From Candidatus Kapaibacterium sp. (lineage in GTDB: Bacteria; Bacteroidota; Ignavibacteria; Kapaibacteriales; UBA4661), in the NCBI GenBank assembly GCA_025055035.1, contig JANWZB010000004.1, forward strand, positions 1 to 58,829: a stretch of 58,829 nt of DNA, read 5' to 3'. The notes below the pieces were generated by a model. That model was not told where the DNA came from and ran no database searches. It was given only the letters and a program-made list of their open reading frames with translations. Position 1 is the first letter of the stretch; every line of letters begins with the position of its first letter. The translations under genes and the position numbers were made by a program. Positions 1 through 58,829 of this stretch are shown piece by piece.

Positions 1-1
1 G

Positions 2-196
2 GTTGGGTTTGTTGCTTTTAACGGAAATGTCAATCTTGCAATTATGATTCGCTCGATAATGAGCAAAAACATGACCCTTACATATCAAGCAGGAGTTGGT
101 CTTGTCGCTGATTCACAGCCTCAGAACGAGCTTCAGGAAATTAATAACAAGCTCGCTGCCCTACGCACAGCTACGAGCTTGGCACAACGGCTGTAA
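2..196 (+). CDS. trpE: anthranilate synthase component I, C-terminal fragment (gene runs off the left edge)
   Basis: Frame 2 from the window edge reads VGFVAFNGNVNLAIMIRSIMSKNMTLTYQAGVGLVADSQPQNELQEINNKLAALRTATSLAQRL*. The QAGxGIVADS / NKxxA pattern is typical of the TrpE C-terminus. Stop TAA at 194-196, directly upstream of trpG. Confidence 0.85.
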   Translation, partial: VGFVAFNGNVNLAIMIRSIMSKNMTLTYQAGVGLVADSQPQNELQEINNKLAALRTATSLAQRL

Positions 197-224
197 TGTT
201 GCACCACATGTTTTTTCCTTTGCT

Positions 225-845
225 ATGCGGATTTTGCTTCTCGACAACTATGATTCCTTCACGTACAACGTTGCTCACGCTATTCGCTCGCTCGGTTATG
301 TCCTCGACGTGATACGCAACGATAAACTCTCTCTTGAGGATGTGCAGCCATACACAAAGGTTGTATTGTCTCCCGGACCTGGAATTCCTCGCGAAGCAGG
401 TATCATGCCCGAGCTTATCGCACACTACGCATCAGAAAAACCTATTCTTGGGATATGTCTAGGTCATCAGGCTATTGGCGAGGCGTTTGGTGGACAGCTC
501 CACAATCTGCCCCGCGTTTTTCATGGTGTTGCAACATCGGTGCATGTTACTCAGCATGACATTTTGTTTGAAGGACTTCCAACGACCTTTACTGCCGGTC
601 GCTATCATTCATGGGTTGTAGCAGAAGAAACCCTTCCAGCCGAGCTTGAAGTTATAGCACGCGACACCGAGGGACACATTATGGCGCTGCGCCACCGCAC
701 TTACGATGTACGTGGAGTACAATTTCACCCTGAATCGGTCTTGACAGAGCATGGAATTGCAATTCTCCGCAATTGGCTGACATACTCGTATTCTCCAACT
801 ACTGCTACGGCACGCTCGTACCACGTTGTACCATCAGAACCATGA
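225..845 (+). CDS. trpG: anthranilate synthase component II (glutamine amidotransferase)
   Basis: ATG 225 gives MRILLLDNYDSFTYN. GATase-1 motifs LGICLGHQAIGEAFGG and VQFHPES are present. ORF-track ORF 96..845 trimmed to the first ATG after the trpE stop. Confidence 0.9.
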   Translation: MRILLLDNYDSFTYNVAHAIRSLGYVLDVIRNDKLSLEDVQPYTKVVLSPGPGIPREAGIMPELIAHYASEKPILGICLGHQAIGEAFGGQLHNLPRVFHGVATSVHVTQHDILFEGLPTTFTAGRYHSWVVAEETLPAELEVIARDTEGHIMALRHRTYDVRGVQFHPESVLTEHGIAILRNWLTYSYSPTTATARSYHVVPSEP

Positions 846-1837
846 AGGATATTCTACAATATTTATTTGAGCACAACACTCTCTCGAAACACGAAGCCAA
901 GACTGTCCTCACAAACATTGCTGCTGGCGCGTACAGTGATGCACATATTATCGCATTTCTGACAGTGTTTATGATGCGCAGCATCACTGTAGAGGAACTA
1001 AGCGGATTTCGCGAAGCACTGCTTGAGCTATGTATCCGTGTTGATTTAGACGGTATTCCAGCGATAGACATGTGCGGCACAGGCGGCGATGGAAAGGACA
1101 CGTTCAATATCTCGACTACAGCAATGTTTATAGCTGCTGGTGCAGGAATCAACGTTGCAAAGCACGGTAACTATGGGGTATCGTCTGTCTCTGGCTCATC
1201 GAATGTGCTACAGTGTCTCGGATACGAGTTCACAAGTAGTGTAGATAAGCTGCGCCGCTCTCTGGAAACCTCTGGGATATGCTTTATGCATGCTCCTCTG
1301 TTTCACCCTGCTATGAAAGCAGTCGCTCCTCTTCGTCAGGCACTCGGGATGAGAACATTTTTTAACATGCTTGGACCTCTCGTCAATCCTGCATTTCCCC
1401 CGTATCAATTGACCGGTGTTTTTAGTATGGAACTTGCGCGCATTTACAGCTATATCCTACAGTATGATACAACCAAGCAGGGATACATCATTCTTCGTGC
1501 TCTCGATGGCTACGACGAGATCTCCTTGACAGGTCCATGGAAACAGATTTCTCAGGAAAAAGAAGAACTGCTTACACCAGCGGCGCTAGGATTCGAGCAT
1601 ATACAACCTGAAGAGCTCCGCGGCGGCGCAACACCTGAAGACAGTGCTCATATTGTTCTTCATATCTTGAAAGGTGAAGGTACAGCAGCACACAACGCCG
1701 TTGCTATTGCCAACGCAGCAATGGCTATTCATTGTGTTCAACCCCAAACAAGCATGTCCGATGCTGTGGAAATAGCCCGTGAATCCTTGCTCTCTGGTAA
1801 AGCATTTGCCGCGCTGAAAGCATTCATGCAATGGTAA
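842..1837 (+). CDS. trpD: anthranilate phosphoribosyltransferase
   Basis: MKDILQYLFEH start. Motifs CGTGGDGKDTFNISTTA and KHGNYGVSS. ATG 842-844 overlaps the trpG TGA 843-845 (ATGA coupling). Confidence 0.93.
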   Translation: MKDILQYLFEHNTLSKHEAKTVLTNIAAGAYSDAHIIAFLTVFMMRSITVEELSGFREALLELCIRVDLDGIPAIDMCGTGGDGKDTFNISTTAMFIAAGAGINVAKHGNYGVSSVSGSSNVLQCLGYEFTSSVDKLRRSLETSGICFMHAPLFHPAMKAVAPLRQALGMRTFFNMLGPLVNPAFPPYQLTGVFSMELARIYSYILQYDTTKQGYIILRALDGYDEISLTGPWKQISQEKEELLTPAALGFEHIQPEELRGGATPEDSAHIVLHILKGEGTAAHNAVAIANAAMAIHCVQPQTSMSDAVEIARESLLSGKAFAALKAFMQW

Positions 1838-1882
1838 TCTCTTCTGCATGTGAGTAGGTGTTATGCACTTACCGACTCGCTC

Positions 1883-2098
1883 TTACTCGATCAGATACAT
1901 GCGCGGCTGTATGTGCGATTGAGCATGTTGCGAAGGACGCACAAGAATGCCAAGTGGCGCAAAAACATCGCGAGAGCGTCGCATGTGTTGCTTGAGCTCT
2001 GTAGCAAGCTTTTCAAGCTCATGCGGTTCAAGCGCCGCATCAATGGTAATCTGCAGTCCATAACTGCGCGGTTCGATAGTATACATACATTGCCCCAT
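1883..2098 (-). CDS. small hypothetical ORF (71 aa) antisense to the trp operon; possibly a truncated STAS/SpoIIAA-like relic
   Basis: MGQCMYTIEPRSYGLQITIDAALEPHELEKLATELKQH... has a protein-like composition. The overlapping plus-strand ORF 1850..2182 is Arg/Cys/His-rich and looks like a shadow. No family confidently recognised. Confidence 0.3.
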   Translation of the reverse strand: MGQCMYTIEPRSYGLQITIDAALEPHELEKLATELKQHMRRSRDVFAPLGILVRPSQHAQSHIQPRMYLIE

Positions 2099-2212
2099 GC
2101 GTTTGTGAAACAGAGAGTATGCTACACGTATTGCAGCAGATGCAATTTACACTTCACGAATAGTGTGTATATTACGCCGTGATAATCATTTCATAATACG
2201 TTGTGAACTCCC

Positions 2213-3046
2213 ATGAATATTCTTGAAACTATCGTTGCTCACAAGCGCCGCGAACTCCACGAACGCAAAGAACTGTATCCGGTCAAGCTGTTGGAAAAGT
2301 CATTGTACTTTACTTCTCCAACGGTATCCTTAAAAAAATATCTCTTGCGACCCGACAAAAGCGGCATCATTGCAGAAATTAAGCGCGCATCGCCATCAAA
2401 AGGCACCATCAACAAATACGTTTCTATCGAACGCACAAGTATTGGCTATATGCAAGCAGGAGCTTCAGCGCTCTCGATTCTTACAGATGCACAGTTCTTT
2501 CGGGGCAGTAACTATGACTTAGAGGCCGCACGGAAATACAACTACTGCCCAATTCTCCGCAAAGACTTTACTCTCGATGAATATCACATTATTGAGGCAC
2601 GTTCTATTGGCGCAGATGCTATACTTCTCATCGCTGCTATTCTTACCCCGCACGATATCAAGCGTCTTGCGGCATTTGCTCAAAGCTTGGGTCTAGAAGT
2701 CGTTCTAGAAGTTCATAATCAGCAGGAACTCCACAACAGCATGTGCGAATACATTGATATCGTCGGTGTCAATAATAGAGACCTCACAACGTTCTTAGTA
2801 TCGCTCAATACTTCTGAAACGCTTATACACGATATTCCACAGGATTGTGTCAAGATATCCGAAAGCGGCATCAATTCGCCTCAGGCTGCACACAGACTCA
2901 AGATTCTTGGATATCAAGGGTTTCTTATCGGCGAGCAATTTATGCGTCATAGTCGTCCTGAACTTGCTTGCAAAGCCTTTATTCGCGAACTCCGCTCTAT
3001 TACAGCCACCATACACTCCCTAGGATATTCTGAGCTTCCAGCATAA
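2213..3046 (+). CDS. trpC: indole-3-glycerol-phosphate synthase
   Basis: MNILETIVAHKRRELHERK, IIAEIKRASPSKG, ALSILTD, ILRKDF, GVNNRDL: canonical IGPS motifs. Confidence 0.93.
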   Translation: MNILETIVAHKRRELHERKELYPVKLLEKSLYFTSPTVSLKKYLLRPDKSGIIAEIKRASPSKGTINKYVSIERTSIGYMQAGASALSILTDAQFFRGSNYDLEAARKYNYCPILRKDFTLDEYHIIEARSIGADAILLIAAILTPHDIKRLAAFAQSLGLEVVLEVHNQQELHNSMCEYIDIVGVNNRDLTTFLVSLNTSETLIHDIPQDCVKISESGINSPQAAHRLKILGYQGFLIGEQFMRHSRPELACKAFIRELRSITATIHSLGYSELPA

Positions 3047-3191
3047 TAAATGACGCAGTGATCGGAACTAATAGTTTCTTAGAATTTTTGGGTTTGGTTT
3101 TTGGAACCCTGCTTACTAATTTCGCTTGGTAACAAGCACAACATGCCTCCCAGCGTGTTACATTTCATCTCATGTTCTTTTTGGAGTACCA

Positions 3192-3665
3192 ATGACACTT
3201 CTGGCTACACCGCTTTGTGCAGATCGTCTATACAATTCCACTACCATGCTTATACCGCATGTATTGCGCACGGGTCAAGATACTTATCGGGAAGGTACAG
3301 TATCCACAACGTTTCCTGCATCCTACACCAAAGATCAGGATACTGGCGCTATTCTATGGGAAGCAAATCCTCGCTCACTGGGCTTGCCTTTTTTCTCTAT
3401 GGCAGATGACGAAGAAGATGACTTCGATGATGATGACAGCTACGATTTCGATGAAGACGAGTATGATGGAGAGCTCGATGAAGACTTTGATGACGATTTC
3501 GACGATGAAGAATATGACGATGAAGATATACAAGACCTTGAAGAGTTTGACCCTGATGACGATTTTGATGTTGATGACGAAGACATCATAGAACCCGAAG
3601 AATTCGATGACGAAGAGTTCACCGACTTTGACTATGAAGACGACGATGACGACAACTACCTCTAG
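3192..3665 (+). CDS. hypothetical protein with a 69-aa N-terminal part and an 88-aa hyper-acidic D/E + F/Y tail
   Basis: ATG 3192 is preceded by GGAG (3183-3186). The tail from the internal ATG 3399 is MADDEEDDFDDDDSYDFDEDEYDGELDEDFDDDFDDEEYDDED...[11 protein letters not shown]. By hand count it has 58/88 D+E, 14 F/Y and no K/R/H. Caveat: the GAN-rich DNA is open in several frames. Confidence 0.5.
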   Translation: MTLLATPLCADRLYNSTTMLIPHVLRTGQDTYREGTVSTTFPASYTKDQDTGAILWEANPRSLGLPFFSMADDEEDDFDDDDSYDFDEDEYDGELDEDFDDDFDDEEYDDEDIQDLEEFDPDDDFDVDDEDIIEPEEFDDEEFTDFDYEDDDDDNYL

Positions 3666-4401
3666 TCTTTCTACGGTAGCAAATCTCTCGCATGCTCTCT
3701 CTACTTCCACAGCATTCGTCAAAGTCTGCGGCATGCGTTCCGAGGAGAATATTCATGCTCTTATGCAGTGTACACACAGACCCCATGCACTTGGGTTTAT
3801 CTTCTATGAACGTTCGCCGCGCTATGCCGGTACACTGCGCGACGACTACATGCGTACTCTTGCAACGCACATCCCAACAATTGGCGTATTTGTTCATGCA
3901 ACAGAAGAAGAGATTCTCGAAAATGTTCAGCGTTTTCATCTCCATGCTGTGCAGCTTCATGGCGAAGAAACCCCTATGTTCTGCTACCGTCTCAAGCAGC
4001 ACCTTATCGCACTTACACACCACCACAATTATACATATACATCGCCACCCCAGCTATGGAAAGCAATACACATTCGGGAACATACTGATATTATGATGGT
4101 CGCTGAATTTGATTCTGTTATAGATTGCGCTCTACTCGACACGCGTGGAAAGGAGTATGGCGGCAATGGTGTACGTTTCGACTGGTCAATTCTTGATAGC
4201 TACCCCTCGCGTACTATACCATTCCTTCTAAGTGGTGGCATCAGACTAGAACATTCCAGCGAAGTACATAATGCACTACTACGCTATAGACCATTATTGC
4301 GTGGAGTTGATATCAATAGCTGCTTTGAAATTGCTCCAGCAGTAAAGGACATCACCCGCATTTCTACATTCGTGCGCCATCTCAGCAAGCGCGTATCATA
4401 A
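3646..4401 (+). CDS. trpF: phosphoribosylanthranilate isomerase
   Basis: [38 protein letters not shown] are PRAI motifs. The only in-frame ATGs upstream of the conserved KVCG are at 3607, 3634 and 3646, all overlapping the acidic ORF that ends at 3665. Confidence 0.85.
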
Positions 4402-4439
4402 GCCTTTGCTACGTTCTTCACGCCTTAGTGTGTAATACT

Positions 4440-5660
4440 ATGATTCTTCCGTCGCTTGAGAAAGTATCCCAGCGCTTTGGTGTTTCTGAGCGTGGGTACT
4501 ATGGAGCATTTGGCGGAGCATACATCCCCGAAATGCTCTATCCGAATATTGAAACTCTTCGCACGGTGTACTTAGACATTCTACGCGAGCATAGCTTCCA
4601 ACAAGAATTCGCGCTGCTTCTTCGTGACTATGTCGGACGCCCCACACCGTTGTACTTTGCTCAGCGGCTCTCTGAACTCTACAAAACACGCATCTACTTG
4701 AAGCGTGAGGATTTGAATCATACTGGAGCGCACAAAATTAACAACACTCTCGGGCAAATCTTGCTTGCAAAGCGCTTAGGTAAGCGGCGTATTATTGCTG
4801 AGACTGGAGCTGGTCAGCATGGCGTTGCAACAGCAACTGTATGCGCTCGCATGGGTCTTGAATGTGTCATATACATGGGAGCGGTGGATATAGAGCGCCA
4901 AAAGCCTAATGTCGAGCGCATGAGATTGCTGGGAGCAGAGGTTATTGCTGCACGTTCTGGCAGTCAAACTCTCAAAGACGCAACAAACGAAGCGATGCGC
5001 GATTGGATTACAAACCCCGATACAACCCACTATATTATCGGTTCAGTTGTCGGACCGCACCCTTATCCTGACATGGTTGCTCGATTCCAGTCTATTATTA
5101 GTCAAGAGATTGTACAGCAGTTGCAGGAGAAAGAAGGAAGATCCTATCCCGACTACATTCTTGCATGCGTTGGTGGAGGTTCAAATGCTATTGGTGCATT
5201 CTACCACTTCCTTGATAACGACCGTGTTACGCTGATTGCGTTGGAAGCAGCTGGTAAGGGCATTCATACGGGATATTCAGCAGCGACAACAGTGCTGGGA
5301 CGCCCTGGCGTACTTCACGGCAGCAAAACGCTTCTGATGCAGACAGATGATGGGCAAGTTGTCGAGCCATTTTCTATTTCTGCAGGACTCGATTATCCGG
5401 GTATCGGACCAATTCATGCTCATCTTTTCACCTCTGGACGTGTAGAATTCCATGCTATCACCGACGACGAAGCCTTACAAGCGGGGAAACTACTTGCTCA
5501 AACTGAAGGTATTATTCCTGCTCTCGAAACCGCTCATGCTCTTGCATACCTTGACAAGCTCAATGCTCAACCTCACCACGTCGTTGTTATCAATCTTTCA
5601 GGTCGGGGAGATAAGGACCTACAGACGTATATGGGCGTTCCGCAAGAACGCCCGCATTAG
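4440..5660 (+). CDS. trpB: tryptophan synthase beta chain
   Basis: [23 protein letters not shown] (PLP lysine), [21 protein letters not shown]. An alternative GTG start lies at 4428. Confidence 0.95.
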
Positions 5661-5750
5661 GGCAGCTCGCTTGGCATATACACCTTCGCATCCGTACACT
5701 GCGTCGTTATATACTGTTCGCACACATTGTTTGTGGAGACTTTTATTCCC

Positions 5751-6569
5751 ATGAGCACCTCGCCTGTTTCTAACCGGATTGATACGCTGTTTGCTCAATC
5801 CCAGCGACCGATACTATCGGTGTACTATACTGCTGGATTTCCACATCTGCAAGATACAGTCTCTATTCTCGACGCTTTGCAACACAGTGGCGTAGATATG
5901 GTTGAGATTGGCATACCGTTCTCCGACCCAATTGCTGATGGTACGGTCATACAGGAAAGCAGCAATTGTGCTCTACGCAACGGCATGACACTCTACACAC
6001 TATTCGAGCAGCTTGTAGGAATTCGTACATACCCTACTCAGCCCATTACTGTACCTATTGTGCTGATGGGGTATATCAATCCTATCTTGCAGTATGGAGT
6101 TGAGAAATTCTGTGCTGCCTGTGCAGAAGTAGGAATTGATGGAGTTATTATACCCGACTTACCTGTAGACGTCTTTATTGAGGAATGGAAGCCACTACTC
6201 CACCAACACAATATACACTATATTGCCCTTATCGCGCCACAAACGCCTGATAGCCGTATTTCTCTGCTTGATAGTATCTCGAGTGGATTCCTGTATGCTG
6301 TTTCCTCTGCTGGTACTACAGGTAATACTGTCTTGCTCGATAGCGCACGCATTGCGTATTTTCAGCGTCTACAGCGTCTGCGGCGCGAAGGAAATATTCG
6401 TAATCCCCTTCTTATTGGCTTTGGTATTCACGACAACCGTAGCTTTGAAGTAGCATCGCACTATGCTGACGGGGCAATTATCGGAAGCGCATTTATTAAG
6501 GCTATTGCCCACGAATCCTCTTCAACGCTTCCTTCAAGAATTCATGCCTTCGTTCATAGCATCCGATAG
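5751..6569 (+). CDS. trpA: tryptophan synthase alpha chain
   Basis: ATG 5751 gives MSTSPVSNRIDTLF. Motifs YYTAGFP, VDMVEIGIPFSDPIADGTVIQ, GYINPI, GFGI. Confidence 0.93.
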   Translation: MSTSPVSNRIDTLFAQSQRPILSVYYTAGFPHLQDTVSILDALQHSGVDMVEIGIPFSDPIADGTVIQESSNCALRNGMTLYTLFEQLVGIRTYPTQPITVPIVLMGYINPILQYGVEKFCAACAEVGIDGVIIPDLPVDVFIEEWKPLLHQHNIHYIALIAPQTPDSRISLLDSISSGFLYAVSSAGTTGNTVLLDSARIAYFQRLQRLRREGNIRNPLLIGFGIHDNRSFEVASHYADGAIIGSAFIKAIAHESSSTLPSRIHAFVHSIR

Positions 6570-6710
6570 CAGCTCTCATTACAGCACTACCTTATTGCAC
6601 GTCATAGCACTATCACATGTGTTAATAGTTGTTATCTGGCTACACATGCCGCAACTTTTTTGTACCTCATGCGTTGATAAGCCATATAGTAGCGTAGTTA
6701 CAAAGATTTT

Positions 6711-8564
6711 TTGCTGTTGTATATGTACATATCGTGCCGATTTTCCGCTTATCGAACACCGCGGCCTTTTCTTTCTGCTCTATACCGTACAGCACTCGCT
6801 TCTACATGGGCACTTATGCTCACAATGCTAACAGCGTGTCCACATCACGTCGAGCAGATGATAGAAAAACTGTCACCTCCTCCAGGTTATACACCAGCGT
6901 ACATGCGCTCCTCAACAACTTCCTTTAAAGAATTCATAGCACAATACAAGCAACTCTTGACAACAAGCGCTTCTCAGACCGTTCCTACTACACCGCACGA
7001 CATATTGACTACGCTACAGCTACCAAGCTCTGCAACATTATCCACCGTTGCGTACTCTACTTATCCTGATACTACCTTGCTCAGGAACTTCCCCATCACC
7101 TACCCATGCACTGTCGGTATTCCTTCATTTACACTTGACTCCGCTGATTATGATTCGGCTATTCTTGCTCGTGCAAGATTTCCCGATTCTCTGATACTTG
7201 CTGGAATGCATACCATCTCTCTCCCTATGCAGTATGCTGAACAAAATCCACACACTGAAGAATACGATAACTATGAGAACCTACTACCACATACACACAC
7301 AATGGGTACTCCTGTCGTTCTTCGGATTCACAGTATTGACGACACGCACTACCCTGCATACATTGAACTTCACACCACAGTAACCGACACAGCAGGACGC
7401 TTTATTTCTGGTCTTGCACCTCCAAATTTTCAGGGTACGGGAAGCTATCAATTATATTGGCGCACGCTTATAGATTCGTGTCCGGGAATGACAGCTCATA
7501 TAGCACGCGTTCGCGATGTTTTGGTTGAGGAAATACGAGAAAGCACACGCGATACCCACGCTATTGCTTTTGTTCTTGATCATTCGCCCTCTATGGGAGT
7601 AATACGCGCTGTGCGTTTACAAGAAGCAGTAGCACGAACACTAGGAATGATACAACCTCATGACTACGTTACCGCCATAAAGTTTACCTCGCGCATGCAC
7701 GTTGAAGTACCACTGACAAACGATTCAACAATATACCGTTCACAATTCATGATTAATGGTTTGCAAGGCTACGGTGGCGGAACAGCTATCTACGATGCGC
7801 TTCTTGAAGCTATGCGCGAACTACGCAAAGCATCAAGTACTGCGATCAAAGTGATTGTTCTCTTTACCGATGGCGCCGACAACAGGTCAAAATCTCGAAT
7901 ACACCAGGTGTACAGTGCAGCAAAAGAACAGAACATCCAAATTTATTCCATCGCCTACGGTGATACCGATGAGCGCCCTCTGCGTATGCTCGCCAAATAC
8001 ACTGGCGGCACAATGTATCGGTTGTATTCCACAAAAGAATTCCCTTTAGCGTTCGCCGATGTGTACAGGTCGCTCAAAAACTACTATCGTGTTCGGTATC
8101 ACCCGCCCCAGTGCGCATCTTTGCATACTGTACGCTTACATCTTGTACTGCCAGAAATTGCCAGCATTGCCAGCGATACAGCCCAGTACGATCGCTCAGT
8201 TTTTACTCCACTTGACACGGTTGGTTCAGTGCATCTTGCTCATATCGAGTTTGAAACAGGGAAAGCAGAGATTCGCCCTGAATCTCTCCCGATGCTCCGC
8301 GATATCGCAGATTACATGCAGCGCAATCCTCATACTGTTATGGAGATTCGAGGTCATACTGATAATCGAGGCACCCCAGAATTTAATCAGAAACTTTCTG
8401 AGCTACGCGCTACTGCCGTTCTGACGGCTCTTGTAGACATGAATGTTCCAAAAACACGTCTTCGTGCTGTGGGGTTTGGTGCAACACAGCCTCTTGTTCC
8501 AAACGATACAGAACAGAATCGCCAACGTAACCGTCGTACAGAATTTATTCTTGTCCAGAAGTAA
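6711..8564 (+). CDS. lipoprotein with a von Willebrand factor A domain and a C-terminal OmpA-like peptidoglycan-binding domain
   Basis: Lipobox-like MLTMLTAC. MIDAS-type DHSPSMG plus LFTDGADN. C-terminus FETGKAEIRPES...EIRGHTDNRGTPEFNQKLSELRA...NRRTEFILV is OmpA_C-like. The start could also be ATG 6723. Confidence 0.85.
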   Translation: MLLYMYISCRFSAYRTPRPFLSALYRTALASTWALMLTMLTACPHHVEQMIEKLSPPPGYTPAYMRSSTTSFKEFIAQYKQLLTTSASQTVPTTPHDILTTLQLPSSATLSTVAYSTYPDTTLLRNFPITYPCTVGIPSFTLDSADYDSAILARARFPDSLILAGMHTISLPMQYAEQNPHTEEYDNYENLLPHTHTMGTPVVLRIHSIDDTHYPAYIELHTTVTDTAGRFISGLAPPNFQGTGSYQLYWRTLIDSCPGMTAHIARVRDVLVEEIRESTRDTHAIAFVLDHSPSMGVIRAVRLQEAVARTLGMIQPHDYVTAIKFTSRMHVEVPLTNDSTIYRSQFMINGLQGYGGGTAIYDALLEAMRELRKASSTAIKVIVLFTDGADNRSKSRIHQVYSAAKEQNIQIYSIAYGDTDERPLRMLAKYTGGTMYRLYSTKEFPLAFADVYRSLKNYYRVRYHPPQCASLHTVRLHLVLPEIASIASDTAQYDRSVFTPLDTVGSVHLAHIEFETGKAEIRPESLPMLRDIADYMQRNPHTVMEIRGHTDNRGTPEFNQKLSELRATAVLTALVDMNVPKTRLRAVGFGATQPLVPNDTEQNRQRNRRTEFILVQK

Positions 8565-8567
8565 GTT

Positions 8568-9374
8568 ATGCAGCATACGCTACAACATAGTTTCTGCAGC
8601 ATCCTGTTGGTATCCTCCCTCGTTTGTTGCATTCCTCTGAATGCCCAAGACACGCATCTTTCTCCCCTGATTCTTGTAGCAACTAGTGGCACAGTAGGAT
8701 ATCCAACAGACCTTATTCTTCTTGCCCGACGCACCTCTTTATACGGACTTTTTAACCTCTCAGCACGCGATATCCGTATCGAAGGACAGTTATTTCTGCG
8801 CAATCCTACTGTCTTTTACCCAAAAGAATGGCTTGCTGCACCAAATACTACACTCTATGAACGTATACTGATACGACAGAATGATTCTACCTACACTGTT
8901 ATTCTCCGACTCCGCTGCACTGTAGCATCCGTAGGCTGTGATACTCTCGCACGACTGCGTGGTGATATTCTCGCTGCGTCGGATTCGGTATCAGAAATAC
9001 GTCTCACAAACCTTCTTCTCAGCGATAACCATGGACAACGCGTAATTCCTAGTACATCGGTTGTTCTCACTATCCGTTCAATTGGAGCACCTCTTCCTAT
9101 TATTCGTATTGCACAGCTTCATTATAACGCCCCTAACCCCTTCTCACGTATGGAAGGAACCTCATGGACGTACACCATCGATGAACCTTCCGACATTGAG
9201 TTTTCGATTTTCAATGCTTTTGGTCAGGAAATTGAGCGTATTGAACGGAAGAATCAGCCACGAGGCACGCATGTCGAAATCTGGAAACCTAAGGGCTGGA
9301 TTGCAAGTGGCGTCTACTATATTCGCTTTTCGAGTAGCACTGGAGCGCATTGGCGGCGCTGTATCGTGGAGTAG
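8568..9374 (+). CDS. secreted protein with a cohesin-like N-terminal domain and a T9SS type-A C-terminal sorting domain
   Basis: Signal peptide ILLVSSLVCCIPLNAQ. C-terminus NAPNPFSRMEGTSWTYTIDEPSDIEFSIFNAFGQEI...GVYYIRF matches the Por secretion tail pattern. Starts 3 nt after the previous stop. Confidence 0.75.
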   Translation: MQHTLQHSFCSILLVSSLVCCIPLNAQDTHLSPLILVATSGTVGYPTDLILLARRTSLYGLFNLSARDIRIEGQLFLRNPTVFYPKEWLAAPNTTLYERILIRQNDSTYTVILRLRCTVASVGCDTLARLRGDILAASDSVSEIRLTNLLLSDNHGQRVIPSTSVVLTIRSIGAPLPIIRIAQLHYNAPNPFSRMEGTSWTYTIDEPSDIEFSIFNAFGQEIERIERKNQPRGTHVEIWKPKGWIASGVYYIRFSSSTGAHWRRCIVE

Positions 9375-9378
9375 CGCT

Positions 9379-10530
9379 ATGCATCGCATCATTATACAAC
9401 GCACCCGTAGTCGTGGTATTCTACACTATCACACTATGTACCTCATCAGCATAACATTTGCTGTATGTGGTACAATGCACAGTACTGCACAAATAGCCAT
9501 TCCCTTGCCACCCCTGCCGGGTATGCAGATGAAATCAAAATCTGCTGCTGAGCTTCTTCAAGAAGAAGCAGAGAACTCACCTGCCAATAGCACTACTGCT
9601 CTCAATGACTTTTTACAATACTCCTCGCGCGGATGGTTTGCATGTCCTTTACCCGGCGTAAGCCTCTATGCAGTTAGCTCCGCAGCATTTCTTATCAACG
9701 ATGCTCATAACGTCACCTTTCCTGCTCTACCTCGTATAAACGGTCGCTTTTCAGCACAAAATCCCTACCCTGATAACGAATACCGTCGCCCTCTCCCGCC
9801 ACTGACGCATGGTAGCATAGATACAGTACGACGAGGTGAGTACTACGACTCCGAGTATGACGATATCATGCTATTATGCGAACTTGAGCTTCCACTACCA
9901 TTAATACTTCGCACAGGCATTGGCTATGCCTATCAGCGAGCTGTTCTCTTTGCCCAAGATCGTACATTCTATGGTCTTGCACCCGATCACTCAGGACGGC
10001 TGATTCCACTACGCGAGTATCACACGCTCGACATGCAAGAACATTACTTGCAAGGTATTCTAGGGTTCAAGATTCCATTCTATGGTGCATTCGCAGACCT
10101 TCTCGACCAACGCATTGGCTCGTACTACTATGTGTATTTCGGTGCTCATGCACAGTACAACGTCTTCAACCGTGCTGTACACCACGCACAACTTATCCAG
10201 CCCGGCATAGAATTCCGCTACGGAACACGCACAATCAACGTGGGCACTACAGGGCAAACTAAGCGCATAACCAATGGCACAGATACGCTGCAGCTATGGA
10301 ATGCACCAATGCCGTCTCTTCTACAATGGCGTCTGCAGCCCGAAGTAGCATTGGGATGGGGCTTGAATACCGATATCAGCATTCTTGAAGCAGAGTTTGG
10401 TGTAGCACTGCTCACTGAGATATTCGGCATCATTCCTGTCTATACTGTTACTAGCGACACCGAATGGCGGCAATATGTACTTGGCTTACGTATTGCTGTT
10501 GGCTGGCATCACGCGTTCCGGCAACGGTAG
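9379..10530 (+). CDS. hypothetical secreted/outer-membrane (beta-rich) protein
   Basis: ORF 9061..10530 trimmed to the first ATG after the upstream stop. Signal-like MYLISITFAVCGTMHSTAQ, with an alternative start at 9436. Aromatic-rich alternating segments. No family recognised. Confidence 0.55.
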   Translation: MHRIIIQRTRSRGILHYHTMYLISITFAVCGTMHSTAQIAIPLPPLPGMQMKSKSAAELLQEEAENSPANSTTALNDFLQYSSRGWFACPLPGVSLYAVSSAAFLINDAHNVTFPALPRINGRFSAQNPYPDNEYRRPLPPLTHGSIDTVRRGEYYDSEYDDIMLLCELELPLPLILRTGIGYAYQRAVLFAQDRTFYGLAPDHSGRLIPLREYHTLDMQEHYLQGILGFKIPFYGAFADLLDQRIGSYYYVYFGAHAQYNVFNRAVHHAQLIQPGIEFRYGTRTINVGTTGQTKRITNGTDTLQLWNAPMPSLLQWRLQPEVALGWGLNTDISILEAEFGVALLTEIFGIIPVYTVTSDTEWRQYVLGLRIAVGWHHAFRQR

Positions 10531-10628
10531 CACAAACAACACAACACCACTACACCTTGTCCCAATTGACAAAAGCTTGTAATTTAGTACGCTATTGCAG
10601 CGTACAACAACATCATTCTGCCTTGACT

Positions 10629-12005
10629 ATGCACACTACTCAGACAACTGCATCTCCACAATATCATTCCTCTTCATCTCAGCCTTCGCGTTCTATCAAC
10701 ACTGTCGCTGTCATCACACTGGGCTGCAGCAAAAATACAACAGATTCAGAAGTTCTGATGGGCATGATACAAGCTCACGGTATGAGTTTTGCCCCTGCAC
10801 GTGAAGCTGATGCTGTCATTATCAACACATGCGGGTTTATCGACCGAGCAAAAGAAGAAAGCATCGAAACAATTTTTGAGGCAATCCGCCAGAAAGAGGA
10901 GCTTGCTACTGAAGGTAAGAGCCAAACTCTTATTGTCGCTGGCTGCTTGTCGCAACGATATGGCGACGAACTGCGCAAGGAAATGCCGCAAGTAGATCAT
11001 TTCTTTGGAGAATCAGCATTCGAGCATATTGTCAAGGCTCTCACACCGAATTTTAAATATTCTCTTCTTGGCGAACGTGTGCTCACTACAGCCCCACACT
11101 ATGCCTATCTGAAAATTTCTGAAGGCTGCGATAATCCTTGCTCATTTTGCGCCATTCCACTCATTCGCGGTCGGCATCGCTCTCGCCCACCAGAACAGCT
11201 TGTAGAAGAAGCACAATTTCTCGTGGCAAGAGGTGTGAAAGAAATCATTCTCATTGCTCAGGATTCCACCGATTACGGACGCGACCTCACCGGTAAGCGC
11301 ACCCTTGCCGACTTATTGCAGCGCCTTTCCGATATTGATGGCATACAGTGGCTGCGGCTTATGTACGCTTTTCCGTCGAAGTTTCCACAAGATATTTTGC
11401 CTGTCATCGCAGAACGCCCCAATATTTGCAAGTACCTGGATATACCACTACAACACGCTTCTACACGTGTGCTCAAGTCTATGCGGCGCGGTATTACTCG
11501 CAGTACAACAGAGCGCCTTTTACAACATATCCGCGACACTGTGCCAGGAATAGCCCTGCGTACAACGTTTATTGTTGGATACCCAAGCGAAACAGAAGCA
11601 GATTTCCAAGAACTATGCGATTTCGTACGTGAACAGCAATTTGACCGTGTCGGTGTGTTCGAGTATTCACAGGAAGATGATACATATGCTTATATTCTTG
11701 GCGATCCCATTCCTGCAGATGTTAAGCGAGAACGTGCTGCCGAGCTTATGGCAATCCAGCGCACTATTTCTCTAGAAAAGAATGAGGCAAAGATTGGCTC
11801 ATGCCTCTCTGTTCTGATTGACCAAGTCCTGAGCAACGACGATGGAACGACTGAATATCAAGGTCGCTCCGAAGCCGATGCACCAGAAGTAGATAACGAA
11901 GTGTTTCTCACCTCTTCCCTGCCACTCCGCGTGGGCGAATTTGTTCAGGCAAAGATTTATGATGCTGCTGAATACGACCTCTTTGGCGAAGTACAGCTGC
12001 TGTAA
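10629..12005 (+). CDS. rimO: ribosomal protein S12 methylthiotransferase
   Basis: VAVITLGCSKNTTDSE (UPF0004), radical-SAM EGCDNPCSFCAIP, C-terminal TRAM-like region. ATG 10629 chosen; the ORF-track N-terminal extension was rejected. Confidence 0.9.
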   Translation: MHTTQTTASPQYHSSSSQPSRSINTVAVITLGCSKNTTDSEVLMGMIQAHGMSFAPAREADAVIINTCGFIDRAKEESIETIFEAIRQKEELATEGKSQTLIVAGCLSQRYGDELRKEMPQVDHFFGESAFEHIVKALTPNFKYSLLGERVLTTAPHYAYLKISEGCDNPCSFCAIPLIRGRHRSRPPEQLVEEAQFLVARGVKEIILIAQDSTDYGRDLTGKRTLADLLQRLSDIDGIQWLRLMYAFPSKFPQDILPVIAERPNICKYLDIPLQHASTRVLKSMRRGITRSTTERLLQHIRDTVPGIALRTTFIVGYPSETEADFQELCDFVREQQFDRVGVFEYSQEDDTYAYILGDPIPADVKRERAAELMAIQRTISLEKNEAKIGSCLSVLIDQVLSNDDGTTEYQGRSEADAPEVDNEVFLTSSLPLRVGEFVQAKIYDAAEYDLFGEVQLL

Positions 12006-12038
12006 GCTATCTGATACATAATATCCCCGCACCTTTAC

Positions 12039-12078
12039 ACAAACGCCACATTCATAGACTTCTGAATGCGGCGTTTGT
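12039..12078. terminator. 16-bp stem-loop between convergent rimO and the serpin gene
   Basis: acaaacgccacattca / tagacttc / tgaatgcggcgtttgt (one mismatch). No strong T-run on either side, so terminator function is uncertain. Confidence 0.5.
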
Positions 12079-12125
12079 ACTTAAGTTAAGAGGTATGAGT
12101 CGCACAGGAGCAAAGCGTTGCTCGA

Positions 12126-13391
12126 TTACGATGATGTTGGTTCGTACAATGCCCCCACAAAGAGTATCATACCGGTACTGCGCTCACGAATAAAAAAGGC
12201 AAAAGGTCGGTCAAAGCGTATGACAGGCTGTGGTGCTACAGACGTTACCCGAATACCAACTGCTGTAGCTGCTGCTGCTTCCGTTCCGCGCTCATCTACT
12301 TGAAGAAATGTCTGATGAACCACAAAGCTAATAGCAGCTTGCACGGGCGGACGATACATTGCCGAGAAGTCTGCAGCACCCGAAAATGCAAGTCCCATAC
12401 CTAGCGCGTGAAGCTCACGCCGTGTTGTTCTTGTTTCTTCGTAGCGGGTCTGTAGCGAAAACTTTGGCAGCGCTAGTAGTGTCGATGTTGTTGTCATACT
12501 TTGTATTGCTTGGTTAAGGCTTGCTGGACTCAGCTGAGCAATCACACGGCTTAAGCGTTCGCCTTCATGTGGCAGAAGAAGTGTCATAGCAAACTGCCCA
12601 CCGCTGTAAGGCAACTCCACAAGACGTGCTTGCCCAAGACTCGCCACGCGTACATCTATCGGTTTCGAGAGATTCATCATCGCACACACAAGCGATGAGC
12701 CGTCTTCACGGCGAAATGGTTCATTCTGTGTGTCCTCCTGACGGAACTGCGTTTTCCAGACTGCATTGAAGTACACAGCATTTACAAGACACATAAGATC
12801 GTCGGCTGTAAAATTGCGCTGAATCAAATTCTTAATACGATTATTAGTTTGCTGCTCCACCCAACGGTTAATATCACCCTTGACATCAGCACTACCGAAT
12901 GCCATTCCGCGCAGTTCTGCACCGAATGACTGCCGTACAGCCGACAAAAATGCCTGCTCGACAGTAAAACGCTGATTATACCAAATCCCATTGGCAATCC
13001 GTATTTCAACGCTTTTGTCTAACCCCAAAAGATACTCCCTGAGTGTGCGCGAAGCTTCGTTGATATCATTGATAGGAATCCCGCTGAGCTGAAGCGCTCG
13101 CATAATGGAATCACGCGTAGCTCCAGCTGCACCATTGGCAGTCATGGTAAGAGCTTGCATGTAGCTCAGAGGTGAAAGAAAGATGTTCTTGCTTCCCTCA
13201 ATGCGACTCGTTTCTTGAAATAGCCGCACAGCAAATGTATTATTCGCTACGGCAACCTTGTGCTCACGCTCTGTAAGCGCACGCACCTGTCCTGATGATG
13301 GGTCTATTGGTGGCGTCGTACACGCTATTGCATAGCCGCTGATGGCAACAATCCACCAGATACCTAGATTGCGAGAAACGTTCATATGCAC
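12126..13391 (-). CDS. serpin-family protease inhibitor, lipoprotein-type signal
   Basis: N-terminus IWWIVAISGYAIAC. Hinge/RCL ERGTEAAAATAVGIRVTSVAPQ followed by FDRPFAFFIRE...ILFVGALYEP. Shutter and breach regions are recognisable along the whole length. Confidence 0.9.
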   Translation of the reverse strand: MHMNVSRNLGIWWIVAISGYAIACTTPPIDPSSGQVRALTEREHKVAVANNTFAVRLFQETSRIEGSKNIFLSPLSYMQALTMTANGAAGATRDSIMRALQLSGIPINDINEASRTLREYLLGLDKSVEIRIANGIWYNQRFTVEQAFLSAVRQSFGAELRGMAFGSADVKGDINRWVEQQTNNRIKNLIQRNFTADDLMCLVNAVYFNAVWKTQFRQEDTQNEPFRREDGSSLVCAMMNLSKPIDVRVASLGQARLVELPYSGGQFAMTLLLPHEGERLSRVIAQLSPASLNQAIQSMTTTSTLLALPKFSLQTRYEETRTTRRELHALGMGLAFSGAADFSAMYRPPVQAAISFVVHQTFLQVDERGTEAAAATAVGIRVTSVAPQPVIRFDRPFAFFIRERSTGMILFVGALYEPTSS

Positions 13392-13433
13392 ATCCTTTTG
13401 AACAATGAAACATATGCACTTGCGGTTATGTAC

Positions 13434-14810
13434 TCAAAACTTTATTCCCACACCCAGACTCAGACCTAGGCGTGGGACTACATTCCATACACCAAGTACA
13501 GAGCTTGCTACTACTGCGGCTTCTCCCGCCACGATGACCGAATACTGCTCTCTTGCTAAGAACCGTGCACCCAGCATTGTTCTGCCCACAGCGCCAAGCT
13601 CTCCTCCACCTATTGTCAGACGAAGAAGTGGTCGCACTCCTCCCAGCATATCAATTTCATCGGCACCATACTGATACACTATACCAGCCCACACGCGATT
13701 ACTCGCAACACGCCTTACTGGAGCGTCCTGTGTCTCGCGCAATACTGATGAATTGCTCGATACAGAAGAACCCTGAACCATTGACGCACTGCTGCTAGAT
13801 GGTACAGCCGCCGCCCGCATAGTATTTGGCTCGGCATCAGAAGGAATAGAATGAGAATTCAGATTTTGAATCTGCGCTATCAAGAAGGGGTCTGTACCAC
13901 CCTCTATACCGATACCGTGATGCTGATCTAGCGCATAGTACAGACCGACCACAAGGTTATACGGTGAAGTTGCAGTATAGCCTCCATCTGGACTATCGAG
14001 AACACGCAAGTCAGTGCGAGCAGCTATACGTGCTTCTGCAGAAAGATGCTGCCACACGCTCCAGTTGTTAGATGGTTCTTCAGAGGCCTGCTTTCTACTA
14101 ATTGCTGTATACACATCTGCGGTACTTTCATGATAACGAGATTTTATATCATCACGAATAGCATTTTGCCGCATCACACTGTGCTTGCCATATTCATCAT
14201 ACTGTGCTTGTAGTGTAGTTTTGCCTTCGTTCTCTCGAGCAACAGTATTTTTCACGGTGTGCTCTGTTTGAGCACTATGGGGCGATACATCCGAGTCGGC
14301 AGAAATAAAAGTATTCCACAGGGGATGCTCTACACGCACCTGCTGGATATGAGCATCATGCGCTACGCTTCTTTTCTGCGGCACACTATATTCCAGTATT
14401 TGTGTACGAGCGATTCTACTATTGCTATAATGCGTTCGTTGCTCCTGTTCCTCTGCAAGAAAACGCGGCAACGCTTGCTCACCAAGCATTATAGGGAAAG
14501 TAGCAAGGATACCGATAATCCCACTGGCTAACACAGCAGCATGATAGCTCACCGAAAGATGTGGTAATGACCATGACCACACACGATAATTTTTGAAGAT
14601 AGCAGCGCTATGTGCTCCAGCGCTTGCTGCAGTGTATAGTGAGATTTTTGAAAATGCCCAAAGCTGCTCTAGCAGTGCTCGTATGAACGATAGCTGTTCT
14701 TGCCGAGCAATAGTAGAAATATACGCTGCGCTTTCTTCAAATGATACAACAGGTGCTTCATCGCGCGCTGCTCGGAAGAGTTCATCGAGAGTTGGTCGTT
14801 GCTTATGCAT
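13434..14810 (-). CDS. membrane protein in the anti-sigma position (no zf-HC2 motif); beta-rich C-terminus
   Basis: ATG lies 11 nt after the ECF sigma stop. Hydrophobic segment HAAVLASGIIGILATFPIMLG. Ser-rich linker. C-terminus ...VVPRLGLSLGVGIKF ends in Phe like an OM barrel. Confidence 0.55.
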   Translation of the reverse strand: MHKQRPTLDELFRAARDEAPVVSFEESAAYISTIARQEQLSFIRALLEQLWAFSKISLYTAASAGAHSAAIFKNYRVWSWSLPHLSVSYHAAVLASGIIGILATFPIMLGEQALPRFLAEEQEQRTHYSNSRIARTQILEYSVPQKRSVAHDAHIQQVRVEHPLWNTFISADSDVSPHSAQTEHTVKNTVARENEGKTTLQAQYDEYGKHSVMRQNAIRDDIKSRYHESTADVYTAISRKQASEEPSNNWSVWQHLSAEARIAARTDLRVLDSPDGGYTATSPYNLVVGLYYALDQHHGIGIEGGTDPFLIAQIQNLNSHSIPSDAEPNTMRAAAVPSSSSASMVQGSSVSSNSSVLRETQDAPVRRVASNRVWAGIVYQYGADEIDMLGGVRPLLRLTIGGGELGAVGRTMLGARFLAREQYSVIVAGEAAVVASSVLGVWNVVPRLGLSLGVGIKF

Positions 14811-14821
14811 AGTTTGTGTTC

Positions 14822-15508
14822 CTACGCTGAATATTTCTTGAGCACAGAAACAGTCCGGTGCTCCGATACTTGCGTTAGATGATGAATTGTTGCGCGGTGC
14901 TCTGAATCCAGAGATTCAGCTATCATAGCCCGCAGAGCCTCACGGGCGCGAACAAGACGCATTTTTACCGCAGAAAGTGAACCACCTTGAATTTCTTGAA
15001 TTTCGCGTATCGAAAATCCCGAAATTTCGAACAACGTCAATGCCTCTCGGTGCTTATGCGGTAGGCGTTGCAAAGCATCGTACAGTACTTGCGTATCATA
15101 CAATGTATCAGCATTAGAGGCAGCAGACTGCTCAAGAACTACTTTCTGGTGCTGCATGAGCGGATTCAAACGCTCAAATATACGCTCTCGCCAGCGACGG
15201 CGCTTTGCTAAGCGGCTAGCTATCGTTAACAGCCAACATACAAATGCTGCTTCGTTGCGCAAGGTATGAAAATGCTTGAAAGCTTGCTCAAGAGTATCAC
15301 TCACTAAATCTCGCGCATCGTCTGCCGTTCGTGTCATAGCCCGTGCAAACCGTGCAAGCTTGTCATGATGCGGCTTCAGCAACGCAAGAAAACGCTCTTG
15401 CTTGCTTTGAATCTCCGTCATCTCGTTGCAAAGCGGTATTACAGCATTTGATTCCACCATATTATCCAACACAAAAATTACGCGCTCTTCGAGAGTAAAG
15501 AGGCACAC
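14822..15508 (-). CDS. ECF-type RNA polymerase sigma-70 factor
   Basis: Region 2 DARDLVSDTLEQAFKHF. Region 4 REALTLFEISGFSIREIQEIQGGSLSAVKMRLVRAREAL. The true start is probably an internal ATG at 15460 or 15421. Confidence 0.88.
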   Translation of the reverse strand: MCLFTLEERVIFVLDNMVESNAVIPLCNEMTEIQSKQERFLALLKPHHDKLARFARAMTRTADDARDLVSDTLEQAFKHFHTLRNEAAFVCWLLTIASRLAKRRRWRERIFERLNPLMQHQKVVLEQSAASNADTLYDTQVLYDALQRLPHKHREALTLFEISGFSIREIQEIQGGSLSAVKMRLVRAREALRAMIAESLDSEHRATIHHLTQVSEHRTVSVLKKYSA

Positions 15509-15546
15509 AGTACCAAAAAGTCACATATCTTCCACTCACACCTCCA

Positions 15547-15747
15547 TCAGCAAGTTCTCAGCAGTAGGTTTTCCGACAGAGTGTTCCTTGCTAATATAAG
15601 GTCTAGTATAGAGGCATTCTCCAGTTTGCGTACTTGCGCAGATACGCTCTCCTTAGTAAGTTTAATGAGTTGCAAATGCACTTCTATGCTATTTTTATCC
15701 CTATACCCTAAGGATGAAACAGCGCTGTAGCGCTGTACCATATCCAT
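15547..15747 (-). pseudogene. possible relic of a LysR-type HTH N-terminus (66 aa only)
   Basis: KLTKESVSAQVRKLENASILDLILARNTLSENLLL resembles the LysR wHTH consensus (SQxAVSxQIxxLExxLGxxLFxR...LTxxG). There is no co-inducer domain downstream. Confidence 0.3.
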
Positions 15748-15785
15748 ATCTAGACCCCTATACTCACTGGGAAGGATTATCCACT

Positions 15786-16604
15786 ATGCACTTTTGGCAA
15801 AAATACTATAGCGGTCGCTCAAACAAAAACTCTGCACTATGTATTGGCTTGGATGTTTCGCTTGAATATATTCCGCAGCATTTGCTCAGCATGGGTACTA
15901 CTAGAGCAATCACAGAATTTAATCGCCGTATTATTGATGCCACACGCGACTACGCTATCGCCTATAAAATCAACCTCGCGTTTTATGAGCAGTATGGAAT
16001 TGAAGGCTGGCACGCTTTCGAGCAAACACGAGCAGCTATTCCCTCTGATTGCATCGTTATTGCTGATGCTAAACGCGCTGATATCGGCAATACCTCGAAA
16101 GCATATGCTACAGCATTCTTCGAACACTACACTTGTGACGCACTAACAGTTGCCCCGTATATGGGGCGAGATTCTATTGAACCGTTCTTGTCGTATGAAG
16201 GGCGCATGACGTTTGTACTGGCACTTACCTCTAATCCGGGCTCACAGGATTTCCAGCGGCTAGTTGTTGGCACAACACCACTCTACCGCGCTGTAATGGA
16301 CTCTACTCTCACCTGGGTGCATACATCACAAAGGCAGAATCTCGGATTTGTTGTTGGAGCAACACATCCTGAAGAACTTGCAGAACTGCGGACATACTAC
16401 CCTCACACGATGTTTCTCATTCCCGGCATTGGTGCACAAGGCGGGCAGCTCCAAACAGCGCTGCAAGCAAATGCCAACGCACCAGCGCTCTTCACTATCT
16501 CACGAGCGATACTCTATGCCTCATCTTCCGATGATTTTGATGATGCAGCACGCCGTGCTACACTCGCATTTGTAGAAAATATGCGGAATGTGCATATTGC
16601 ATAG
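15786..16604 (+). CDS. pyrF: orotidine-5'-phosphate decarboxylase (type 2)
   Basis: ALCIGLDVSLEYIP, AYKINLAFYEQYG, IADAKRADIGNTS, ALTVAPYMGRDS. ATG 15786 chosen. Confidence 0.88.
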   Translation: MHFWQKYYSGRSNKNSALCIGLDVSLEYIPQHLLSMGTTRAITEFNRRIIDATRDYAIAYKINLAFYEQYGIEGWHAFEQTRAAIPSDCIVIADAKRADIGNTSKAYATAFFEHYTCDALTVAPYMGRDSIEPFLSYEGRMTFVLALTSNPGSQDFQRLVVGTTPLYRAVMDSTLTWVHTSQRQNLGFVVGATHPEELAELRTYYPHTMFLIPGIGAQGGQLQTALQANANAPALFTISRAILYASSSDDFDDAARRATLAFVENMRNVHIA

Positions 16605-16752
16605 CGCTTGGTTGTATGCTAGAGATTGTGCTATAATTGTAGCACCGCAAGCATGTCCCTCTCTTTCCCCATAATCCTTTACTTACAACATAGCGCCTGG
16701 CTATATGCTGTAGTGCTCATCTTGTTGGTAGTTTGTTTCACACATTGACTTT

Positions 16753-17679
16753 GTGAGAATTATGTCGCAACTTGCACGGTTTCTCGACACACTGCATCAT
16801 GACACACGCCTTGCTACATACAGCCTATTACAGCTCAAGCAGGCTGTCATCTTGAAGATACTGTACTTGCTAGGCTGGGACTCCTTCGACCTGAGTAAGG
16901 TGCAAGCAGACCACAGTGCCGGCGGTATGACTATTGACTATGCACTGCAAACGCCTTCAGGAGCAATGATGTACCTGCACATCATTAAGCCGCTCGATGA
17001 TTCTACCCGTGAGCAAAAAGACCGTGTTGTTAAGCTTGCAGCAGCCGAAGGCGTTCGCATTGCTGTACTTACCGACGGTGTGCACTGGGAGTTTTTTGCA
17101 CCAATGATGCGCGGTACACTCAACGAAAAAGAGTTTGCAAAGTTTTCCTTACACGCGAACGCAACTCAGGAATGTGAGCACATATTTAAGCACTTTTTAT
17201 CGTATCGTATTGCCGTTTCGGGGACAGCTTTTGTAAGAGCAGAAAAGCTCTGCCAAGAGCGTCTTAAAAAGAAGAGCACTAACATGAACTCAGCGCTCTC
17301 CGACGCATGGGCAGCCGTCATTCAGGAATTCGAGCATCTCTTTGCAGAACTTATCGCCGTCGAGGCTAAGCGTCTTTATAACACCGAACTCAGCACCCAA
17401 GAGGCACAACGATTCTTCTCACGGTTTATCACCCTAACAACCGGCGAGCTATCACAAGCAAGGCGTATGAAGTATGACTCAAATGATATTCTTGCAGCAG
17501 AAGCATGGTCATCACTCTTCACTCAGCTGGAGCTGCTGTTTGTTGAGCTTATAGCACTGGATATCGAAAAGCGCCAAGAGTTTATCCCTGAGAAAGAACA
17601 TATCAGCGCGTTTTTGCACACACTGGGCAATCTTCACGACCAAGTTCTAAACAACAGCAAAAAGCTCAAAACTGCATAG
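16753..17679 (+). CDS. hypothetical protein: HsdR_N / PD-(D/E)XK-like N-terminal domain plus an internally duplicated helical C-terminus
   Basis: N-terminus KQAVILKILYLLGWD...IDYAL...LHIIKPL...VLTDGVHWEFF follows the type I restriction HsdR N-terminal-like pattern (D..., ExK-like, LTNGxxW). The C-terminus has two ~65-aa repeats: SDAWAAVIQEFEHLFAELIAVEAKR and AEAWSSLFTQLELLFVELIALDIEKR. Confidence 0.55.
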   Translation: MRIMSQLARFLDTLHHDTRLATYSLLQLKQAVILKILYLLGWDSFDLSKVQADHSAGGMTIDYALQTPSGAMMYLHIIKPLDDSTREQKDRVVKLAAAEGVRIAVLTDGVHWEFFAPMMRGTLNEKEFAKFSLHANATQECEHIFKHFLSYRIAVSGTAFVRAEKLCQERLKKKSTNMNSALSDAWAAVIQEFEHLFAELIAVEAKRLYNTELSTQEAQRFFSRFITLTTGELSQARRMKYDSNDILAAEAWSSLFTQLELLFVELIALDIEKRQEFIPEKEHISAFLHTLGNLHDQVLNNSKKLKTA

Positions 17680-17700
17680 CACGCCCTATTGTGCGTAGAG

Positions 17701-19269
17701 CTATTCCAGCCAAAGCTCCGGATTGAGCTTATTGCGGTCATGCCACAGCTCAAAATGCACATACTCACCATCTATTGCGCGTCCACTCCGCCCTAGTATC
17801 GTGCCTCGCTGTACGTTTTGCCCTGCCTGCACACTTACCAATGCAAGATTTGCATATACCGTACGAAACGTATTGCCATGATCAATAATCACTACAAGAC
17901 CATAGCCGGGAAGCCAATTGACCAGCGACACAACGCCACGCTCTACAGCACGTACGCTGCTTCCGCTCTGCGCAGCAATCGCAATCCCCAAGTTTTCAAT
18001 TAATGTTCCTGTTGTGCGATTTGTGTAGCGACCAAATTTATGCAGCACTGTGCGCCCCTCAACAGGCCATAGCAATGAATGCCTGCGGAAGCCACCTTTA
18101 ATACTCGCCGCACGAGCCTCAATAGCCGCTTGCTCTTGGGAGTTATCATCGCTCTTGTGTGCATTCCTCATCATTAGCGAAGAAGACTTATGATGCGGAG
18201 CTAGCGATACTGTTGCCTTGTCCACAAGCTTGTTGATCATTGCTTCCAGCTTACGAGCGCTTGCATTACGCTCTTCCAAACGGCGAATGAGCTCTTGCTT
18301 TGTCGCTTGAACCGCGTGGAGTTCGTGTGTTTTTCCTACAAGGTCCTTGTGCACTTTATCCTTTTCTGCTGCTTGCTGAGCTTTCAGAGCAGCTGTTTGC
18401 GCCTCTTTCGAGGCAAAGCGCTCTTTGACGCGCTGTAAAGTGTCTCGTTGCCGTTCGAGATGCTGAAGAGTATGCACGATTACACGACTCACATGCTGAA
18501 TTGTACCGTTCCACAGAATTTCTTCCCCTGCAGATGCAACACCCAGCATCATTGCATCTATCGTCGGCACATATGCTCTACTCACGCTATACGCTATATC
18601 GCCATACTCGCGATGCAAAATTCCAAGTGCACTGGAAGCTGCACGTATGCGCTTTGTCGCTACTCGTAATGAATCTTGTACCTTGGACAACGAAATATCA
18701 AGCCGACGAAGTGCTGTAGTGATCTGCGCATCGCGCTGCCGAATTTGCTGTACACGCGATGACAAGATTCGTTCTTTGTTTTGTATCTCCTCAAGCTTTG
18801 CCTTATCGCGTGCAATTTCCTCACGAATTTTCTCTAGCTGTCGTTTTTCCGACTCTTGCTTCGATAATCGAGTACTGCGTTCTCCTTGCACAACACTTGT
18901 TGCTTGCATGCCCTTCGGAGCTTTGCTCTTCTCTACAGAAGTTGTGCTGGAATGCCTTACTGCAGGCTGTACAGCATGATTTGTGGCAGTCCGCTTCGTA
19001 GAGGACGACTGCTTTGCAACAGTGCGCAAATGCTTCTGCTGCGTATGCTGCTTGTTGTGCTCTTGAGCATTGAGAAGAAGTCTACCTGATAGATGCTCTT
19101 CACATAAGATGCTGCAGAATACTATGCTTGCCAACAGCAGCATTCTCCCCATACTAGCTTCAGAGGGCTCTACAAACGCTACAGTATTTGTTGATATATC
19201 CTGTTCATGCTGCATACTTGCGGCTATCGGTAGAATATAGGGTATGCTGAGTGTGTTGTTTTTGTGCAT
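17701..19269 (-). CDS. M23 peptidase with a long coiled-coil (EnvC-like murein hydrolase activator)
   Basis: C-terminus GIAIAAQSGSSVRAVERGVV...GYGLVVIIDHGNTFRTVYANL...GEYVHFELW is LytM/M23. The central region is a Q/E/R/K-rich coiled coil. Confidence 0.88.
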   Translation of the reverse strand: MHKNNTLSIPYILPIAASMQHEQDISTNTVAFVEPSEASMGRMLLLASIVFCSILCEEHLSGRLLLNAQEHNKQHTQQKHLRTVAKQSSSTKRTATNHAVQPAVRHSSTTSVEKSKAPKGMQATSVVQGERSTRLSKQESEKRQLEKIREEIARDKAKLEEIQNKERILSSRVQQIRQRDAQITTALRRLDISLSKVQDSLRVATKRIRAASSALGILHREYGDIAYSVSRAYVPTIDAMMLGVASAGEEILWNGTIQHVSRVIVHTLQHLERQRDTLQRVKERFASKEAQTAALKAQQAAEKDKVHKDLVGKTHELHAVQATKQELIRRLEERNASARKLEAMINKLVDKATVSLAPHHKSSSLMMRNAHKSDDNSQEQAAIEARAASIKGGFRRHSLLWPVEGRTVLHKFGRYTNRTTGTLIENLGIAIAAQSGSSVRAVERGVVSLVNWLPGYGLVVIIDHGNTFRTVYANLALVSVQAGQNVQRGTILGRSGRAIDGEYVHFELWHDRNKLNPELWLE

Positions 19270-19274
19270 GCGTA

Positions 19275-19730
19275 CTACAGATGCCTAGTGCGGTGCACCC
19301 TATTACGGCGTTCCATCAGCCACACTATAATTCCACCAAGTACTAATGGCACAATACCCACTGACGTCGTAAGGACAGGAGCAAGCCATAACCGCTGCAA
19401 CGTATAGATACGAGCTTTCTCTGGCTCATAGCGCTGATACAGTACAGGGACTTGCTGTCCTTCGTAAAACTCCGGGGTTCGCGAGCCAGCATGATCTGTA
19501 AAGCGCATAATTCCTTGACCAACTGCCTCGAAGCGAACAACCGGATACACCGCTCCTTCACTCTGCTGAAAGCGAACAACAGTACCTACTGTCTGCATGC
19601 CATCGCGCATCTCTCTATACGTAGAGTACAGCTGCAGAATGCCTGTAGCAGTCAAGGGCAATCCTGCAAGGGCAGATATAAGTAATATAAAGCGTCCGCT
19701 CTGACTTATTGTACGAAGAAAGTGAAGCAT
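19275..19730 (-). CDS. DUF3592-like membrane protein
   Basis: TM - beta domain (GTVVRFQQSEGAVYPVVRF...VPVLY) - TM architecture. Stop lies 5 nt before the M23 gene start. Confidence 0.7.
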   Translation of the reverse strand: MLHFLRTISQSGRFILLISALAGLPLTATGILQLYSTYREMRDGMQTVGTVVRFQQSEGAVYPVVRFEAVGQGIMRFTDHAGSRTPEFYEGQQVPVLYQRYEPEKARIYTLQRLWLAPVLTTSVGIVPLVLGGIIVWLMERRNRVHRTRHL

Positions 19731-19759
19731 GATTGCATCAAGAATACAGCATTGATAGA

Positions 19760-21028
19760 TTAGAACTCATCGGTACGCTCACGGCGAATGTGCGCTCCAA
19801 GAGCACTCAAACGTTTTTCGATAGCTTCATATCCTCTATCGAGGTGATACACACGCAGAATATCACTACGCCCTTCTGCAACAAGCGCTGCAAGAATCAG
19901 TGAAGCACTCGCTCGCAAGTCGGTGGACATCACCGTAGCACCCGAAAGCTTCTTGCCACCTTTAACAATTGCTGTATTTTCCGCCATTTCAATCTCAGCT
20001 CCCAAACGCTGAAGCTCAGGCACATGCTTAAAACGGTCTGTGTAAATCGTATCAGTAATGCTCGATGTTCCCTCTGCTGTAAGCATGTATGCTATCCACT
20101 GAGCTTGTAGGTCTGTTGGAAATCCGGGATATGGAGCAGTAACAATGTCGGTAGCCTTTGGTGTTTCCTCCATTATCAGCGTAATCGTATCGCCGTTGAC
20201 ATCAATACTGCATCCTGATTCCTCGAGCTTAGCAATCACAGCCGTTAAATGGTATGGATTTGCTCTCTCGATTGTTACCTTCCCGCGCGTCATTGCAGCA
20301 GCAACGAGGAATGTCCCTGCCTCGATGCGGTCGGGGATTATTTCCTGATTCACAGGTTTGAGTTCATGAACACCCTCAATTTCTAGGGTCGTTGTGCCAA
20401 TTCCGTCAATTTTTGCGCCCATACTGACAAGCATACGTGCAAGAGCTGTTACTTCTGGTTCGATTGCAGCATTAGAGAGCAGCGTTGTCCCCTTTGCCAG
20501 CACTGCCGCCATCAGAACGTTTTCTGTTGCGCCAACACTCGATATGTCAAAGTGGAAGCGTGCCCCCCGCAATCCACCAGACGGAGATTTTGCTATCACG
20601 TATCCACCTTCTACCTCAATGTTCGCTCCTAGCTTCTCGATACCTCTCAGGTGCAAATCTACTGGACGTGGCCCCCAAGCACAGCCACCGGGCAGTGAAA
20701 CTTTTGCCTGACCAAAGCGCCCAAGTAGAGGACCGAGCACATGAAACGATGCACGCATTTTCTTGACATGCTCGTATGGTGCTTCAAACGACGTAATATT
20801 GCTCGTGTCAAGAAACAAGTCATTCTGGTTCAGTTCGGCATGAACGCCCATTGTACCGAGCAATCGCGATAATGTCCATACATCGCGTAAATTTGGGGTA
20901 TTTGTAAGATGATAGACACCACTAGCTAGTAGTGTTGCTGGCATAATCGCAAGTGCGGCATTTTTCGCACCAGAAATTTTCACGCGTCCATGTAAGGGCT
21001 TTCCACCTACAACAACAAATTTATCCAC
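19760..21028 (-). CDS. murA: UDP-N-acetylglucosamine 1-carboxyvinyltransferase
   Basis: GTG 21028 gives (M)DKFVVVGGKPLHGRVKISGAKNAALAIM, the canonical MurA N-terminus. Active-site region PGGCAWGPRPVDLH. 422 aa after trimming ORF 19760..21214. Confidence 0.93.
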   Translation of the reverse strand: MDKFVVVGGKPLHGRVKISGAKNAALAIMPATLLASGVYHLTNTPNLRDVWTLSRLLGTMGVHAELNQNDLFLDTSNITSFEAPYEHVKKMRASFHVLGPLLGRFGQAKVSLPGGCAWGPRPVDLHLRGIEKLGANIEVEGGYVIAKSPSGGLRGARFHFDISSVGATENVLMAAVLAKGTTLLSNAAIEPEVTALARMLVSMGAKIDGIGTTTLEIEGVHELKPVNQEIIPDRIEAGTFLVAAAMTRGKVTIERANPYHLTAVIAKLEESGCSIDVNGDTITLIMEETPKATDIVTAPYPGFPTDLQAQWIAYMLTAEGTSSITDTIYTDRFKHVPELQRLGAEIEMAENTAIVKGGKKLSGATVMSTDLRASASLILAALVAEGRSDILRVYHLDRGYEAIEKRLSALGAHIRRERTDEF

Positions 21029-21247
21029 AGAAGCAGCCGAATAGTCTCTCGAATAATACTTGTAGGGCACATTGCACGATACACTCAGCATCAATGCATT
21101 GTGCCCAATGAGGCTTGCAATGCAGTAGCAAGCAGTAGGGCAAAAATACTGAAAAATACCCGAAGAAAAAACCGCTCTCATACACGTGGAGCTTTTGTCA
21201 TCCGTCTTTAGCACAGAATTCTTGCATCATGCCAGCATGATACTCTC

Positions 21248-22924
21248 TTGTTTAGACCGTTTCTTCGTACTATGCACGCTATTCCCTTTGAGCACCTTGG
21301 CTTTTCGCGACTCTTTGTTGATTTTATCCGCAATGCTGACACGCTGCGTCCCTACTTTCCCCACCAAGCCTTCATTCACTCTCTCGACGGTGCAGTACCC
21401 GAACAGCATCATCCAAGTACGCAGTATCGTAGTGCTCTTCTCGATGCCATTTCCGCTACAATGCAGCATTGCTCACTGACCCCCGCACAAAACTCACATC
21501 TAGCAGCATTGCAATCTCCAACGGCATTAACTATTACTACCGGACAACAAGCTGGTTTTCTCGGTGGAGCGCTATATACTATGCTCAAAGCTTTCACTGC
21601 TCTTGCTGTTGCCCAGCATCTCAAAGCGCGCCATCCACAGCACCAGATTGTACCAATATTTTGGATAGAAGACAACGACCACGACATCAACGAAGTCTCA
21701 CGCGTTGTTCTTATCAATGCTCAAGGTGACGCACAGACAATTCAGATTTCATGGGATACACTACCAGAGCGCATTCCCGTTAGCGACATACAGTATGACT
21801 TCTCCATTGAAAGCGCCCGCACAGAAGCATGTGCAGTGTTGCAGCACCTGCCACAACATGAAGCTGTTCTCCCTCTTATCACCACCCTATACACTCCGGG
21901 CACGCCTATTGTTCAGGCATTTGTCGGTATTCTTCAAGCTGTATTTGGTGAACACGGAATGCTCTTTGTTTCAGCAGCAGAGCTGCGCCGCCGTGGTCTC
22001 TTTCGTGTACTGGCTGAGCAGGAGCTGTCGGAGCTTGGGGCATCTGAAGCTCTTGTACAGCGCACATCGGAGAAACTTATCAGCTACGGATACCATGCTC
22101 AAGCACACCCTTCACCTATCAACTTCTTCCTGCACAGCAATGGCAAACGTCACAAGCTGCAGCGCGTTCAAGATACGAATTATATTCAAGCTGGAGATCA
22201 ACGCTACACTCATAGCGACCTACGAACGCTTGCACAGAATGAACCAGAACGCTTTAGCCCTTCGGTGCTCTTGCGTCCTATTGCTCAAGACGCTCTACTC
22301 CCCAATCTTGCCTATATCGCCGGACCTGGAGAGCTTGCGTACCTAGCGCAAGCTCGCTTGCTCTATTCATACTTTGGTGTTCATCCTGCAGTTCCTCTTG
22401 CTCGCCACTCAGCAACTCTGGTTGACTACCGCACAGCACGCATCTGCGAGAAACTCGGTGTTGAACCACAATTCTTTCTCCGACGCTACAGCGATGTTGA
22501 ACGCGATATACTACGACAGCATCAGCATCTCGAACTCAGCACTGCACTTGATGCTGCAAAAGCAGCTATTAATCAAGCATTTCGAGAACTACTCCCCCAC
22601 GTTACTGCTCTCGACCCAACGCTCAGCCCAAGCACAGACCGCACACGACATCAAGCGCTGCAAAGCATTACCGAGCTTGAGATAAAGATCCGCAAGGCAC
22701 AAAAGCGCATCGAAGAAGCAACTCTGAACAAAGTGCATAAAGCTGCCACACTCTTGTTCCCCCACAATGCCCTGCAAGAGCGAGCACTCCCCTATCTCTA
22801 CTTCGTTGCGGTAGCTGGTTTTGAGACAATCAGTAGCGTACTACAGACCATCGCTCACGCACCAGCAACAGCCCATTATCTCTGCACCATAAGTGCATAC
22901 GCACACGATGCTCGAACAGATTGA
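21248..22924 (+). CDS. bshC: bacillithiol biosynthesis cysteine-adding enzyme BshC
   Basis: IPFEHLGFSRLFVDFI, ITTGQQAGFLGGALYTMLKAFTA, PIFWIEDNDHD, and a ~540-aa length fit the BshC family. The start is possibly ATG 21272. Confidence 0.85.
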   Translation: MFRPFLRTMHAIPFEHLGFSRLFVDFIRNADTLRPYFPHQAFIHSLDGAVPEQHHPSTQYRSALLDAISATMQHCSLTPAQNSHLAALQSPTALTITTGQQAGFLGGALYTMLKAFTALAVAQHLKARHPQHQIVPIFWIEDNDHDINEVSRVVLINAQGDAQTIQISWDTLPERIPVSDIQYDFSIESARTEACAVLQHLPQHEAVLPLITTLYTPGTPIVQAFVGILQAVFGEHGMLFVSAAELRRRGLFRVLAEQELSELGASEALVQRTSEKLISYGYHAQAHPSPINFFLHSNGKRHKLQRVQDTNYIQAGDQRYTHSDLRTLAQNEPERFSPSVLLRPIAQDALLPNLAYIAGPGELAYLAQARLLYSYFGVHPAVPLARHSATLVDYRTARICEKLGVEPQFFLRRYSDVERDILRQHQHLELSTALDAAKAAINQAFRELLPHVTALDPTLSPSTDRTRHQALQSITELEIKIRKAQKRIEEATLNKVHKAATLLFPHNALQERALPYLYFVAVAGFETISSVLQTIAHAPATAHYLCTISAYAHDARTD

Positions 22925-22956
22925 TGGTGAAGTACTGTGCATGCTGTTACCGTCTG

Positions 22957-24495
22957 TTAACCGCTCGCGAGCGCAGCAATCTCACGAATAATAACTCTAG
23001 CGCATTCTGTTTTTGGCATTGGTGGAAAGTCACGCGGTGGCTGGTTGGGCGTCAGGATAGTAATAGTATTATCATCTGCCCCAAAGCCGCTTTGCGGCTT
23101 ACCAAGAGCGTTCAGAACCATCATGTCTGCATGCTTTGCCACCATTTTCTTGTGAGCATTATCCAGATGGTTCTGTGCTTCCAATGCAAACCCCACAACA
23201 ATTTGCTTGTCCGCTTTTACAGCACCGACAGCAGCTAAAATATCAGGAGTTTTTGTGAGCTGGAGCGTCATCGTATCGCCAACTTCTTCCTTCTTGATTT
23301 TTCCTACACGCTGTTCTTGTGGCATAAAATCTGCAACAGCAGCTGCTAGGATGATAATATCAGCCTCCGCACGATACTTCATCACCTCGTCGAACATTTC
23401 TCGCGCCGACTCCACATCAATACGCTTTACATGCATAGGGGTTTGAAGACTCACAGGTCCGGCAATCAGCGTAACATCGGCTCCAGAGCGTGCTGCTTCT
23501 TCTGCTAAAGCAAAACCCATTTTCCCCGATGAATAATTGCCAATAAACCGCACATCGTCTATACGTTCATAAGTCGGTCCCGCTGTAATCAGTACTGTTT
23601 TTCCAGCCAGAAGGAGCGGCACTGGATTATTAGTATCAAGCGGAGTTGTTTTCCTATTGCTATCGGTTTCACCACATCTTTGCTGTTTGAGTTTCGTGAG
23701 CTCTAATTCTGCATCGAACTGTACTGCCTCAGCGCCTGCCTGCAAGGATATTACGGGCGTTTCGAGTGCTTGTTGTAATGTGTCATTGTTTTGAGATGCT
23801 CCTTGATCACTCTGTGAAGCCGACGATACAGCAGATGTTCCACGCTTTGGAGCTTCTTGCGAGAGTCGATGCGCATACATGTCGAAGCGCTGTTTGTACT
23901 CTTCGAATAGATCGTACGGGGAAGGGGATATAGCAGGTGTTGTGTACTGTCCTCTAGCATACTGCATGAGTATATCCACAAGAAGATGTGGCTCAGGCAA
24001 ACGACCAAGTCCAACCAATCCACTTGCCAGCTCGCCTTCAGTAGGTGGGACAATCTGTACACCATCGCCCTGAAGTATCGCACAATTTCGTTGTGTTGCA
24101 CGATGTACCCACATTTCTGTATCCATAGCAGGAGCAAGCAGCAGCGGTGTTGCATGAGGTAGGGCAAGTGCAACAGCTGTGAGTGCTGTGTCGGCAATAC
24201 CATGCGCCAGTTTTGCAAGTGTTGTTGCAGAACAAGGCGCAATCATCATTACATCGCACCACCGCGCCAGGTGAATGTGCCACGACCCTCCTGATTGCTG
24301 CTCTTCATCGAACATTTCTACAGCAACAGGGTATTTTGTAAGATTCTGAAGCGTGATTGCAGGAATGAACCGTGTCGCCGATGGTGTCATGACAACGCGA
24401 ATATCATGCATATCGCCCCGCTTTAGGATTTCGCGGACAATCAAAGGCGCTTTGTACGCCGCAATGCTACCGCTAATACCAAGAACAATCTTCAT
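22957..24495 (-). CDS. coaBC: bifunctional phosphopantothenoylcysteine decarboxylase / phosphopantothenate-cysteine ligase
   Basis: MKIVLGISGSIAAYKAP (flavoprotein domain) and VLITAGPTYERIDDVRFIGNYSSGKMG (CoaB). Unusually long inter-domain linker (see findings). Confidence 0.92.
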   Translation of the reverse strand: MKIVLGISGSIAAYKAPLIVREILKRGDMHDIRVVMTPSATRFIPAITLQNLTKYPVAVEMFDEEQQSGGSWHIHLARWCDVMMIAPCSATTLAKLAHGIADTALTAVALALPHATPLLLAPAMDTEMWVHRATQRNCAILQGDGVQIVPPTEGELASGLVGLGRLPEPHLLVDILMQYARGQYTTPAISPSPYDLFEEYKQRFDMYAHRLSQEAPKRGTSAVSSASQSDQGASQNNDTLQQALETPVISLQAGAEAVQFDAELELTKLKQQRCGETDSNRKTTPLDTNNPVPLLLAGKTVLITAGPTYERIDDVRFIGNYSSGKMGFALAEEAARSGADVTLIAGPVSLQTPMHVKRIDVESAREMFDEVMKYRAEADIIILAAAVADFMPQEQRVGKIKKEEVGDTMTLQLTKTPDILAAVGAVKADKQIVVGFALEAQNHLDNAHKKMVAKHADMMVLNALGKPQSGFGADDNTITILTPNQPPRDFPPMPKTECARVIIREIAALASG

Positions 24496-24581
24496 GGAAG
24501 CTTTTGTGGGAAAGAATGTATAGGATTCGAAAATTGTAGTACACCGCTTTGCTCTTGTATCATATAAGCGCAACGAGCCAG

Positions 24582-26513
24582 CTATGACCGTCCATTACTG
24601 ATGTAAAATCGTTGCGTCATATGCCCAAGCTCGGACATTAAACGACTTAATTGCTCAGCTGATTCAGCTATCCCTGTAGCAGTTTCTGTGGCATGTACAG
24701 TTGTTTCATTGATTGCATAGACCGTGTCGCTAATCGTGAGGGAGCTTTGTGTTTGCTCACGCACGCTTTGTGCAGCTTTTTGGATACTCGAAGCTACGCT
24801 GCGAGATTTCTGAATAATACCTTCCAGTGCTTTGCTCGTTTCTGAAGCCCGTTCAAAACTTGTTTGCAAATTCTGTAGCCCTTGCTCAACGAAGCGCACA
24901 ACCTCGCCGGTATCATGCTGGATATGCAGAACACTGGCAGCAATTTGCTTTGTAGCTTTTGCTGTACTTTCAGCAAGCTTGCGAACTTCGTCAGCAACAA
25001 CAGCAAACCCGCGCCCTTGCTCACCAGCGCGAGCAGCCTCGATTGCAGCATTCAGCGCAAGAAGATTCGTCTGCGACGCAATACCATTGATTGTATCCAC
25101 AATTGCACCAATCTGCGACACTGTTTCTCCAAGCGAGCGGATGCGCTCTGCCGATGCAGTAACAACAGTGTGCAACGCTTCAATTGTCTTCATCATGTCA
25201 GACGCTACTGCCACGCTTGCTCGTGCACTGTCGCCTGCTTCTAGAGCCTCTTGTGCAGCAAGCTGCGTTTCGATACCGCTTGCTTGAATTGCATTCAATA
25301 CCTGCTCTATCGTTTTCACCATTGCTTCCGATTGTGTGCGTTGTTTCTGCATAGCTTCAGCAATGTGCAGTGTTCCTTTTGTAACCTGATGGCTTGCATT
25401 GGTTGTTGCAGTGATTGCTCTACTCATGTCGTGGAACATCATTTCTACCTGCTCGATAGCTGCATTAAATCCACGATACAGCCGCTCAATAACATTATCA
25501 ATATGACTCGAAGCTTGTATGCTACGTCGTTGTGGAACATAGCATAAGCGTACAGTAAGGTCGCCTTCGGCAAAGCGATTCATTTCGCTCAGCATTGTTT
25601 CTACGCACTCACTCAAATACATACGCTGCTGCTCCGATGCAGCAACAGCCTCAGCAATTTTGTGCTCAATGCTCGCTTTTTCTTCATATAGTTCTTGCGT
25701 GCTTGTGCGCAAGCGCTGTACCATGTGATTAAACACTTGTGCAAGTATTCCCAACTCATCGTTCGATACTACCACTGCTTCAGCGTTCAAATCCCCATTT
25801 CTGATACGATCAGCTGTTTGACGAATATTGCGGATAGAATGCCGCAAGCGCCGTGCAACAAGCAGCCCCAGCATCACTCCAATACCTGCTCCTATACTAC
25901 TTATCCACACAACATTCCAGCGCAACGCTACAACTTCGCGCTCAACACTATCTACGTAGATTCCTGTACCAAGAATCCAGTTCCAAGGCTTGAAGAGCTT
26001 CACATACGAGATCTTTGGATAGCGCTTCCCTAGTGGCTCGCCCGGCTTATTGTTACTGTAGTAGGCATATCCTTCACCGTTAGTACGGATAACATCAACA
26101 ATTTGCTGCACAAGTGGCAAAACAAATGCAAACTTTTGTTCTTTCCAATACTCTGTTCCGACAATTTCCTGCACAAATGGGTGCATCACAAACTTGAGGT
26201 CTGGAGAATTAATCCAAAAGTACTCCTTGCCAGAATACCGCAAGGAGCGAAGGCGTTCTTTTGCTTCTACTTGTGCTGCTTCAAGGCTCATAGTGCCCGA
26301 ATCTACTTGTGTAGCATAATGTTGTACAAGCGAATAGGCAATTTCTGCATGATGCCGCACAGCATCGCGCTTCTCATCGTATAATCGCCGCTCAATAGTC
26401 GGTACAATCACTGCAAATTCGATTGCTATCAGAGGAAGAATGGTAACAACCACAACTAGTACAATCTTTGCAAAGATGCTCCAGTCTTTGAATGGCTTCA
26501 CAGAGTGTTTCAT
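24582..26513 (-). CDS. methyl-accepting chemotaxis protein with an sCache_2-like sensor and HAMP
   Basis: N-terminal TM, then [16 protein letters not shown]...[13 protein letters not shown]...[22 protein letters not shown], second TM, HAMP. Signalling hairpin [35 protein letters not shown]. Confidence 0.92.
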
Positions 26514-26646
26514 ATCTGCATTCTCCTCTTTTCAGAAGTGATATCACAGGGTGGAACTAAGGCATGAACAATGAATAGTGGAGTAATAGGTACGACAGCA
26601 CTCTGGGCAAAACCTCTGTATCTTCCTGAATGTATGTAGGAACATA

Positions 26647-27618
26647 CTATCCCCAGAGCTTTGTCCGAATAACCTCTTGCAGGAGAAGTTTCATCTTCGT
26701 TGCTGGTGGAACAAATACTCGTCCTAGAAAAGGGTTGTAGCCACGCTCTTCAATTTTGCGCAAAATACCGCGATATATTTTACTTGCAGCTGCAATTGCG
26801 TACCGTGATTCTTTGGTCAGTAGCTTGATGCCTCTATCTCCTTCATCGTAATAGTGATGTGCACGCTCTACCTGAAATTGCATCATTGCTTTCAGCTCTG
26901 GAGAAAATCGTTCTTGCAAAATGTCGTTCTCATCCACACCAAAGCGCTGCATCTCATCGCGTGGCAGATAGATACGTCCCATAGCTTTATCTTCTTGTAC
27001 ATCGCGCAGAATGTTGGTGAGCTGCATTGCAACACCCATTTTTTCTGCGTACTCAAAAGCACTCTCGTCGCTATAGCCTAATACAGACGTCATCATCAAT
27101 CCAACAACCGATGCCACACGATAGCAGAACACATAGAGTTCGTCGAACGTCTGATAGCGAGAATATTCCATGTCCATCGTTACGCCTTTGAGCAAATCGA
27201 GTGCATAGCGTATGTCAATCCCGTACATTACCGCAACAGGAGCAAATGCACGCATCACTGGGTGCTCGGACTCCCCCGTCCGATAACAGATGAGTAACTC
27301 TTGGCGTAATGCTTCTACTTCGGCATAGAGTTCTTCGGGTGTACGTCCTCGTGGAGCATCAATAAGATTATCAGCATAGCGGCAAAAGCCATACACTGCA
27401 TACGTAGCCCACCGGCGCTCTGCTGGGAGAATACTTGCAGCAAAGTAAAAGCTCTTTGCATAGTGAGCTGTTATGCGCCGTGCCATTTCAAATGCAGCAC
27501 ACAGTTCTGGCTCGCGCCAGAAACGCCGACGAAAAGTAGAAGAATGCAACGAACGTACCAATGTAATCACACGTATCAAGGAAATAATGCTCTGCTGGAA
27601 TGTTGAAAGCGGATGCAC
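26647..27618 (-). CDS. phytoene/squalene synthase family protein (CrtB-like)
   Basis: YAKSFYFAASILP, YGFCRYADNLID (first Asp-rich motif), MQLTNILRDVQEDKAMGRIYLP. Confidence 0.85.
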   Translation of the reverse strand: MHPLSTFQQSIISLIRVITLVRSLHSSTFRRRFWREPELCAAFEMARRITAHYAKSFYFAASILPAERRWATYAVYGFCRYADNLIDAPRGRTPEELYAEVEALRQELLICYRTGESEHPVMRAFAPVAVMYGIDIRYALDLLKGVTMDMEYSRYQTFDELYVFCYRVASVVGLMMTSVLGYSDESAFEYAEKMGVAMQLTNILRDVQEDKAMGRIYLPRDEMQRFGVDENDILQERFSPELKAMMQFQVERAHHYYDEGDRGIKLLTKESRYAIAAASKIYRGILRKIEERGYNPFLGRVFVPPATKMKLLLQEVIRTKLWG

Positions 27619-27637
27619 TTATGCCAGACAATAGACG

Positions 27638-28888
27638 TTACTCTGTCTGCCGTATACCATGCAGTACAGTATCATTGCATGGATGAGCTTGTTGCTGCAT
27701 AACAGTGAGTTCTTGTTCATACAGGGTTCGTTGCATTTGGAGCAGCTGCATTTCAGTATCGAGCACAGCAAGCTTTTGGCGAATGCGTTCTTCGCTCGAA
27801 CTCGTAGCAATACGGTCTTGCAGCATTACGTGGTCGAGCAACACGAGCGCTACCATCGCTTCAGCGACTGGCACAACACGGGGGCAAATGCAAGGGTCAT
27901 GCCGTCCTTCCACCTTAAAGTCAACCATCTCACCGTTACGATTTGCAGTCTTCACAGGCTTTGTAATGGATGATGGTGGTTTCACAGCAATACGCACGAT
28001 GATATCTTCACCATTAGAAATACCCCCCAAAATGCCACCGGCGTTGTTTGTAAGCGTACGAAATCTTCCATGCTCATCTTTGTAGTACGGGTCGTTATTT
28101 TGGCTCCCACGCAGTAGAACACTACCGAATCCATTGCCTACCTCGAACCCCTTCACCGCACCAATCGTCATCAGAGCATGAGCAAGGTCGGCATCAAGCT
28201 TGTGATAAATCGGCTCACCAAGTCCGGGCGGGCAGCCCTTGACAACAACTTCCACAATTCCTCCAACCGAATCTCCATCCGCCTGTGCTTCATGAATGAG
28301 TGCAATCATTTTCTCAGCTGATTCTTGATCAGGTGCACGAACAATATTGCTTTCAATCACCTCGCTATCGATAGCATCTGTTGACACCTCTGAACGCACA
28401 GAACCAACTTGCCGCGTATAGCCAATAATCTTCACACCATGCTGCTGTTGGAGAATTTGCTTAGCAATTGCCCCAGCAGCCACACGCAGTGCAGTTTCGC
28501 GTCCGCTTGCTCTTCCTCCGCCACGATAGTCAAACACACCATACTTTTGCAAGTAGGTATGGCTAGCATGCCCCGGACGCAAGATTTCTGCAATATCGCT
28601 ATAATCTTTCGAGCGCTGATCTTGATTCTTAATAAGAATGCAGATTGGCGTACCTGTTGTCTTGCCATTATATACGCCGCTTATTATTTGCGCTTGGTCA
28701 GGCTCATTGCGTGGTGTCGTCACACTACTTTGTCCCGGCTTTCGACGGTCAAGATCGCGTTGAATGGCTTCTGTGTCGATTGGTATATTAGGCTTAATGC
28801 CATCTATCACAACGCCAATATACGGACCGTGACTTTCCCCAAAGGTGATAAAGCTATACATCGTGCCAAAGGCATTTGCGCTATTCAT
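27638..28888 (-). CDS. aroC: chorismate synthase with a ~55-60-aa C-terminal coiled-coil-like extension
   Basis: FGESHGPYIGVVIDG, RPGHASHTY, GGGRASGRETA, GGISNGEDI, GRHDPCI. Extra tail ...EERIRQKLAVLDTEMQLLQMQRTLYEQELTVMQQQ. Confidence 0.93.
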   Translation of the reverse strand: MNSANAFGTMYSFITFGESHGPYIGVVIDGIKPNIPIDTEAIQRDLDRRKPGQSSVTTPRNEPDQAQIISGVYNGKTTGTPICILIKNQDQRSKDYSDIAEILRPGHASHTYLQKYGVFDYRGGGRASGRETALRVAAGAIAKQILQQQHGVKIIGYTRQVGSVRSEVSTDAIDSEVIESNIVRAPDQESAEKMIALIHEAQADGDSVGGIVEVVVKGCPPGLGEPIYHKLDADLAHALMTIGAVKGFEVGNGFGSVLLRGSQNNDPYYKDEHGRFRTLTNNAGGILGGISNGEDIIVRIAVKPPSSITKPVKTANRNGEMVDFKVEGRHDPCICPRVVPVAEAMVALVLLDHVMLQDRIATSSSEERIRQKLAVLDTEMQLLQMQRTLYEQELTVMQQQAHPCNDTVLHGIRQTE

Positions 28889-29001
28889 GCTGTACCGACA
28901 TCAGTGAAACAGAAGTTTTTGTGAAAGGTAGAAATTTTTATGCTGACTGCCAAATGTGTTTCTGCAGAGCACCAGTCGTGTCATACATATGCAAAGCGTG
29001 C

Positions 29002-29817
29002 TTAGCGTAAGCGTTGTTCAAGTATGCGCTCCACTTCAATCCGCACAGCACGCTGAATTTCCTCACGGCGGAGCTGATTTGTTGCCTCAACCAGCGCTTG
29101 AACATTTGCATGAAAGGCTTGAAGCGCAAGATTAGTCTGACGTATTGTCTCAATAAACTCTGGTTGTGGAGTACTTGCAAGCGACACTGCACGAGCGACG
29201 TCGTTCACCGCTCCTAACAGCTCATCTTGACGAGCAACAATATCGGAAAGCGCTGCCGTCACCGCCTCGAGTCGTGTTCCTGCGCTTGCATAATCTGTAG
29301 CAATATCGCCAATTTCACTAATCAGTTCTCGCATCTCGTCAGTCTCGTTTCGCTCCTCTTCCCCTTCATCATCCAACGGCGAAAAAAACATCACGACAAA
29401 TAAGACAAATAGCATACACGCTTCGATTCCGACCCCAGCAATCACCATACGAACATCGATGCGATCAGTAAAGCGGTATCCACTGACGACAACAAGAAGA
29501 ATGGCTGCACCTAAATATACGAGGGAGTTAATAGTTGAGAAATAAAACCGATTAACAACTTCCTGTAACCACAGCGATGTACCCCGCAATATGCCTAGAG
29601 CGTGAATTACTGTTACCTGCTGCTTGCTATATCGGTACACTTCGCGTTCAAATGTACATAAGCGCCAGCATGTAACAAGCGTTGTTATGCTACTTACCTG
29701 CCTCTCATAGCGTAGCTCTCGAACAATATCGCGGAGTATCGCACGACCACGAAGTGTAGAGAGCGTTTGAACATGTTCCATACACGCGCACCATATCTTG
29801 AATACTTTGTTGTGCAA
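29002..29817 (-). CDS. hypothetical two-TM membrane protein with an acidic patch and a C-terminal coiled coil (GldL/PorL-like architecture, speculative)
   Basis: TM pair LVYLGAAILLVVVSGY and MVIAGVGIEACMLFVLFVVMFF with an intramembrane Glu, then DDEGEEERNETDE, then helical repeats (VTAALSDIV...LQAFHANVQALVEATNQL). Confidence 0.5.
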   Translation of the reverse strand: MHNKVFKIWCACMEHVQTLSTLRGRAILRDIVRELRYERQVSSITTLVTCWRLCTFEREVYRYSKQQVTVIHALGILRGTSLWLQEVVNRFYFSTINSLVYLGAAILLVVVSGYRFTDRIDVRMVIAGVGIEACMLFVLFVVMFFSPLDDEGEEERNETDEMRELISEIGDIATDYASAGTRLEAVTAALSDIVARQDELLGAVNDVARAVSLASTPQPEFIETIRQTNLALQAFHANVQALVEATNQLRREEIQRAVRIEVERILEQRLR

Positions 29818-30021
29818 CTGTGCATAAAAATACGGGTGAAAACCACGTCATGCAAGAGCGAAATTGTGGACACAATAGCAACAGCAACGCGGTGCGGGTA
29901 CCATCACACTACAACGGTTCTTTGCAATAGCACTGCTACATACTTGGTTTTCATTCGGCACAGTAGTATCTTACGTTGTTTCGACGTATTTCCCCACCTG
30001 TTCTTTTTCTTTGCGCATGCT

Positions 30022-33000
30022 ATGCATAAACACTGCACTACTTCTTCTATATTCGTTACTTCTATGACAAATTGTGCCCTAGTGGCAATAGCAGTGTGTT
30101 GGTCGATACTGCACTCTCAGGTTATTCCCCCATCACCCAAAATGATTAAAGACAGTAAAGGCAAAGACTTCTGGCTTGGCTTCCCACGCAATCACCATCA
30201 AACGAATATCAATCTCGACCGCCTGTATATCAGCATCGCAGCAGAACGCCCAACACGCGGCACTATTACCTTTTGGCAATATGGAAACAAACGCACAGAG
30301 ACTTTTACTGTTGCTGCACAAGATATCTACACTTTAGAACTGCCGGTGCAAGGTCTAGAAATCGAGGGGAACACTATCGCACGTCGCAGCTTTCACATTA
30401 CTACTGACGAAGAGGTTTCTGTGTATGGGTTAAGCGTTGCCAACACAACAAGCGATGCTTTTCTTGCTTTTCCTACCGATGTTTTGGGGCGCGAATACGT
30501 TATTACCTCATACCCCAGCAACCTTGTTTTTCAAGGGCGATTTGTAAACACAGTCGTATCCACAATGTCGCAGTTTGCTGTGCTCGCTGTAGAGGACAGT
30601 ACTGTTGTACATATTTTCCCCACAGCACGCGTCTGGGACAAAGCATCTATCGAGCCGTTTACTCTCACACTCAATCAAGGCGAAACGTACCTTATATCGA
30701 ACTCTCTCGAAGCAGAGAATGCTCAACTGGACTATACTGGATCGCGGATTCTCTCCTCGAAGCCACTTGTTGTCTATGCTGGGCATGAGCGTGCCGCAAT
30801 ACCGATTGGCGTCGGAACATCGCGAGACTACCTGATTGAGCAGATGCTTCCCGTTGAAGTCTGGGGAAAAACAGCTCTTGTAGTGCCCTATCCAACACCT
30901 ACTCTCGGCACTGCTGATTTTGGCTGCGATAGAATCCGTGTTGTTGCCGCATATGATAATACTGTTGTCTCGGTTAATGGTGCTACAGTTGCAACACTGC
31001 GGGCGGGAACATTCTACGAAATGATCATTTCGACGGAAGCTTCTATCGCTACTTCGGAGCCAAGCATGATAGCAGGATACAAGTGCAGTAGTGCAGGAGT
31101 GCGTGCTAATATCAGTATTGGCGACCCTTTTCTTGCAGTGATACCACCTGTCGAACAGTATCTCAATCGTTACCGTTTTACCTGTGTCCAAGGGGTACAG
31201 GTTGCACAAAATGCTTTGAATCGCTTCGAACCTGCCTTTCAAGAACACTACGTTACCATTATTGTCCCCTCCACCAGAGCAACGACAGTTACCCTCGACG
31301 GTCGCACACTTCCTCCCCAAAGCTTCAAGCGCATTAGTCATTCTGAGTACTCCTACAGCACTATCCCAATTAGCGAGGGAACGCATAGCATCACTGCCGA
31401 TACGACGTTTGGCATCACTGTTGCCGGGTATGGCAGAGCGAACTCCTATGGATACATCGGCGGACAACGCTTCGAGACAGACATTCGTCCTCCACAGATT
31501 GTCGTCCAGCGCACATGTACGGGAATTCGGGGCATGATATACGACAGCACCTATACAGACTCCAAGATTTTCTTTTACGATACACTCTGGTCTGCACAGC
31601 GCAATATTGCCTTTCGCTTTGGCACACTTCCTCGCCCTGCTGATTCTCTAGCATTTCATGCTGACTTGCTCAATCCTTTTGAAGATGGCACACTGGGGAT
31701 TGTTGCTGTCGATTCGCTCGACTTGCGTACTGTGCAGCGCATTACTGTTCCAGGCTTTACTGTGCATCGCGACCCGACAGTACGCACTCGCAGCGTTGGC
31801 AGTGCTCGTAGTGTTCTACGCCTTGCTACCGGACGCGAATACTGCTTTCGGCTTCTAGTAACAAACTATGGCTCAACACACCAAACAATTCAGCATGTAA
31901 GCTTTGCTCAGGGACGACGCGAGTTCTCTGCACGCATGCAGCAACCTCTGCACATCGAGCCAAGCTCGCAAGGCACTATTGAGTATTGCTTTCGTACCGA
32001 TGAAGACGGTGTATTCATTGATACGCTGGTGATTTCTAATGGCTGCATCACGCGTCCAATTCTTGCGCTTTACATCGAAGCCGCTGCTGACCGCTTTCCT
32101 CCAACGGTGGCACTTACGAGCGATTCGTGCAATCGCACTGTTGTTCTCGAAACTTCAGACAATCGCACGTTTGATTCTGGTATAGAAAGCATTGAGATAT
32201 CGCTCTCAAATTTCCGAGCACAGCAAAGCTTTATTGGTGTAGCAGCACTTGTACCTGACAGCACAAAGCGTCCTATACGCCTTGTACTAACTGTTGTCAA
32301 TCCTCGTGCTGATGCAGTCTATCACATACGCATTCGCGACTCTGTGGGTAATATTGTTGTTCTGCGCGACACAATACGTGGCTTTACGCTGCGTTTTCTT
32401 ACACATCCCGACACAAGTTCAGGTGTCCTACAACCATACGTCTCGGATACCCCCGAATACACGCAGCATACGTACCGCTTTGCTGCTACAGAAGCATCAT
32501 CGCTCACGTGTGCAACTCTCTATGCACGGAATACAGGGATTGCTCCATTCGTACTCGACTATCCATACATCCATCACAATACTGTATTTTCACTGCCGCT
32601 GTCGCAATTTCCACTTATCATACCTCCCGGCGAAATGCGACTGCTTCGAATATGCTTTCAGCCGCCTCTTGTTGCGTTGTATCGGGACACCATAGCTATA
32701 ACGCGCTTCTGCATTACTGAGCGCATTGCACTGAGCGGCGAGGGACTAAGCACAGGGCGTTTTGCAGGAACACGTTGTGATATTACTGCTCGCCTTACAC
32801 CGCGCTACGGTAGCACGACAATCCATGCTTCCCGGCATTCATCAGGCTTGCGTGTATCTGTATTCCCTACTCCGGCTCATAACCACCTCACACTGCGCAT
32901 TGATACCGAAGAAGAGCAGGATCTTGCTGTGCGGCTTATTTCTCTGCTCGGTACAACTGTTGCTTCTATGCCTTCCCAACGCTTCAGTGCGGGAACATGG

Positions 33001-33111
33001 GAGCTGACTCTTCATTTTGTCGGTATTGATTCTGGGGCATACTATTGCGAAGTGGAATCTCACACACCGAGCATCCAGCGCTGGACAAGACTTGTACATA
33101 TCGTACGCTAG
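30022..33111 (+). CDS. large secreted protein: IgGFc-binding-protein-N-terminal-like domain, Ig-like middle, T9SS type-A CTD
   Basis: Signal MTNCALVAIAVCWSILHSQ. GKDFWLGFPRNHH...LYISIAAERPTRGTITF...VSVYGLS...DAFLAFPTDVLGREYVI...GDPFLAVIPPVEQY...TVAGYGRANSYGYIGG. C-terminus VSVFPTPAHNHLTLRI...SGAYYCEV. An alternative start is at 30064. Confidence 0.75.
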   Translation: MHKHCTTSSIFVTSMTNCALVAIAVCWSILHSQVIPPSPKMIKDSKGKDFWLGFPRNHHQTNINLDRLYISIAAERPTRGTITFWQYGNKRTETFTVAAQDIYTLELPVQGLEIEGNTIARRSFHITTDEEVSVYGLSVANTTSDAFLAFPTDVLGREYVITSYPSNLVFQGRFVNTVVSTMSQFAVLAVEDSTVVHIFPTARVWDKASIEPFTLTLNQGETYLISNSLEAENAQLDYTGSRILSSKPLVVYAGHERAAIPIGVGTSRDYLIEQMLPVEVWGKTALVVPYPTPTLGTADFGCDRIRVVAAYDNTVVSVNGATVATLRAGTFYEMIISTEASIATSEPSMIAGYKCSSAGVRANISIGDPFLAVIPPVEQYLNRYRFTCVQGVQVAQNALNRFEPAFQEHYVTIIVPSTRATTVTLDGRTLPPQSFKRISHSEYSYSTIPISEGTHSITADTTFGITVAGYGRANSYGYIGGQRFETDIRPPQIVVQRTCTGIRGMIYDSTYTDSKIFFYDTLWSAQRNIAFRFGTLPRPADSLAFHADLLNPFEDGTLGIVAVDSLDLRTVQRITVPGFTVHRDPTVRTRSVGSARSVLRLATGREYCFRLLVTNYGSTHQTIQHVSFAQGRREFSARMQQPLHIEPSSQGTIEYCFRTDEDGVFIDTLVISNGCITRPILALYIEAAADRFPPTVALTSDSCNRTVVLETSDNRTFDSGIESIEISLSNFRAQQSFIGVAALVPDSTKRPIRLVLTVVNPRADAVYHIRIRDSVGNIVVLRDTIRGFTLRFLTHPDTSSGVLQPYVSDTPEYTQHTYRFAATEASSLTCATLYARNTGIAPFVLDYPYIHHNTVFSLPLSQFPLIIPPGEMRLLRICFQPPLVALYRDTIAITRFCITERIALSGEGLSTGRFAGTRCDITARLTPRYGSTTIHASRHSSGLRVSVFPTPAHNHLTLRIDTEEEQDLAVRLISLLGTTVASMPSQRFSAGTWELTLHFVGIDSGAYYCEVESHTPSIQRWTRLVHIVR

Positions 33112-33264
33112 CCTACCCATAATAGAAATGCAATGCTCTCGGTATCGCACTCCAGACTATGCGATTGTACTGTTAATTACATTTTCTAAATGGGGTTCTG
33201 GAAGAAGCCATTCCCACGAATAACCCGATACCATCGCCCTTGACATTCCATGCAGGGTTTGCCA

Positions 33265-33525
33265 TCATCCTGCTTTCAGCAAAATTCTGACAACACTTTG
33301 TAGACAGCAGATAATCGCGGCTCTACGCGCAGATGCTATCCATAAGAGAAATTCCGCTAGAGAAATATGTCCACGTACTCCTATGCTTGTGACAAGCTCT
33401 GGTGTAATGCTCCGCTCATCTTAGCTATAGAATGATGCTTCTAGCGCCGATGCAACCTCACCATCGCTTGCAAGCGTGAGCATAGGAAGATTCCGTAATT
33501 GCAAGACTGCTACATATAAGTTTTA
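33265..33525 (-). pseudogene. relic of the C-terminal half of a response-regulator receiver domain, interrupted by an in-frame TAA
   Basis: Hand translation: VAVLQLRNLPMLTLASDGEVASALEASFYS*DERSITPELVTSIGVRG... Compare the receiver consensus LPvimLTA.ge....al.aGAddYl.KPf.p.EL. TAA at 33421-33423. No N-terminal half is present. Confidence 0.35.
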
Positions 33526-33580
33526 TATCTTAGTAGCAAGCACTTATTTAATCCACACTGTTACATAATCTACACTGTCG

Positions 33581-34348
33581 TTACAGTCCCACCTTAAGCA
33601 TTGCAACCGCGCCAATAACCCTACCTTGGCTTGGTGGAACAATACTCAGTGGGACTGTGCGAAGAAGACCTTCACCCGCAAACTGCCAGAAGAGTAGATG
33701 AGCATAGCCACGAAATGCTACATCTATACTACGGCTTATTTGAAAACTATACTCCAGCTGCATCTTAGCACCAAGCGAACAAACACCATACATGTAATCG
33801 ATAACATCCCTCATCAACGGCTCCACACCAATCAACGACCCCATGCCATTAATAAATACCTGCATGCTTGGTCCTACTCCTAGTGTTATACTGTTCATGC
33901 TCTGCTGTACTAGCGACCAATTTACTAGAACATCAAACAATGAGGCTGTATATAGTATCTTGTTTTGGAATGGCTTCCTATTCCATCGGATAAGTGGCGA
34001 GTATACCCCAAAAAAGATATGGCTGCCTCCAAGGACACATTTTCCGACATAAAATACTGATACGATGCAGTTACTGAAGAAATTACCCTATCATAAGATA
34101 TTACATCGCTAAGAGCTGTACCTATCCCAGAGCTCATTCTATGCTGAGTGTAATGACTACTATCACTGCTTGATACTGTATCTGCTCGCTCCTGAGAAAA
34201 TACATACATGTAGTCCATGACAAGAGAACAGAGAACGCCTCTACCAGTTTTACTAACGTACTATGTCGCATAGAATACTATGTCGCATAGAAATTGCTAA
34301 AATATACGTAGTAGATGCTAGCCAGTATGACCATGCAAATGGTTTCAT
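33581..34348 (-). pseudogene. outer-membrane beta-barrel-like gene disrupted by a 34-bp tandem insert and a homopolymer frameshift
   Basis: ATG 34348 (MKPFAWSYWLASTTYILAI...) runs into a stop inside the 2x17-bp repeat. ORFs 33925..34218 and 33581..33940 are consecutive frames of one alternating-hydrophobic protein. See findings for the frame arithmetic. Confidence 0.45.
34259..34292. repeat. perfect 17-bp tandem duplication (tactatgtcgcatagaa x2)
   Basis: 34259-34275 is identical to 34276-34292. Each unit contains the mini-palindrome ctatg-tcg-catag. Confidence 0.95.
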
Positions 34349-34467
34349 AAGAATGGTAGTACCAAATTAAGATTTAGGGAATACAGGGGTCTCTCTTCTC
34401 TTCACACACAACGAGGAGAAACTCCTGAAGAATTTATTGAATTGTAATCCAATAGTTTGCTTCTACA

Positions 34468-35265
34468 TTACCAGCGTGCACCGCATGATGCTGTGAGCAT
34501 ATGGACGACATAATATGTAGCTGAAAGAGGATGCATTCCCAAAAAGTCATCAAACATGTCTTTTCCTACAAATGCATTGTCCTCCCACCAATCAACTTTG
34601 CACTCGGCATGAGCGTTGATACCATCCCCTAAATCACCAACGGGAAAACTAGGAAAGGCTCCTGTATAAGGATAAAAACTCCCCGTGGGAATATTTCCCA
34701 AATGTATATCAGCCCAAAACTGATAGTATCCGGTATTATACCCTGTCCGATAAATGAAGAAATCACAGAAAAACTCACTCGTTCCATCCCATGGGAACTC
34801 ATCAAACTTCCATTTATCCTCAATCTTTATGTTGATAAACTAAACTCGCATGTACGGTAGCGTTAAACTTAGCAAGCTATTATTCTTCAGCAACACGCTA
34901 CTAGAGTGCTCCTGTACAAGCTGAGCACTAGTAATAAGACCTACCCGTAATGAATCATCGATATTTGCACGCTCGTTGAAGGTAATAACAATGACAGGAC
35001 GTTTTTGAGCAATAGTTGCATACTCATCAACAATGTAGCTGTTACCACCGCTATCAAAAGCAGTAATATTTGTCTGTGCGGCAACTCTAGCAAAAAACTC
35101 TCGCTCTTCTTGACTCATCATACTCGATATCCCCTTCGTTCCTATTGCCGATACACTACGCGCTTGCTCCTCCGTAGGCACATATCCAACACTATCCTCA
35201 ATCCCCCAGACCATACTGCTACACCCCACTCCTGCTATACGTCTTGTGAAGAAACTCTGCTGCAC
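34468..35265 (-). pseudogene. 264-codon reading frame split by a single in-frame TAG (141-aa + 123-aa halves); unknown function
   Basis: ORF 34840..35265 (GTG start) ends in TAG at 34840-34842. The same frame continues without a stop as FINIKIEDKWKFDEFPWDGTSEFF...HLGNIPTGSF... into ORF 34468..34701. Verified codon by codon. Confidence 0.45.
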
Positions 35266-35285
35266 ATATTCCAGAATCTTTTCAT

Positions 35286-35310
35286 GCTACGTACTAGCTA
35301 CGTACTAGCT
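35286..35310. repeat. 11-bp tandem repeat gctacgtacta x2.3 in the intergenic region
   Basis: 35286-35296 equals 35297-35307, followed by a partial third copy gct. It lies 21 nt upstream of the GTG start at 35265 (minus strand). Confidence 0.9.
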
Positions 35311-35492
35311 CAATCACATGTACGCTATACGTCTTGGCATGCGTGGAATCTGGCACTGCGTTTGCAAGTGTCTTTGATACTTTTGTATTTTTGCACTTGT
35401 GTTTCCAGTGTCGTACAGTATGTGCACCGCCAGTATTGGCAAGCGCAATGATTTCTCTCACAACTGCCATTTGGCGCTTTCTTTATACACGT

Positions 35493-36452
35493 ATGGCTCA
35501 TAGAAAAGAACCTCCCCGTGTAGAGCTCAAGCGTTCTCAGTATCAAGGAGCATTGCTCGGGCTAGCAGTTGGCGATGCTCTTGGAGCACCTTTGAAGTTT
35601 CGTCCACGGGGTTCAGCACCTGCTGTGAAAGATATGACGTCAGGCGGTCCGCTGCATGTTGGTCGTGGTACATGGACAGATGATACTTCTATGGCTCTTT
35701 GCTTGGCAGCAAGCTTGCTTGAGAAAAAAGGCTTCGACGCAATCGACCAACTCACCCGCTATAACAAATGGCGACGCGAGGGCTATTTGTCAAGCATTGG
35801 AACATGTATTGATCTAAGCTCGACGATGAAAATAGCGCTCGATAAGTTTGAATCTACACAAGCCACAGAGTGCGGAGGTACAACGCGCGAATGGGCAGAC
35901 AACGATGTTATTAGCCGCCTTGCGCCAATTCCGATGTTCTTTGCAAACAGACCGAATGACGCTATCGAGCTTGCTCGTGCCTCTGCGCAAGTTACGCATG
36001 GCGCCGTCCAGGCACTCGACGCAGCAACGTACATGAGCGCGATTATTACTGGGATTCTCCGTGGCGATCCTAAGGATAAGGTATTATCGGACTTGTATAA
36101 CCCCTTTGGCGACGATTGGACAGACTATAGCTTCTGTGATGAGATTGCGCAAGTTGCTACGGGTTCATTTCGTGCTGACACTCCTCACGACATCACAGGG
36201 GATGGATTCGTTGGTGATACACTCGAGGCAGCACTCTGGGCATTCTACCGCAGCAACGACTTTGAGACAGGTGCTCTTCTTGCCGTCAATCTTGGTGGCG
36301 ATGCCGATACAACCGGTGCCGTATACGGCCAAATTGCGGGAGCATACTACGGGGTACAAGCAATCCCTAAGCGTTGGCGCGACGCTGTTGTACAGAAAGA
36401 CCTGATTATTGCTCTCGCTGACAGAATCTGGATAGAAGCTCAAAAACTGTAG
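35493..36452 (+). CDS. ADP-ribosylglycohydrolase family protein
   Basis: ATG 35493 gives MAHRKEPP. Motifs GALLGLAVGDALGAPLKF, GTWTDDTSMAL, GGDADTTGAVYGQIAGAYYG. Confidence 0.88.
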   Translation: MAHRKEPPRVELKRSQYQGALLGLAVGDALGAPLKFRPRGSAPAVKDMTSGGPLHVGRGTWTDDTSMALCLAASLLEKKGFDAIDQLTRYNKWRREGYLSSIGTCIDLSSTMKIALDKFESTQATECGGTTREWADNDVISRLAPIPMFFANRPNDAIELARASAQVTHGAVQALDAATYMSAIITGILRGDPKDKVLSDLYNPFGDDWTDYSFCDEIAQVATGSFRADTPHDITGDGFVGDTLEAALWAFYRSNDFETGALLAVNLGGDADTTGAVYGQIAGAYYGVQAIPKRWRDAVVQKDLIIALADRIWIEAQKL

Positions 36453-36461
36453 TACGCTCCT

Positions 36462-38162
36462 ATGCAATGGACACAGCGCGACACAATGTTCGCTCTTTGC
36501 ACAGCTTGCTTTGCAGCTTCCCTTGTTATCCCTCTGCTTAGTCTTGCACACCTTCTCGACCCCTTTGAGACTTTTTGCGCAGAAGTGTCGCGAGAGCTGC
36601 TTGTAACAGGCAAATACACAGTCATGCAGTATGACTTCGAGCCTCTGTGGAGTATTCCACCTCTGTTTCATTGGATACAAGCAGTCTCGATGCAAGCATG
36701 CGGTGTCACAGAGTATGCTGCACGATTACCCAATGCAGTCCTCAATGCTCTCGCTATGCCTATAGTGTTCGTTATAGGCAAATACCTGCATAATGAGCGC
36801 TTCGGCATTTTGTGGACGCTACTGTATGCAGCATCTTTCGTGAGCATTGCTCTCGCGCTATCCGCTGTATCATACCCTCTCGGCAATCTCTGCACACTTC
36901 TCGCTCTGTGCTGCTTATCCTTGTACTATGCACCGCGCACAGGAAGTCCACGAGCACTAGGCTGGATTATTGCCGCAGGAGTATTCGCAGGCTGTGCAGT
37001 GCTGAGTGTTGGCTTTCCTATACTCCTACTTGTAGTATGCACATGGTGTGGATACTGGATGACACAGCGCACAACAGTATCCTTCCCTTTCGGCGAAGGT
37101 GCAGTATTTCTCGCAGTGGTACTCCTTGTCTCATCTCTGTGGTTTGGCGCCGAGCTTCTCACAACTGGACTTCCATTCTTCCGAGAATTCCTCCTAGCGC
37201 AGGTGCCCACTCTTTCTCCTACTCCTTCCCTTAGCGATATACTATTGCGGTATACAATGCTTGCTGGGATGCTCCTTGCATGTTTTCCGGTCTCGGCGTT
37301 TGTTACACTACTGTCGGCAAAGCATTTAGCAGATACGTATGCGCTCTATCACTGTCGGGTGTGGCTTTCTATCTTTCTTGCAGTTGTAATGCTGTTCGGA
37401 GGCGTCTTTCCTCTGCAAGTGCTCGATTACTCAGTTCTTGTGTATCCTCTGTCATTTGTATCGGCATATACCCTGCTGGGGATTGTCGGCCGTGGTCATC
37501 ACCTCAAACGCTACACAGTGTTCATATTTGTCAGTATAGGTGGACTTTGGTCGGTATTGCTGATTGGGCTGCCTTTGATTGCTACGCATCCCAACTGGCT
37601 ATCTGACTCTTTCTCCCCAACATTGTTTCGCGAACAGACGCACGTACCCGTCGAATGGTCATTATGGGATTGGTGTATCGGAGCAGTGTTTATGCTAGGG
37701 CTTATCGGTATTCTCGCATTGATGCTCACCCGGCGCCATCTTGAATGGATATTACTGATGAGTATCATCTGTACTGCGATATTCTACGTAGCTTGTGTGC
37801 AATTTCTTCCCAAGCTTGAAGCGCACCTTCAGCATCAAGTTCTAACGTTCTACAAGCGTGCAGGCGCTGAGCACGCGTACCTTGTAACGCTAGGATTTGA
37901 AAGCCCAGCAGCGCTTTTCTACAGCAAAAAATCTCCTGCCAATGCAGCATCAGCACATAATCTCACGAGAGAGGACTTTACAGCATGGCTCCTAGAGGGC
38001 ACTCTCGACAAGCCAGCATACTACGTTTGCAAGATTTCTAACGCCAAGCATTGGCGCAACCACCCCAACCTGACCGAAGTGACTGCGGGCAGTGAGTTCG
38101 TTCTATTCAAGCGCGAGCCCACACAGCCTTCTTCAACAACATCTCTTCCTCGACGAGACTAG
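36462..38162 (+). CDS. GT39/ArnT-like (PMT_2) polytopic membrane glycosyltransferase
   Basis: More than 10 predicted TM segments. N-terminal loop FEPLWSIPPLFHWIQAV...TEYAARLPNAVLNALAMPIVFVIGKYL is typical of ArnT/PMT-type enzymes. Starts 9 nt after the ARH stop. Confidence 0.8.
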   Translation: MQWTQRDTMFALCTACFAASLVIPLLSLAHLLDPFETFCAEVSRELLVTGKYTVMQYDFEPLWSIPPLFHWIQAVSMQACGVTEYAARLPNAVLNALAMPIVFVIGKYLHNERFGILWTLLYAASFVSIALALSAVSYPLGNLCTLLALCCLSLYYAPRTGSPRALGWIIAAGVFAGCAVLSVGFPILLLVVCTWCGYWMTQRTTVSFPFGEGAVFLAVVLLVSSLWFGAELLTTGLPFFREFLLAQVPTLSPTPSLSDILLRYTMLAGMLLACFPVSAFVTLLSAKHLADTYALYHCRVWLSIFLAVVMLFGGVFPLQVLDYSVLVYPLSFVSAYTLLGIVGRGHHLKRYTVFIFVSIGGLWSVLLIGLPLIATHPNWLSDSFSPTLFREQTHVPVEWSLWDWCIGAVFMLGLIGILALMLTRRHLEWILLMSIICTAIFYVACVQFLPKLEAHLQHQVLTFYKRAGAEHAYLVTLGFESPAALFYSKKSPANAASAHNLTREDFTAWLLEGTLDKPAYYVCKISNAKHWRNHPNLTEVTAGSEFVLFKREPTQPSSTTSLPRRD

Positions 38163-38187
38163 TACTGCATAGTATGCGATAAATTTA

Positions 38188-38685
38188 CTACCAATCCTCT
38201 GTACCGGGTTCACCTTTGAAGGGTCCGACAATATTTGACGTAATCCAGCCTCCGTAGAATCCGCCGGGTTGCGGACGCACTTGCTCGCCATTCACTGTGC
38301 ACTCATCCACAGCAGAAGCGTAAAACGCTACATGATTTTTCAGCACAGCAAATTCTGGTGTTGGATTAGGATAGTACCACGCAGCTCTTTCAGCAATCTT
38401 GTTATCAACGACAAGTGAGAAATACTTTGCAATCCCCTTCCACTCACAATAGGACTCACCATCGGCTTTCTTTAAGTACTTTGCTGCAATATCGTGCATA
38501 GAAATGTAGTACGTCGGTGGGTGGCTTTTTTCCAGCACGCGCTGCGCTCGGCGTGTTTCGGCAATCAGCACACCACCAAATCGCACTCGAATAAGCCCAT
38601 GAAATGGCTCTACGCGCGGCGGGCGCGGATAATCCCAGACGGACTCTTGACCAACGTTAGGCGTAATAATCACTGGTGCTGCCAT
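38188..38685 (-). CDS. DUF427 domain protein
   Basis: ESVWDYPRPPRVEP...IRVRFGGVLIAET...CEWKGIAKYFSL...AAWYYPNP is the typical DUF427 pattern. Confidence 0.8.
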   Translation of the reverse strand: MAAPVIITPNVGQESVWDYPRPPRVEPFHGLIRVRFGGVLIAETRRAQRVLEKSHPPTYYISMHDIAAKYLKKADGESYCEWKGIAKYFSLVVDNKIAERAAWYYPNPTPEFAVLKNHVAFYASAVDECTVNGEQVRPQPGGFYGGWITSNIVGPFKGEPGTEDW

Positions 38686-38937
38686 ATCGCATATCAGTAT
38701 AACACATCAACAAAACGGTTCTCGTAGTTGCTTTTGTTCGCTCAAGAAATGTGCCAAAGCTTTTCCTGTTGTTGTTGGTATACACCATACGCTGCATGTA
38801 TAAAACGAGAATATATCGATAGTCCGCATTTTTTCTGTAGCTTTGCAGTTCTCATGGTTTAGTAGTCATTCTGTGCATCGTTTGCACAGAGCACCTCCTG
38901 AGACGTTGTTTCATCGTTTTGCAAAAGGAGAGCTGTT

Positions 38938-39816
38938 ATGCCATCAATTGCTTCACCGCATATGAGAGCAGCAATTATTCTAATAAGCTGCCCTGACCAA
39001 AAAGGTATAATCACTGCTGTTACGGAATTTGTATATCGTCATCAAGGGAATATTATCGACCTCGACGAGCATGTTGACTTCGATACAGGAACATTCTTCA
39101 TGCGAATTGAGTGGGATATGACAAGCTTCACTCTCAGCGACGACGAAATCCGGACGTACTTTCAACGGTATCTAGCAACACCCTACCAAATGAATTGGTC
39201 GCTATACTTTTCTGATGTTCAGCCTACAATTGCTCTTTTTGTGTCGCAGTATCTGCACTGCTTATACGACATTCTCGCACGCTGCGAATCGAAAGAGTGG
39301 GATGTTAAAGTACCGTTAATTTTTGGAAATCACGAAATAGCACGTCCCGTTGCCGAACGCTTCGGCGCAGAGTTTCACCTGATGCACATTACCAAAGAAA
39401 ACAAACGCGAGCAAGAGCAGAAACAGATTGCTCTCCTGAAACAGCACAACGTTGAGCTAATTGTTCTCACTCGCTACATGCAAACACTCAGCCCAGAGTT
39501 TGTTCATGAGTTTCCCAATCGTATTATCAACATCCATCACTCGCTTCTTCCTGCTTTTGTCGGGGCAAAGCCGTATCACCAAGCATACGAGCGTGGCGTC
39601 AAGATTATCGGTGCAACAAGCCATTACGTTACTGCCGAGCTTGACGCAGGACCAATCATCGAGCAAGATGTTGTGCGCATTACCCACAAAGACTCGATTC
39701 AAGACATGATTCGCAAGGGGCGCGATGTTGAGAAGGTCATTCTCGCGCGAGCAGTGCGCCTCCACATGCAGCGGAAAATTCTTGTTCACGGCAACAAAAC
39801 AGTGGTATTTATCTAG
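38938..39816 (+). CDS. purU: formyltetrahydrofolate deformylase
   Basis: N-terminal ACT (ILISCPDQKGIITAVTEF) plus IINIHHSLLPAFVGAKPYHQAYERGVKIIGATSHYVTAELDAGPIIEQDV. Confidence 0.93.
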   Translation: MPSIASPHMRAAIILISCPDQKGIITAVTEFVYRHQGNIIDLDEHVDFDTGTFFMRIEWDMTSFTLSDDEIRTYFQRYLATPYQMNWSLYFSDVQPTIALFVSQYLHCLYDILARCESKEWDVKVPLIFGNHEIARPVAERFGAEFHLMHITKENKREQEQKQIALLKQHNVELIVLTRYMQTLSPEFVHEFPNRIINIHHSLLPAFVGAKPYHQAYERGVKIIGATSHYVTAELDAGPIIEQDVVRITHKDSIQDMIRKGRDVEKVILARAVRLHMQRKILVHGNKTVVFI

Positions 39817-39845
39817 CTAGCACACTGTCCGGTTCTAGCAGCACG

Positions 39846-40604
39846 CTAACGCTCTGTAGTGCGCTTGTAACATCGGATACGGGTGTAGGGAATACCTTTT
39901 CTCAAGCAAAATTCCTCTTGGTCTGTGTGCACAGGTATTTCTTCCCATTCTGCATCATCAGAGCACTCTTCGATAACAAACCCGCCGTGCTGGCACAGTA
40001 TCTCACGCTGATACCTATCTACATCAGGCACATCGGTCATAAGGTATAGTATACCGTCGCTGCGCAGCACACGTGCACATTCGTTAAGGAAGGCTACAGT
40101 AAATGCACGACGGTAATGATGGCGCTTTTTGAACCAAGGATCGGGAAACAGATAAAAAATTTTGCGAATACTGGCATCTGAACAAAACGGGAGACCGTTA
40201 GCAACATTGTACCACAATGCCTCTGCATTACCCAAAATTCCACGTGGGCGCTCGCCGTCAATCACGCGACGAATCCAACGCACCGCATACTCACGAACCT
40301 CTAACCCTAAAATATTAACAGAAGGCTCACGCAGAGCCATTTCGAGCAAAAATCGACCCATACCGCAGCCAATATCGAGATACTCTGGTGCTCGACCATT
40401 CACAAAATGCGCACACCACTCTATCTGTGGTCGCAAAGGCGGATAGTATCGTGGCTCGATGCAAATTTGGTCTCGTGGTAAGTACTGATTCGAACTCACG
40501 TGATGACGCGAGCGTGGCTTCGGATACTTCGTGTAGTCAATTATAGGTATCATGGCGATAGTATTATGAATTGCTAACGTTTCACAAACGCCAACCTTTA
40601 TCAA
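39846..40604 (-). CDS. trmB: tRNA (guanine46-N7)-methyltransferase
   Basis: LDIGCGMGRFLLEMA (SAM motif), FPDPWFKKRHHYRR, ILYLMTD. Confidence 0.88.
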   Translation of the reverse strand: MIKVGVCETLAIHNTIAMIPIIDYTKYPKPRSRHHVSSNQYLPRDQICIEPRYYPPLRPQIEWCAHFVNGRAPEYLDIGCGMGRFLLEMALREPSVNILGLEVREYAVRWIRRVIDGERPRGILGNAEALWYNVANGLPFCSDASIRKIFYLFPDPWFKKRHHYRRAFTVAFLNECARVLRSDGILYLMTDVPDVDRYQREILCQHGGFVIEECSDDAEWEEIPVHTDQEEFCLRKGIPYTRIRCYKRTTER

Positions 40605-40686
40605 TTCATAACGTGCTAAAATTGCAGGAGTACAAATCTACGAAAATCGTATTATCGCAGCGGTTCATTTTTATATAGCTCTGTGA

Positions 40687-42708
40687 TTGTCCCACTCATT
40701 CATGCTCATGTGTTCTATGCTCCTTCGTTTCTCTTTGTTATGCTTGTATGTGTCCTTCGCATTGTTCAGTGCTCTGTGGGCACAAACCCCTACATCGCAA
40801 GGTATTTCCACACCAGGCTCACCACAGCTACGCTTTCTATCCCGCTGGCAAAATCCTCTTCCACCACAAGGCGCCGGCGGACTCTGTGAATCTATCGCCT
40901 ACGACCCACAAACTCGGCGACTCTTTATTGCAAATAGCCTGGTTACTGACGGACGCCGATATGTTCGTGTCGAAGTTGTCAATCTCGACAATCCTTTACA
41001 GCCCGTTACTGAAGCTTCACTCGATTTTTCGGCATTTGGAGCAGACGTTTCGAGTATTGCTGTCAGCAATGGAATTCTCGCAGCAGCAATGATTCAAGCT
41101 GTCAAAACGGATAGCGGGCGTGTTGTGTTTGTTGATGTTAGCAGCCCGGACATTCGCGATGCTTTGCGGTCAGCTCGCAGCGTTGTTGTAGGTGCACAGC
41201 CAGACATGATAACGTTTACTCCGGATGGTAGCAGGGTTCTTACAGCGAATGAGGGTGAGCCAACAGAAACAGGCTCATACCTGCCTGACCCTGAAGGCTC
41301 GGTGAGCATTATTACACTGCCTCTGCTCCCTAATGGTCGTGTCAACCTTGCAGCTATTACACAAGCAAATGTCCGATTTGTTCGTTTCAATGAGTTTAAT
41401 GTTGGCGGTCGTCGTCGCGCAGAGCTGCTCGATTCCAACGCTTTGCACCTACCATCACCAACAACAACAGCAAGCGTTCCCGGTGCTGCACCTGGTCGCC
41501 TTGTTACCCTAGCACAAGACCTCGAACCTGAGTATATTGCAGTGTCGCCAGATTCTCGTATAGCCTACGTCACTCTACAAGAAAACAACGCGTGGGCAAT
41601 TATTGATATTGCTGAAGCGCGTGTTATTGCTATTCGCGACATGGGACTAAAATACCATATTTTGCGCGGTAATGGTCTTGATGCAAGCGACAGAGGAACA
41701 ACTATCAACATTGCGAACTATCCCGTACTTGGGATGTATCAACCTGATGCTCTTCAAGCGTTCACAATTGGCAGGCAAACATTTATTGCTAGCGTGAACG
41801 AGGGCGACACACGCGGCTATGCAACATATAATGAAGAAGTACGTGTCGGTACGCTACGCCTGGACTCTGCACGCTTTCCTAATCGCGCTTTCCTTCAGCA
41901 AGACACGGTCCTAGGACGCTTGAATGTTACTCGCGCACGTGGAGACTTTGACGGCGATGGTGATTTCGATGCTCTGTATGTTCCCGGAGGACGTTCTATC
42001 GCCATTTGGAATGGAGGAGGAACGCTTGTTTGGGATAGCGGCGACGAGATTGAGCAAATCACTGCTCGCGCTTTGCCAAGTGCTTTCAATGTGAGTCGCG
42101 ATAACGTTACACGCAAAAATCGCAGCGACGACAAAGGACCTGAACCCGAAGGCATTGCTGTGGGTACAGTAGGCGATAGTACGTACATTTTTGCTGGTCT
42201 CGAGCGTACTAGTGGTATTATCGTATACAACGCTACCAATCCTTTCAACCCAAAGTTCGTTCAGTACATCACGACACGCGACTACTCACGCCCAATTGCA
42301 GGCGATGTAAGCACAGAAGCTTTGCTCTTCATTCCTGCATCGCAGAACCGCTTAAACATCCCGCTTGTTATTGCCTCGTACGAGGTAAGCGGAACAGTTG
42401 CTGTGTTTGCTTTTGAGCCACCACAACCGTCGCCACGCCTTGCAGCATCAGACGTTGGTATTCGTACTTCATATCTTAGCAATACGGTGGTGCGTGTTGA
42501 TGTTCCAGTGAACACCGTTGATGCTGTCACCATAAGTGTGTCCGACATTCAAGGACGTTTGCTCGAACACCATGTACATACGGGTACTCAGAACCAGTCG
42601 CATATCCAGCATATCATTAACTTTGATGGTAAGCAGCCCGGCGCTTACCTTCTTACCATAGAGATAAACGGCAAACACTACACAGAAACGCTCGTTATAG
42701 GACGCTAA
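40687..42708 (+). CDS. choice-of-anchor-I-type secreted beta-propeller-like protein with a T9SS type-A CTD
   Basis: EPEYIAVSPDSRIAYVTLQENNAWAIIDI, GLDASDRGTTINI, GMYQPDALQAF, NEGDTRGY, GDFDGDGDFDALYVPGGRSIAIW, SDDKGPEPEGIAVG. C-terminal sorting-domain-like tail. The start is probably ATG 40702 or 40717. Confidence 0.75.
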   Translation: MSHSFMLMCSMLLRFSLLCLYVSFALFSALWAQTPTSQGISTPGSPQLRFLSRWQNPLPPQGAGGLCESIAYDPQTRRLFIANSLVTDGRRYVRVEVVNLDNPLQPVTEASLDFSAFGADVSSIAVSNGILAAAMIQAVKTDSGRVVFVDVSSPDIRDALRSARSVVVGAQPDMITFTPDGSRVLTANEGEPTETGSYLPDPEGSVSIITLPLLPNGRVNLAAITQANVRFVRFNEFNVGGRRRAELLDSNALHLPSPTTTASVPGAAPGRLVTLAQDLEPEYIAVSPDSRIAYVTLQENNAWAIIDIAEARVIAIRDMGLKYHILRGNGLDASDRGTTINIANYPVLGMYQPDALQAFTIGRQTFIASVNEGDTRGYATYNEEVRVGTLRLDSARFPNRAFLQQDTVLGRLNVTRARGDFDGDGDFDALYVPGGRSIAIWNGGGTLVWDSGDEIEQITARALPSAFNVSRDNVTRKNRSDDKGPEPEGIAVGTVGDSTYIFAGLERTSGIIVYNATNPFNPKFVQYITTRDYSRPIAGDVSTEALLFIPASQNRLNIPLVIASYEVSGTVAVFAFEPPQPSPRLAASDVGIRTSYLSNTVVRVDVPVNTVDAVTISVSDIQGRLLEHHVHTGTQNQSHIQHIINFDGKQPGAYLLTIEINGKHYTETLVIGR

Positions 42709-42740
42709 GCCTCTCACTGACGTATTGCTTCAAAACACTG

Positions 42741-42770
42741 CCCGCGAGAAGACGATCTCGCGGGTTTTTA
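42741..42770 (+). terminator. rho-independent terminator
   Basis: cccgcgaga-agacga-tctcgcggg followed by tttttattt, 33 nt after the stop at 42708. Confidence 0.8.
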
Positions 42771-43064
42771 TTTACTACAAGCATGCACAAAATACACAAA
42801 ATGGCATACGAATTGCTTAATATCTTCCAACGTGTCAGTGAGACTTCGTAGATTGTACTACGATGGCATTATTCCTTATCCGTAGCTATAGGCGTGGAAT
42901 ATGAGCACACTGCCTTGTTTTGGAACAGGATAGTTCGTACTCGTAGGCAGCTATCCAGTCAGTTTCATTCTTTAGAACAGAATTTCTTTATATTATGTGC
43001 GCCGCATTATGCGACAGTCATAGACAGACATTTTACCTTTACGACATGAGAATATGGAGATGCT

Positions 43065-44342
43065 ATGAGATATGCACGCTTTCTCCGCTATGTAAGGAGG
43101 GCAGCAGGAAGTGCAGCAGGACTATTGCTCGTCATGGCTCTGCTACACTACAATAGTTTGGCTCAACGCAGAACAAATCCTAAAGACCTCAGTGCCCGCT
43201 TTATCAAGCTTGGTATGTCCTACCGCGAAGGTGGTGATATTGATAATGCACTATACTTCCTTAATAAAGGTCTCAACCTCGCAAAGCAGACCAAGAGCCT
43301 CTACTGGCAGGCAGCTGCGTATGAGATGCTAGGACTTGTATACAAAGACCTGCGCGATAAAGACCGTGCAGTATCAAACCTCCTTGCAGCACGACGCATC
43401 TACAACAGTATCATTAGCATGCCATATGGCAGCCAGATTGCTATTGAGCGAGAAATCGAGCAAGCACAGATGATGGATGTGCGTAATCTTGCAAGTGTCC
43501 CAGCGAATGAATCTCTACTTGCTCAAGAGGTTGAGGTGCTCCGTAATCAGGTTGATTTGTTGAAAAGTGAAAATGAAGCCTTGCGAGAAGAAATCGCAAT
43601 GCTACGGCGCACTGAAGCCTCGCCTCGCTCTAACTCCGAACGCATAAACAACACGACACAGAATACCAATGCGCCGTACAATAGCGCATTCAACGTCGAA
43701 CCTACAGGTATGCTTGATGAAGATACCCTTGAAAATATGCAAGGCGTTACCTCCATCGAGGAAGGACTGAAAAACCCCGATGCTGTTATTAAGCTTGATC
43801 TAGAAAACAACGGCATGAAGAAGCTCCCACCAGAAATTGGGCGCTTTCGTAACCTACAATATCTGAACGTGAGCCGTAATCAGCTCTCAGAGTTACCACC
43901 AGAAATAGGGAATCTCACAAAGCTCCAAGTGCTAAATGCCAGCGGGAATCAACTTGATATTATACCGCCCGACATTAGCCGCCTTCAGAATCTCAAGCAG
44001 CTTAATCTTTCGACAAATCTTTTGAAAAAGCTGCCTCCTGAAATTGGAAAGCTCGGCAAATTGGAGTTTCTCGATGCTAGTGAGAATCGTCTGACACAAG
44101 TTCCCGCAGCACTTGGTTTGGCAACAAACTTACGCACTCTATACCTACGAACTAACTCTCTCACAACCTTGCCGCTAGAACTTGGTAAACTTAAGCGTTT
44201 GCGTGACCTTGATATTGATGATAACTTCTTCACCGACGACGAACTAACGACCGTTTTTACTATCTTTCCCGACACGAATATTATCTCGCAAACTCAGCAA
44301 GGTGCCCAGACGGGTGAAGAGCAAACTACTGAGCAACAATAA
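43065..44342 (+). CDS. secreted TPR - coiled-coil - leucine-rich-repeat protein
   Basis: Signal AAGLLLVMALLHYNSLAQ. TPR-like ALYFLNKGLNLAK...AYEMLGLVYKDL. Coiled coil LRNQVDLLKSENEALREEIAMLRR. About seven 23-aa LRRs (LPPEIGxLxxLQxLNxSxNQL). Confidence 0.85.
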   Translation: MRYARFLRYVRRAAGSAAGLLLVMALLHYNSLAQRRTNPKDLSARFIKLGMSYREGGDIDNALYFLNKGLNLAKQTKSLYWQAAAYEMLGLVYKDLRDKDRAVSNLLAARRIYNSIISMPYGSQIAIEREIEQAQMMDVRNLASVPANESLLAQEVEVLRNQVDLLKSENEALREEIAMLRRTEASPRSNSERINNTTQNTNAPYNSAFNVEPTGMLDEDTLENMQGVTSIEEGLKNPDAVIKLDLENNGMKKLPPEIGRFRNLQYLNVSRNQLSELPPEIGNLTKLQVLNASGNQLDIIPPDISRLQNLKQLNLSTNLLKKLPPEIGKLGKLEFLDASENRLTQVPAALGLATNLRTLYLRTNSLTTLPLELGKLKRLRDLDIDDNFFTDDELTTVFTIFPDTNIISQTQQGAQTGEEQTTEQQ

Positions 44343-44412
44343 ATTATCAGACTATTTGATGCACAATGCACACAGAGCTACTCTCAATAACCACGTCGGA
44401 GACGCAGGTACT

Positions 44413-46041
44413 ATGAAACGTTTCACTTTTTTTGGTATGGCGCTTTTGTTCTACTTTGCGTCATATACGGTATGGAGTCAGGTACAGCGCCGTCCTATTC
44501 CTAGTCCTAGTCGGACAGCACCCGCAACTCGAGCGCCTGCAATAAATCGTGCAACAGGTACAACCGCACGTCCTGCTGCGACAACACAGCAAGCACCTGC
44601 TGCTATTGCAAACGATCCACCGCAAACAACACCTCGTGTGAATACAGCGCAACCACGCCAGCTACCGACGCGTCCGGGCATACCGCGTACGACGACACCG
44701 CGTACAGCAGCACCTGCAACACCTCGTCCTTCAGTAGTTGCACGACCAACTCAACCAGTTATTGACTATTGCACACTGTGCGTTAGTACACTAGCATCTA
44801 TTGAGCATCCACTGCAAGTTGGCTCGTTAGCTCGCCATGCAGCATTGGGAGGCGGTGGATACGGCATGGGTGGCGACATTCGCACATACGCAGCAAATCC
44901 TTTCATCGTCGATTCGTATTCTCTCACCATCAATCCAGCATACGCCGACCGCTATCGCAATGCAGTATTTGTGAATGCAGGTTCTGTTGCCGGTCCGAAC
45001 TCTCAGCCACTGAGCAATTTCGGCGGGCCTTTTATCGGTGCTATTTTTGATATTAGTCCCCGTGTTACTGTTGGCGGCATGGTATCATTTGAATCGTTTC
45101 CCGGAATTGGTGCGGTAAACACTGACGTTGTCAATATCATTGCTTTGACAAGCTTCTTAGGGTTGGCAAATCAGTATCCGGGCGGACCAGCTCCTCTTCC
45201 CGGCTTTGCTCAACTGCGCGCTCGCAATACTGGTCAATTGCAAGTTACGTACAACACAGGTGATGGTAAAGGCGGTGTTGCTATGGGTGCAGGCGTATCG
45301 TTCACAACGACTTCCCTTGCACCACTTGCCGTTGACCCTCGACCACAACCTGCAGCAAATATCACCCAGATTGGCTTTAATGCTGGTGTTCTTATCACAA
45401 CAAACAATGTATCTATACTCGACTTGTCGGGTACATTACTCTTACCCCGCGTTGTGCTACCAATTCCCGGCTCAACAAATGGGACACTAGGATTTAACAG
45501 TACTATTCTTGGTCTCAACGCACGCTATATCTCTCGTATTTCTCGCGAGTTTACTCTTATCCCTATGGCAAATCTGTACGCTATTCAGAGTGGCTCTCCG
45601 TACTACGGTAACGTTCTTGGAATTGACGCTGGTATTGGCTTTAACTACACGACCGGACCGTTCTTCTTTGTTGGCGGTATTAGTATTTCGAGTAATGCTG
45701 GCGGCAATCCGCCCAGCCAAAGTGTTATTGGTGCAACAATAGTGTCATCAGAATTAATTGTGCCACGTTGGAATATTGGTGCTGAGTACACCGTTGTGGA
45801 TTGGCTACGCCTTCGGGCAGGATACGCCGGATATAGCTCAACAGCACGGAGTAGTGATGTTGTCTTCCCATCATACTTCGGATATGCATTGTCTGAAGGT
45901 GTTTCTCTTGGTCTTGGTTTAGTCTTTGGGAACTTCTCCCTCGATGTTACAACTGATACCCGCATACTGCGACAGGGTCTCGGCAACATTGGTAGCGGTC
46001 AACCAACATTTGGCTTTGTATCTGCCAACTTCCGCTTCTAA
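44413..46041 (+). CDS. outer-membrane beta-barrel protein with a Pro/Thr/Ala/Arg-rich N-terminal linker; possible PorP/SprF-like
   Basis: Signal MKRFTFFGMALLFYFASYTVWSQ. ~95-aa P/T/A/R low-complexity region. SYSLTINPAYAD resembles the PorP/SprF YxxxxxxNPAYAG motif. C-terminus FGFVSANFRF. Confidence 0.6.
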   Translation: MKRFTFFGMALLFYFASYTVWSQVQRRPIPSPSRTAPATRAPAINRATGTTARPAATTQQAPAAIANDPPQTTPRVNTAQPRQLPTRPGIPRTTTPRTAAPATPRPSVVARPTQPVIDYCTLCVSTLASIEHPLQVGSLARHAALGGGGYGMGGDIRTYAANPFIVDSYSLTINPAYADRYRNAVFVNAGSVAGPNSQPLSNFGGPFIGAIFDISPRVTVGGMVSFESFPGIGAVNTDVVNIIALTSFLGLANQYPGGPAPLPGFAQLRARNTGQLQVTYNTGDGKGGVAMGAGVSFTTTSLAPLAVDPRPQPAANITQIGFNAGVLITTNNVSILDLSGTLLLPRVVLPIPGSTNGTLGFNSTILGLNARYISRISREFTLIPMANLYAIQSGSPYYGNVLGIDAGIGFNYTTGPFFFVGGISISSNAGGNPPSQSVIGATIVSSELIVPRWNIGAEYTVVDWLRLRAGYAGYSSTARSSDVVFPSYFGYALSEGVSLGLGLVFGNFSLDVTTDTRILRQGLGNIGSGQPTFGFVSANFRF

Positions 46042-46238
46042 TACTGTTGCCCTTATGACATTCTTTGCGAAACACGCTTTCTTCGCTCTTATTACGAGAA
46101 GGAATGTTGCAACCAACACTGGAGCAGCGTTCCTTGAAAGCTTTTGGTACTCGCTCTTGCTTCTCAGGGCAGTATGGTCATTCTGCGTTCCTATCACACT
46201 ATCTCTCCGACCTTTTTTGTTTTTTGGAGAATAACACT

Positions 46239-49200
46239 ATGCGACACTCTACGTTCTCTTGCGCCAGTATGCCACAGTTTGTGAGAACAATGCTGTGGCT
46301 TTTTACATTTGTAGCATACTCCGGTTATGCCGCGGCACAACAGCTTTTCATTAGTCAAGTGTCTGACCAATCAACACCACTCAATACCCCTCTCTCGCTA
46401 ATTATCACTATTAGTGACGCCAATCCCAGCACAGTTTTAGTGCTAGGCTTTTCGGATAACCAGACGTTGATTAGCGATAACAATATTGTAATTAGTCAAG
46501 GTGGCAGTCAGCGCCAAGTAACCATCTCACCAACTCCCGGACAAAGCGGGACAACACAGATTACTATCGTCGCAACGAATAGTGGTGGACAAAACACTTC
46601 AATGTCATTCCGTGTTACTGTTGGTGGGGCAAATCTTGCACCAAGTATTAGTTCAATCCCTGCAACCTCAACACCTGCCGGCGTTCCAGTTACCATTCCC
46701 TTTACTATCACCGATGCAAACCCTGCTACTGTGAGCGTTACAGCAAGCGCCGACAATACAGCACTTGTTCCACCAAGCGGTATAGTATTCGGAGGGTTTG
46801 GCTCTTCCCGAACATTGACTATCACACCAAGTATAAGCCTTGTCGGAACCACAGTCATCACGCTCGTAGCAACAAACCAGAGTAATTTCTCTAGCAGAGT
46901 ATCGTTTCCATTCACTGTTATCCAGCCTTCTCCAGCACAAGCTCCTACAATCACAAACATTCCAGACCTTGCCACAGCAGCAGGTACACCCGTTTCGGCA
47001 TTCTTCAATGTCTTCGATATCTCTGGGGCACAAAACGTCAGTGTGCTTACTTTTACTTCAGATCCCAATATTTTACCAACTTCGCGCATTACCATTTCGG
47101 GCACAGGTTCATCCCGACAAATAACGCTTCAGCCGAACCCGGGAACACGGGGACGTGTCGTTGTGCAGCTCCGCGCAACAAACAACGCAGGACTGAGCGC
47201 TTCAACAGCATTTGCACTATTTGTTGTCTTACCAACCGACCCTCCGACTATAGAAGGATTGCGAGACACTGTTCTACCGCAGAATACAACACTTTCTATG
47301 CCCTTTCGGATTATCGATGGCAACCCTGATGCCGTTACCATCACGCCATCTTCAGCATCACCAGATATTGTACCTACTGCTAACATTCAAGTCTCTGGAA
47401 CAGGAATCAACAGAGTACTCACTATTACACCCGCACAAAACCGTGCAGGCGAAGCAATTATCAACATCGCAGTGCGCAATCAAAATAACGTTGCGGGATT
47501 TGGTGTATTTCGCATTGTGTATATCGCCCCACCACGTATTGGACAAATTCCCGCGCTTTCAACACCGATCAACACACCAGTACGTCAAAGCTTTAGTGTC
47601 GAAGATGCAAATGCAAATCTTCTCACGTTCCAGTTTTCTTCGTCGAATCCCGCACTGATTCCGACATCGAATATCAGCATTAGCACGCAAGGGCTGCAGG
47701 GACGCACCTTGACCATCACTCCTGCAACGGGTCAAATTGGTACAGCTACAATTACCATGACCGTCACTAACATCAATGGCCTCTCAACAGCTGTAAGTTT
47801 TCCAGTAACCGTTTTCCAAAACCAAACCCCGCCAAGCATCAGTTCTATTGGCTCAATAACGACTGCACGTAATGTTCCAGTAACCACAATGTTTACTGTG
47901 AGTGATGTAAACCTTGCAAGCCTGCGTTTTACTTTTACTTCATCAAACCCGACAGTATTTCCGCTAACCAATATTCTTGTGAGTGGCTCGGGAACACAAC
48001 GCATTCTTACTCTTACACCAGCGCCAAATCAGATAGGAAGCTCGGTAATTACTGTAACAGTAACGAATGAATTCGGGCTTACAGCACAAACAAGCTTTCT
48101 TGCAACAGTTATAGCGCCCCCAGCACCACCGACGCTGCGTGCCATCGTCAACCTTACGACATTTCGCAATACTCCCGTATCACTTCAGTTTGTCGTCAGT
48201 GATGAAAATTTGTCCACACTGAGAATTACAGCCACATCATCCAATCAGGCTTTGTTCCCTAATACGAATCTGCTTCTTACTGGCACAGGAACGATGCGGA
48301 CTATTACTATGACTCCAGCACTAAACCAGCTTGGTGTGGCCACAATTACCCTTACCGCTATAAATCAGCAAGGACAAACAGCGACACTGGACTTTACTGT
48401 CACTGTCGTACCACAGCCACTTCCACCCACCATTGCACCTATTGGGAACATCACGCTTGGCATCAATCAAACAGCACGGCAACAGTTTGCTGTGAATGAT
48501 CCCCTGGATGTCAACACACTACGGTTCTTGCTAGAGTCGAGTAATACAAGGCTGCAGCCCACAAATCTTTTGCAGATTCTTGGCTCTGGCACAACGCGCA
48601 CACTCGTTGTCTCTCCTATGCCGAATCAAGTTGGGACAAGCGATATCACTATCACAGTAACAAATTCTCAGAATCTAAGCGCCCACACAAGCTTTCGCCT
48701 GACAGTTGTACCGCCACCTATCGTCGGTACATTGTCATCTTCCACCCTTGCAACACGGTCTGGAATAAGCACTAGCGCGGTCATCACTATCGCTGATACA
48801 AGCGGATTTCCTCTAACATTCTCCATTCAAAGCTCTAATCCCTCTCTTGTTCCGATAGAGAATGTTCGAATCGAAGATCTTGGTAATAATCGCTACCGCA
48901 TTATTGCGACACCAGTACAAGGACAAAGCGGTAGAGCACGCATTACTGTTACAATTTCTAACGGCTACTCTTCTGTGGTGCGGGTGATAGATATTGAGGT
49001 TGCTGCACCTATGATTACTCCGCCAAGCACTGTTCCTATCCTGATTGCTCCCTCCAACAACTCCACAGGGTTATCACCAATTTCTAATCGCTTCGTTTGG
49101 TCGAGAGTTCCGGGGGCACTGCTCTATCAAATACAAATTGCTAATGACTCACTCTTTACACTGCTGTACCTCAACAACGATCAGCTGACTGACACTACAT

Positions 49201-49658
49201 GGCTTGTTACAGAGTTTGGAGTTAATCGCCAGTACTTTTGGCGTGTGCGAGCGCGGTTTGGTCTACGCAATGGTGATTGGTCGCCTGTATGGACGTTTAC
49301 TACTGGCAGAGCACGACAAGGCGGACTGCTGACACAGCTCGCAACTCCTACGTCTCCCGACATGTACACTCACCACACAGCACCTGAACACGGTGGCATA
49401 ACACGCCTTTGTGCTACTGTCCCAAATCCATTTAGTGGAACAACCCGCATAGAATATGAACTTGCCGATGAAATGCCTATTCTACTGCAGATTACCGACG
49501 CTTTGGGCACTATTGTCAGTGAGCTTGTTCATGGCACTCAGCAGCGAGGCGCTCATATTCTTGAATTCTCTGCACATCATCTTCCTTCAGGTATCTATTG
49601 GTGTACTCTATACACACCTTACGCTGTCTATCGCCAAAAAATGCTGCTGCAACGATAA
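46239..49658 (+). CDS. giant surface protein: nine tandem Ig-like repeats, an FN3-like module, T9SS type-A CTD
   Basis: Signal MLWLFTFVAYSGYAAAQ. Repeats share PP(S/T)I..I......PV...F.V.D.N...L.F...SSN..L.P..NI..SG.G..R.LT.TP...Q.G...IT.TVTN. C-terminus VPNPFSGTTRIEYEL...SGIYWCTLY. Confidence 0.8.
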   Translation: MRHSTFSCASMPQFVRTMLWLFTFVAYSGYAAAQQLFISQVSDQSTPLNTPLSLIITISDANPSTVLVLGFSDNQTLISDNNIVISQGGSQRQVTISPTPGQSGTTQITIVATNSGGQNTSMSFRVTVGGANLAPSISSIPATSTPAGVPVTIPFTITDANPATVSVTASADNTALVPPSGIVFGGFGSSRTLTITPSISLVGTTVITLVATNQSNFSSRVSFPFTVIQPSPAQAPTITNIPDLATAAGTPVSAFFNVFDISGAQNVSVLTFTSDPNILPTSRITISGTGSSRQITLQPNPGTRGRVVVQLRATNNAGLSASTAFALFVVLPTDPPTIEGLRDTVLPQNTTLSMPFRIIDGNPDAVTITPSSASPDIVPTANIQVSGTGINRVLTITPAQNRAGEAIINIAVRNQNNVAGFGVFRIVYIAPPRIGQIPALSTPINTPVRQSFSVEDANANLLTFQFSSSNPALIPTSNISISTQGLQGRTLTITPATGQIGTATITMTVTNINGLSTAVSFPVTVFQNQTPPSISSIGSITTARNVPVTTMFTVSDVNLASLRFTFTSSNPTVFPLTNILVSGSGTQRILTLTPAPNQIGSSVITVTVTNEFGLTAQTSFLATVIAPPAPPTLRAIVNLTTFRNTPVSLQFVVSDENLSTLRITATSSNQALFPNTNLLLTGTGTMRTITMTPALNQLGVATITLTAINQQGQTATLDFTVTVVPQPLPPTIAPIGNITLGINQTARQQFAVNDPLDVNTLRFLLESSNTRLQPTNLLQILGSGTTRTLVVSPMPNQVGTSDITITVTNSQNLSAHTSFRLTVVPPPIVGTLSSSTLATRSGISTSAVITIADTSGFPLTFSIQSSNPSLVPIENVRIEDLGNNRYRIIATPVQGQSGRARITVTISNGYSSVVRVIDIEVAAPMITPPSTVPILIAPSNNSTGLSPISNRFVWSRVPGALLYQIQIANDSLFTLLYLNNDQLTDTTWLVTEFGVNRQYFWRVRARFGLRNGDWSPVWTFTTGRARQGGLLTQLATPTSPDMYTHHTAPEHGGITRLCATVPNPFSGTTRIEYELADEMPILLQITDALGTIVSELVHGTQQRGAHILEFSAHHLPSGIYWCTLYTPYAVYRQKMLLQR
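46341..49010 (+). repeat. nine tandem ~95-100-codon coding repeats (period about 290 bp)
   Basis: Repeat boundaries were read from the translation (R1 QLFISQVSD... to R9 ...VIDIEVAAP). The repeats are diverged at the protein level and are not identical DNA copies. Confidence 0.8.
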
Positions 49659-49711
49659 CGATAATGTGAAAAAACATCAACGAATAGTCGAGAAGAGAGT
49701 ACTACAAAAGA

Positions 49712-49748
49712 AAACCGTCGGAGCTCCATATGGAAATTCCGACGGTTT
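49712..49748. terminator. bidirectional intrinsic terminator between the adhesin gene (+) and rpmG (-)
   Basis: aaaccgtcgga / 15-nt loop / tccgacggttt (11-bp perfect stem). Plus side is followed by cccattttt; the minus side is followed by tcttttg. Confidence 0.65.
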
Positions 49749-49859
49749 CCCATTTTTCACTATACTAGCTCTGTGCTTTTGCTAAGAGTCATGTACTTTT
49801 TGTGCTCCTACCTTTCTCAGAAGGAGCCATTCAGAAAGCGTACGGAGCACTGAATTTGC

Positions 49860-50039
49860 TTATTTCACTTCCTTATGAAGTGTATGGCGTCGCAGAAAAG
49901 GGTTATACTTTTTCAGCTCAAGGCGGTCGGGGGTATTCGTTTTATTTTTTTCCGTTGTGTAGCGTGAGGCAGGTTTGCCTTCTTTTTTTGCTTCAGTACA
50001 TTCAAGCGTTACAATCACGCGTGCAGTTTTTTTCGCCAT
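49860..50039 (-). CDS. rpmG: 50S ribosomal protein L33 (59 aa; below the ORF-track cut-off)
   Basis: Hand translation: [59 protein letters not shown]. This is the canonical L33 pattern (RxxxxLxC...YxTxKNK...PxxLELxKYxPxxRxHxxHxE). It has a single Cys, so it is the zinc-free form. Confidence 0.9.
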
Positions 50040-50167
50040 AACACGTTTTCAAAAGTTACTGAAAGAATGAGCTCTGCACAATTACTGTTTTTGATAACAG
50101 TATATCTTACAACAATACAACAAAAACCGTTCTTTTCCAAATAGAAAGTTGCTACGTTTGCTCACGA

Positions 50168-50207
50168 AAATAGGCTGACAAGAAGGAGTAACCTTTCCTA
50201 TCAGCCT
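50168..50207 (-). terminator. candidate terminator hairpin after the TPR gene
   Basis: On the minus strand, aggctga...tcagcct with inner pairing aagg/cctt, followed by attttcg. Imperfect stem. Confidence 0.4.
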
Positions 50208-50254
50208 GCCAGCAAGACTACAGACTACAGAGAACAAGGAGCAAAGTACTACAA

Positions 50255-51037
50255 CTATTTTGCTGCCCATTCCTTGAGCAGAGCATTTGCCTCAGCCTTT
50301 CGTGCAGCATCACCCGATTCCATTTCTTTGCCACCAGCAGCTTTCTGAGCGTACTGTTTTGCTTCGGCAAATTGGTTATTCGCAGCGAGGGCTTTGGCAT
50401 ATTCAAGGTTGTACATAATAAAGTCACCACGCAAATCAACGGCTTTTTTGAGATGCTTGAGTGCATCATCAAGGTTGCCCCATCCCAGACCAACAAGCAT
50501 ACGCTTTGCTTTTGCTGTCTCCGAGAGTTTAAGGTGTGTGCGCCCTAGAATATAGTGGGCTGCTGCAAGAGCTTGCGGGGTAGCATTATTAAGGGCAATT
50601 GCCTTCTCAGCATCTTCGCGAGCCGATTTAACTTGTTCTGCAGCCCCGAGAACACCTTTCGTCAAAGCAACCTTACCCGATGCTGCAGCACGTCGAATAT
50701 ACCCGTACATACCGTTTGGGTTCAGCTTAAGCGCTTCATCAGCAAGGCGCTTTGCTTCGTAGTACATTGCCTCTTTCTTTGCATTGTCATTTTCTAAGTC
50801 TGCCTGCAACAACATCACACGTGATGAACGCCACAGCCATTCATAATCTTTAATGCCCGCATTATACACAGCATCAAGTGCTTTGCGGGCTTCCGCTACC
50901 TTACCTTCTTCGAGCAAATTATCAACTGTCGCACATGCTGCTTTAACATCTTGGGCAACACTATGGACTGTACTATATGACAATACAGCTAGCGCTACAA
51001 GCGCTCCTATACTCCAATGTTGAATATTAGCCTTCAC
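50255..51037 (-). CDS. secreted tetratricopeptide-repeat protein
   Basis: GTG 51037 lies 5 nt after AGGAGG and gives (M)KANIQHWSIGALVALAVLSYSTVHSVAQD, a signal peptide. TPR-like helices run throughout (AEARKALDAVYNAG, YEAKRLADEALKLNPN, AEAKQYAQKA). Confidence 0.75.
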   Translation of the reverse strand: MKANIQHWSIGALVALAVLSYSTVHSVAQDVKAACATVDNLLEEGKVAEARKALDAVYNAGIKDYEWLWRSSRVMLLQADLENDNAKKEAMYYEAKRLADEALKLNPNGMYGYIRRAAASGKVALTKGVLGAAEQVKSAREDAEKAIALNNATPQALAAAHYILGRTHLKLSETAKAKRMLVGLGWGNLDDALKHLKKAVDLRGDFIMYNLEYAKALAANNQFAEAKQYAQKAAGGKEMESGDAARKAEANALLKEWAAK

Positions 51038-51363
51038 AAGCTCCTCCTGAGAATACAATAACACGTGGAATGAGAAAGTGGATTACATTCATAAGGAAAG
51101 ATACGCGGCGGTGTATTATATGTAGAAGGATAGTGCAAAAATACACTCTTCGCGTAAGAAGCAAAGAAAATTTTTCAGAAATGCGCACACCTAAAGATTT
51201 TTCTTGAAAGGACGCCATTTATTCACAATATTGCTATACGTATTGCTCAGGCAGTTAGAAATTCACTGACAGTGCTTGGTTTAATCTGAATAAATACCTT
51301 AAATATCTGTCGCCAGAGAACTTGTGTGTTGTTTTCTTTCACCATCTCTATCTAGGAGGTTGT

Positions 51364-52404
51364 ATGATGCATCGCTCTGTACGTAGTGTCCTTCTACTTA
51401 TGCTATTATACTTCAGTGTTAGCTTGGGCATAAGCTACGCCCAACGCGAGCAAGCGAGTATTCGATATGAGGTGTTCGGACCCCGCACTATTCCGAGCGC
51501 TACTCCAAGCTTGTTTAACGGAGCAACCATTACTGGCTCTCTTTTTACCCTTGCTGGCGGTTTTCAGACACAACTCGACCGCGACGGTACAATGATTTTA
51601 AGCAATCAGCTGGTCTACCGCAATGCTTTTGCTACATTCCCTATTGCCAAAAACCCCACAACCCAAGATTTTACTTACGGTTCTATCACTGGACACGCAA
51701 TCTACTACGAAGGTGTCTATCTCCAGACGCTTTCCGAAAAATTCCAACTTGCTCTAGCACTACGCGCAGGGTTATTTTCTGACCTCAATAACATTGATAT
51801 TTCTCATTTCCGTGCCGAACCGCTCTTTTTTCTCGATTACTTCCTCAATGAGCAACTTACCCTGGGTCTAGGCTTCGTGTACAATACTAGCAACTTTGGT
51901 CGTCTCATCAGCGTTCCTCTCCTTCATATCTACTGGATTCCCTCTTCAGAAATACTGCTCGACGCTTTAGTACCAACACGGCTCGATTTATGGTATTATC
52001 CATCAAAGCAGTGGGACCTTGGTTTGAGCGTCGTCCTGAATGGCTCGCAGTTTCAGCTTGGTCGAGCACCTGGCATTATTGGTATTGACCGCACTGACCC
52101 TTCCGATAACTCATTCAAACGCGTTGCCGATATTAACCAACTGTTTTTTGCCAATGCTACTATCGGTCCCAATATCCGCTATAATCTTTTTGAAAAAACA
52201 TACGTTTCGATTGAAGGTGGATACTCAATTGTGCGACGTTTTGGCTTCGATGCTGGTTCTCCAGTAGGTACTGGATATGTTCCTGCTCGCACCGCTGCTG
52301 GTGAAGGATACGGAGATACAAACTATATTGTGAGCTACCTACGAGGATTTGATTTTGCCGTCAATACATGGTTCTTACGACTCGGCATGCAAATTATGTA
52401 TTAA
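51364..52404 (+). CDS. hypothetical outer-membrane beta-barrel-like protein
   Basis: AGGAGG at 51353-51358 precedes ATG 51364. Signal LLLMLLYFSVSLGISYAQ. Alternating aromatic strands. C-terminus WFLRLGMQIMY. Confidence 0.55.
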   Translation: MMHRSVRSVLLLMLLYFSVSLGISYAQREQASIRYEVFGPRTIPSATPSLFNGATITGSLFTLAGGFQTQLDRDGTMILSNQLVYRNAFATFPIAKNPTTQDFTYGSITGHAIYYEGVYLQTLSEKFQLALALRAGLFSDLNNIDISHFRAEPLFFLDYFLNEQLTLGLGFVYNTSNFGRLISVPLLHIYWIPSSEILLDALVPTRLDLWYYPSKQWDLGLSVVLNGSQFQLGRAPGIIGIDRTDPSDNSFKRVADINQLFFANATIGPNIRYNLFEKTYVSIEGGYSIVRRFGFDAGSPVGTGYVPARTAAGEGYGDTNYIVSYLRGFDFAVNTWFLRLGMQIMY

Positions 52405-52450
52405 CTCGCTCAACAACGAGTGTGTACTATCTTCGACCGAATGCACAATA

Positions 52451-52492
52451 AAAAAATTCCCTGTATCGCTTGAGCGATACAGGGAATTTTTT
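52451..52492. terminator. bidirectional intrinsic terminator (convergent OMP gene and rpmB)
   Basis: aaaaaattccctgtatcgc-ttga-gcgatacagggaatttttt: a perfect 19-bp stem with a GC-rich core flanked by A6/T6. Confidence 0.85.
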
Positions 52493-52526
52493 CTCACCAT
52501 TCTCACCAAAGAACTCGTGTAGATTG

Positions 52527-52763
52527 CTAGGATAATAGACCCTTCGCTTTTGCCTCTTTCATGACAGCAATGTAGCCTTTTTTATCTAGAGTACGTATAG
52601 CGCGTGTGGACAGCTTAAGACGTACAAACCTTCCTTCTTCTGGAATCCAAATCCGTTTTTTCTGAAGATTCGGTAGAAATCGACGGCGCGTCTTATTATT
52701 CGCGTGCGATACATGATTTCCGTATTGTACGGTTTTTCCTGTAATTTGGCAAACTTTCGACAT
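52527..52763 (-). CDS. rpmB: 50S ribosomal protein L28
   Basis: ATG 52763 gives [39 protein letters not shown]...; canonical L28. Confidence 0.92.
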
Positions 52764-52917
52764 GATGAAGTGTACGTAAACGGTAAATAGATTGTGTATT
52801 TGTGCGGACAGCAAATATATGTATTTTTTGTTACAGACACAACTTTTCATTTTTATGCATTGCTGCATCTTTTTGGATGCACCACTATATACTTTGTAGA
52901 ATCACTATTTCTACACT

Positions 52918-53925
52918 ATGCTCCCTGTCTTTGACCTTCATTGCGACCTATTATCTTATATGACCACTGTCCCTGATGCTGACCCTTTCTCTTCGGACGA
53001 CATTGGCTCTTCACTTATATCACTACGGCGTGGGTATGTACAGTTTCAAATCATGGCGCTTTTTTCACCAACTGAGCCGGGAAGCACCGAGAGCGGCATC
53101 CGCCAAAGCGTTGCATTCTGCGAGCTTCTCAGCACATACCCTGAGTATGTACAACATATCGAGGAACTTCAGAACTGGCAAGATGCTCTGACCTCGCCAC
53201 GCACAACGATTGCTGCAGCAATTGAGAATGCTTCTGTATTTTGTGAAGAAGATGACACACTAGATGATGGGTTAGAACTTTTTGAGCAGCTTGCCGCTAC
53301 GACTGGAGGTATTGTGTATGTTTCATTAACCCATAATGACGAAAACCGCTTCGGTGGTGGCAATGGTGCTCCTAGCGTCGGATTGAAACCTGATGGAGAA
53401 ATCATCTTGGAGTATATCAGCGGTAGAAATATTGCTCTTGACCTTGCACATGCAAGCGATACACTAGCATGGGATGTCATCGAATACATTGATGCACATG
53501 CTCTCGACATACCCGTCATTGCTAGCCATTCTAATTTTCGCTCTGTCTATACCCATGAGCGTAACCTCCCCGATGGTATTGCTCAGGAAATTATCGCGCG
53601 TGGTGGACTTATCGGTATTAATTTCTACCGAGATTTTGTTCACCACACGCATCCTGAAGTACTCTACGAGCACATCCTCCACGGAATTAGACAAGGAGGT
53701 AGCTATGCTCTAGCATTTGGCTCAGATTTCTTCTTCTCACCTTCGGGTGAACACAGTGACACGAGCTCACGAGAACGCTGGAATCAGGACTTCTTTTACG
53801 ACCATCGCAACTCAGCGCAATTCCCCTATATTCTCGAGCAGCTTCGATCTTTTCTTACAGACGAAGAACTTCACCGCCTCGCATACGCCAACGCCTATAC
53901 CTTTATGCAATACCTCTTGGGCTAG
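52918..53925 (+). CDS. M19-family (renal-type) dipeptidase
   Basis: VFDLHCDLL (HxD metal site), VSLTHNDENRFG, IASHSNFRSVYTHERNLPDGIAQEI, GGLIGINF. Confidence 0.8.
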   Translation: MLPVFDLHCDLLSYMTTVPDADPFSSDDIGSSLISLRRGYVQFQIMALFSPTEPGSTESGIRQSVAFCELLSTYPEYVQHIEELQNWQDALTSPRTTIAAAIENASVFCEEDDTLDDGLELFEQLAATTGGIVYVSLTHNDENRFGGGNGAPSVGLKPDGEIILEYISGRNIALDLAHASDTLAWDVIEYIDAHALDIPVIASHSNFRSVYTHERNLPDGIAQEIIARGGLIGINFYRDFVHHTHPEVLYEHILHGIRQGGSYALAFGSDFFFSPSGEHSDTSSRERWNQDFFYDHRNSAQFPYILEQLRSFLTDEELHRLAYANAYTFMQYLLG

Positions 53926-54036
53926 TGTTCGAATCATATACCACATAGCCTGTATAAACCAACGACCACTATACACAAGTCATCGTCTGAAGCTATGAGA
54001 TTGTTTCTTAGCTAAGAATGCTTCACTATAACGCAA

Positions 54037-54750
54037 CTATGCAATGTTGTGAAATACATTCTGTACGTCTTCATCCTCTTCAATCCGCTCTATCAATTTG
54101 GCAACATCGTCCATCTGTTCTTCACTCAGAGTGATAGTTGTGTTTGGAATGCGCTGAAGCTCAGCACTTTGGACATCGATTCCTTTGTCTTCTAGAGTTT
54201 TCTGCATTTTCGCAAAGCCTTCGAAGTCCGTGTATGCGATAATAACACCTTCGTCATCATCAACGTCAACATCTTCGGCTCCAGCATCGATCAGGTCTAG
54301 CTCAAGCTCATCTAGCGGTTTTCCTGCTGGATTGATTTTGAACACTCCTTTACGCTGAAACATGAATTCCAGAGCACCTGCTGTCGCGAGCGAGCCACCA
54401 AACTTATTAAAGTAGCTGCGAATGTTAGCAACGGTGCGATTCGGATTATCTGTTGCAGCTTCGATGACCAACGCCACGCCGTGCGGTGCATACCCTTCGT
54501 ACACCACTTCTTGCAGATTCTCAGCATCTTTGCCACAAGCACGCTTAATTGCAGCCTCCACACGGTCTTTGGGCATTGCATGTGTTTTTGCATTCTGTAT
54601 TGCTGCCCGCAAGCGGGGATTCGCATCAGGATTTGGTCCACCAAGCTTTACCGCGATCGAAATCTCCTTGCCGATGCGGGTAAATGTCTTTGCCATTCTG
54701 TCGAAGCGGGCAAACATCTTGTACTTGCGCTTTTCAAAAATTCGACCCAT
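54037..54750 (-). CDS. YebC/PmpR-family transcriptional regulator
   Basis: MGRIFEKRKYKMFARFDRMAKTFTRIGKEISIAVKLGGPNPDANPRLRAAIQNAKTHAMPKD; full-length family match by eye. Confidence 0.92.
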   Translation of the reverse strand: MGRIFEKRKYKMFARFDRMAKTFTRIGKEISIAVKLGGPNPDANPRLRAAIQNAKTHAMPKDRVEAAIKRACGKDAENLQEVVYEGYAPHGVALVIEAATDNPNRTVANIRSYFNKFGGSLATAGALEFMFQRKGVFKINPAGKPLDELELDLIDAGAEDVDVDDDEGVIIAYTDFEGFAKMQKTLEDKGIDVQSAELQRIPNTTITLSEEQMDDVAKLIERIEEDEDVQNVFHNIA

Positions 54751-54857
54751 ACCTTCTTGCACAATGGTGAAACAATCAGAGGTGAGTGTACATTTTGCGA
54801 ACGCAAAATACAGAATTTTTCCAATACGCTCCCTGAGAAATACCGATTACGTCTACC

Positions 54858-55520
54858 TTACACTGATAATATACCGTCAAAGCTCTCTAGAATACGGTCT
54901 GCGTATTTAACAACATCGGGACGATAGATATTTTCGGTAAGGACATAAAACATATCACACTCACCACTACGCCGCAATTGATAATCGCTGAAGCCATCAC
55001 CACTACTCAGGCGCGGTGATGGGAGCTGCAACGAATGCAACAACTTGGTTTTCCCGTCTTCTTGGGATAACAGATTAGTACTATCCGCACCAACAATATT
55101 TCCTATTTCATCGAATACAAATGTATTAGCAAAAATATGCTCGGCTCTAAATCCGAATGGTATCATCACAGGCACGATAAATTCTCGGAATCCTCCCGAC
55201 ACGATATACAGGCGATCTCGATTATTCCGAAACCATACGCGATTGCGCATAAATGACGGTGTCAGCTTACGTCGTAATACACACACAAGCTCTTCTATAT
55301 GCTCCTTTCGAGCTTGCAGAAGCTGAATGCGCTGAGTGAGTGCATCATCGAACCGCAGAGTGCCACACATTGCTTTATTTGTTAGGTCAGCAATTGCCTG
55401 CACACGTGCTGCTCGGTCAGGAGAGTTGCGTAATGCGATATATGCCAGGTCTTCGAGGGATTCACTCTGTACGAGCGTCGAGTCAAAATCAAGAATAATC
55501 GTTGCAAACTGTGGCACCAT
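54858..55520 (-). CDS. HAD-IB hydrolase (phosphoserine-phosphatase-like)
   Basis: ILDFDSTLV (DxDxT nucleophile motif), IVSGGFREF, a KxK region, SGDGFSD. Substrate not assignable from sequence. Confidence 0.7.
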   Translation of the reverse strand: MVPQFATIILDFDSTLVQSESLEDLAYIALRNSPDRAARVQAIADLTNKAMCGTLRFDDALTQRIQLLQARKEHIEELVCVLRRKLTPSFMRNRVWFRNNRDRLYIVSGGFREFIVPVMIPFGFRAEHIFANTFVFDEIGNIVGADSTNLLSQEDGKTKLLHSLQLPSPRLSSGDGFSDYQLRRSGECDMFYVLTENIYRPDVVKYADRILESFDGILSV

Positions 55521-55550
55521 ACCTGCTCTATTATTCGATGCTGCGAACTT

Positions 55551-56183
55551 TCATGGTGTGTGCTCGGCTAGAACTTCTGCAATTGCGGTACGAAGCTTTG
55601 CTAGATCATTATCCTCCAAGCCATTGTAGTATCCACGAATCATGCCATTTGTATCTACAAGAACAAAGCGCGTACTATGAAGATTTGGATCGGACTCTGC
55701 ACCCTGAGCAAGCATGAACCCCTTGACTGCAACTGCTTTGACCGAGTCCAACGGCATAGTGAGCATCACCCAGCGTAGCGAATCTGCATCATATCGGGTA
55801 GCATAGCGCAACAACACAGGCGGTGTATCAGTTTCTGGGTCAACACTAATACCAACAAATTTGAGCTGTGGCGAGGGAAGCTCCTTCTGCAACTGTGCAA
55901 CACGGGCATTCATTGCTGGGCAAGGACCACCACAGGATGTAAAAAAGAAGTACACAATCCATACAGAACCGCGCAACGAAGCGCTGTGGAACTGACCTCC
56001 AGTCTGTGCTACACCTGAAAATTCTGGTGCAGGCTTAATGACTGGCAACGACGAGCGCTTTGCTATGCCATTAGTGGTCTTCTCTTTGGTATTTGTGCAT
56101 GCAAATACGCAGAGCAGCGCTCCATACATTACCAGAGGCAGTACAGAGCTCAGTGTACATCGTGGAATAACACCGTAGGGCAT
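55551..56183 (-). CDS. SCO1/SenC copper chaperone, lipoprotein
   Basis: Lipobox LLCVFAC. Thioredoxin fold with FFFTSCGGPCP (CxxxC) and a downstream His (LHSTRFVLVD). Confidence 0.85.
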   Translation of the reverse strand: MPYGVIPRCTLSSVLPLVMYGALLCVFACTNTKEKTTNGIAKRSSLPVIKPAPEFSGVAQTGGQFHSASLRGSVWIVYFFFTSCGGPCPAMNARVAQLQKELPSPQLKFVGISVDPETDTPPVLLRYATRYDADSLRWVMLTMPLDSVKAVAVKGFMLAQGAESDPNLHSTRFVLVDTNGMIRGYYNGLEDNDLAKLRTAIAEVLAEHTP

Positions 56184-56189
56184 AAATAC

Positions 56190-56900
56190 TTATTGCTGTT
56201 TGTGTATGAGAACAAAGTTGTATATCAATCCAGCCAGAACCCCACCAACAATAGGACCAACCCAATACACAGCATGATTTGACCACATGCCAGAAGCAAG
56301 CGCTGCACCAAATGTTCGCGCAGGATTCATAGCTCCCCCTGTCAAAGGTCCAATAGACATCACACCTAGTGCAATAGTACAACCAATCGCAAAAGGGTAC
56401 ACGCTTTGAGGAGCGCGCTTGTCAACAGCTGTTCCAAAGATAACTGCAACTAGAAAAAATGTTGCAATAGATTCAAGAATAATTCCCGCTGTAGCTGTTA
56501 CCTGCGGCGCAAGAGCAGGTGTACCAGCACCAACAGCTTGCTGACTGAATAAATTCGCAATCAATATCCCCGCTGCTGTTCCCCCAACAAGCTGGGCAAG
56601 AATGTATAAAATACCTAGAGCAGGAGCAATAAGTCCTGTTGCCATATACGCCGATGTTACGGCAGGATTAAAGTGTCCTCCCGATATCGTCCCCAACGAT
56701 GCAACCATCACAGCCACTGCTAACCCATACGATAAACCAATAGACGCAAGGTTTGCTACACCATTGGGAGCTTGCACGATATTGACCGCCTGTATTGAGA
56801 GAATACCAGTAAACACCACTGCAAATGTGCCAATACACTCAGCGATAAGCGCTTTAACAACAGAACTATTGGCAACACTATTCACGCTAAAACTATTCAT
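56190..56900 (-). CDS. aqpZ: aquaporin (MIP family, AqpZ-like)
   Basis: Two NPA boxes (SGGHFNPAVT, GGAMNPARTFG), six TM segments, 236 aa. Confidence 0.88.
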   Translation of the reverse strand: MNSFSVNSVANSSVVKALIAECIGTFAVVFTGILSIQAVNIVQAPNGVANLASIGLSYGLAVAVMVASLGTISGGHFNPAVTSAYMATGLIAPALGILYILAQLVGGTAAGILIANLFSQQAVGAGTPALAPQVTATAGIILESIATFFLVAVIFGTAVDKRAPQSVYPFAIGCTIALGVMSIGPLTGGAMNPARTFGAALASGMWSNHAVYWVGPIVGGVLAGLIYNFVLIHKQQ

Positions 56901-57123
56901 AGCAGCAGTTCTCCTGCAAACAGTGAAAGAATAACACTTGTTCGTTTTTTGCGCTCAATGTGCAGCAAAATTACTGACTAATCGCTTGGCAAACTACAAA
57001 ATTTTCTCGCGCCTCTGAGACTAAAGTTGTAGCTTTGTTGAGATTCAATTATGCTTGCGTGTAAAGCCTAGATAGCCGCAGAACTTGATATTTCCTCCAC
57101 TCAAGCCTATTGTTTCTAGTACC

Positions 57124-57813
57124 ATGACCTTTGGTAACCGCTTCTACAGCTTTTGCACATCTCTACAATTCAACGGTTCTCTACCTCGGGGAATACACAT
57201 TCTGAACCCGTACGTTCACGTAGAAGTGCGCAGTTGTGTTCAGCAGTTTTGCAACCGATACTATGCAGATAACACTCCTCGCCTCTCTATTTGGGGCATC
57301 AATCCAGGGCGTCTTGGAGGAGGATGTACAGGTCTTTCATTTACCGACCCTGTCATTTTACGAGAAGAATGCGGAATCAACAACACGCTTGGCGAGCATC
57401 GGGAACTATCTGCAACATATGTGTGGAGTGTTATCAAGGATTTTGGTGGTGCCGAAGCATTTTTCCGGAACTTCTTTCTTACAGCACTCTGTCCACTAGG
57501 GCTTGTTCGACAAGCCCAGCACGGTGCGTTTCTTAACTGTAACTTTTATGACTCTCCAAGACTGTTCAATGCCACAAAAAACTTTATTATCGCATCTCTC
57601 CAACAGCAACAGCACTTGGGACTACGGCACGACGTGGCAGTCTGTTTGGGCTCAGGAAAGCTACACACAATTTTTACCAAGCTCAATCACGAGCACAAGT
57701 TTTTTCAACGCATTCTTGCGCTGGAGCATCCACGATTTATCATGCAATATCGGCGACAGCATCTTGCAAAATATCGTCAGAACTACGTCGACACTTTGCG
57801 TATGCTTGTATAG
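57124..57813 (+). CDS. uracil-DNA-glycosylase-superfamily protein (SMUG-like / DUF4918-like)
   Basis: WGINPGRLGGGCTGLSFTDP resembles UDG motif 1 (GxNPG...). The downstream ALEHPRFIM resembles a motif-2 His region. Assignment is by pattern only. Confidence 0.55.
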   Translation: MTFGNRFYSFCTSLQFNGSLPRGIHILNPYVHVEVRSCVQQFCNRYYADNTPRLSIWGINPGRLGGGCTGLSFTDPVILREECGINNTLGEHRELSATYVWSVIKDFGGAEAFFRNFFLTALCPLGLVRQAQHGAFLNCNFYDSPRLFNATKNFIIASLQQQQHLGLRHDVAVCLGSGKLHTIFTKLNHEHKFFQRILALEHPRFIMQYRRQHLAKYRQNYVDTLRMLV

Positions 57814-57857
57814 CATTCATACTAAACAACACCAACCAGCATTATGCTTCATTGTGC

Positions 57858-58805
57858 TTATACTCCAGCTTTAACGACAATAGGTTTTTGCTTCAGCCCC
57901 AGAATATGACGATTCTTCCACAATGATTGCTCGATAAATGCCTTTGCCATCGAAGCATCAGGATATGATCCAGAGCGCAAGCGGTAATACGTTTGACCTA
58001 AGCCGTCAATATACACTTCCACACGGGCATCGCGAACACCATTACGCATCAGAAACAGCCGAGCTTGCATTGCATCTTCTTGGCTTCTTAGCGAACAGTA
58101 CTGAATGACATAATAGTTGAGACTACTCAAATTTGGTGTCAGAGGAGAGGAAACCCCAGTAACACTATTGTCGGTATCCAGCGCTGTATACGGAGGTCTT
58201 GGAAGCGTGGGAGATTGGACGCCTACAGGTGTTCGATTCATAGTCTGCGGTGGCATTCTGCGAGCTATATCGCTATTCGTCTTTGGACGACTTGTCAAGA
58301 CAAACTTCCGCTCGATCATGATATCGTCTTTTCCCACAACTTTTGGTGTTCGTACAAGTTGTGTTTGCGGTCCAACAAGTCGTGTTGTCATACCATACGA
58401 CTGTGGTATTTCTGGAAGCAAAATATAGTATGTACGGTTCGGCATCAATGGCATTGTCTCACCTGCATTGATTATTACAGAGCGACTGGTTGTACTGTCA
58501 ATTACTTGAAGCTCCACATCAGCACGATATCGTTCTTTTCCAACTTCAGCCCCAGCAGCACTATACTGATGTTCAACAACATCAAGCGAGAGCCATATTT
58601 TCGGTTGCTGCTGTATTGCGCTGCCTAGCGATGCAGGCTTGTGCGATGGGAAACGCTGAGCAATACTTTCAACGAAGCATACAAAGTACTGAACAGTTGC
58701 AACCACAGCTCCTTGCACAAGGAATAAATGCATAATACGACGAAAGCGTTGTGTGCAGGACATAATCACACGGGGTAAAAAGTATTCTGATGCTTTTCTG
58801 CGCAC
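57858..58805 (-). CDS. SPOR-domain membrane-anchored protein
   Basis: N-terminal hydrophobic anchor LFLVQGAVVATVQYFVCFV. C-terminus YYVIQYCSLRSQEDAMQARLFLMRNGVRDARVEVYIDGLGQTYYRLRSGSYPDASMAKAF is a SPOR-like repeat. Confidence 0.7.
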   Translation of the reverse strand: MRRKASEYFLPRVIMSCTQRFRRIMHLFLVQGAVVATVQYFVCFVESIAQRFPSHKPASLGSAIQQQPKIWLSLDVVEHQYSAAGAEVGKERYRADVELQVIDSTTSRSVIINAGETMPLMPNRTYYILLPEIPQSYGMTTRLVGPQTQLVRTPKVVGKDDIMIERKFVLTSRPKTNSDIARRMPPQTMNRTPVGVQSPTLPRPPYTALDTDNSVTGVSSPLTPNLSSLNYYVIQYCSLRSQEDAMQARLFLMRNGVRDARVEVYIDGLGQTYYRLRSGSYPDASMAKAFIEQSLWKNRHILGLKQKPIVVKAGV

Positions 58806-58829
58806 AGATTTGCAGCAAAATGCGTATAT

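Follow-up and report, generated by a model that had tools for sequence, protein, structure and literature searches.

The stretch of DNA analysed here, hereafter the window, covers 58,829 nucleotides, and three co-directional minus-strand open reading frames lie close together within it at positions 12126 to 13391, 13434 to 14810, and 14822 to 15508 of the open reading frame listing. Read in the direction of the genes, they encode an ECF sigma factor, a 458-amino-acid membrane protein that we call gene 2, and a serpin. The intergenic gaps are 11 nt between the sigma factor gene and gene 2 and 42 nt between gene 2 and the serpin gene, and both these gaps and the gene coordinates agree with the first-pass annotation of the locus.

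The sigma factor gene (14822 to 15421, minus strand) encodes 199 amino acids from an ATG at 15421. The protein matched Pfam domains Sigma70_r2 (E=5e-10) and Sigma70_r4_2 (E=7e-12), the two regions that had been recognized earlier, and it lacks region 3. With these two regions alone, a length of 199 amino acids, and a conserved motif 5' of its own gene, it can be placed among the ECF (group 4) sigma factors. The closest solved structures are SigH, SigE, and AlgU-type ECF sigmas. It falls below the cutoff of every NCBIfam model, the best being PRK12517 (80 bits) and sigma_PG0214 (72 bits), both far under. The short C-terminal tail carries a conserved motif, ATIHHLT (14873 to 14893). The listed frame starts further upstream, at a GTG at 15508. 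This start was rejected, and the ATG at 15421 is most likely used, because the GTG codon lies inside the promoter-like motif described below and because the alignment of the orthologues, which are 198 to 206 amino acids long, begins at residue 31 of the listed frame.

That motif, a candidate ECF-type autoregulatory promoter, lies on the minus strand at 15495 to 15525 and consists of a -35-like element, TGTGACTTTTT, a 13-nt spacer, and a -10-like element, TCTTTAC. It is the one exact match in the whole window. The same bipartite motif, with constant spacing, was found 64 to 103 nt 5' of the sigma operon in 15 of 15 distinct loci compared, and it is retained even where the sigma factor is only 39 to 54% identical and the flanks are otherwise unalignable. 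The consensus is TGTGACTTTTT-N13-TCTT(T)AC, relative to which the -10-like box in the window has one extra T. When about 295 kb was scanned on both strands with a position weight matrix (PWM), true sites scored at least 32.8 and the top background site scored 13.7. The motif also stands 5' of a separate gene for a 145-amino-acid lipoprotein in two of the loci (L001 and L005), which indicates that it marks a regulon rather than being simply an inherited sequence. Autoregulation had been suggested in the first-pass annotation on the strength of a GGAAC, taken as a -35-like element at 15574 to 15578. The pentamer actually lies at 15583 to 15587 on the minus strand, is conserved in no orthologous upstream region, and occurs 86 times in the window versus about 71 expected. 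The idea of autoregulation is nonetheless supported by sequence comparison, with the motif at 15495 to 15525, and not GGAAC, as the candidate promoter.

At the other end of the gene set, a 17-bp hairpin 3' of the serpin gene (12038 to 12079, minus strand) is the likely end of the transcription unit, common to a convergent rimO/miaB-like gene. The 96-nt stretch bearing it has a minimum free energy of -35.3 kcal/mol (z = -5.9). The only strong hairpin lies after the serpin gene; the gap between gene 2 and the serpin gene has no structure (z = +0.4), and a consensus scan gave no minus-strand terminator-like site between the three genes. From their spacing, we infer that the three genes form one co-transcribed unit.

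Gene 2 and its likeness to Dma-type anti-sigma factors

Gene 2 (13434 to 14810, minus strand) matched no Pfam or NCBIfam model, and the lack of a zf-HC2 domain noted on first reading was upheld by these profile searches. Residues 1 to 60 (14631 to 14810, minus strand) form, by conservation and AlphaFold2, a helical N-terminal region that is presumed to be the cytoplasmic, sigma-binding part. It carries the motif LDxLxxAARxExPVVSFEE, in which L8, A15, R16, P20, V21, S23, F24, and E26 change little or not at all across 20 sequences; AlphaFold2 places helices at residues 8 to 17 and 24 to 66 (pLDDT about 67), and no known anti-sigma domain model matched the region. A predicted single inner-membrane helix follows at residues 88 to 110 (14481 to 14549, minus strand). 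There the top Kyte-Doolittle 19-mer begins at residue 91 and AlphaFold2 draws a helix from 87 to 109, consistent with the hydrophobic anchor seen earlier. Residues 111 to 249 (14064 to 14480, minus strand) are of low complexity and are presumed to cross the periplasm. This region is partly disordered and mostly of low confidence (pLDDT below 50 over 134 to 211 and 224 to 246; low-confidence AlphaFold2 helices at 113 to 139 and 201 to 243), and its orthologues are barely alignable and differ in length.

The remainder, residues 250 to 458 (13437 to 14063, minus strand), is predicted by AlphaFold2 and Foldseek to be an eight-stranded outer-membrane beta-barrel. The strands, at residues 256 to 267, 285 to 293, 298 to 307, 372 to 382, 392 to 403, 406 to 417, 423 to 438, and 441 to 457, have pLDDT values of 80 to 94, and seven of the eight show hydrophobic/polar alternation. 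The C terminus, G-x-x-I-K-F (...GVGIKF), resembles a BAM beta-signal. The top Foldseek matches were all outer-membrane barrels (NspA, OmpA, AlkL, Ail, OmpX, OmpW, and OprF-N), with a designed eight-strand barrel matched as well (TMt 0.70). These results fit the barrel-like ending that had been read from the sequence. The Ser-rich stretch (about residues 337 to 356), taken at first for a linker, is actually inserted between barrel strands 3 and 4, where AlphaFold2 and variation among orthologues define a long disordered loop (residues 308 to 371; 13698 to 13889, minus strand). Its pLDDT is below 50 for residues 318 to 366, its length and sequence vary among orthologues, and members of the wider barrel family have only a short loop there. 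If the barrel follows the usual topology, the gene 2 loop would point outward.

Although gene 2 had been called an atypical partner, its architecture is of a known type, that of the Dma anti-sigma factors, which were reported from Bacteroides in 2024 (PMC10927553). In Dma1, the first 40 amino acids bind the sigma factor and are followed by a membrane helix, a disordered region, and an eight-strand outer-membrane barrel; proteolytic fragments were seen with Dma proteins, and regulated proteolysis was proposed for Dma1 (PMC10927553). The partner sigma factors belong to group ECF21, the family is confined to the phylum Bacteroidota, and the signals of the characterized Dma proteins are unknown (PMC10927553). 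Gene 2 is likewise co-directional with an adjoining ECF sigma factor gene, an order kept in 15 of 15 loci, and it has a single predicted membrane helix followed by a long disordered region and a predicted C-terminal eight-strand outer-membrane barrel ending in F. Its relatives occur in metagenome-assembled genomes labelled Candidatus Kapaibacterium or Ignavibacteria, and NCBI places Kapaibacterium in the Bacteroidota. In both systems the pair has a neighboring gene with a lipoprotein or lipoprotein-like product, NigD2 in the Dma system and the serpin here.

There are also differences. Dma1 carries Pfam domain OMP_b-brl_2. No Pfam barrel model, by contrast, recognizes gene 2 or its relatives; at E values up to 10, OMP_b-brl_2 matched neither gene 2, ten relatives, and 60 members of the wider family nor the barrel alone. 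One fragment from the wider family gave a weak match to OMP_b-brl (E=2e-4, under the cutoff). Gene 2 is therefore Dma-like by architecture yet belongs to a distinct sequence family. Its strands 3 and 4 are also separated by a disordered insertion of 64 amino acids, and a serpin takes the place of NigD-like proteins or vesiculation genes as the linked output. Only six homologous clusters at 90% identity turned up for gene 2 in an index of 5.8 billion proteins, and a search of 1.84 billion representatives gave about 20 relatives over the full length and about 130 that share the barrel alone. By hhalign (99.9%), this barrel is homologous to the one in a set of proteins with RseA_N/zf-HC2-like anti-sigma N termini; those proteins are themselves encoded adjoining ECF sigma factor genes. 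On the Dma-type architecture and this barrel homology, gene 2 is very probably an anti-sigma factor that would bind the neighboring sigma factor.

The serpin and its linkage to the sigma/gene 2 pair

The serpin gene (12126 to 13391, minus strand) encodes 419 to 421 amino acids, depending on a start at GTG 13391 or ATG 13385. The protein matched PF00079 at E=6e-100 over profile positions 2 to 370 of 370, in keeping with the full-length serpin originally described, and its orthologues are 47 to 73% identical to it. The N terminus is a hydrophobic signal ending in ...YAIAC, with Cys24 at 13320 to 13322, followed by a Thr/Pro-rich tether. Of the lipobox proposed earlier, the Cys is conserved in orthologues, together with the TTP after it; the box itself is non-canonical and only lipobox-like, reading AIAC here and LWSC (...VLWSC) in orthologues. 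Sequence inspection found no acidic lipoprotein-export motif after the Cys. For this reason the serpin may face the periplasm rather than the outside, and the surface tethering first proposed is not predicted. The reactive-center loop comprises residues 367 to 390, ERGTEAAAATAVGIRVTSVAPQPV (12222 to 12293, minus strand), with V382 or T383 as the predicted P1. The hinge, ERGTEAAAAT, has small residues at P15 to P9, and DERGTEAAAAT is invariant in the 15 clade serpins compared, in accord with the inhibitory-type hinge of the first reading. The two residues ahead of a conserved T-S vary among serpins, being R/G/E and then V/T/L/A. Its hinge and complete predicted fold mark the serpin as inhibitory-type.

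Among solved structures, the best match is miropin of Tannerella forsythia (5NCS; E=1e-72 over serpin residues 49 to 417). Like the window serpin with its lipoprotein-like signal, it is a Bacteroidota serpin that carries a lipoprotein signal, and the two share the hinge, a similar reactive-loop length, and a ...T-S... core. Miropin has been shown to be surface-exposed and to act on foreign proteases, whereas the window serpin may face the periplasm. Miropin would also fall in the range of about 37 to 44% identity, in which serpins are not linked to the pair. In the literature searched, no sigma/anti-sigma neighbor or regulator is reported for miropin, and no transcriptional control is reported for Gram-negative serpins, including the medically studied miropin.

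A periplasm-facing serpin could act in homeostatic feedback, inhibiting the serine protease (DegS/HtrA-like S1) responsible for the initial cleavage of gene 2 and thereby switching the sigma factor off. The absence of the acidic surface-export motif would suit such a role, as would the predicted P1 region, which is small aliphatic or hydroxyl (V/T/L/A, then T-S). HtrA-family preferences resemble this region; DegS, for example, cuts RseA at Val-Ser. Modulators are also commonly co-transcribed with sigma/anti-sigma pairs. However, the locus has no linked gene for a site-1 protease (S41 peptidases occur near L001 and L021 and are absent from the window), and miropin, the closest characterized serpin, is directed at foreign proteases. 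Two related loci (L019 and L020) encode tandem serpins that carry different loops, a better fit to diverse external targets. We regard feedback of this kind as quite improbable.

The three genes recur together. In 14 of 14 distinct loci whose serpin reaches 47% identity and whose available sequence suffices, the sigma factor, a gene 2 homologue, and the serpin were all present, in at least five different flanking contexts. The window and L001, L003, L005, L007, L008, L009, L016, and L017 share an upstream flank and differ downstream; in this group identities are 69 to 73% for the serpin, about 63% for the sigma factor, and about 32% for gene 2. The trio also occurs in L019 and L020, and in L011, L013, and L021, with unrelated flanks. 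Sampling from the serpin side, with three serpins at 47 to 57% identity and two at 37 to 44%, placed the pair upstream of all three of the former and neither of the latter. The linkage of serpin and ECF pair in relatives, put forward earlier as a check, thus holds for all examined serpins that reach 47% identity. These comparisons support the view that the trio is conserved as a single module.

The serpin had also been called the dedicated output of the ECF module, and this description fits only where co-transcription with the pair is feasible. An NYN_YacP gene on the opposite strand lies between gene 2 and the serpin gene in L011, L013, and L021, and in these loci no sigma motif precedes the serpin gene, so that it must have another promoter. 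In L018, the pair is accompanied by a 198-amino-acid gene of unknown function, with no serpin within 8 kb. The three loci with the intervening gene raise the possibility that the serpin has its own promoter and that its adjacency to the pair is inherited gene order, with no regulatory link. The 42-nt gap could hold a promoter of an unrecognizable type, and all of the loci may stem from one fairly narrow lineage. Against this, adjacency persists through the different flanking contexts down to 47% identity in the serpin and 39% in the sigma factor, and the gaps are short and terminator-free, the sole strong hairpin coming after the serpin gene. Of the 11 loci in which the two genes are direct neighbors, 9 have a gap of 42 to 57 nt between gene 2 and the serpin gene; the gap is 116 nt in L019 and 208 nt in L005, and none of these gaps contains a terminator. 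An absence of any regulatory link has little probability in our estimation.

A stronger competitor, still unlikely in our judgment, casts the trio as a module for outer-membrane stress in general. Gene 2, as a Dma-type anti-sigma factor, would then report any upset of the outer membrane or of barrel assembly, as in sigma-E/RseA, and the serpin would be one protective effector, keeping collateral proteolysis within the envelope in check; proteases would have no special standing as the signal. The known regulons of Dma1 and Dma2 deal with vesiculation and glycan use rather than with proteases, that of L001 and L005 takes in the unrelated 145-amino-acid lipoprotein, and the pair in L018 stands without a serpin, all of which would be expected of such a module. 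However, every clade serpin examined has stayed linked through several rearrangements, more tightly than expected of one effector among many, and the long, variable, outward loop is peculiar to the gene 2 subfamily.

Proposed circuit and its precedents

The best explanation, in our view, is an autoregulated operon of sigma factor, Dma-type anti-sigma factor, and serpin in which proteolysis of gene 2 is the most likely trigger, a reading to which we assign slightly less than an even chance. Transcription would start at the 15495 to 15525 motif, read through the sigma factor, anti-sigma factor, and serpin genes, and end at the 12038 to 12079 hairpin. The conserved N terminus of gene 2 (55 to 60 amino acids) would tether the sigma factor at the inner membrane, the disordered region would cross the periplasm, and the barrel would sit in the outer membrane with its Ser-rich loop outward. 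Regulated proteolysis of gene 2, as proposed for Dma1, would liberate the sigma factor, and the free sigma factor would raise transcription of the operon and hence the level of the presumably lipid-anchored, miropin-like serpin. The most likely trigger would be proteolytic damage to an exposed or periplasmic part of gene 2. With a proteolytic trigger and a protease inhibitor as output, the output would answer the input; a protease as the sensed trigger is plausible.

A more specific version of the operon model, which we advance only tentatively and think doubtful in full, makes gene 2 an envelope-spanning protease bait. A foreign protease would cut the Ser-rich loop or destabilize the barrel, the periplasmic linker would become exposed to regulated intramembrane proteolysis, and release of the sigma factor would lead to a membrane-anchored serpin whose rapidly changing P1 region tracks the attackers.

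Dedicated control of a bacterial serpin has a partial precedent in bifidobacteria, which have no outer membrane. Although regulation of bacterial serpins had been thought essentially undescribed, bifidobacterial serpins are induced by proteases (PMC8201313), and, according to its title, a 2012 study deals with a two-component system that controls serpin expression in B. breve (reference 138 of PMC8201313). As far as that title shows, the likeness is a bacterial serpin under dedicated envelope signaling, with proteases as known inducers there; the difference is that a two-component system acts in bifidobacteria, whereas an ECF sigma factor and an envelope-spanning anti-sigma factor would act here, in a diderm. 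There are other circuits in which attack by an enzyme switches on the defense against it, namely sigma-V/RsiV, which responds to lysozyme, and the Rcs-induced inhibitors Ivy and MliC. These would share with the present locus an envelope sensor, a hostile enzyme, and an induced resistance or inhibitor, as a functional parallel only; the sensor proteins are unrelated to gene 2. We know of no ECF-sigma circuit of this type for proteases.

Dma-type factors have been known only since 2024, and here a distinct family is tied to a readily interpreted output. From conserved gene order with a protease inhibitor comes a concrete hypothesis that can be tested cheaply, namely that the input is an attack on the envelope by proteases. 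The barrel-bearing anti-sigma factors related to gene 2 represent a large unannotated family, of about 150 clusters at 50% identity, that is invisible to Pfam. For Gram-negative serpins, the locus would supply the first candidate regulator together with a defined promoter motif. If the bait model is true, a Dma-type anti-sigma factor would for the first time have an identified signal, and this would be the first known ECF circuit that senses a protease and answers with its inhibitor. More generally, the conserved trio suggests a testable way in which a bacterium may induce an inhibitor when its surface is under attack by proteases.

Gene order and conservation of the locus

The three open reading frames (ORFs) that the first-pass annotation had described as a minus-strand unit (12126-15508), with gaps of 11 and 42 nt, were borne out by the ORF listing. 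The first contains the Pfam domains Sigma70_r2 and Sigma70_r4_2 and no further domain, and it is therefore an ECF sigma factor, in agreement with the earlier recognition of regions 2 and 4; it reached none of the NCBIfam cutoffs. Its orthologs are 198 to 206 amino acids long, and the alignment begins at residue 31 of the 228-amino-acid ORF, which makes the ATG at 15421 the most likely start codon (sigma gene, 14822-15421). The GTG at 15508, where the listed ORF begins, was rejected as the sigma start codon, as it lies inside a conserved noncoding promoter-like motif and the orthologs begin near the ATG. The tail after region 4 spans ∼25 to 40 amino acids and in the window holds (A)TIHHL(T) (14873-14893, minus strand), a motif that is conserved in nearly all clades compared and may be an extra regulatory element. 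The third ORF is a complete serpin (12126-13391; PF00079, E=6e-100), as originally proposed.

A consensus scan found no terminator-like sites on the minus strand between the three genes. No structure was apparent in the gap separating the middle ORF, here called gene 2 (13434-14810), from the serpin (z = +0.4), and a 17-bp hairpin (12038-12079; z = -5.9) lies 3' of the serpin. An Rfam scan of 11900-15800 matched no family. In the comparison locus L005, the gene 2-serpin spacer (4966-5173) is 208 nt, versus 44 to 57 nt, the excess being an inserted small-repeat- or MITE-like element with paired CACAGAC...GTCTGTG hairpins. Housekeeping genes flank the unit in the window: upstream lies pyrF, which is divergent, and downstream a convergent gene for a radical-SAM methylthiotransferase. 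An S41 peptidase, present near L001, L005, and L021, is absent from the window, and linkage of the module to that peptidase was rejected on this ground. Elsewhere, the window encodes a 1,114-amino-acid protein with an IgGFc_binding domain (29767-33111, plus strand), in which a match to Por_Secre_tail, the type IX secretion sorting domain, was weak and below the cutoff (E=4e-5), and a 268-amino-acid protein (8568-9374, plus strand) that resembles it at the C-terminal end and matches FlgD_ig weakly; secretion of surface proteins by the organism probably proceeds via a type IX system. In the region 33100-35300, the only ORFs are short, broken, and on the minus strand (97 and 119 amino acids); they resemble barrel-strand fragments, and the region may represent the decayed gene of an outer-membrane protein.

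The genomes related via gene 2 are Candidatus Kapaibacterium or Ignavibacteria-labeled metagenome-assembled genomes, which NCBI places in Bacteroidota. At every such locus with enough downstream sequence, the sigma factor, gene 2, and serpin occur in the same order, with identities to the window of ∼63%, ∼32%, and 69 to 73%, respectively. These loci have the upstream flank in common and differ in the downstream flank. Mere inherited adjacency of the serpin and the pair is a rival explanation. The distant loci L011 and L013 have another neighborhood and retain the serpin, with an opposite-strand NYN_YacP gene intervening; in L021, NYN_YacP and a small cytochrome-like gene stand between gene 2 and the serpin. 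The serpin clade is clear at identities of at least 47%, and all three serpins looked up at 47 to 57% identity, those of L019, L020, and L021, come after a sigma gene plus a homolog of gene 2, with new flanks each time. Serpin orthologs with no ECF pair nearby, which had been named beforehand as evidence against the coupling, were not found among those looked up at 47% identity or above; the two looked up at 44% and 37% had no sigma or gene 2 neighbors. In L018, the pair is followed by an unknown gene of 198 amino acids, and no serpin was found within 8 kb.

Predicted architecture and relatives of gene 2

Neither Pfam nor NCBIfam models, including barrel and anti-sigma families, matched the 458-amino-acid gene 2 product, consistent with the zf-HC2 motif having been reported as lacking. 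A solved homolog was not found by sequence, and only six other 90%-identity clusters matched in an index of 5.8 billion proteins. Conservation within the family is confined to the N-terminal ∼55 and the C-terminal ∼200 amino acids, the middle being barely alignable. From a 20-sequence alignment, AlphaFold2 predicted N-terminal helices at residues 8 to 17 and 24 to 66 (pLDDT, ∼67), a membrane helix at residues 87 to 109, where hydrophobicity peaks, a poorly modeled stretch between helix and barrel (pLDDT of <50 over 134 to 211 and 224 to 246), and a barrel of eight beta-strands at residues 256 to 457 (pLDDT, 80 to 94), broken up by a disordered loop at residues 308 to 371. The serine-rich stretch, earlier called a linker, would be an insertion inside this C-terminal barrel and not a segment following the membrane helix. 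The barrel-like C terminus noted at the outset is well matched by the model: the top Foldseek hits were all outer-membrane barrels, mostly small and eight-stranded (NspA, the transmembrane domain of OmpA, AlkL, Ail, OmpX, OmpW, and OprF-N), and a designed eight-strand barrel also matched (TMt 0.70). In seven of the eight strands, hydrophobic residues take turns with polar ones; the terminal G-V-G-I-K-F resembles the BAM beta-signal.

[quoted passage not shown] In that study, the first 40 residues of Dma1 bind the sigma factor Das1, and a Dma1 barrel fragment was found in outer-membrane vesicles. Gene 2, like the Dma genes, adjoins an ECF sigma gene. However, Dma1 has the Pfam domain OMP_b-brl_2, whereas gene 2 and every relative tested gave no match to it, and for that reason we treat gene 2 as a separate sequence family with a predicted Dma-like architecture.

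An exhaustive profile search gave ∼20 full-length gene 2 relatives and ∼130 further clusters sharing only the barrel. The latter (P0024-P0155; clustered at 50% identity, 400 to 560 amino acids; for example, L010:5408-7302) have an RseA_N/zf-HC2-like N terminus followed by a membrane helix and a linker that varies, and they end in the same barrel; no Pfam model matched them. Many of their N termini are of the YVDGELD type, and weak matches to RseA_N and to zf-HC2 were each obtained for 11 of 60. The one looked up, in L010, lies directly 3' of an ECF sigma gene. The barrel of this wider family aligns with that of gene 2 at an hhalign probability of 99.9% and is without the long strand 3-4 loop. 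A profile search with the wider family against a word-indexed database recovered merely two query members, and a metagenome scan yielded only four loci. The presence of homologous barrels in RseA_N/zf-HC2-type proteins, one of them beside an ECF sigma gene, supports a role for the gene 2 barrel as a sensor module of anti-sigma factors.

A candidate promoter motif and its probable regulon

Comparison of upstream regions with orthologous loci, proposed as a check at the outset, disclosed a conserved bipartite motif but no conserved GGAAC. The regions upstream of the sigma operon at 15 distinct loci have in common TGTGACTTTTT, a 13-nt spacer, and TCTTAC, and otherwise share almost nothing. The -10-like box varies (TCTTCC, TCCTAC, and ACTTAC, with TCTTTAC in the window), and the distance from motif to start codon is 64 to 103 nt. 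The sole site in the window is at 15495-15525 (minus strand), with, locally, only the sigma gene, gene 2, and the serpin behind it. In a position weight matrix (PWM) scan of ∼295 kb on both strands, true sites scored at least 32.8, versus 13.7 for the best background site, and held-out sites scored on par with training sites. GGAAC, which had been suggested as a -35 element at 15574-15578, actually lies at 15583-15587, 9 nt away; it is not enriched in the window (86 occurrences versus ∼71 expected), no orthologous upstream region carries it, and it was rejected.

Extra sites were found only before a 145-amino-acid lipoprotein-like gene a few kilobases downstream of the serpin in L001 and L005, where a second perfect copy of the motif (L001:13717-13752; L005:9982-10017) precedes the gene (13815-14252 and 10080-10517, respectively). 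The signal of this protein ends in LLFSC, and no Pfam model matched it. The gene is likely a second regulon member, judging from the motif, and its site argues for the motif as the mark of a small regulon, as opposed to mere inherited sequence. The gene is absent from the window, where the only other candidate was a weak look-alike at ∼34550 on the minus strand, within the 33100-35300 region; its PWM score was 5.2, no clear ORF follows it, and it was rejected.

Neither a regular expression nor the PWM located a sigma-dependent promoter directly 5' of the serpin in the window, L011, L013, or L021 (best nonsite, 13.7). By the sequence evidence, the serpin in the latter three loci must use another promoter. 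The linkage is strong and specific to one clade but, given these loci and the lack of a serpin in L018, not absolute. The idea of the serpin as the dedicated output of the ECF module stands only for loci where the serpin can be co-transcribed and not for L011, L013, and L021, with their intervening opposite-strand gene, or for L018. Where NYN_YacP intervenes, TTCACC-like direct repeats ∼11 bp apart lie upstream of the serpin (L011:8320-8345; L021:6413-6433 and 6957-6990; L013:3215-3270) and might serve as a binding site of the response-regulator type. In Kapaibacterium-like loci, not including the window, one TTCACC is part of a conserved box, AATCGCTATTCACCGCATTTTTG, located upstream of the sigma promoter. 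Histidine kinase genes occur upstream of sigma in L019, L020, and L010, immediately adjacent in the last two and ∼3 kb off, past two genes, in L019.

The serpin and a possible function of the module

Among solved structures, miropin of Tannerella forsythia, a lipoprotein serpin, is the best relative of the window serpin (5NCS, E=1e-72). The hinge segment of the window serpin, DERGTEAAAAT, is invariant in all 15 serpins compared, in keeping with the inhibitory type assigned to it initially. The two residues preceding the conserved T-S vary (R/G/E, then V/T/L/A), and alignment to miropin predicts V382 or T383 as P1. Two tandem serpins with the same hinge follow the sigma/gene 2 pair in L019 (7001-9703) and L020 (7001-9687); their reactive-loop residues differ again (ELTSAPP versus IRTTAIE and GLTSAPP versus VEKTSIG), a hint that their target specificities have diversified. 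At the end of the signal peptide is a conserved cysteine, with TTP after it. The acidic cluster that marks surface-exported Bacteroides lipoproteins does not follow this cysteine, so surface exposure, demonstrated for miropin, cannot be assumed here. That point bears on a rival explanation, feedback by a serpin that faces the periplasm and blocks the site-1 protease that cuts gene 2; the missing acidic cluster is compatible with it, and the exposure of miropin points the other way.

The best-supported reading is an autoregulated operon in which an ECF sigma factor and a Dma-type anti-sigma factor would control a serpin as co-transcribed output. Proteolytic attack is the most economical candidate for the signal, given an output that inhibits proteases and a sensor predicted to have a long, disordered loop facing outward as well as a long linker in the periplasm. 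The rival here is a generic outer-membrane stress response.

The regulation of bacterial serpins, at first thought to be essentially undescribed, has a precedent: a passage in PMC8201313 gives protease-induced serpin expression as known in Bifidobacterium and cites a 2012 study as crediting the induction to a two-component system. When the literature was searched for serpins tied to an ECF or anti-sigma module, an unrelated paper turned up but no report of such a link, and serpins go unmentioned in the main text of the ECF reclassification paper. The components are of kinds already known, namely, ECF sigma factors, Dma-type anti-sigma factors, and miropin-like serpins. New here are their conserved coupling, the barrel family, and a defined promoter motif, and with them comes a concrete hypothesis for the signal sensed by Dma proteins.
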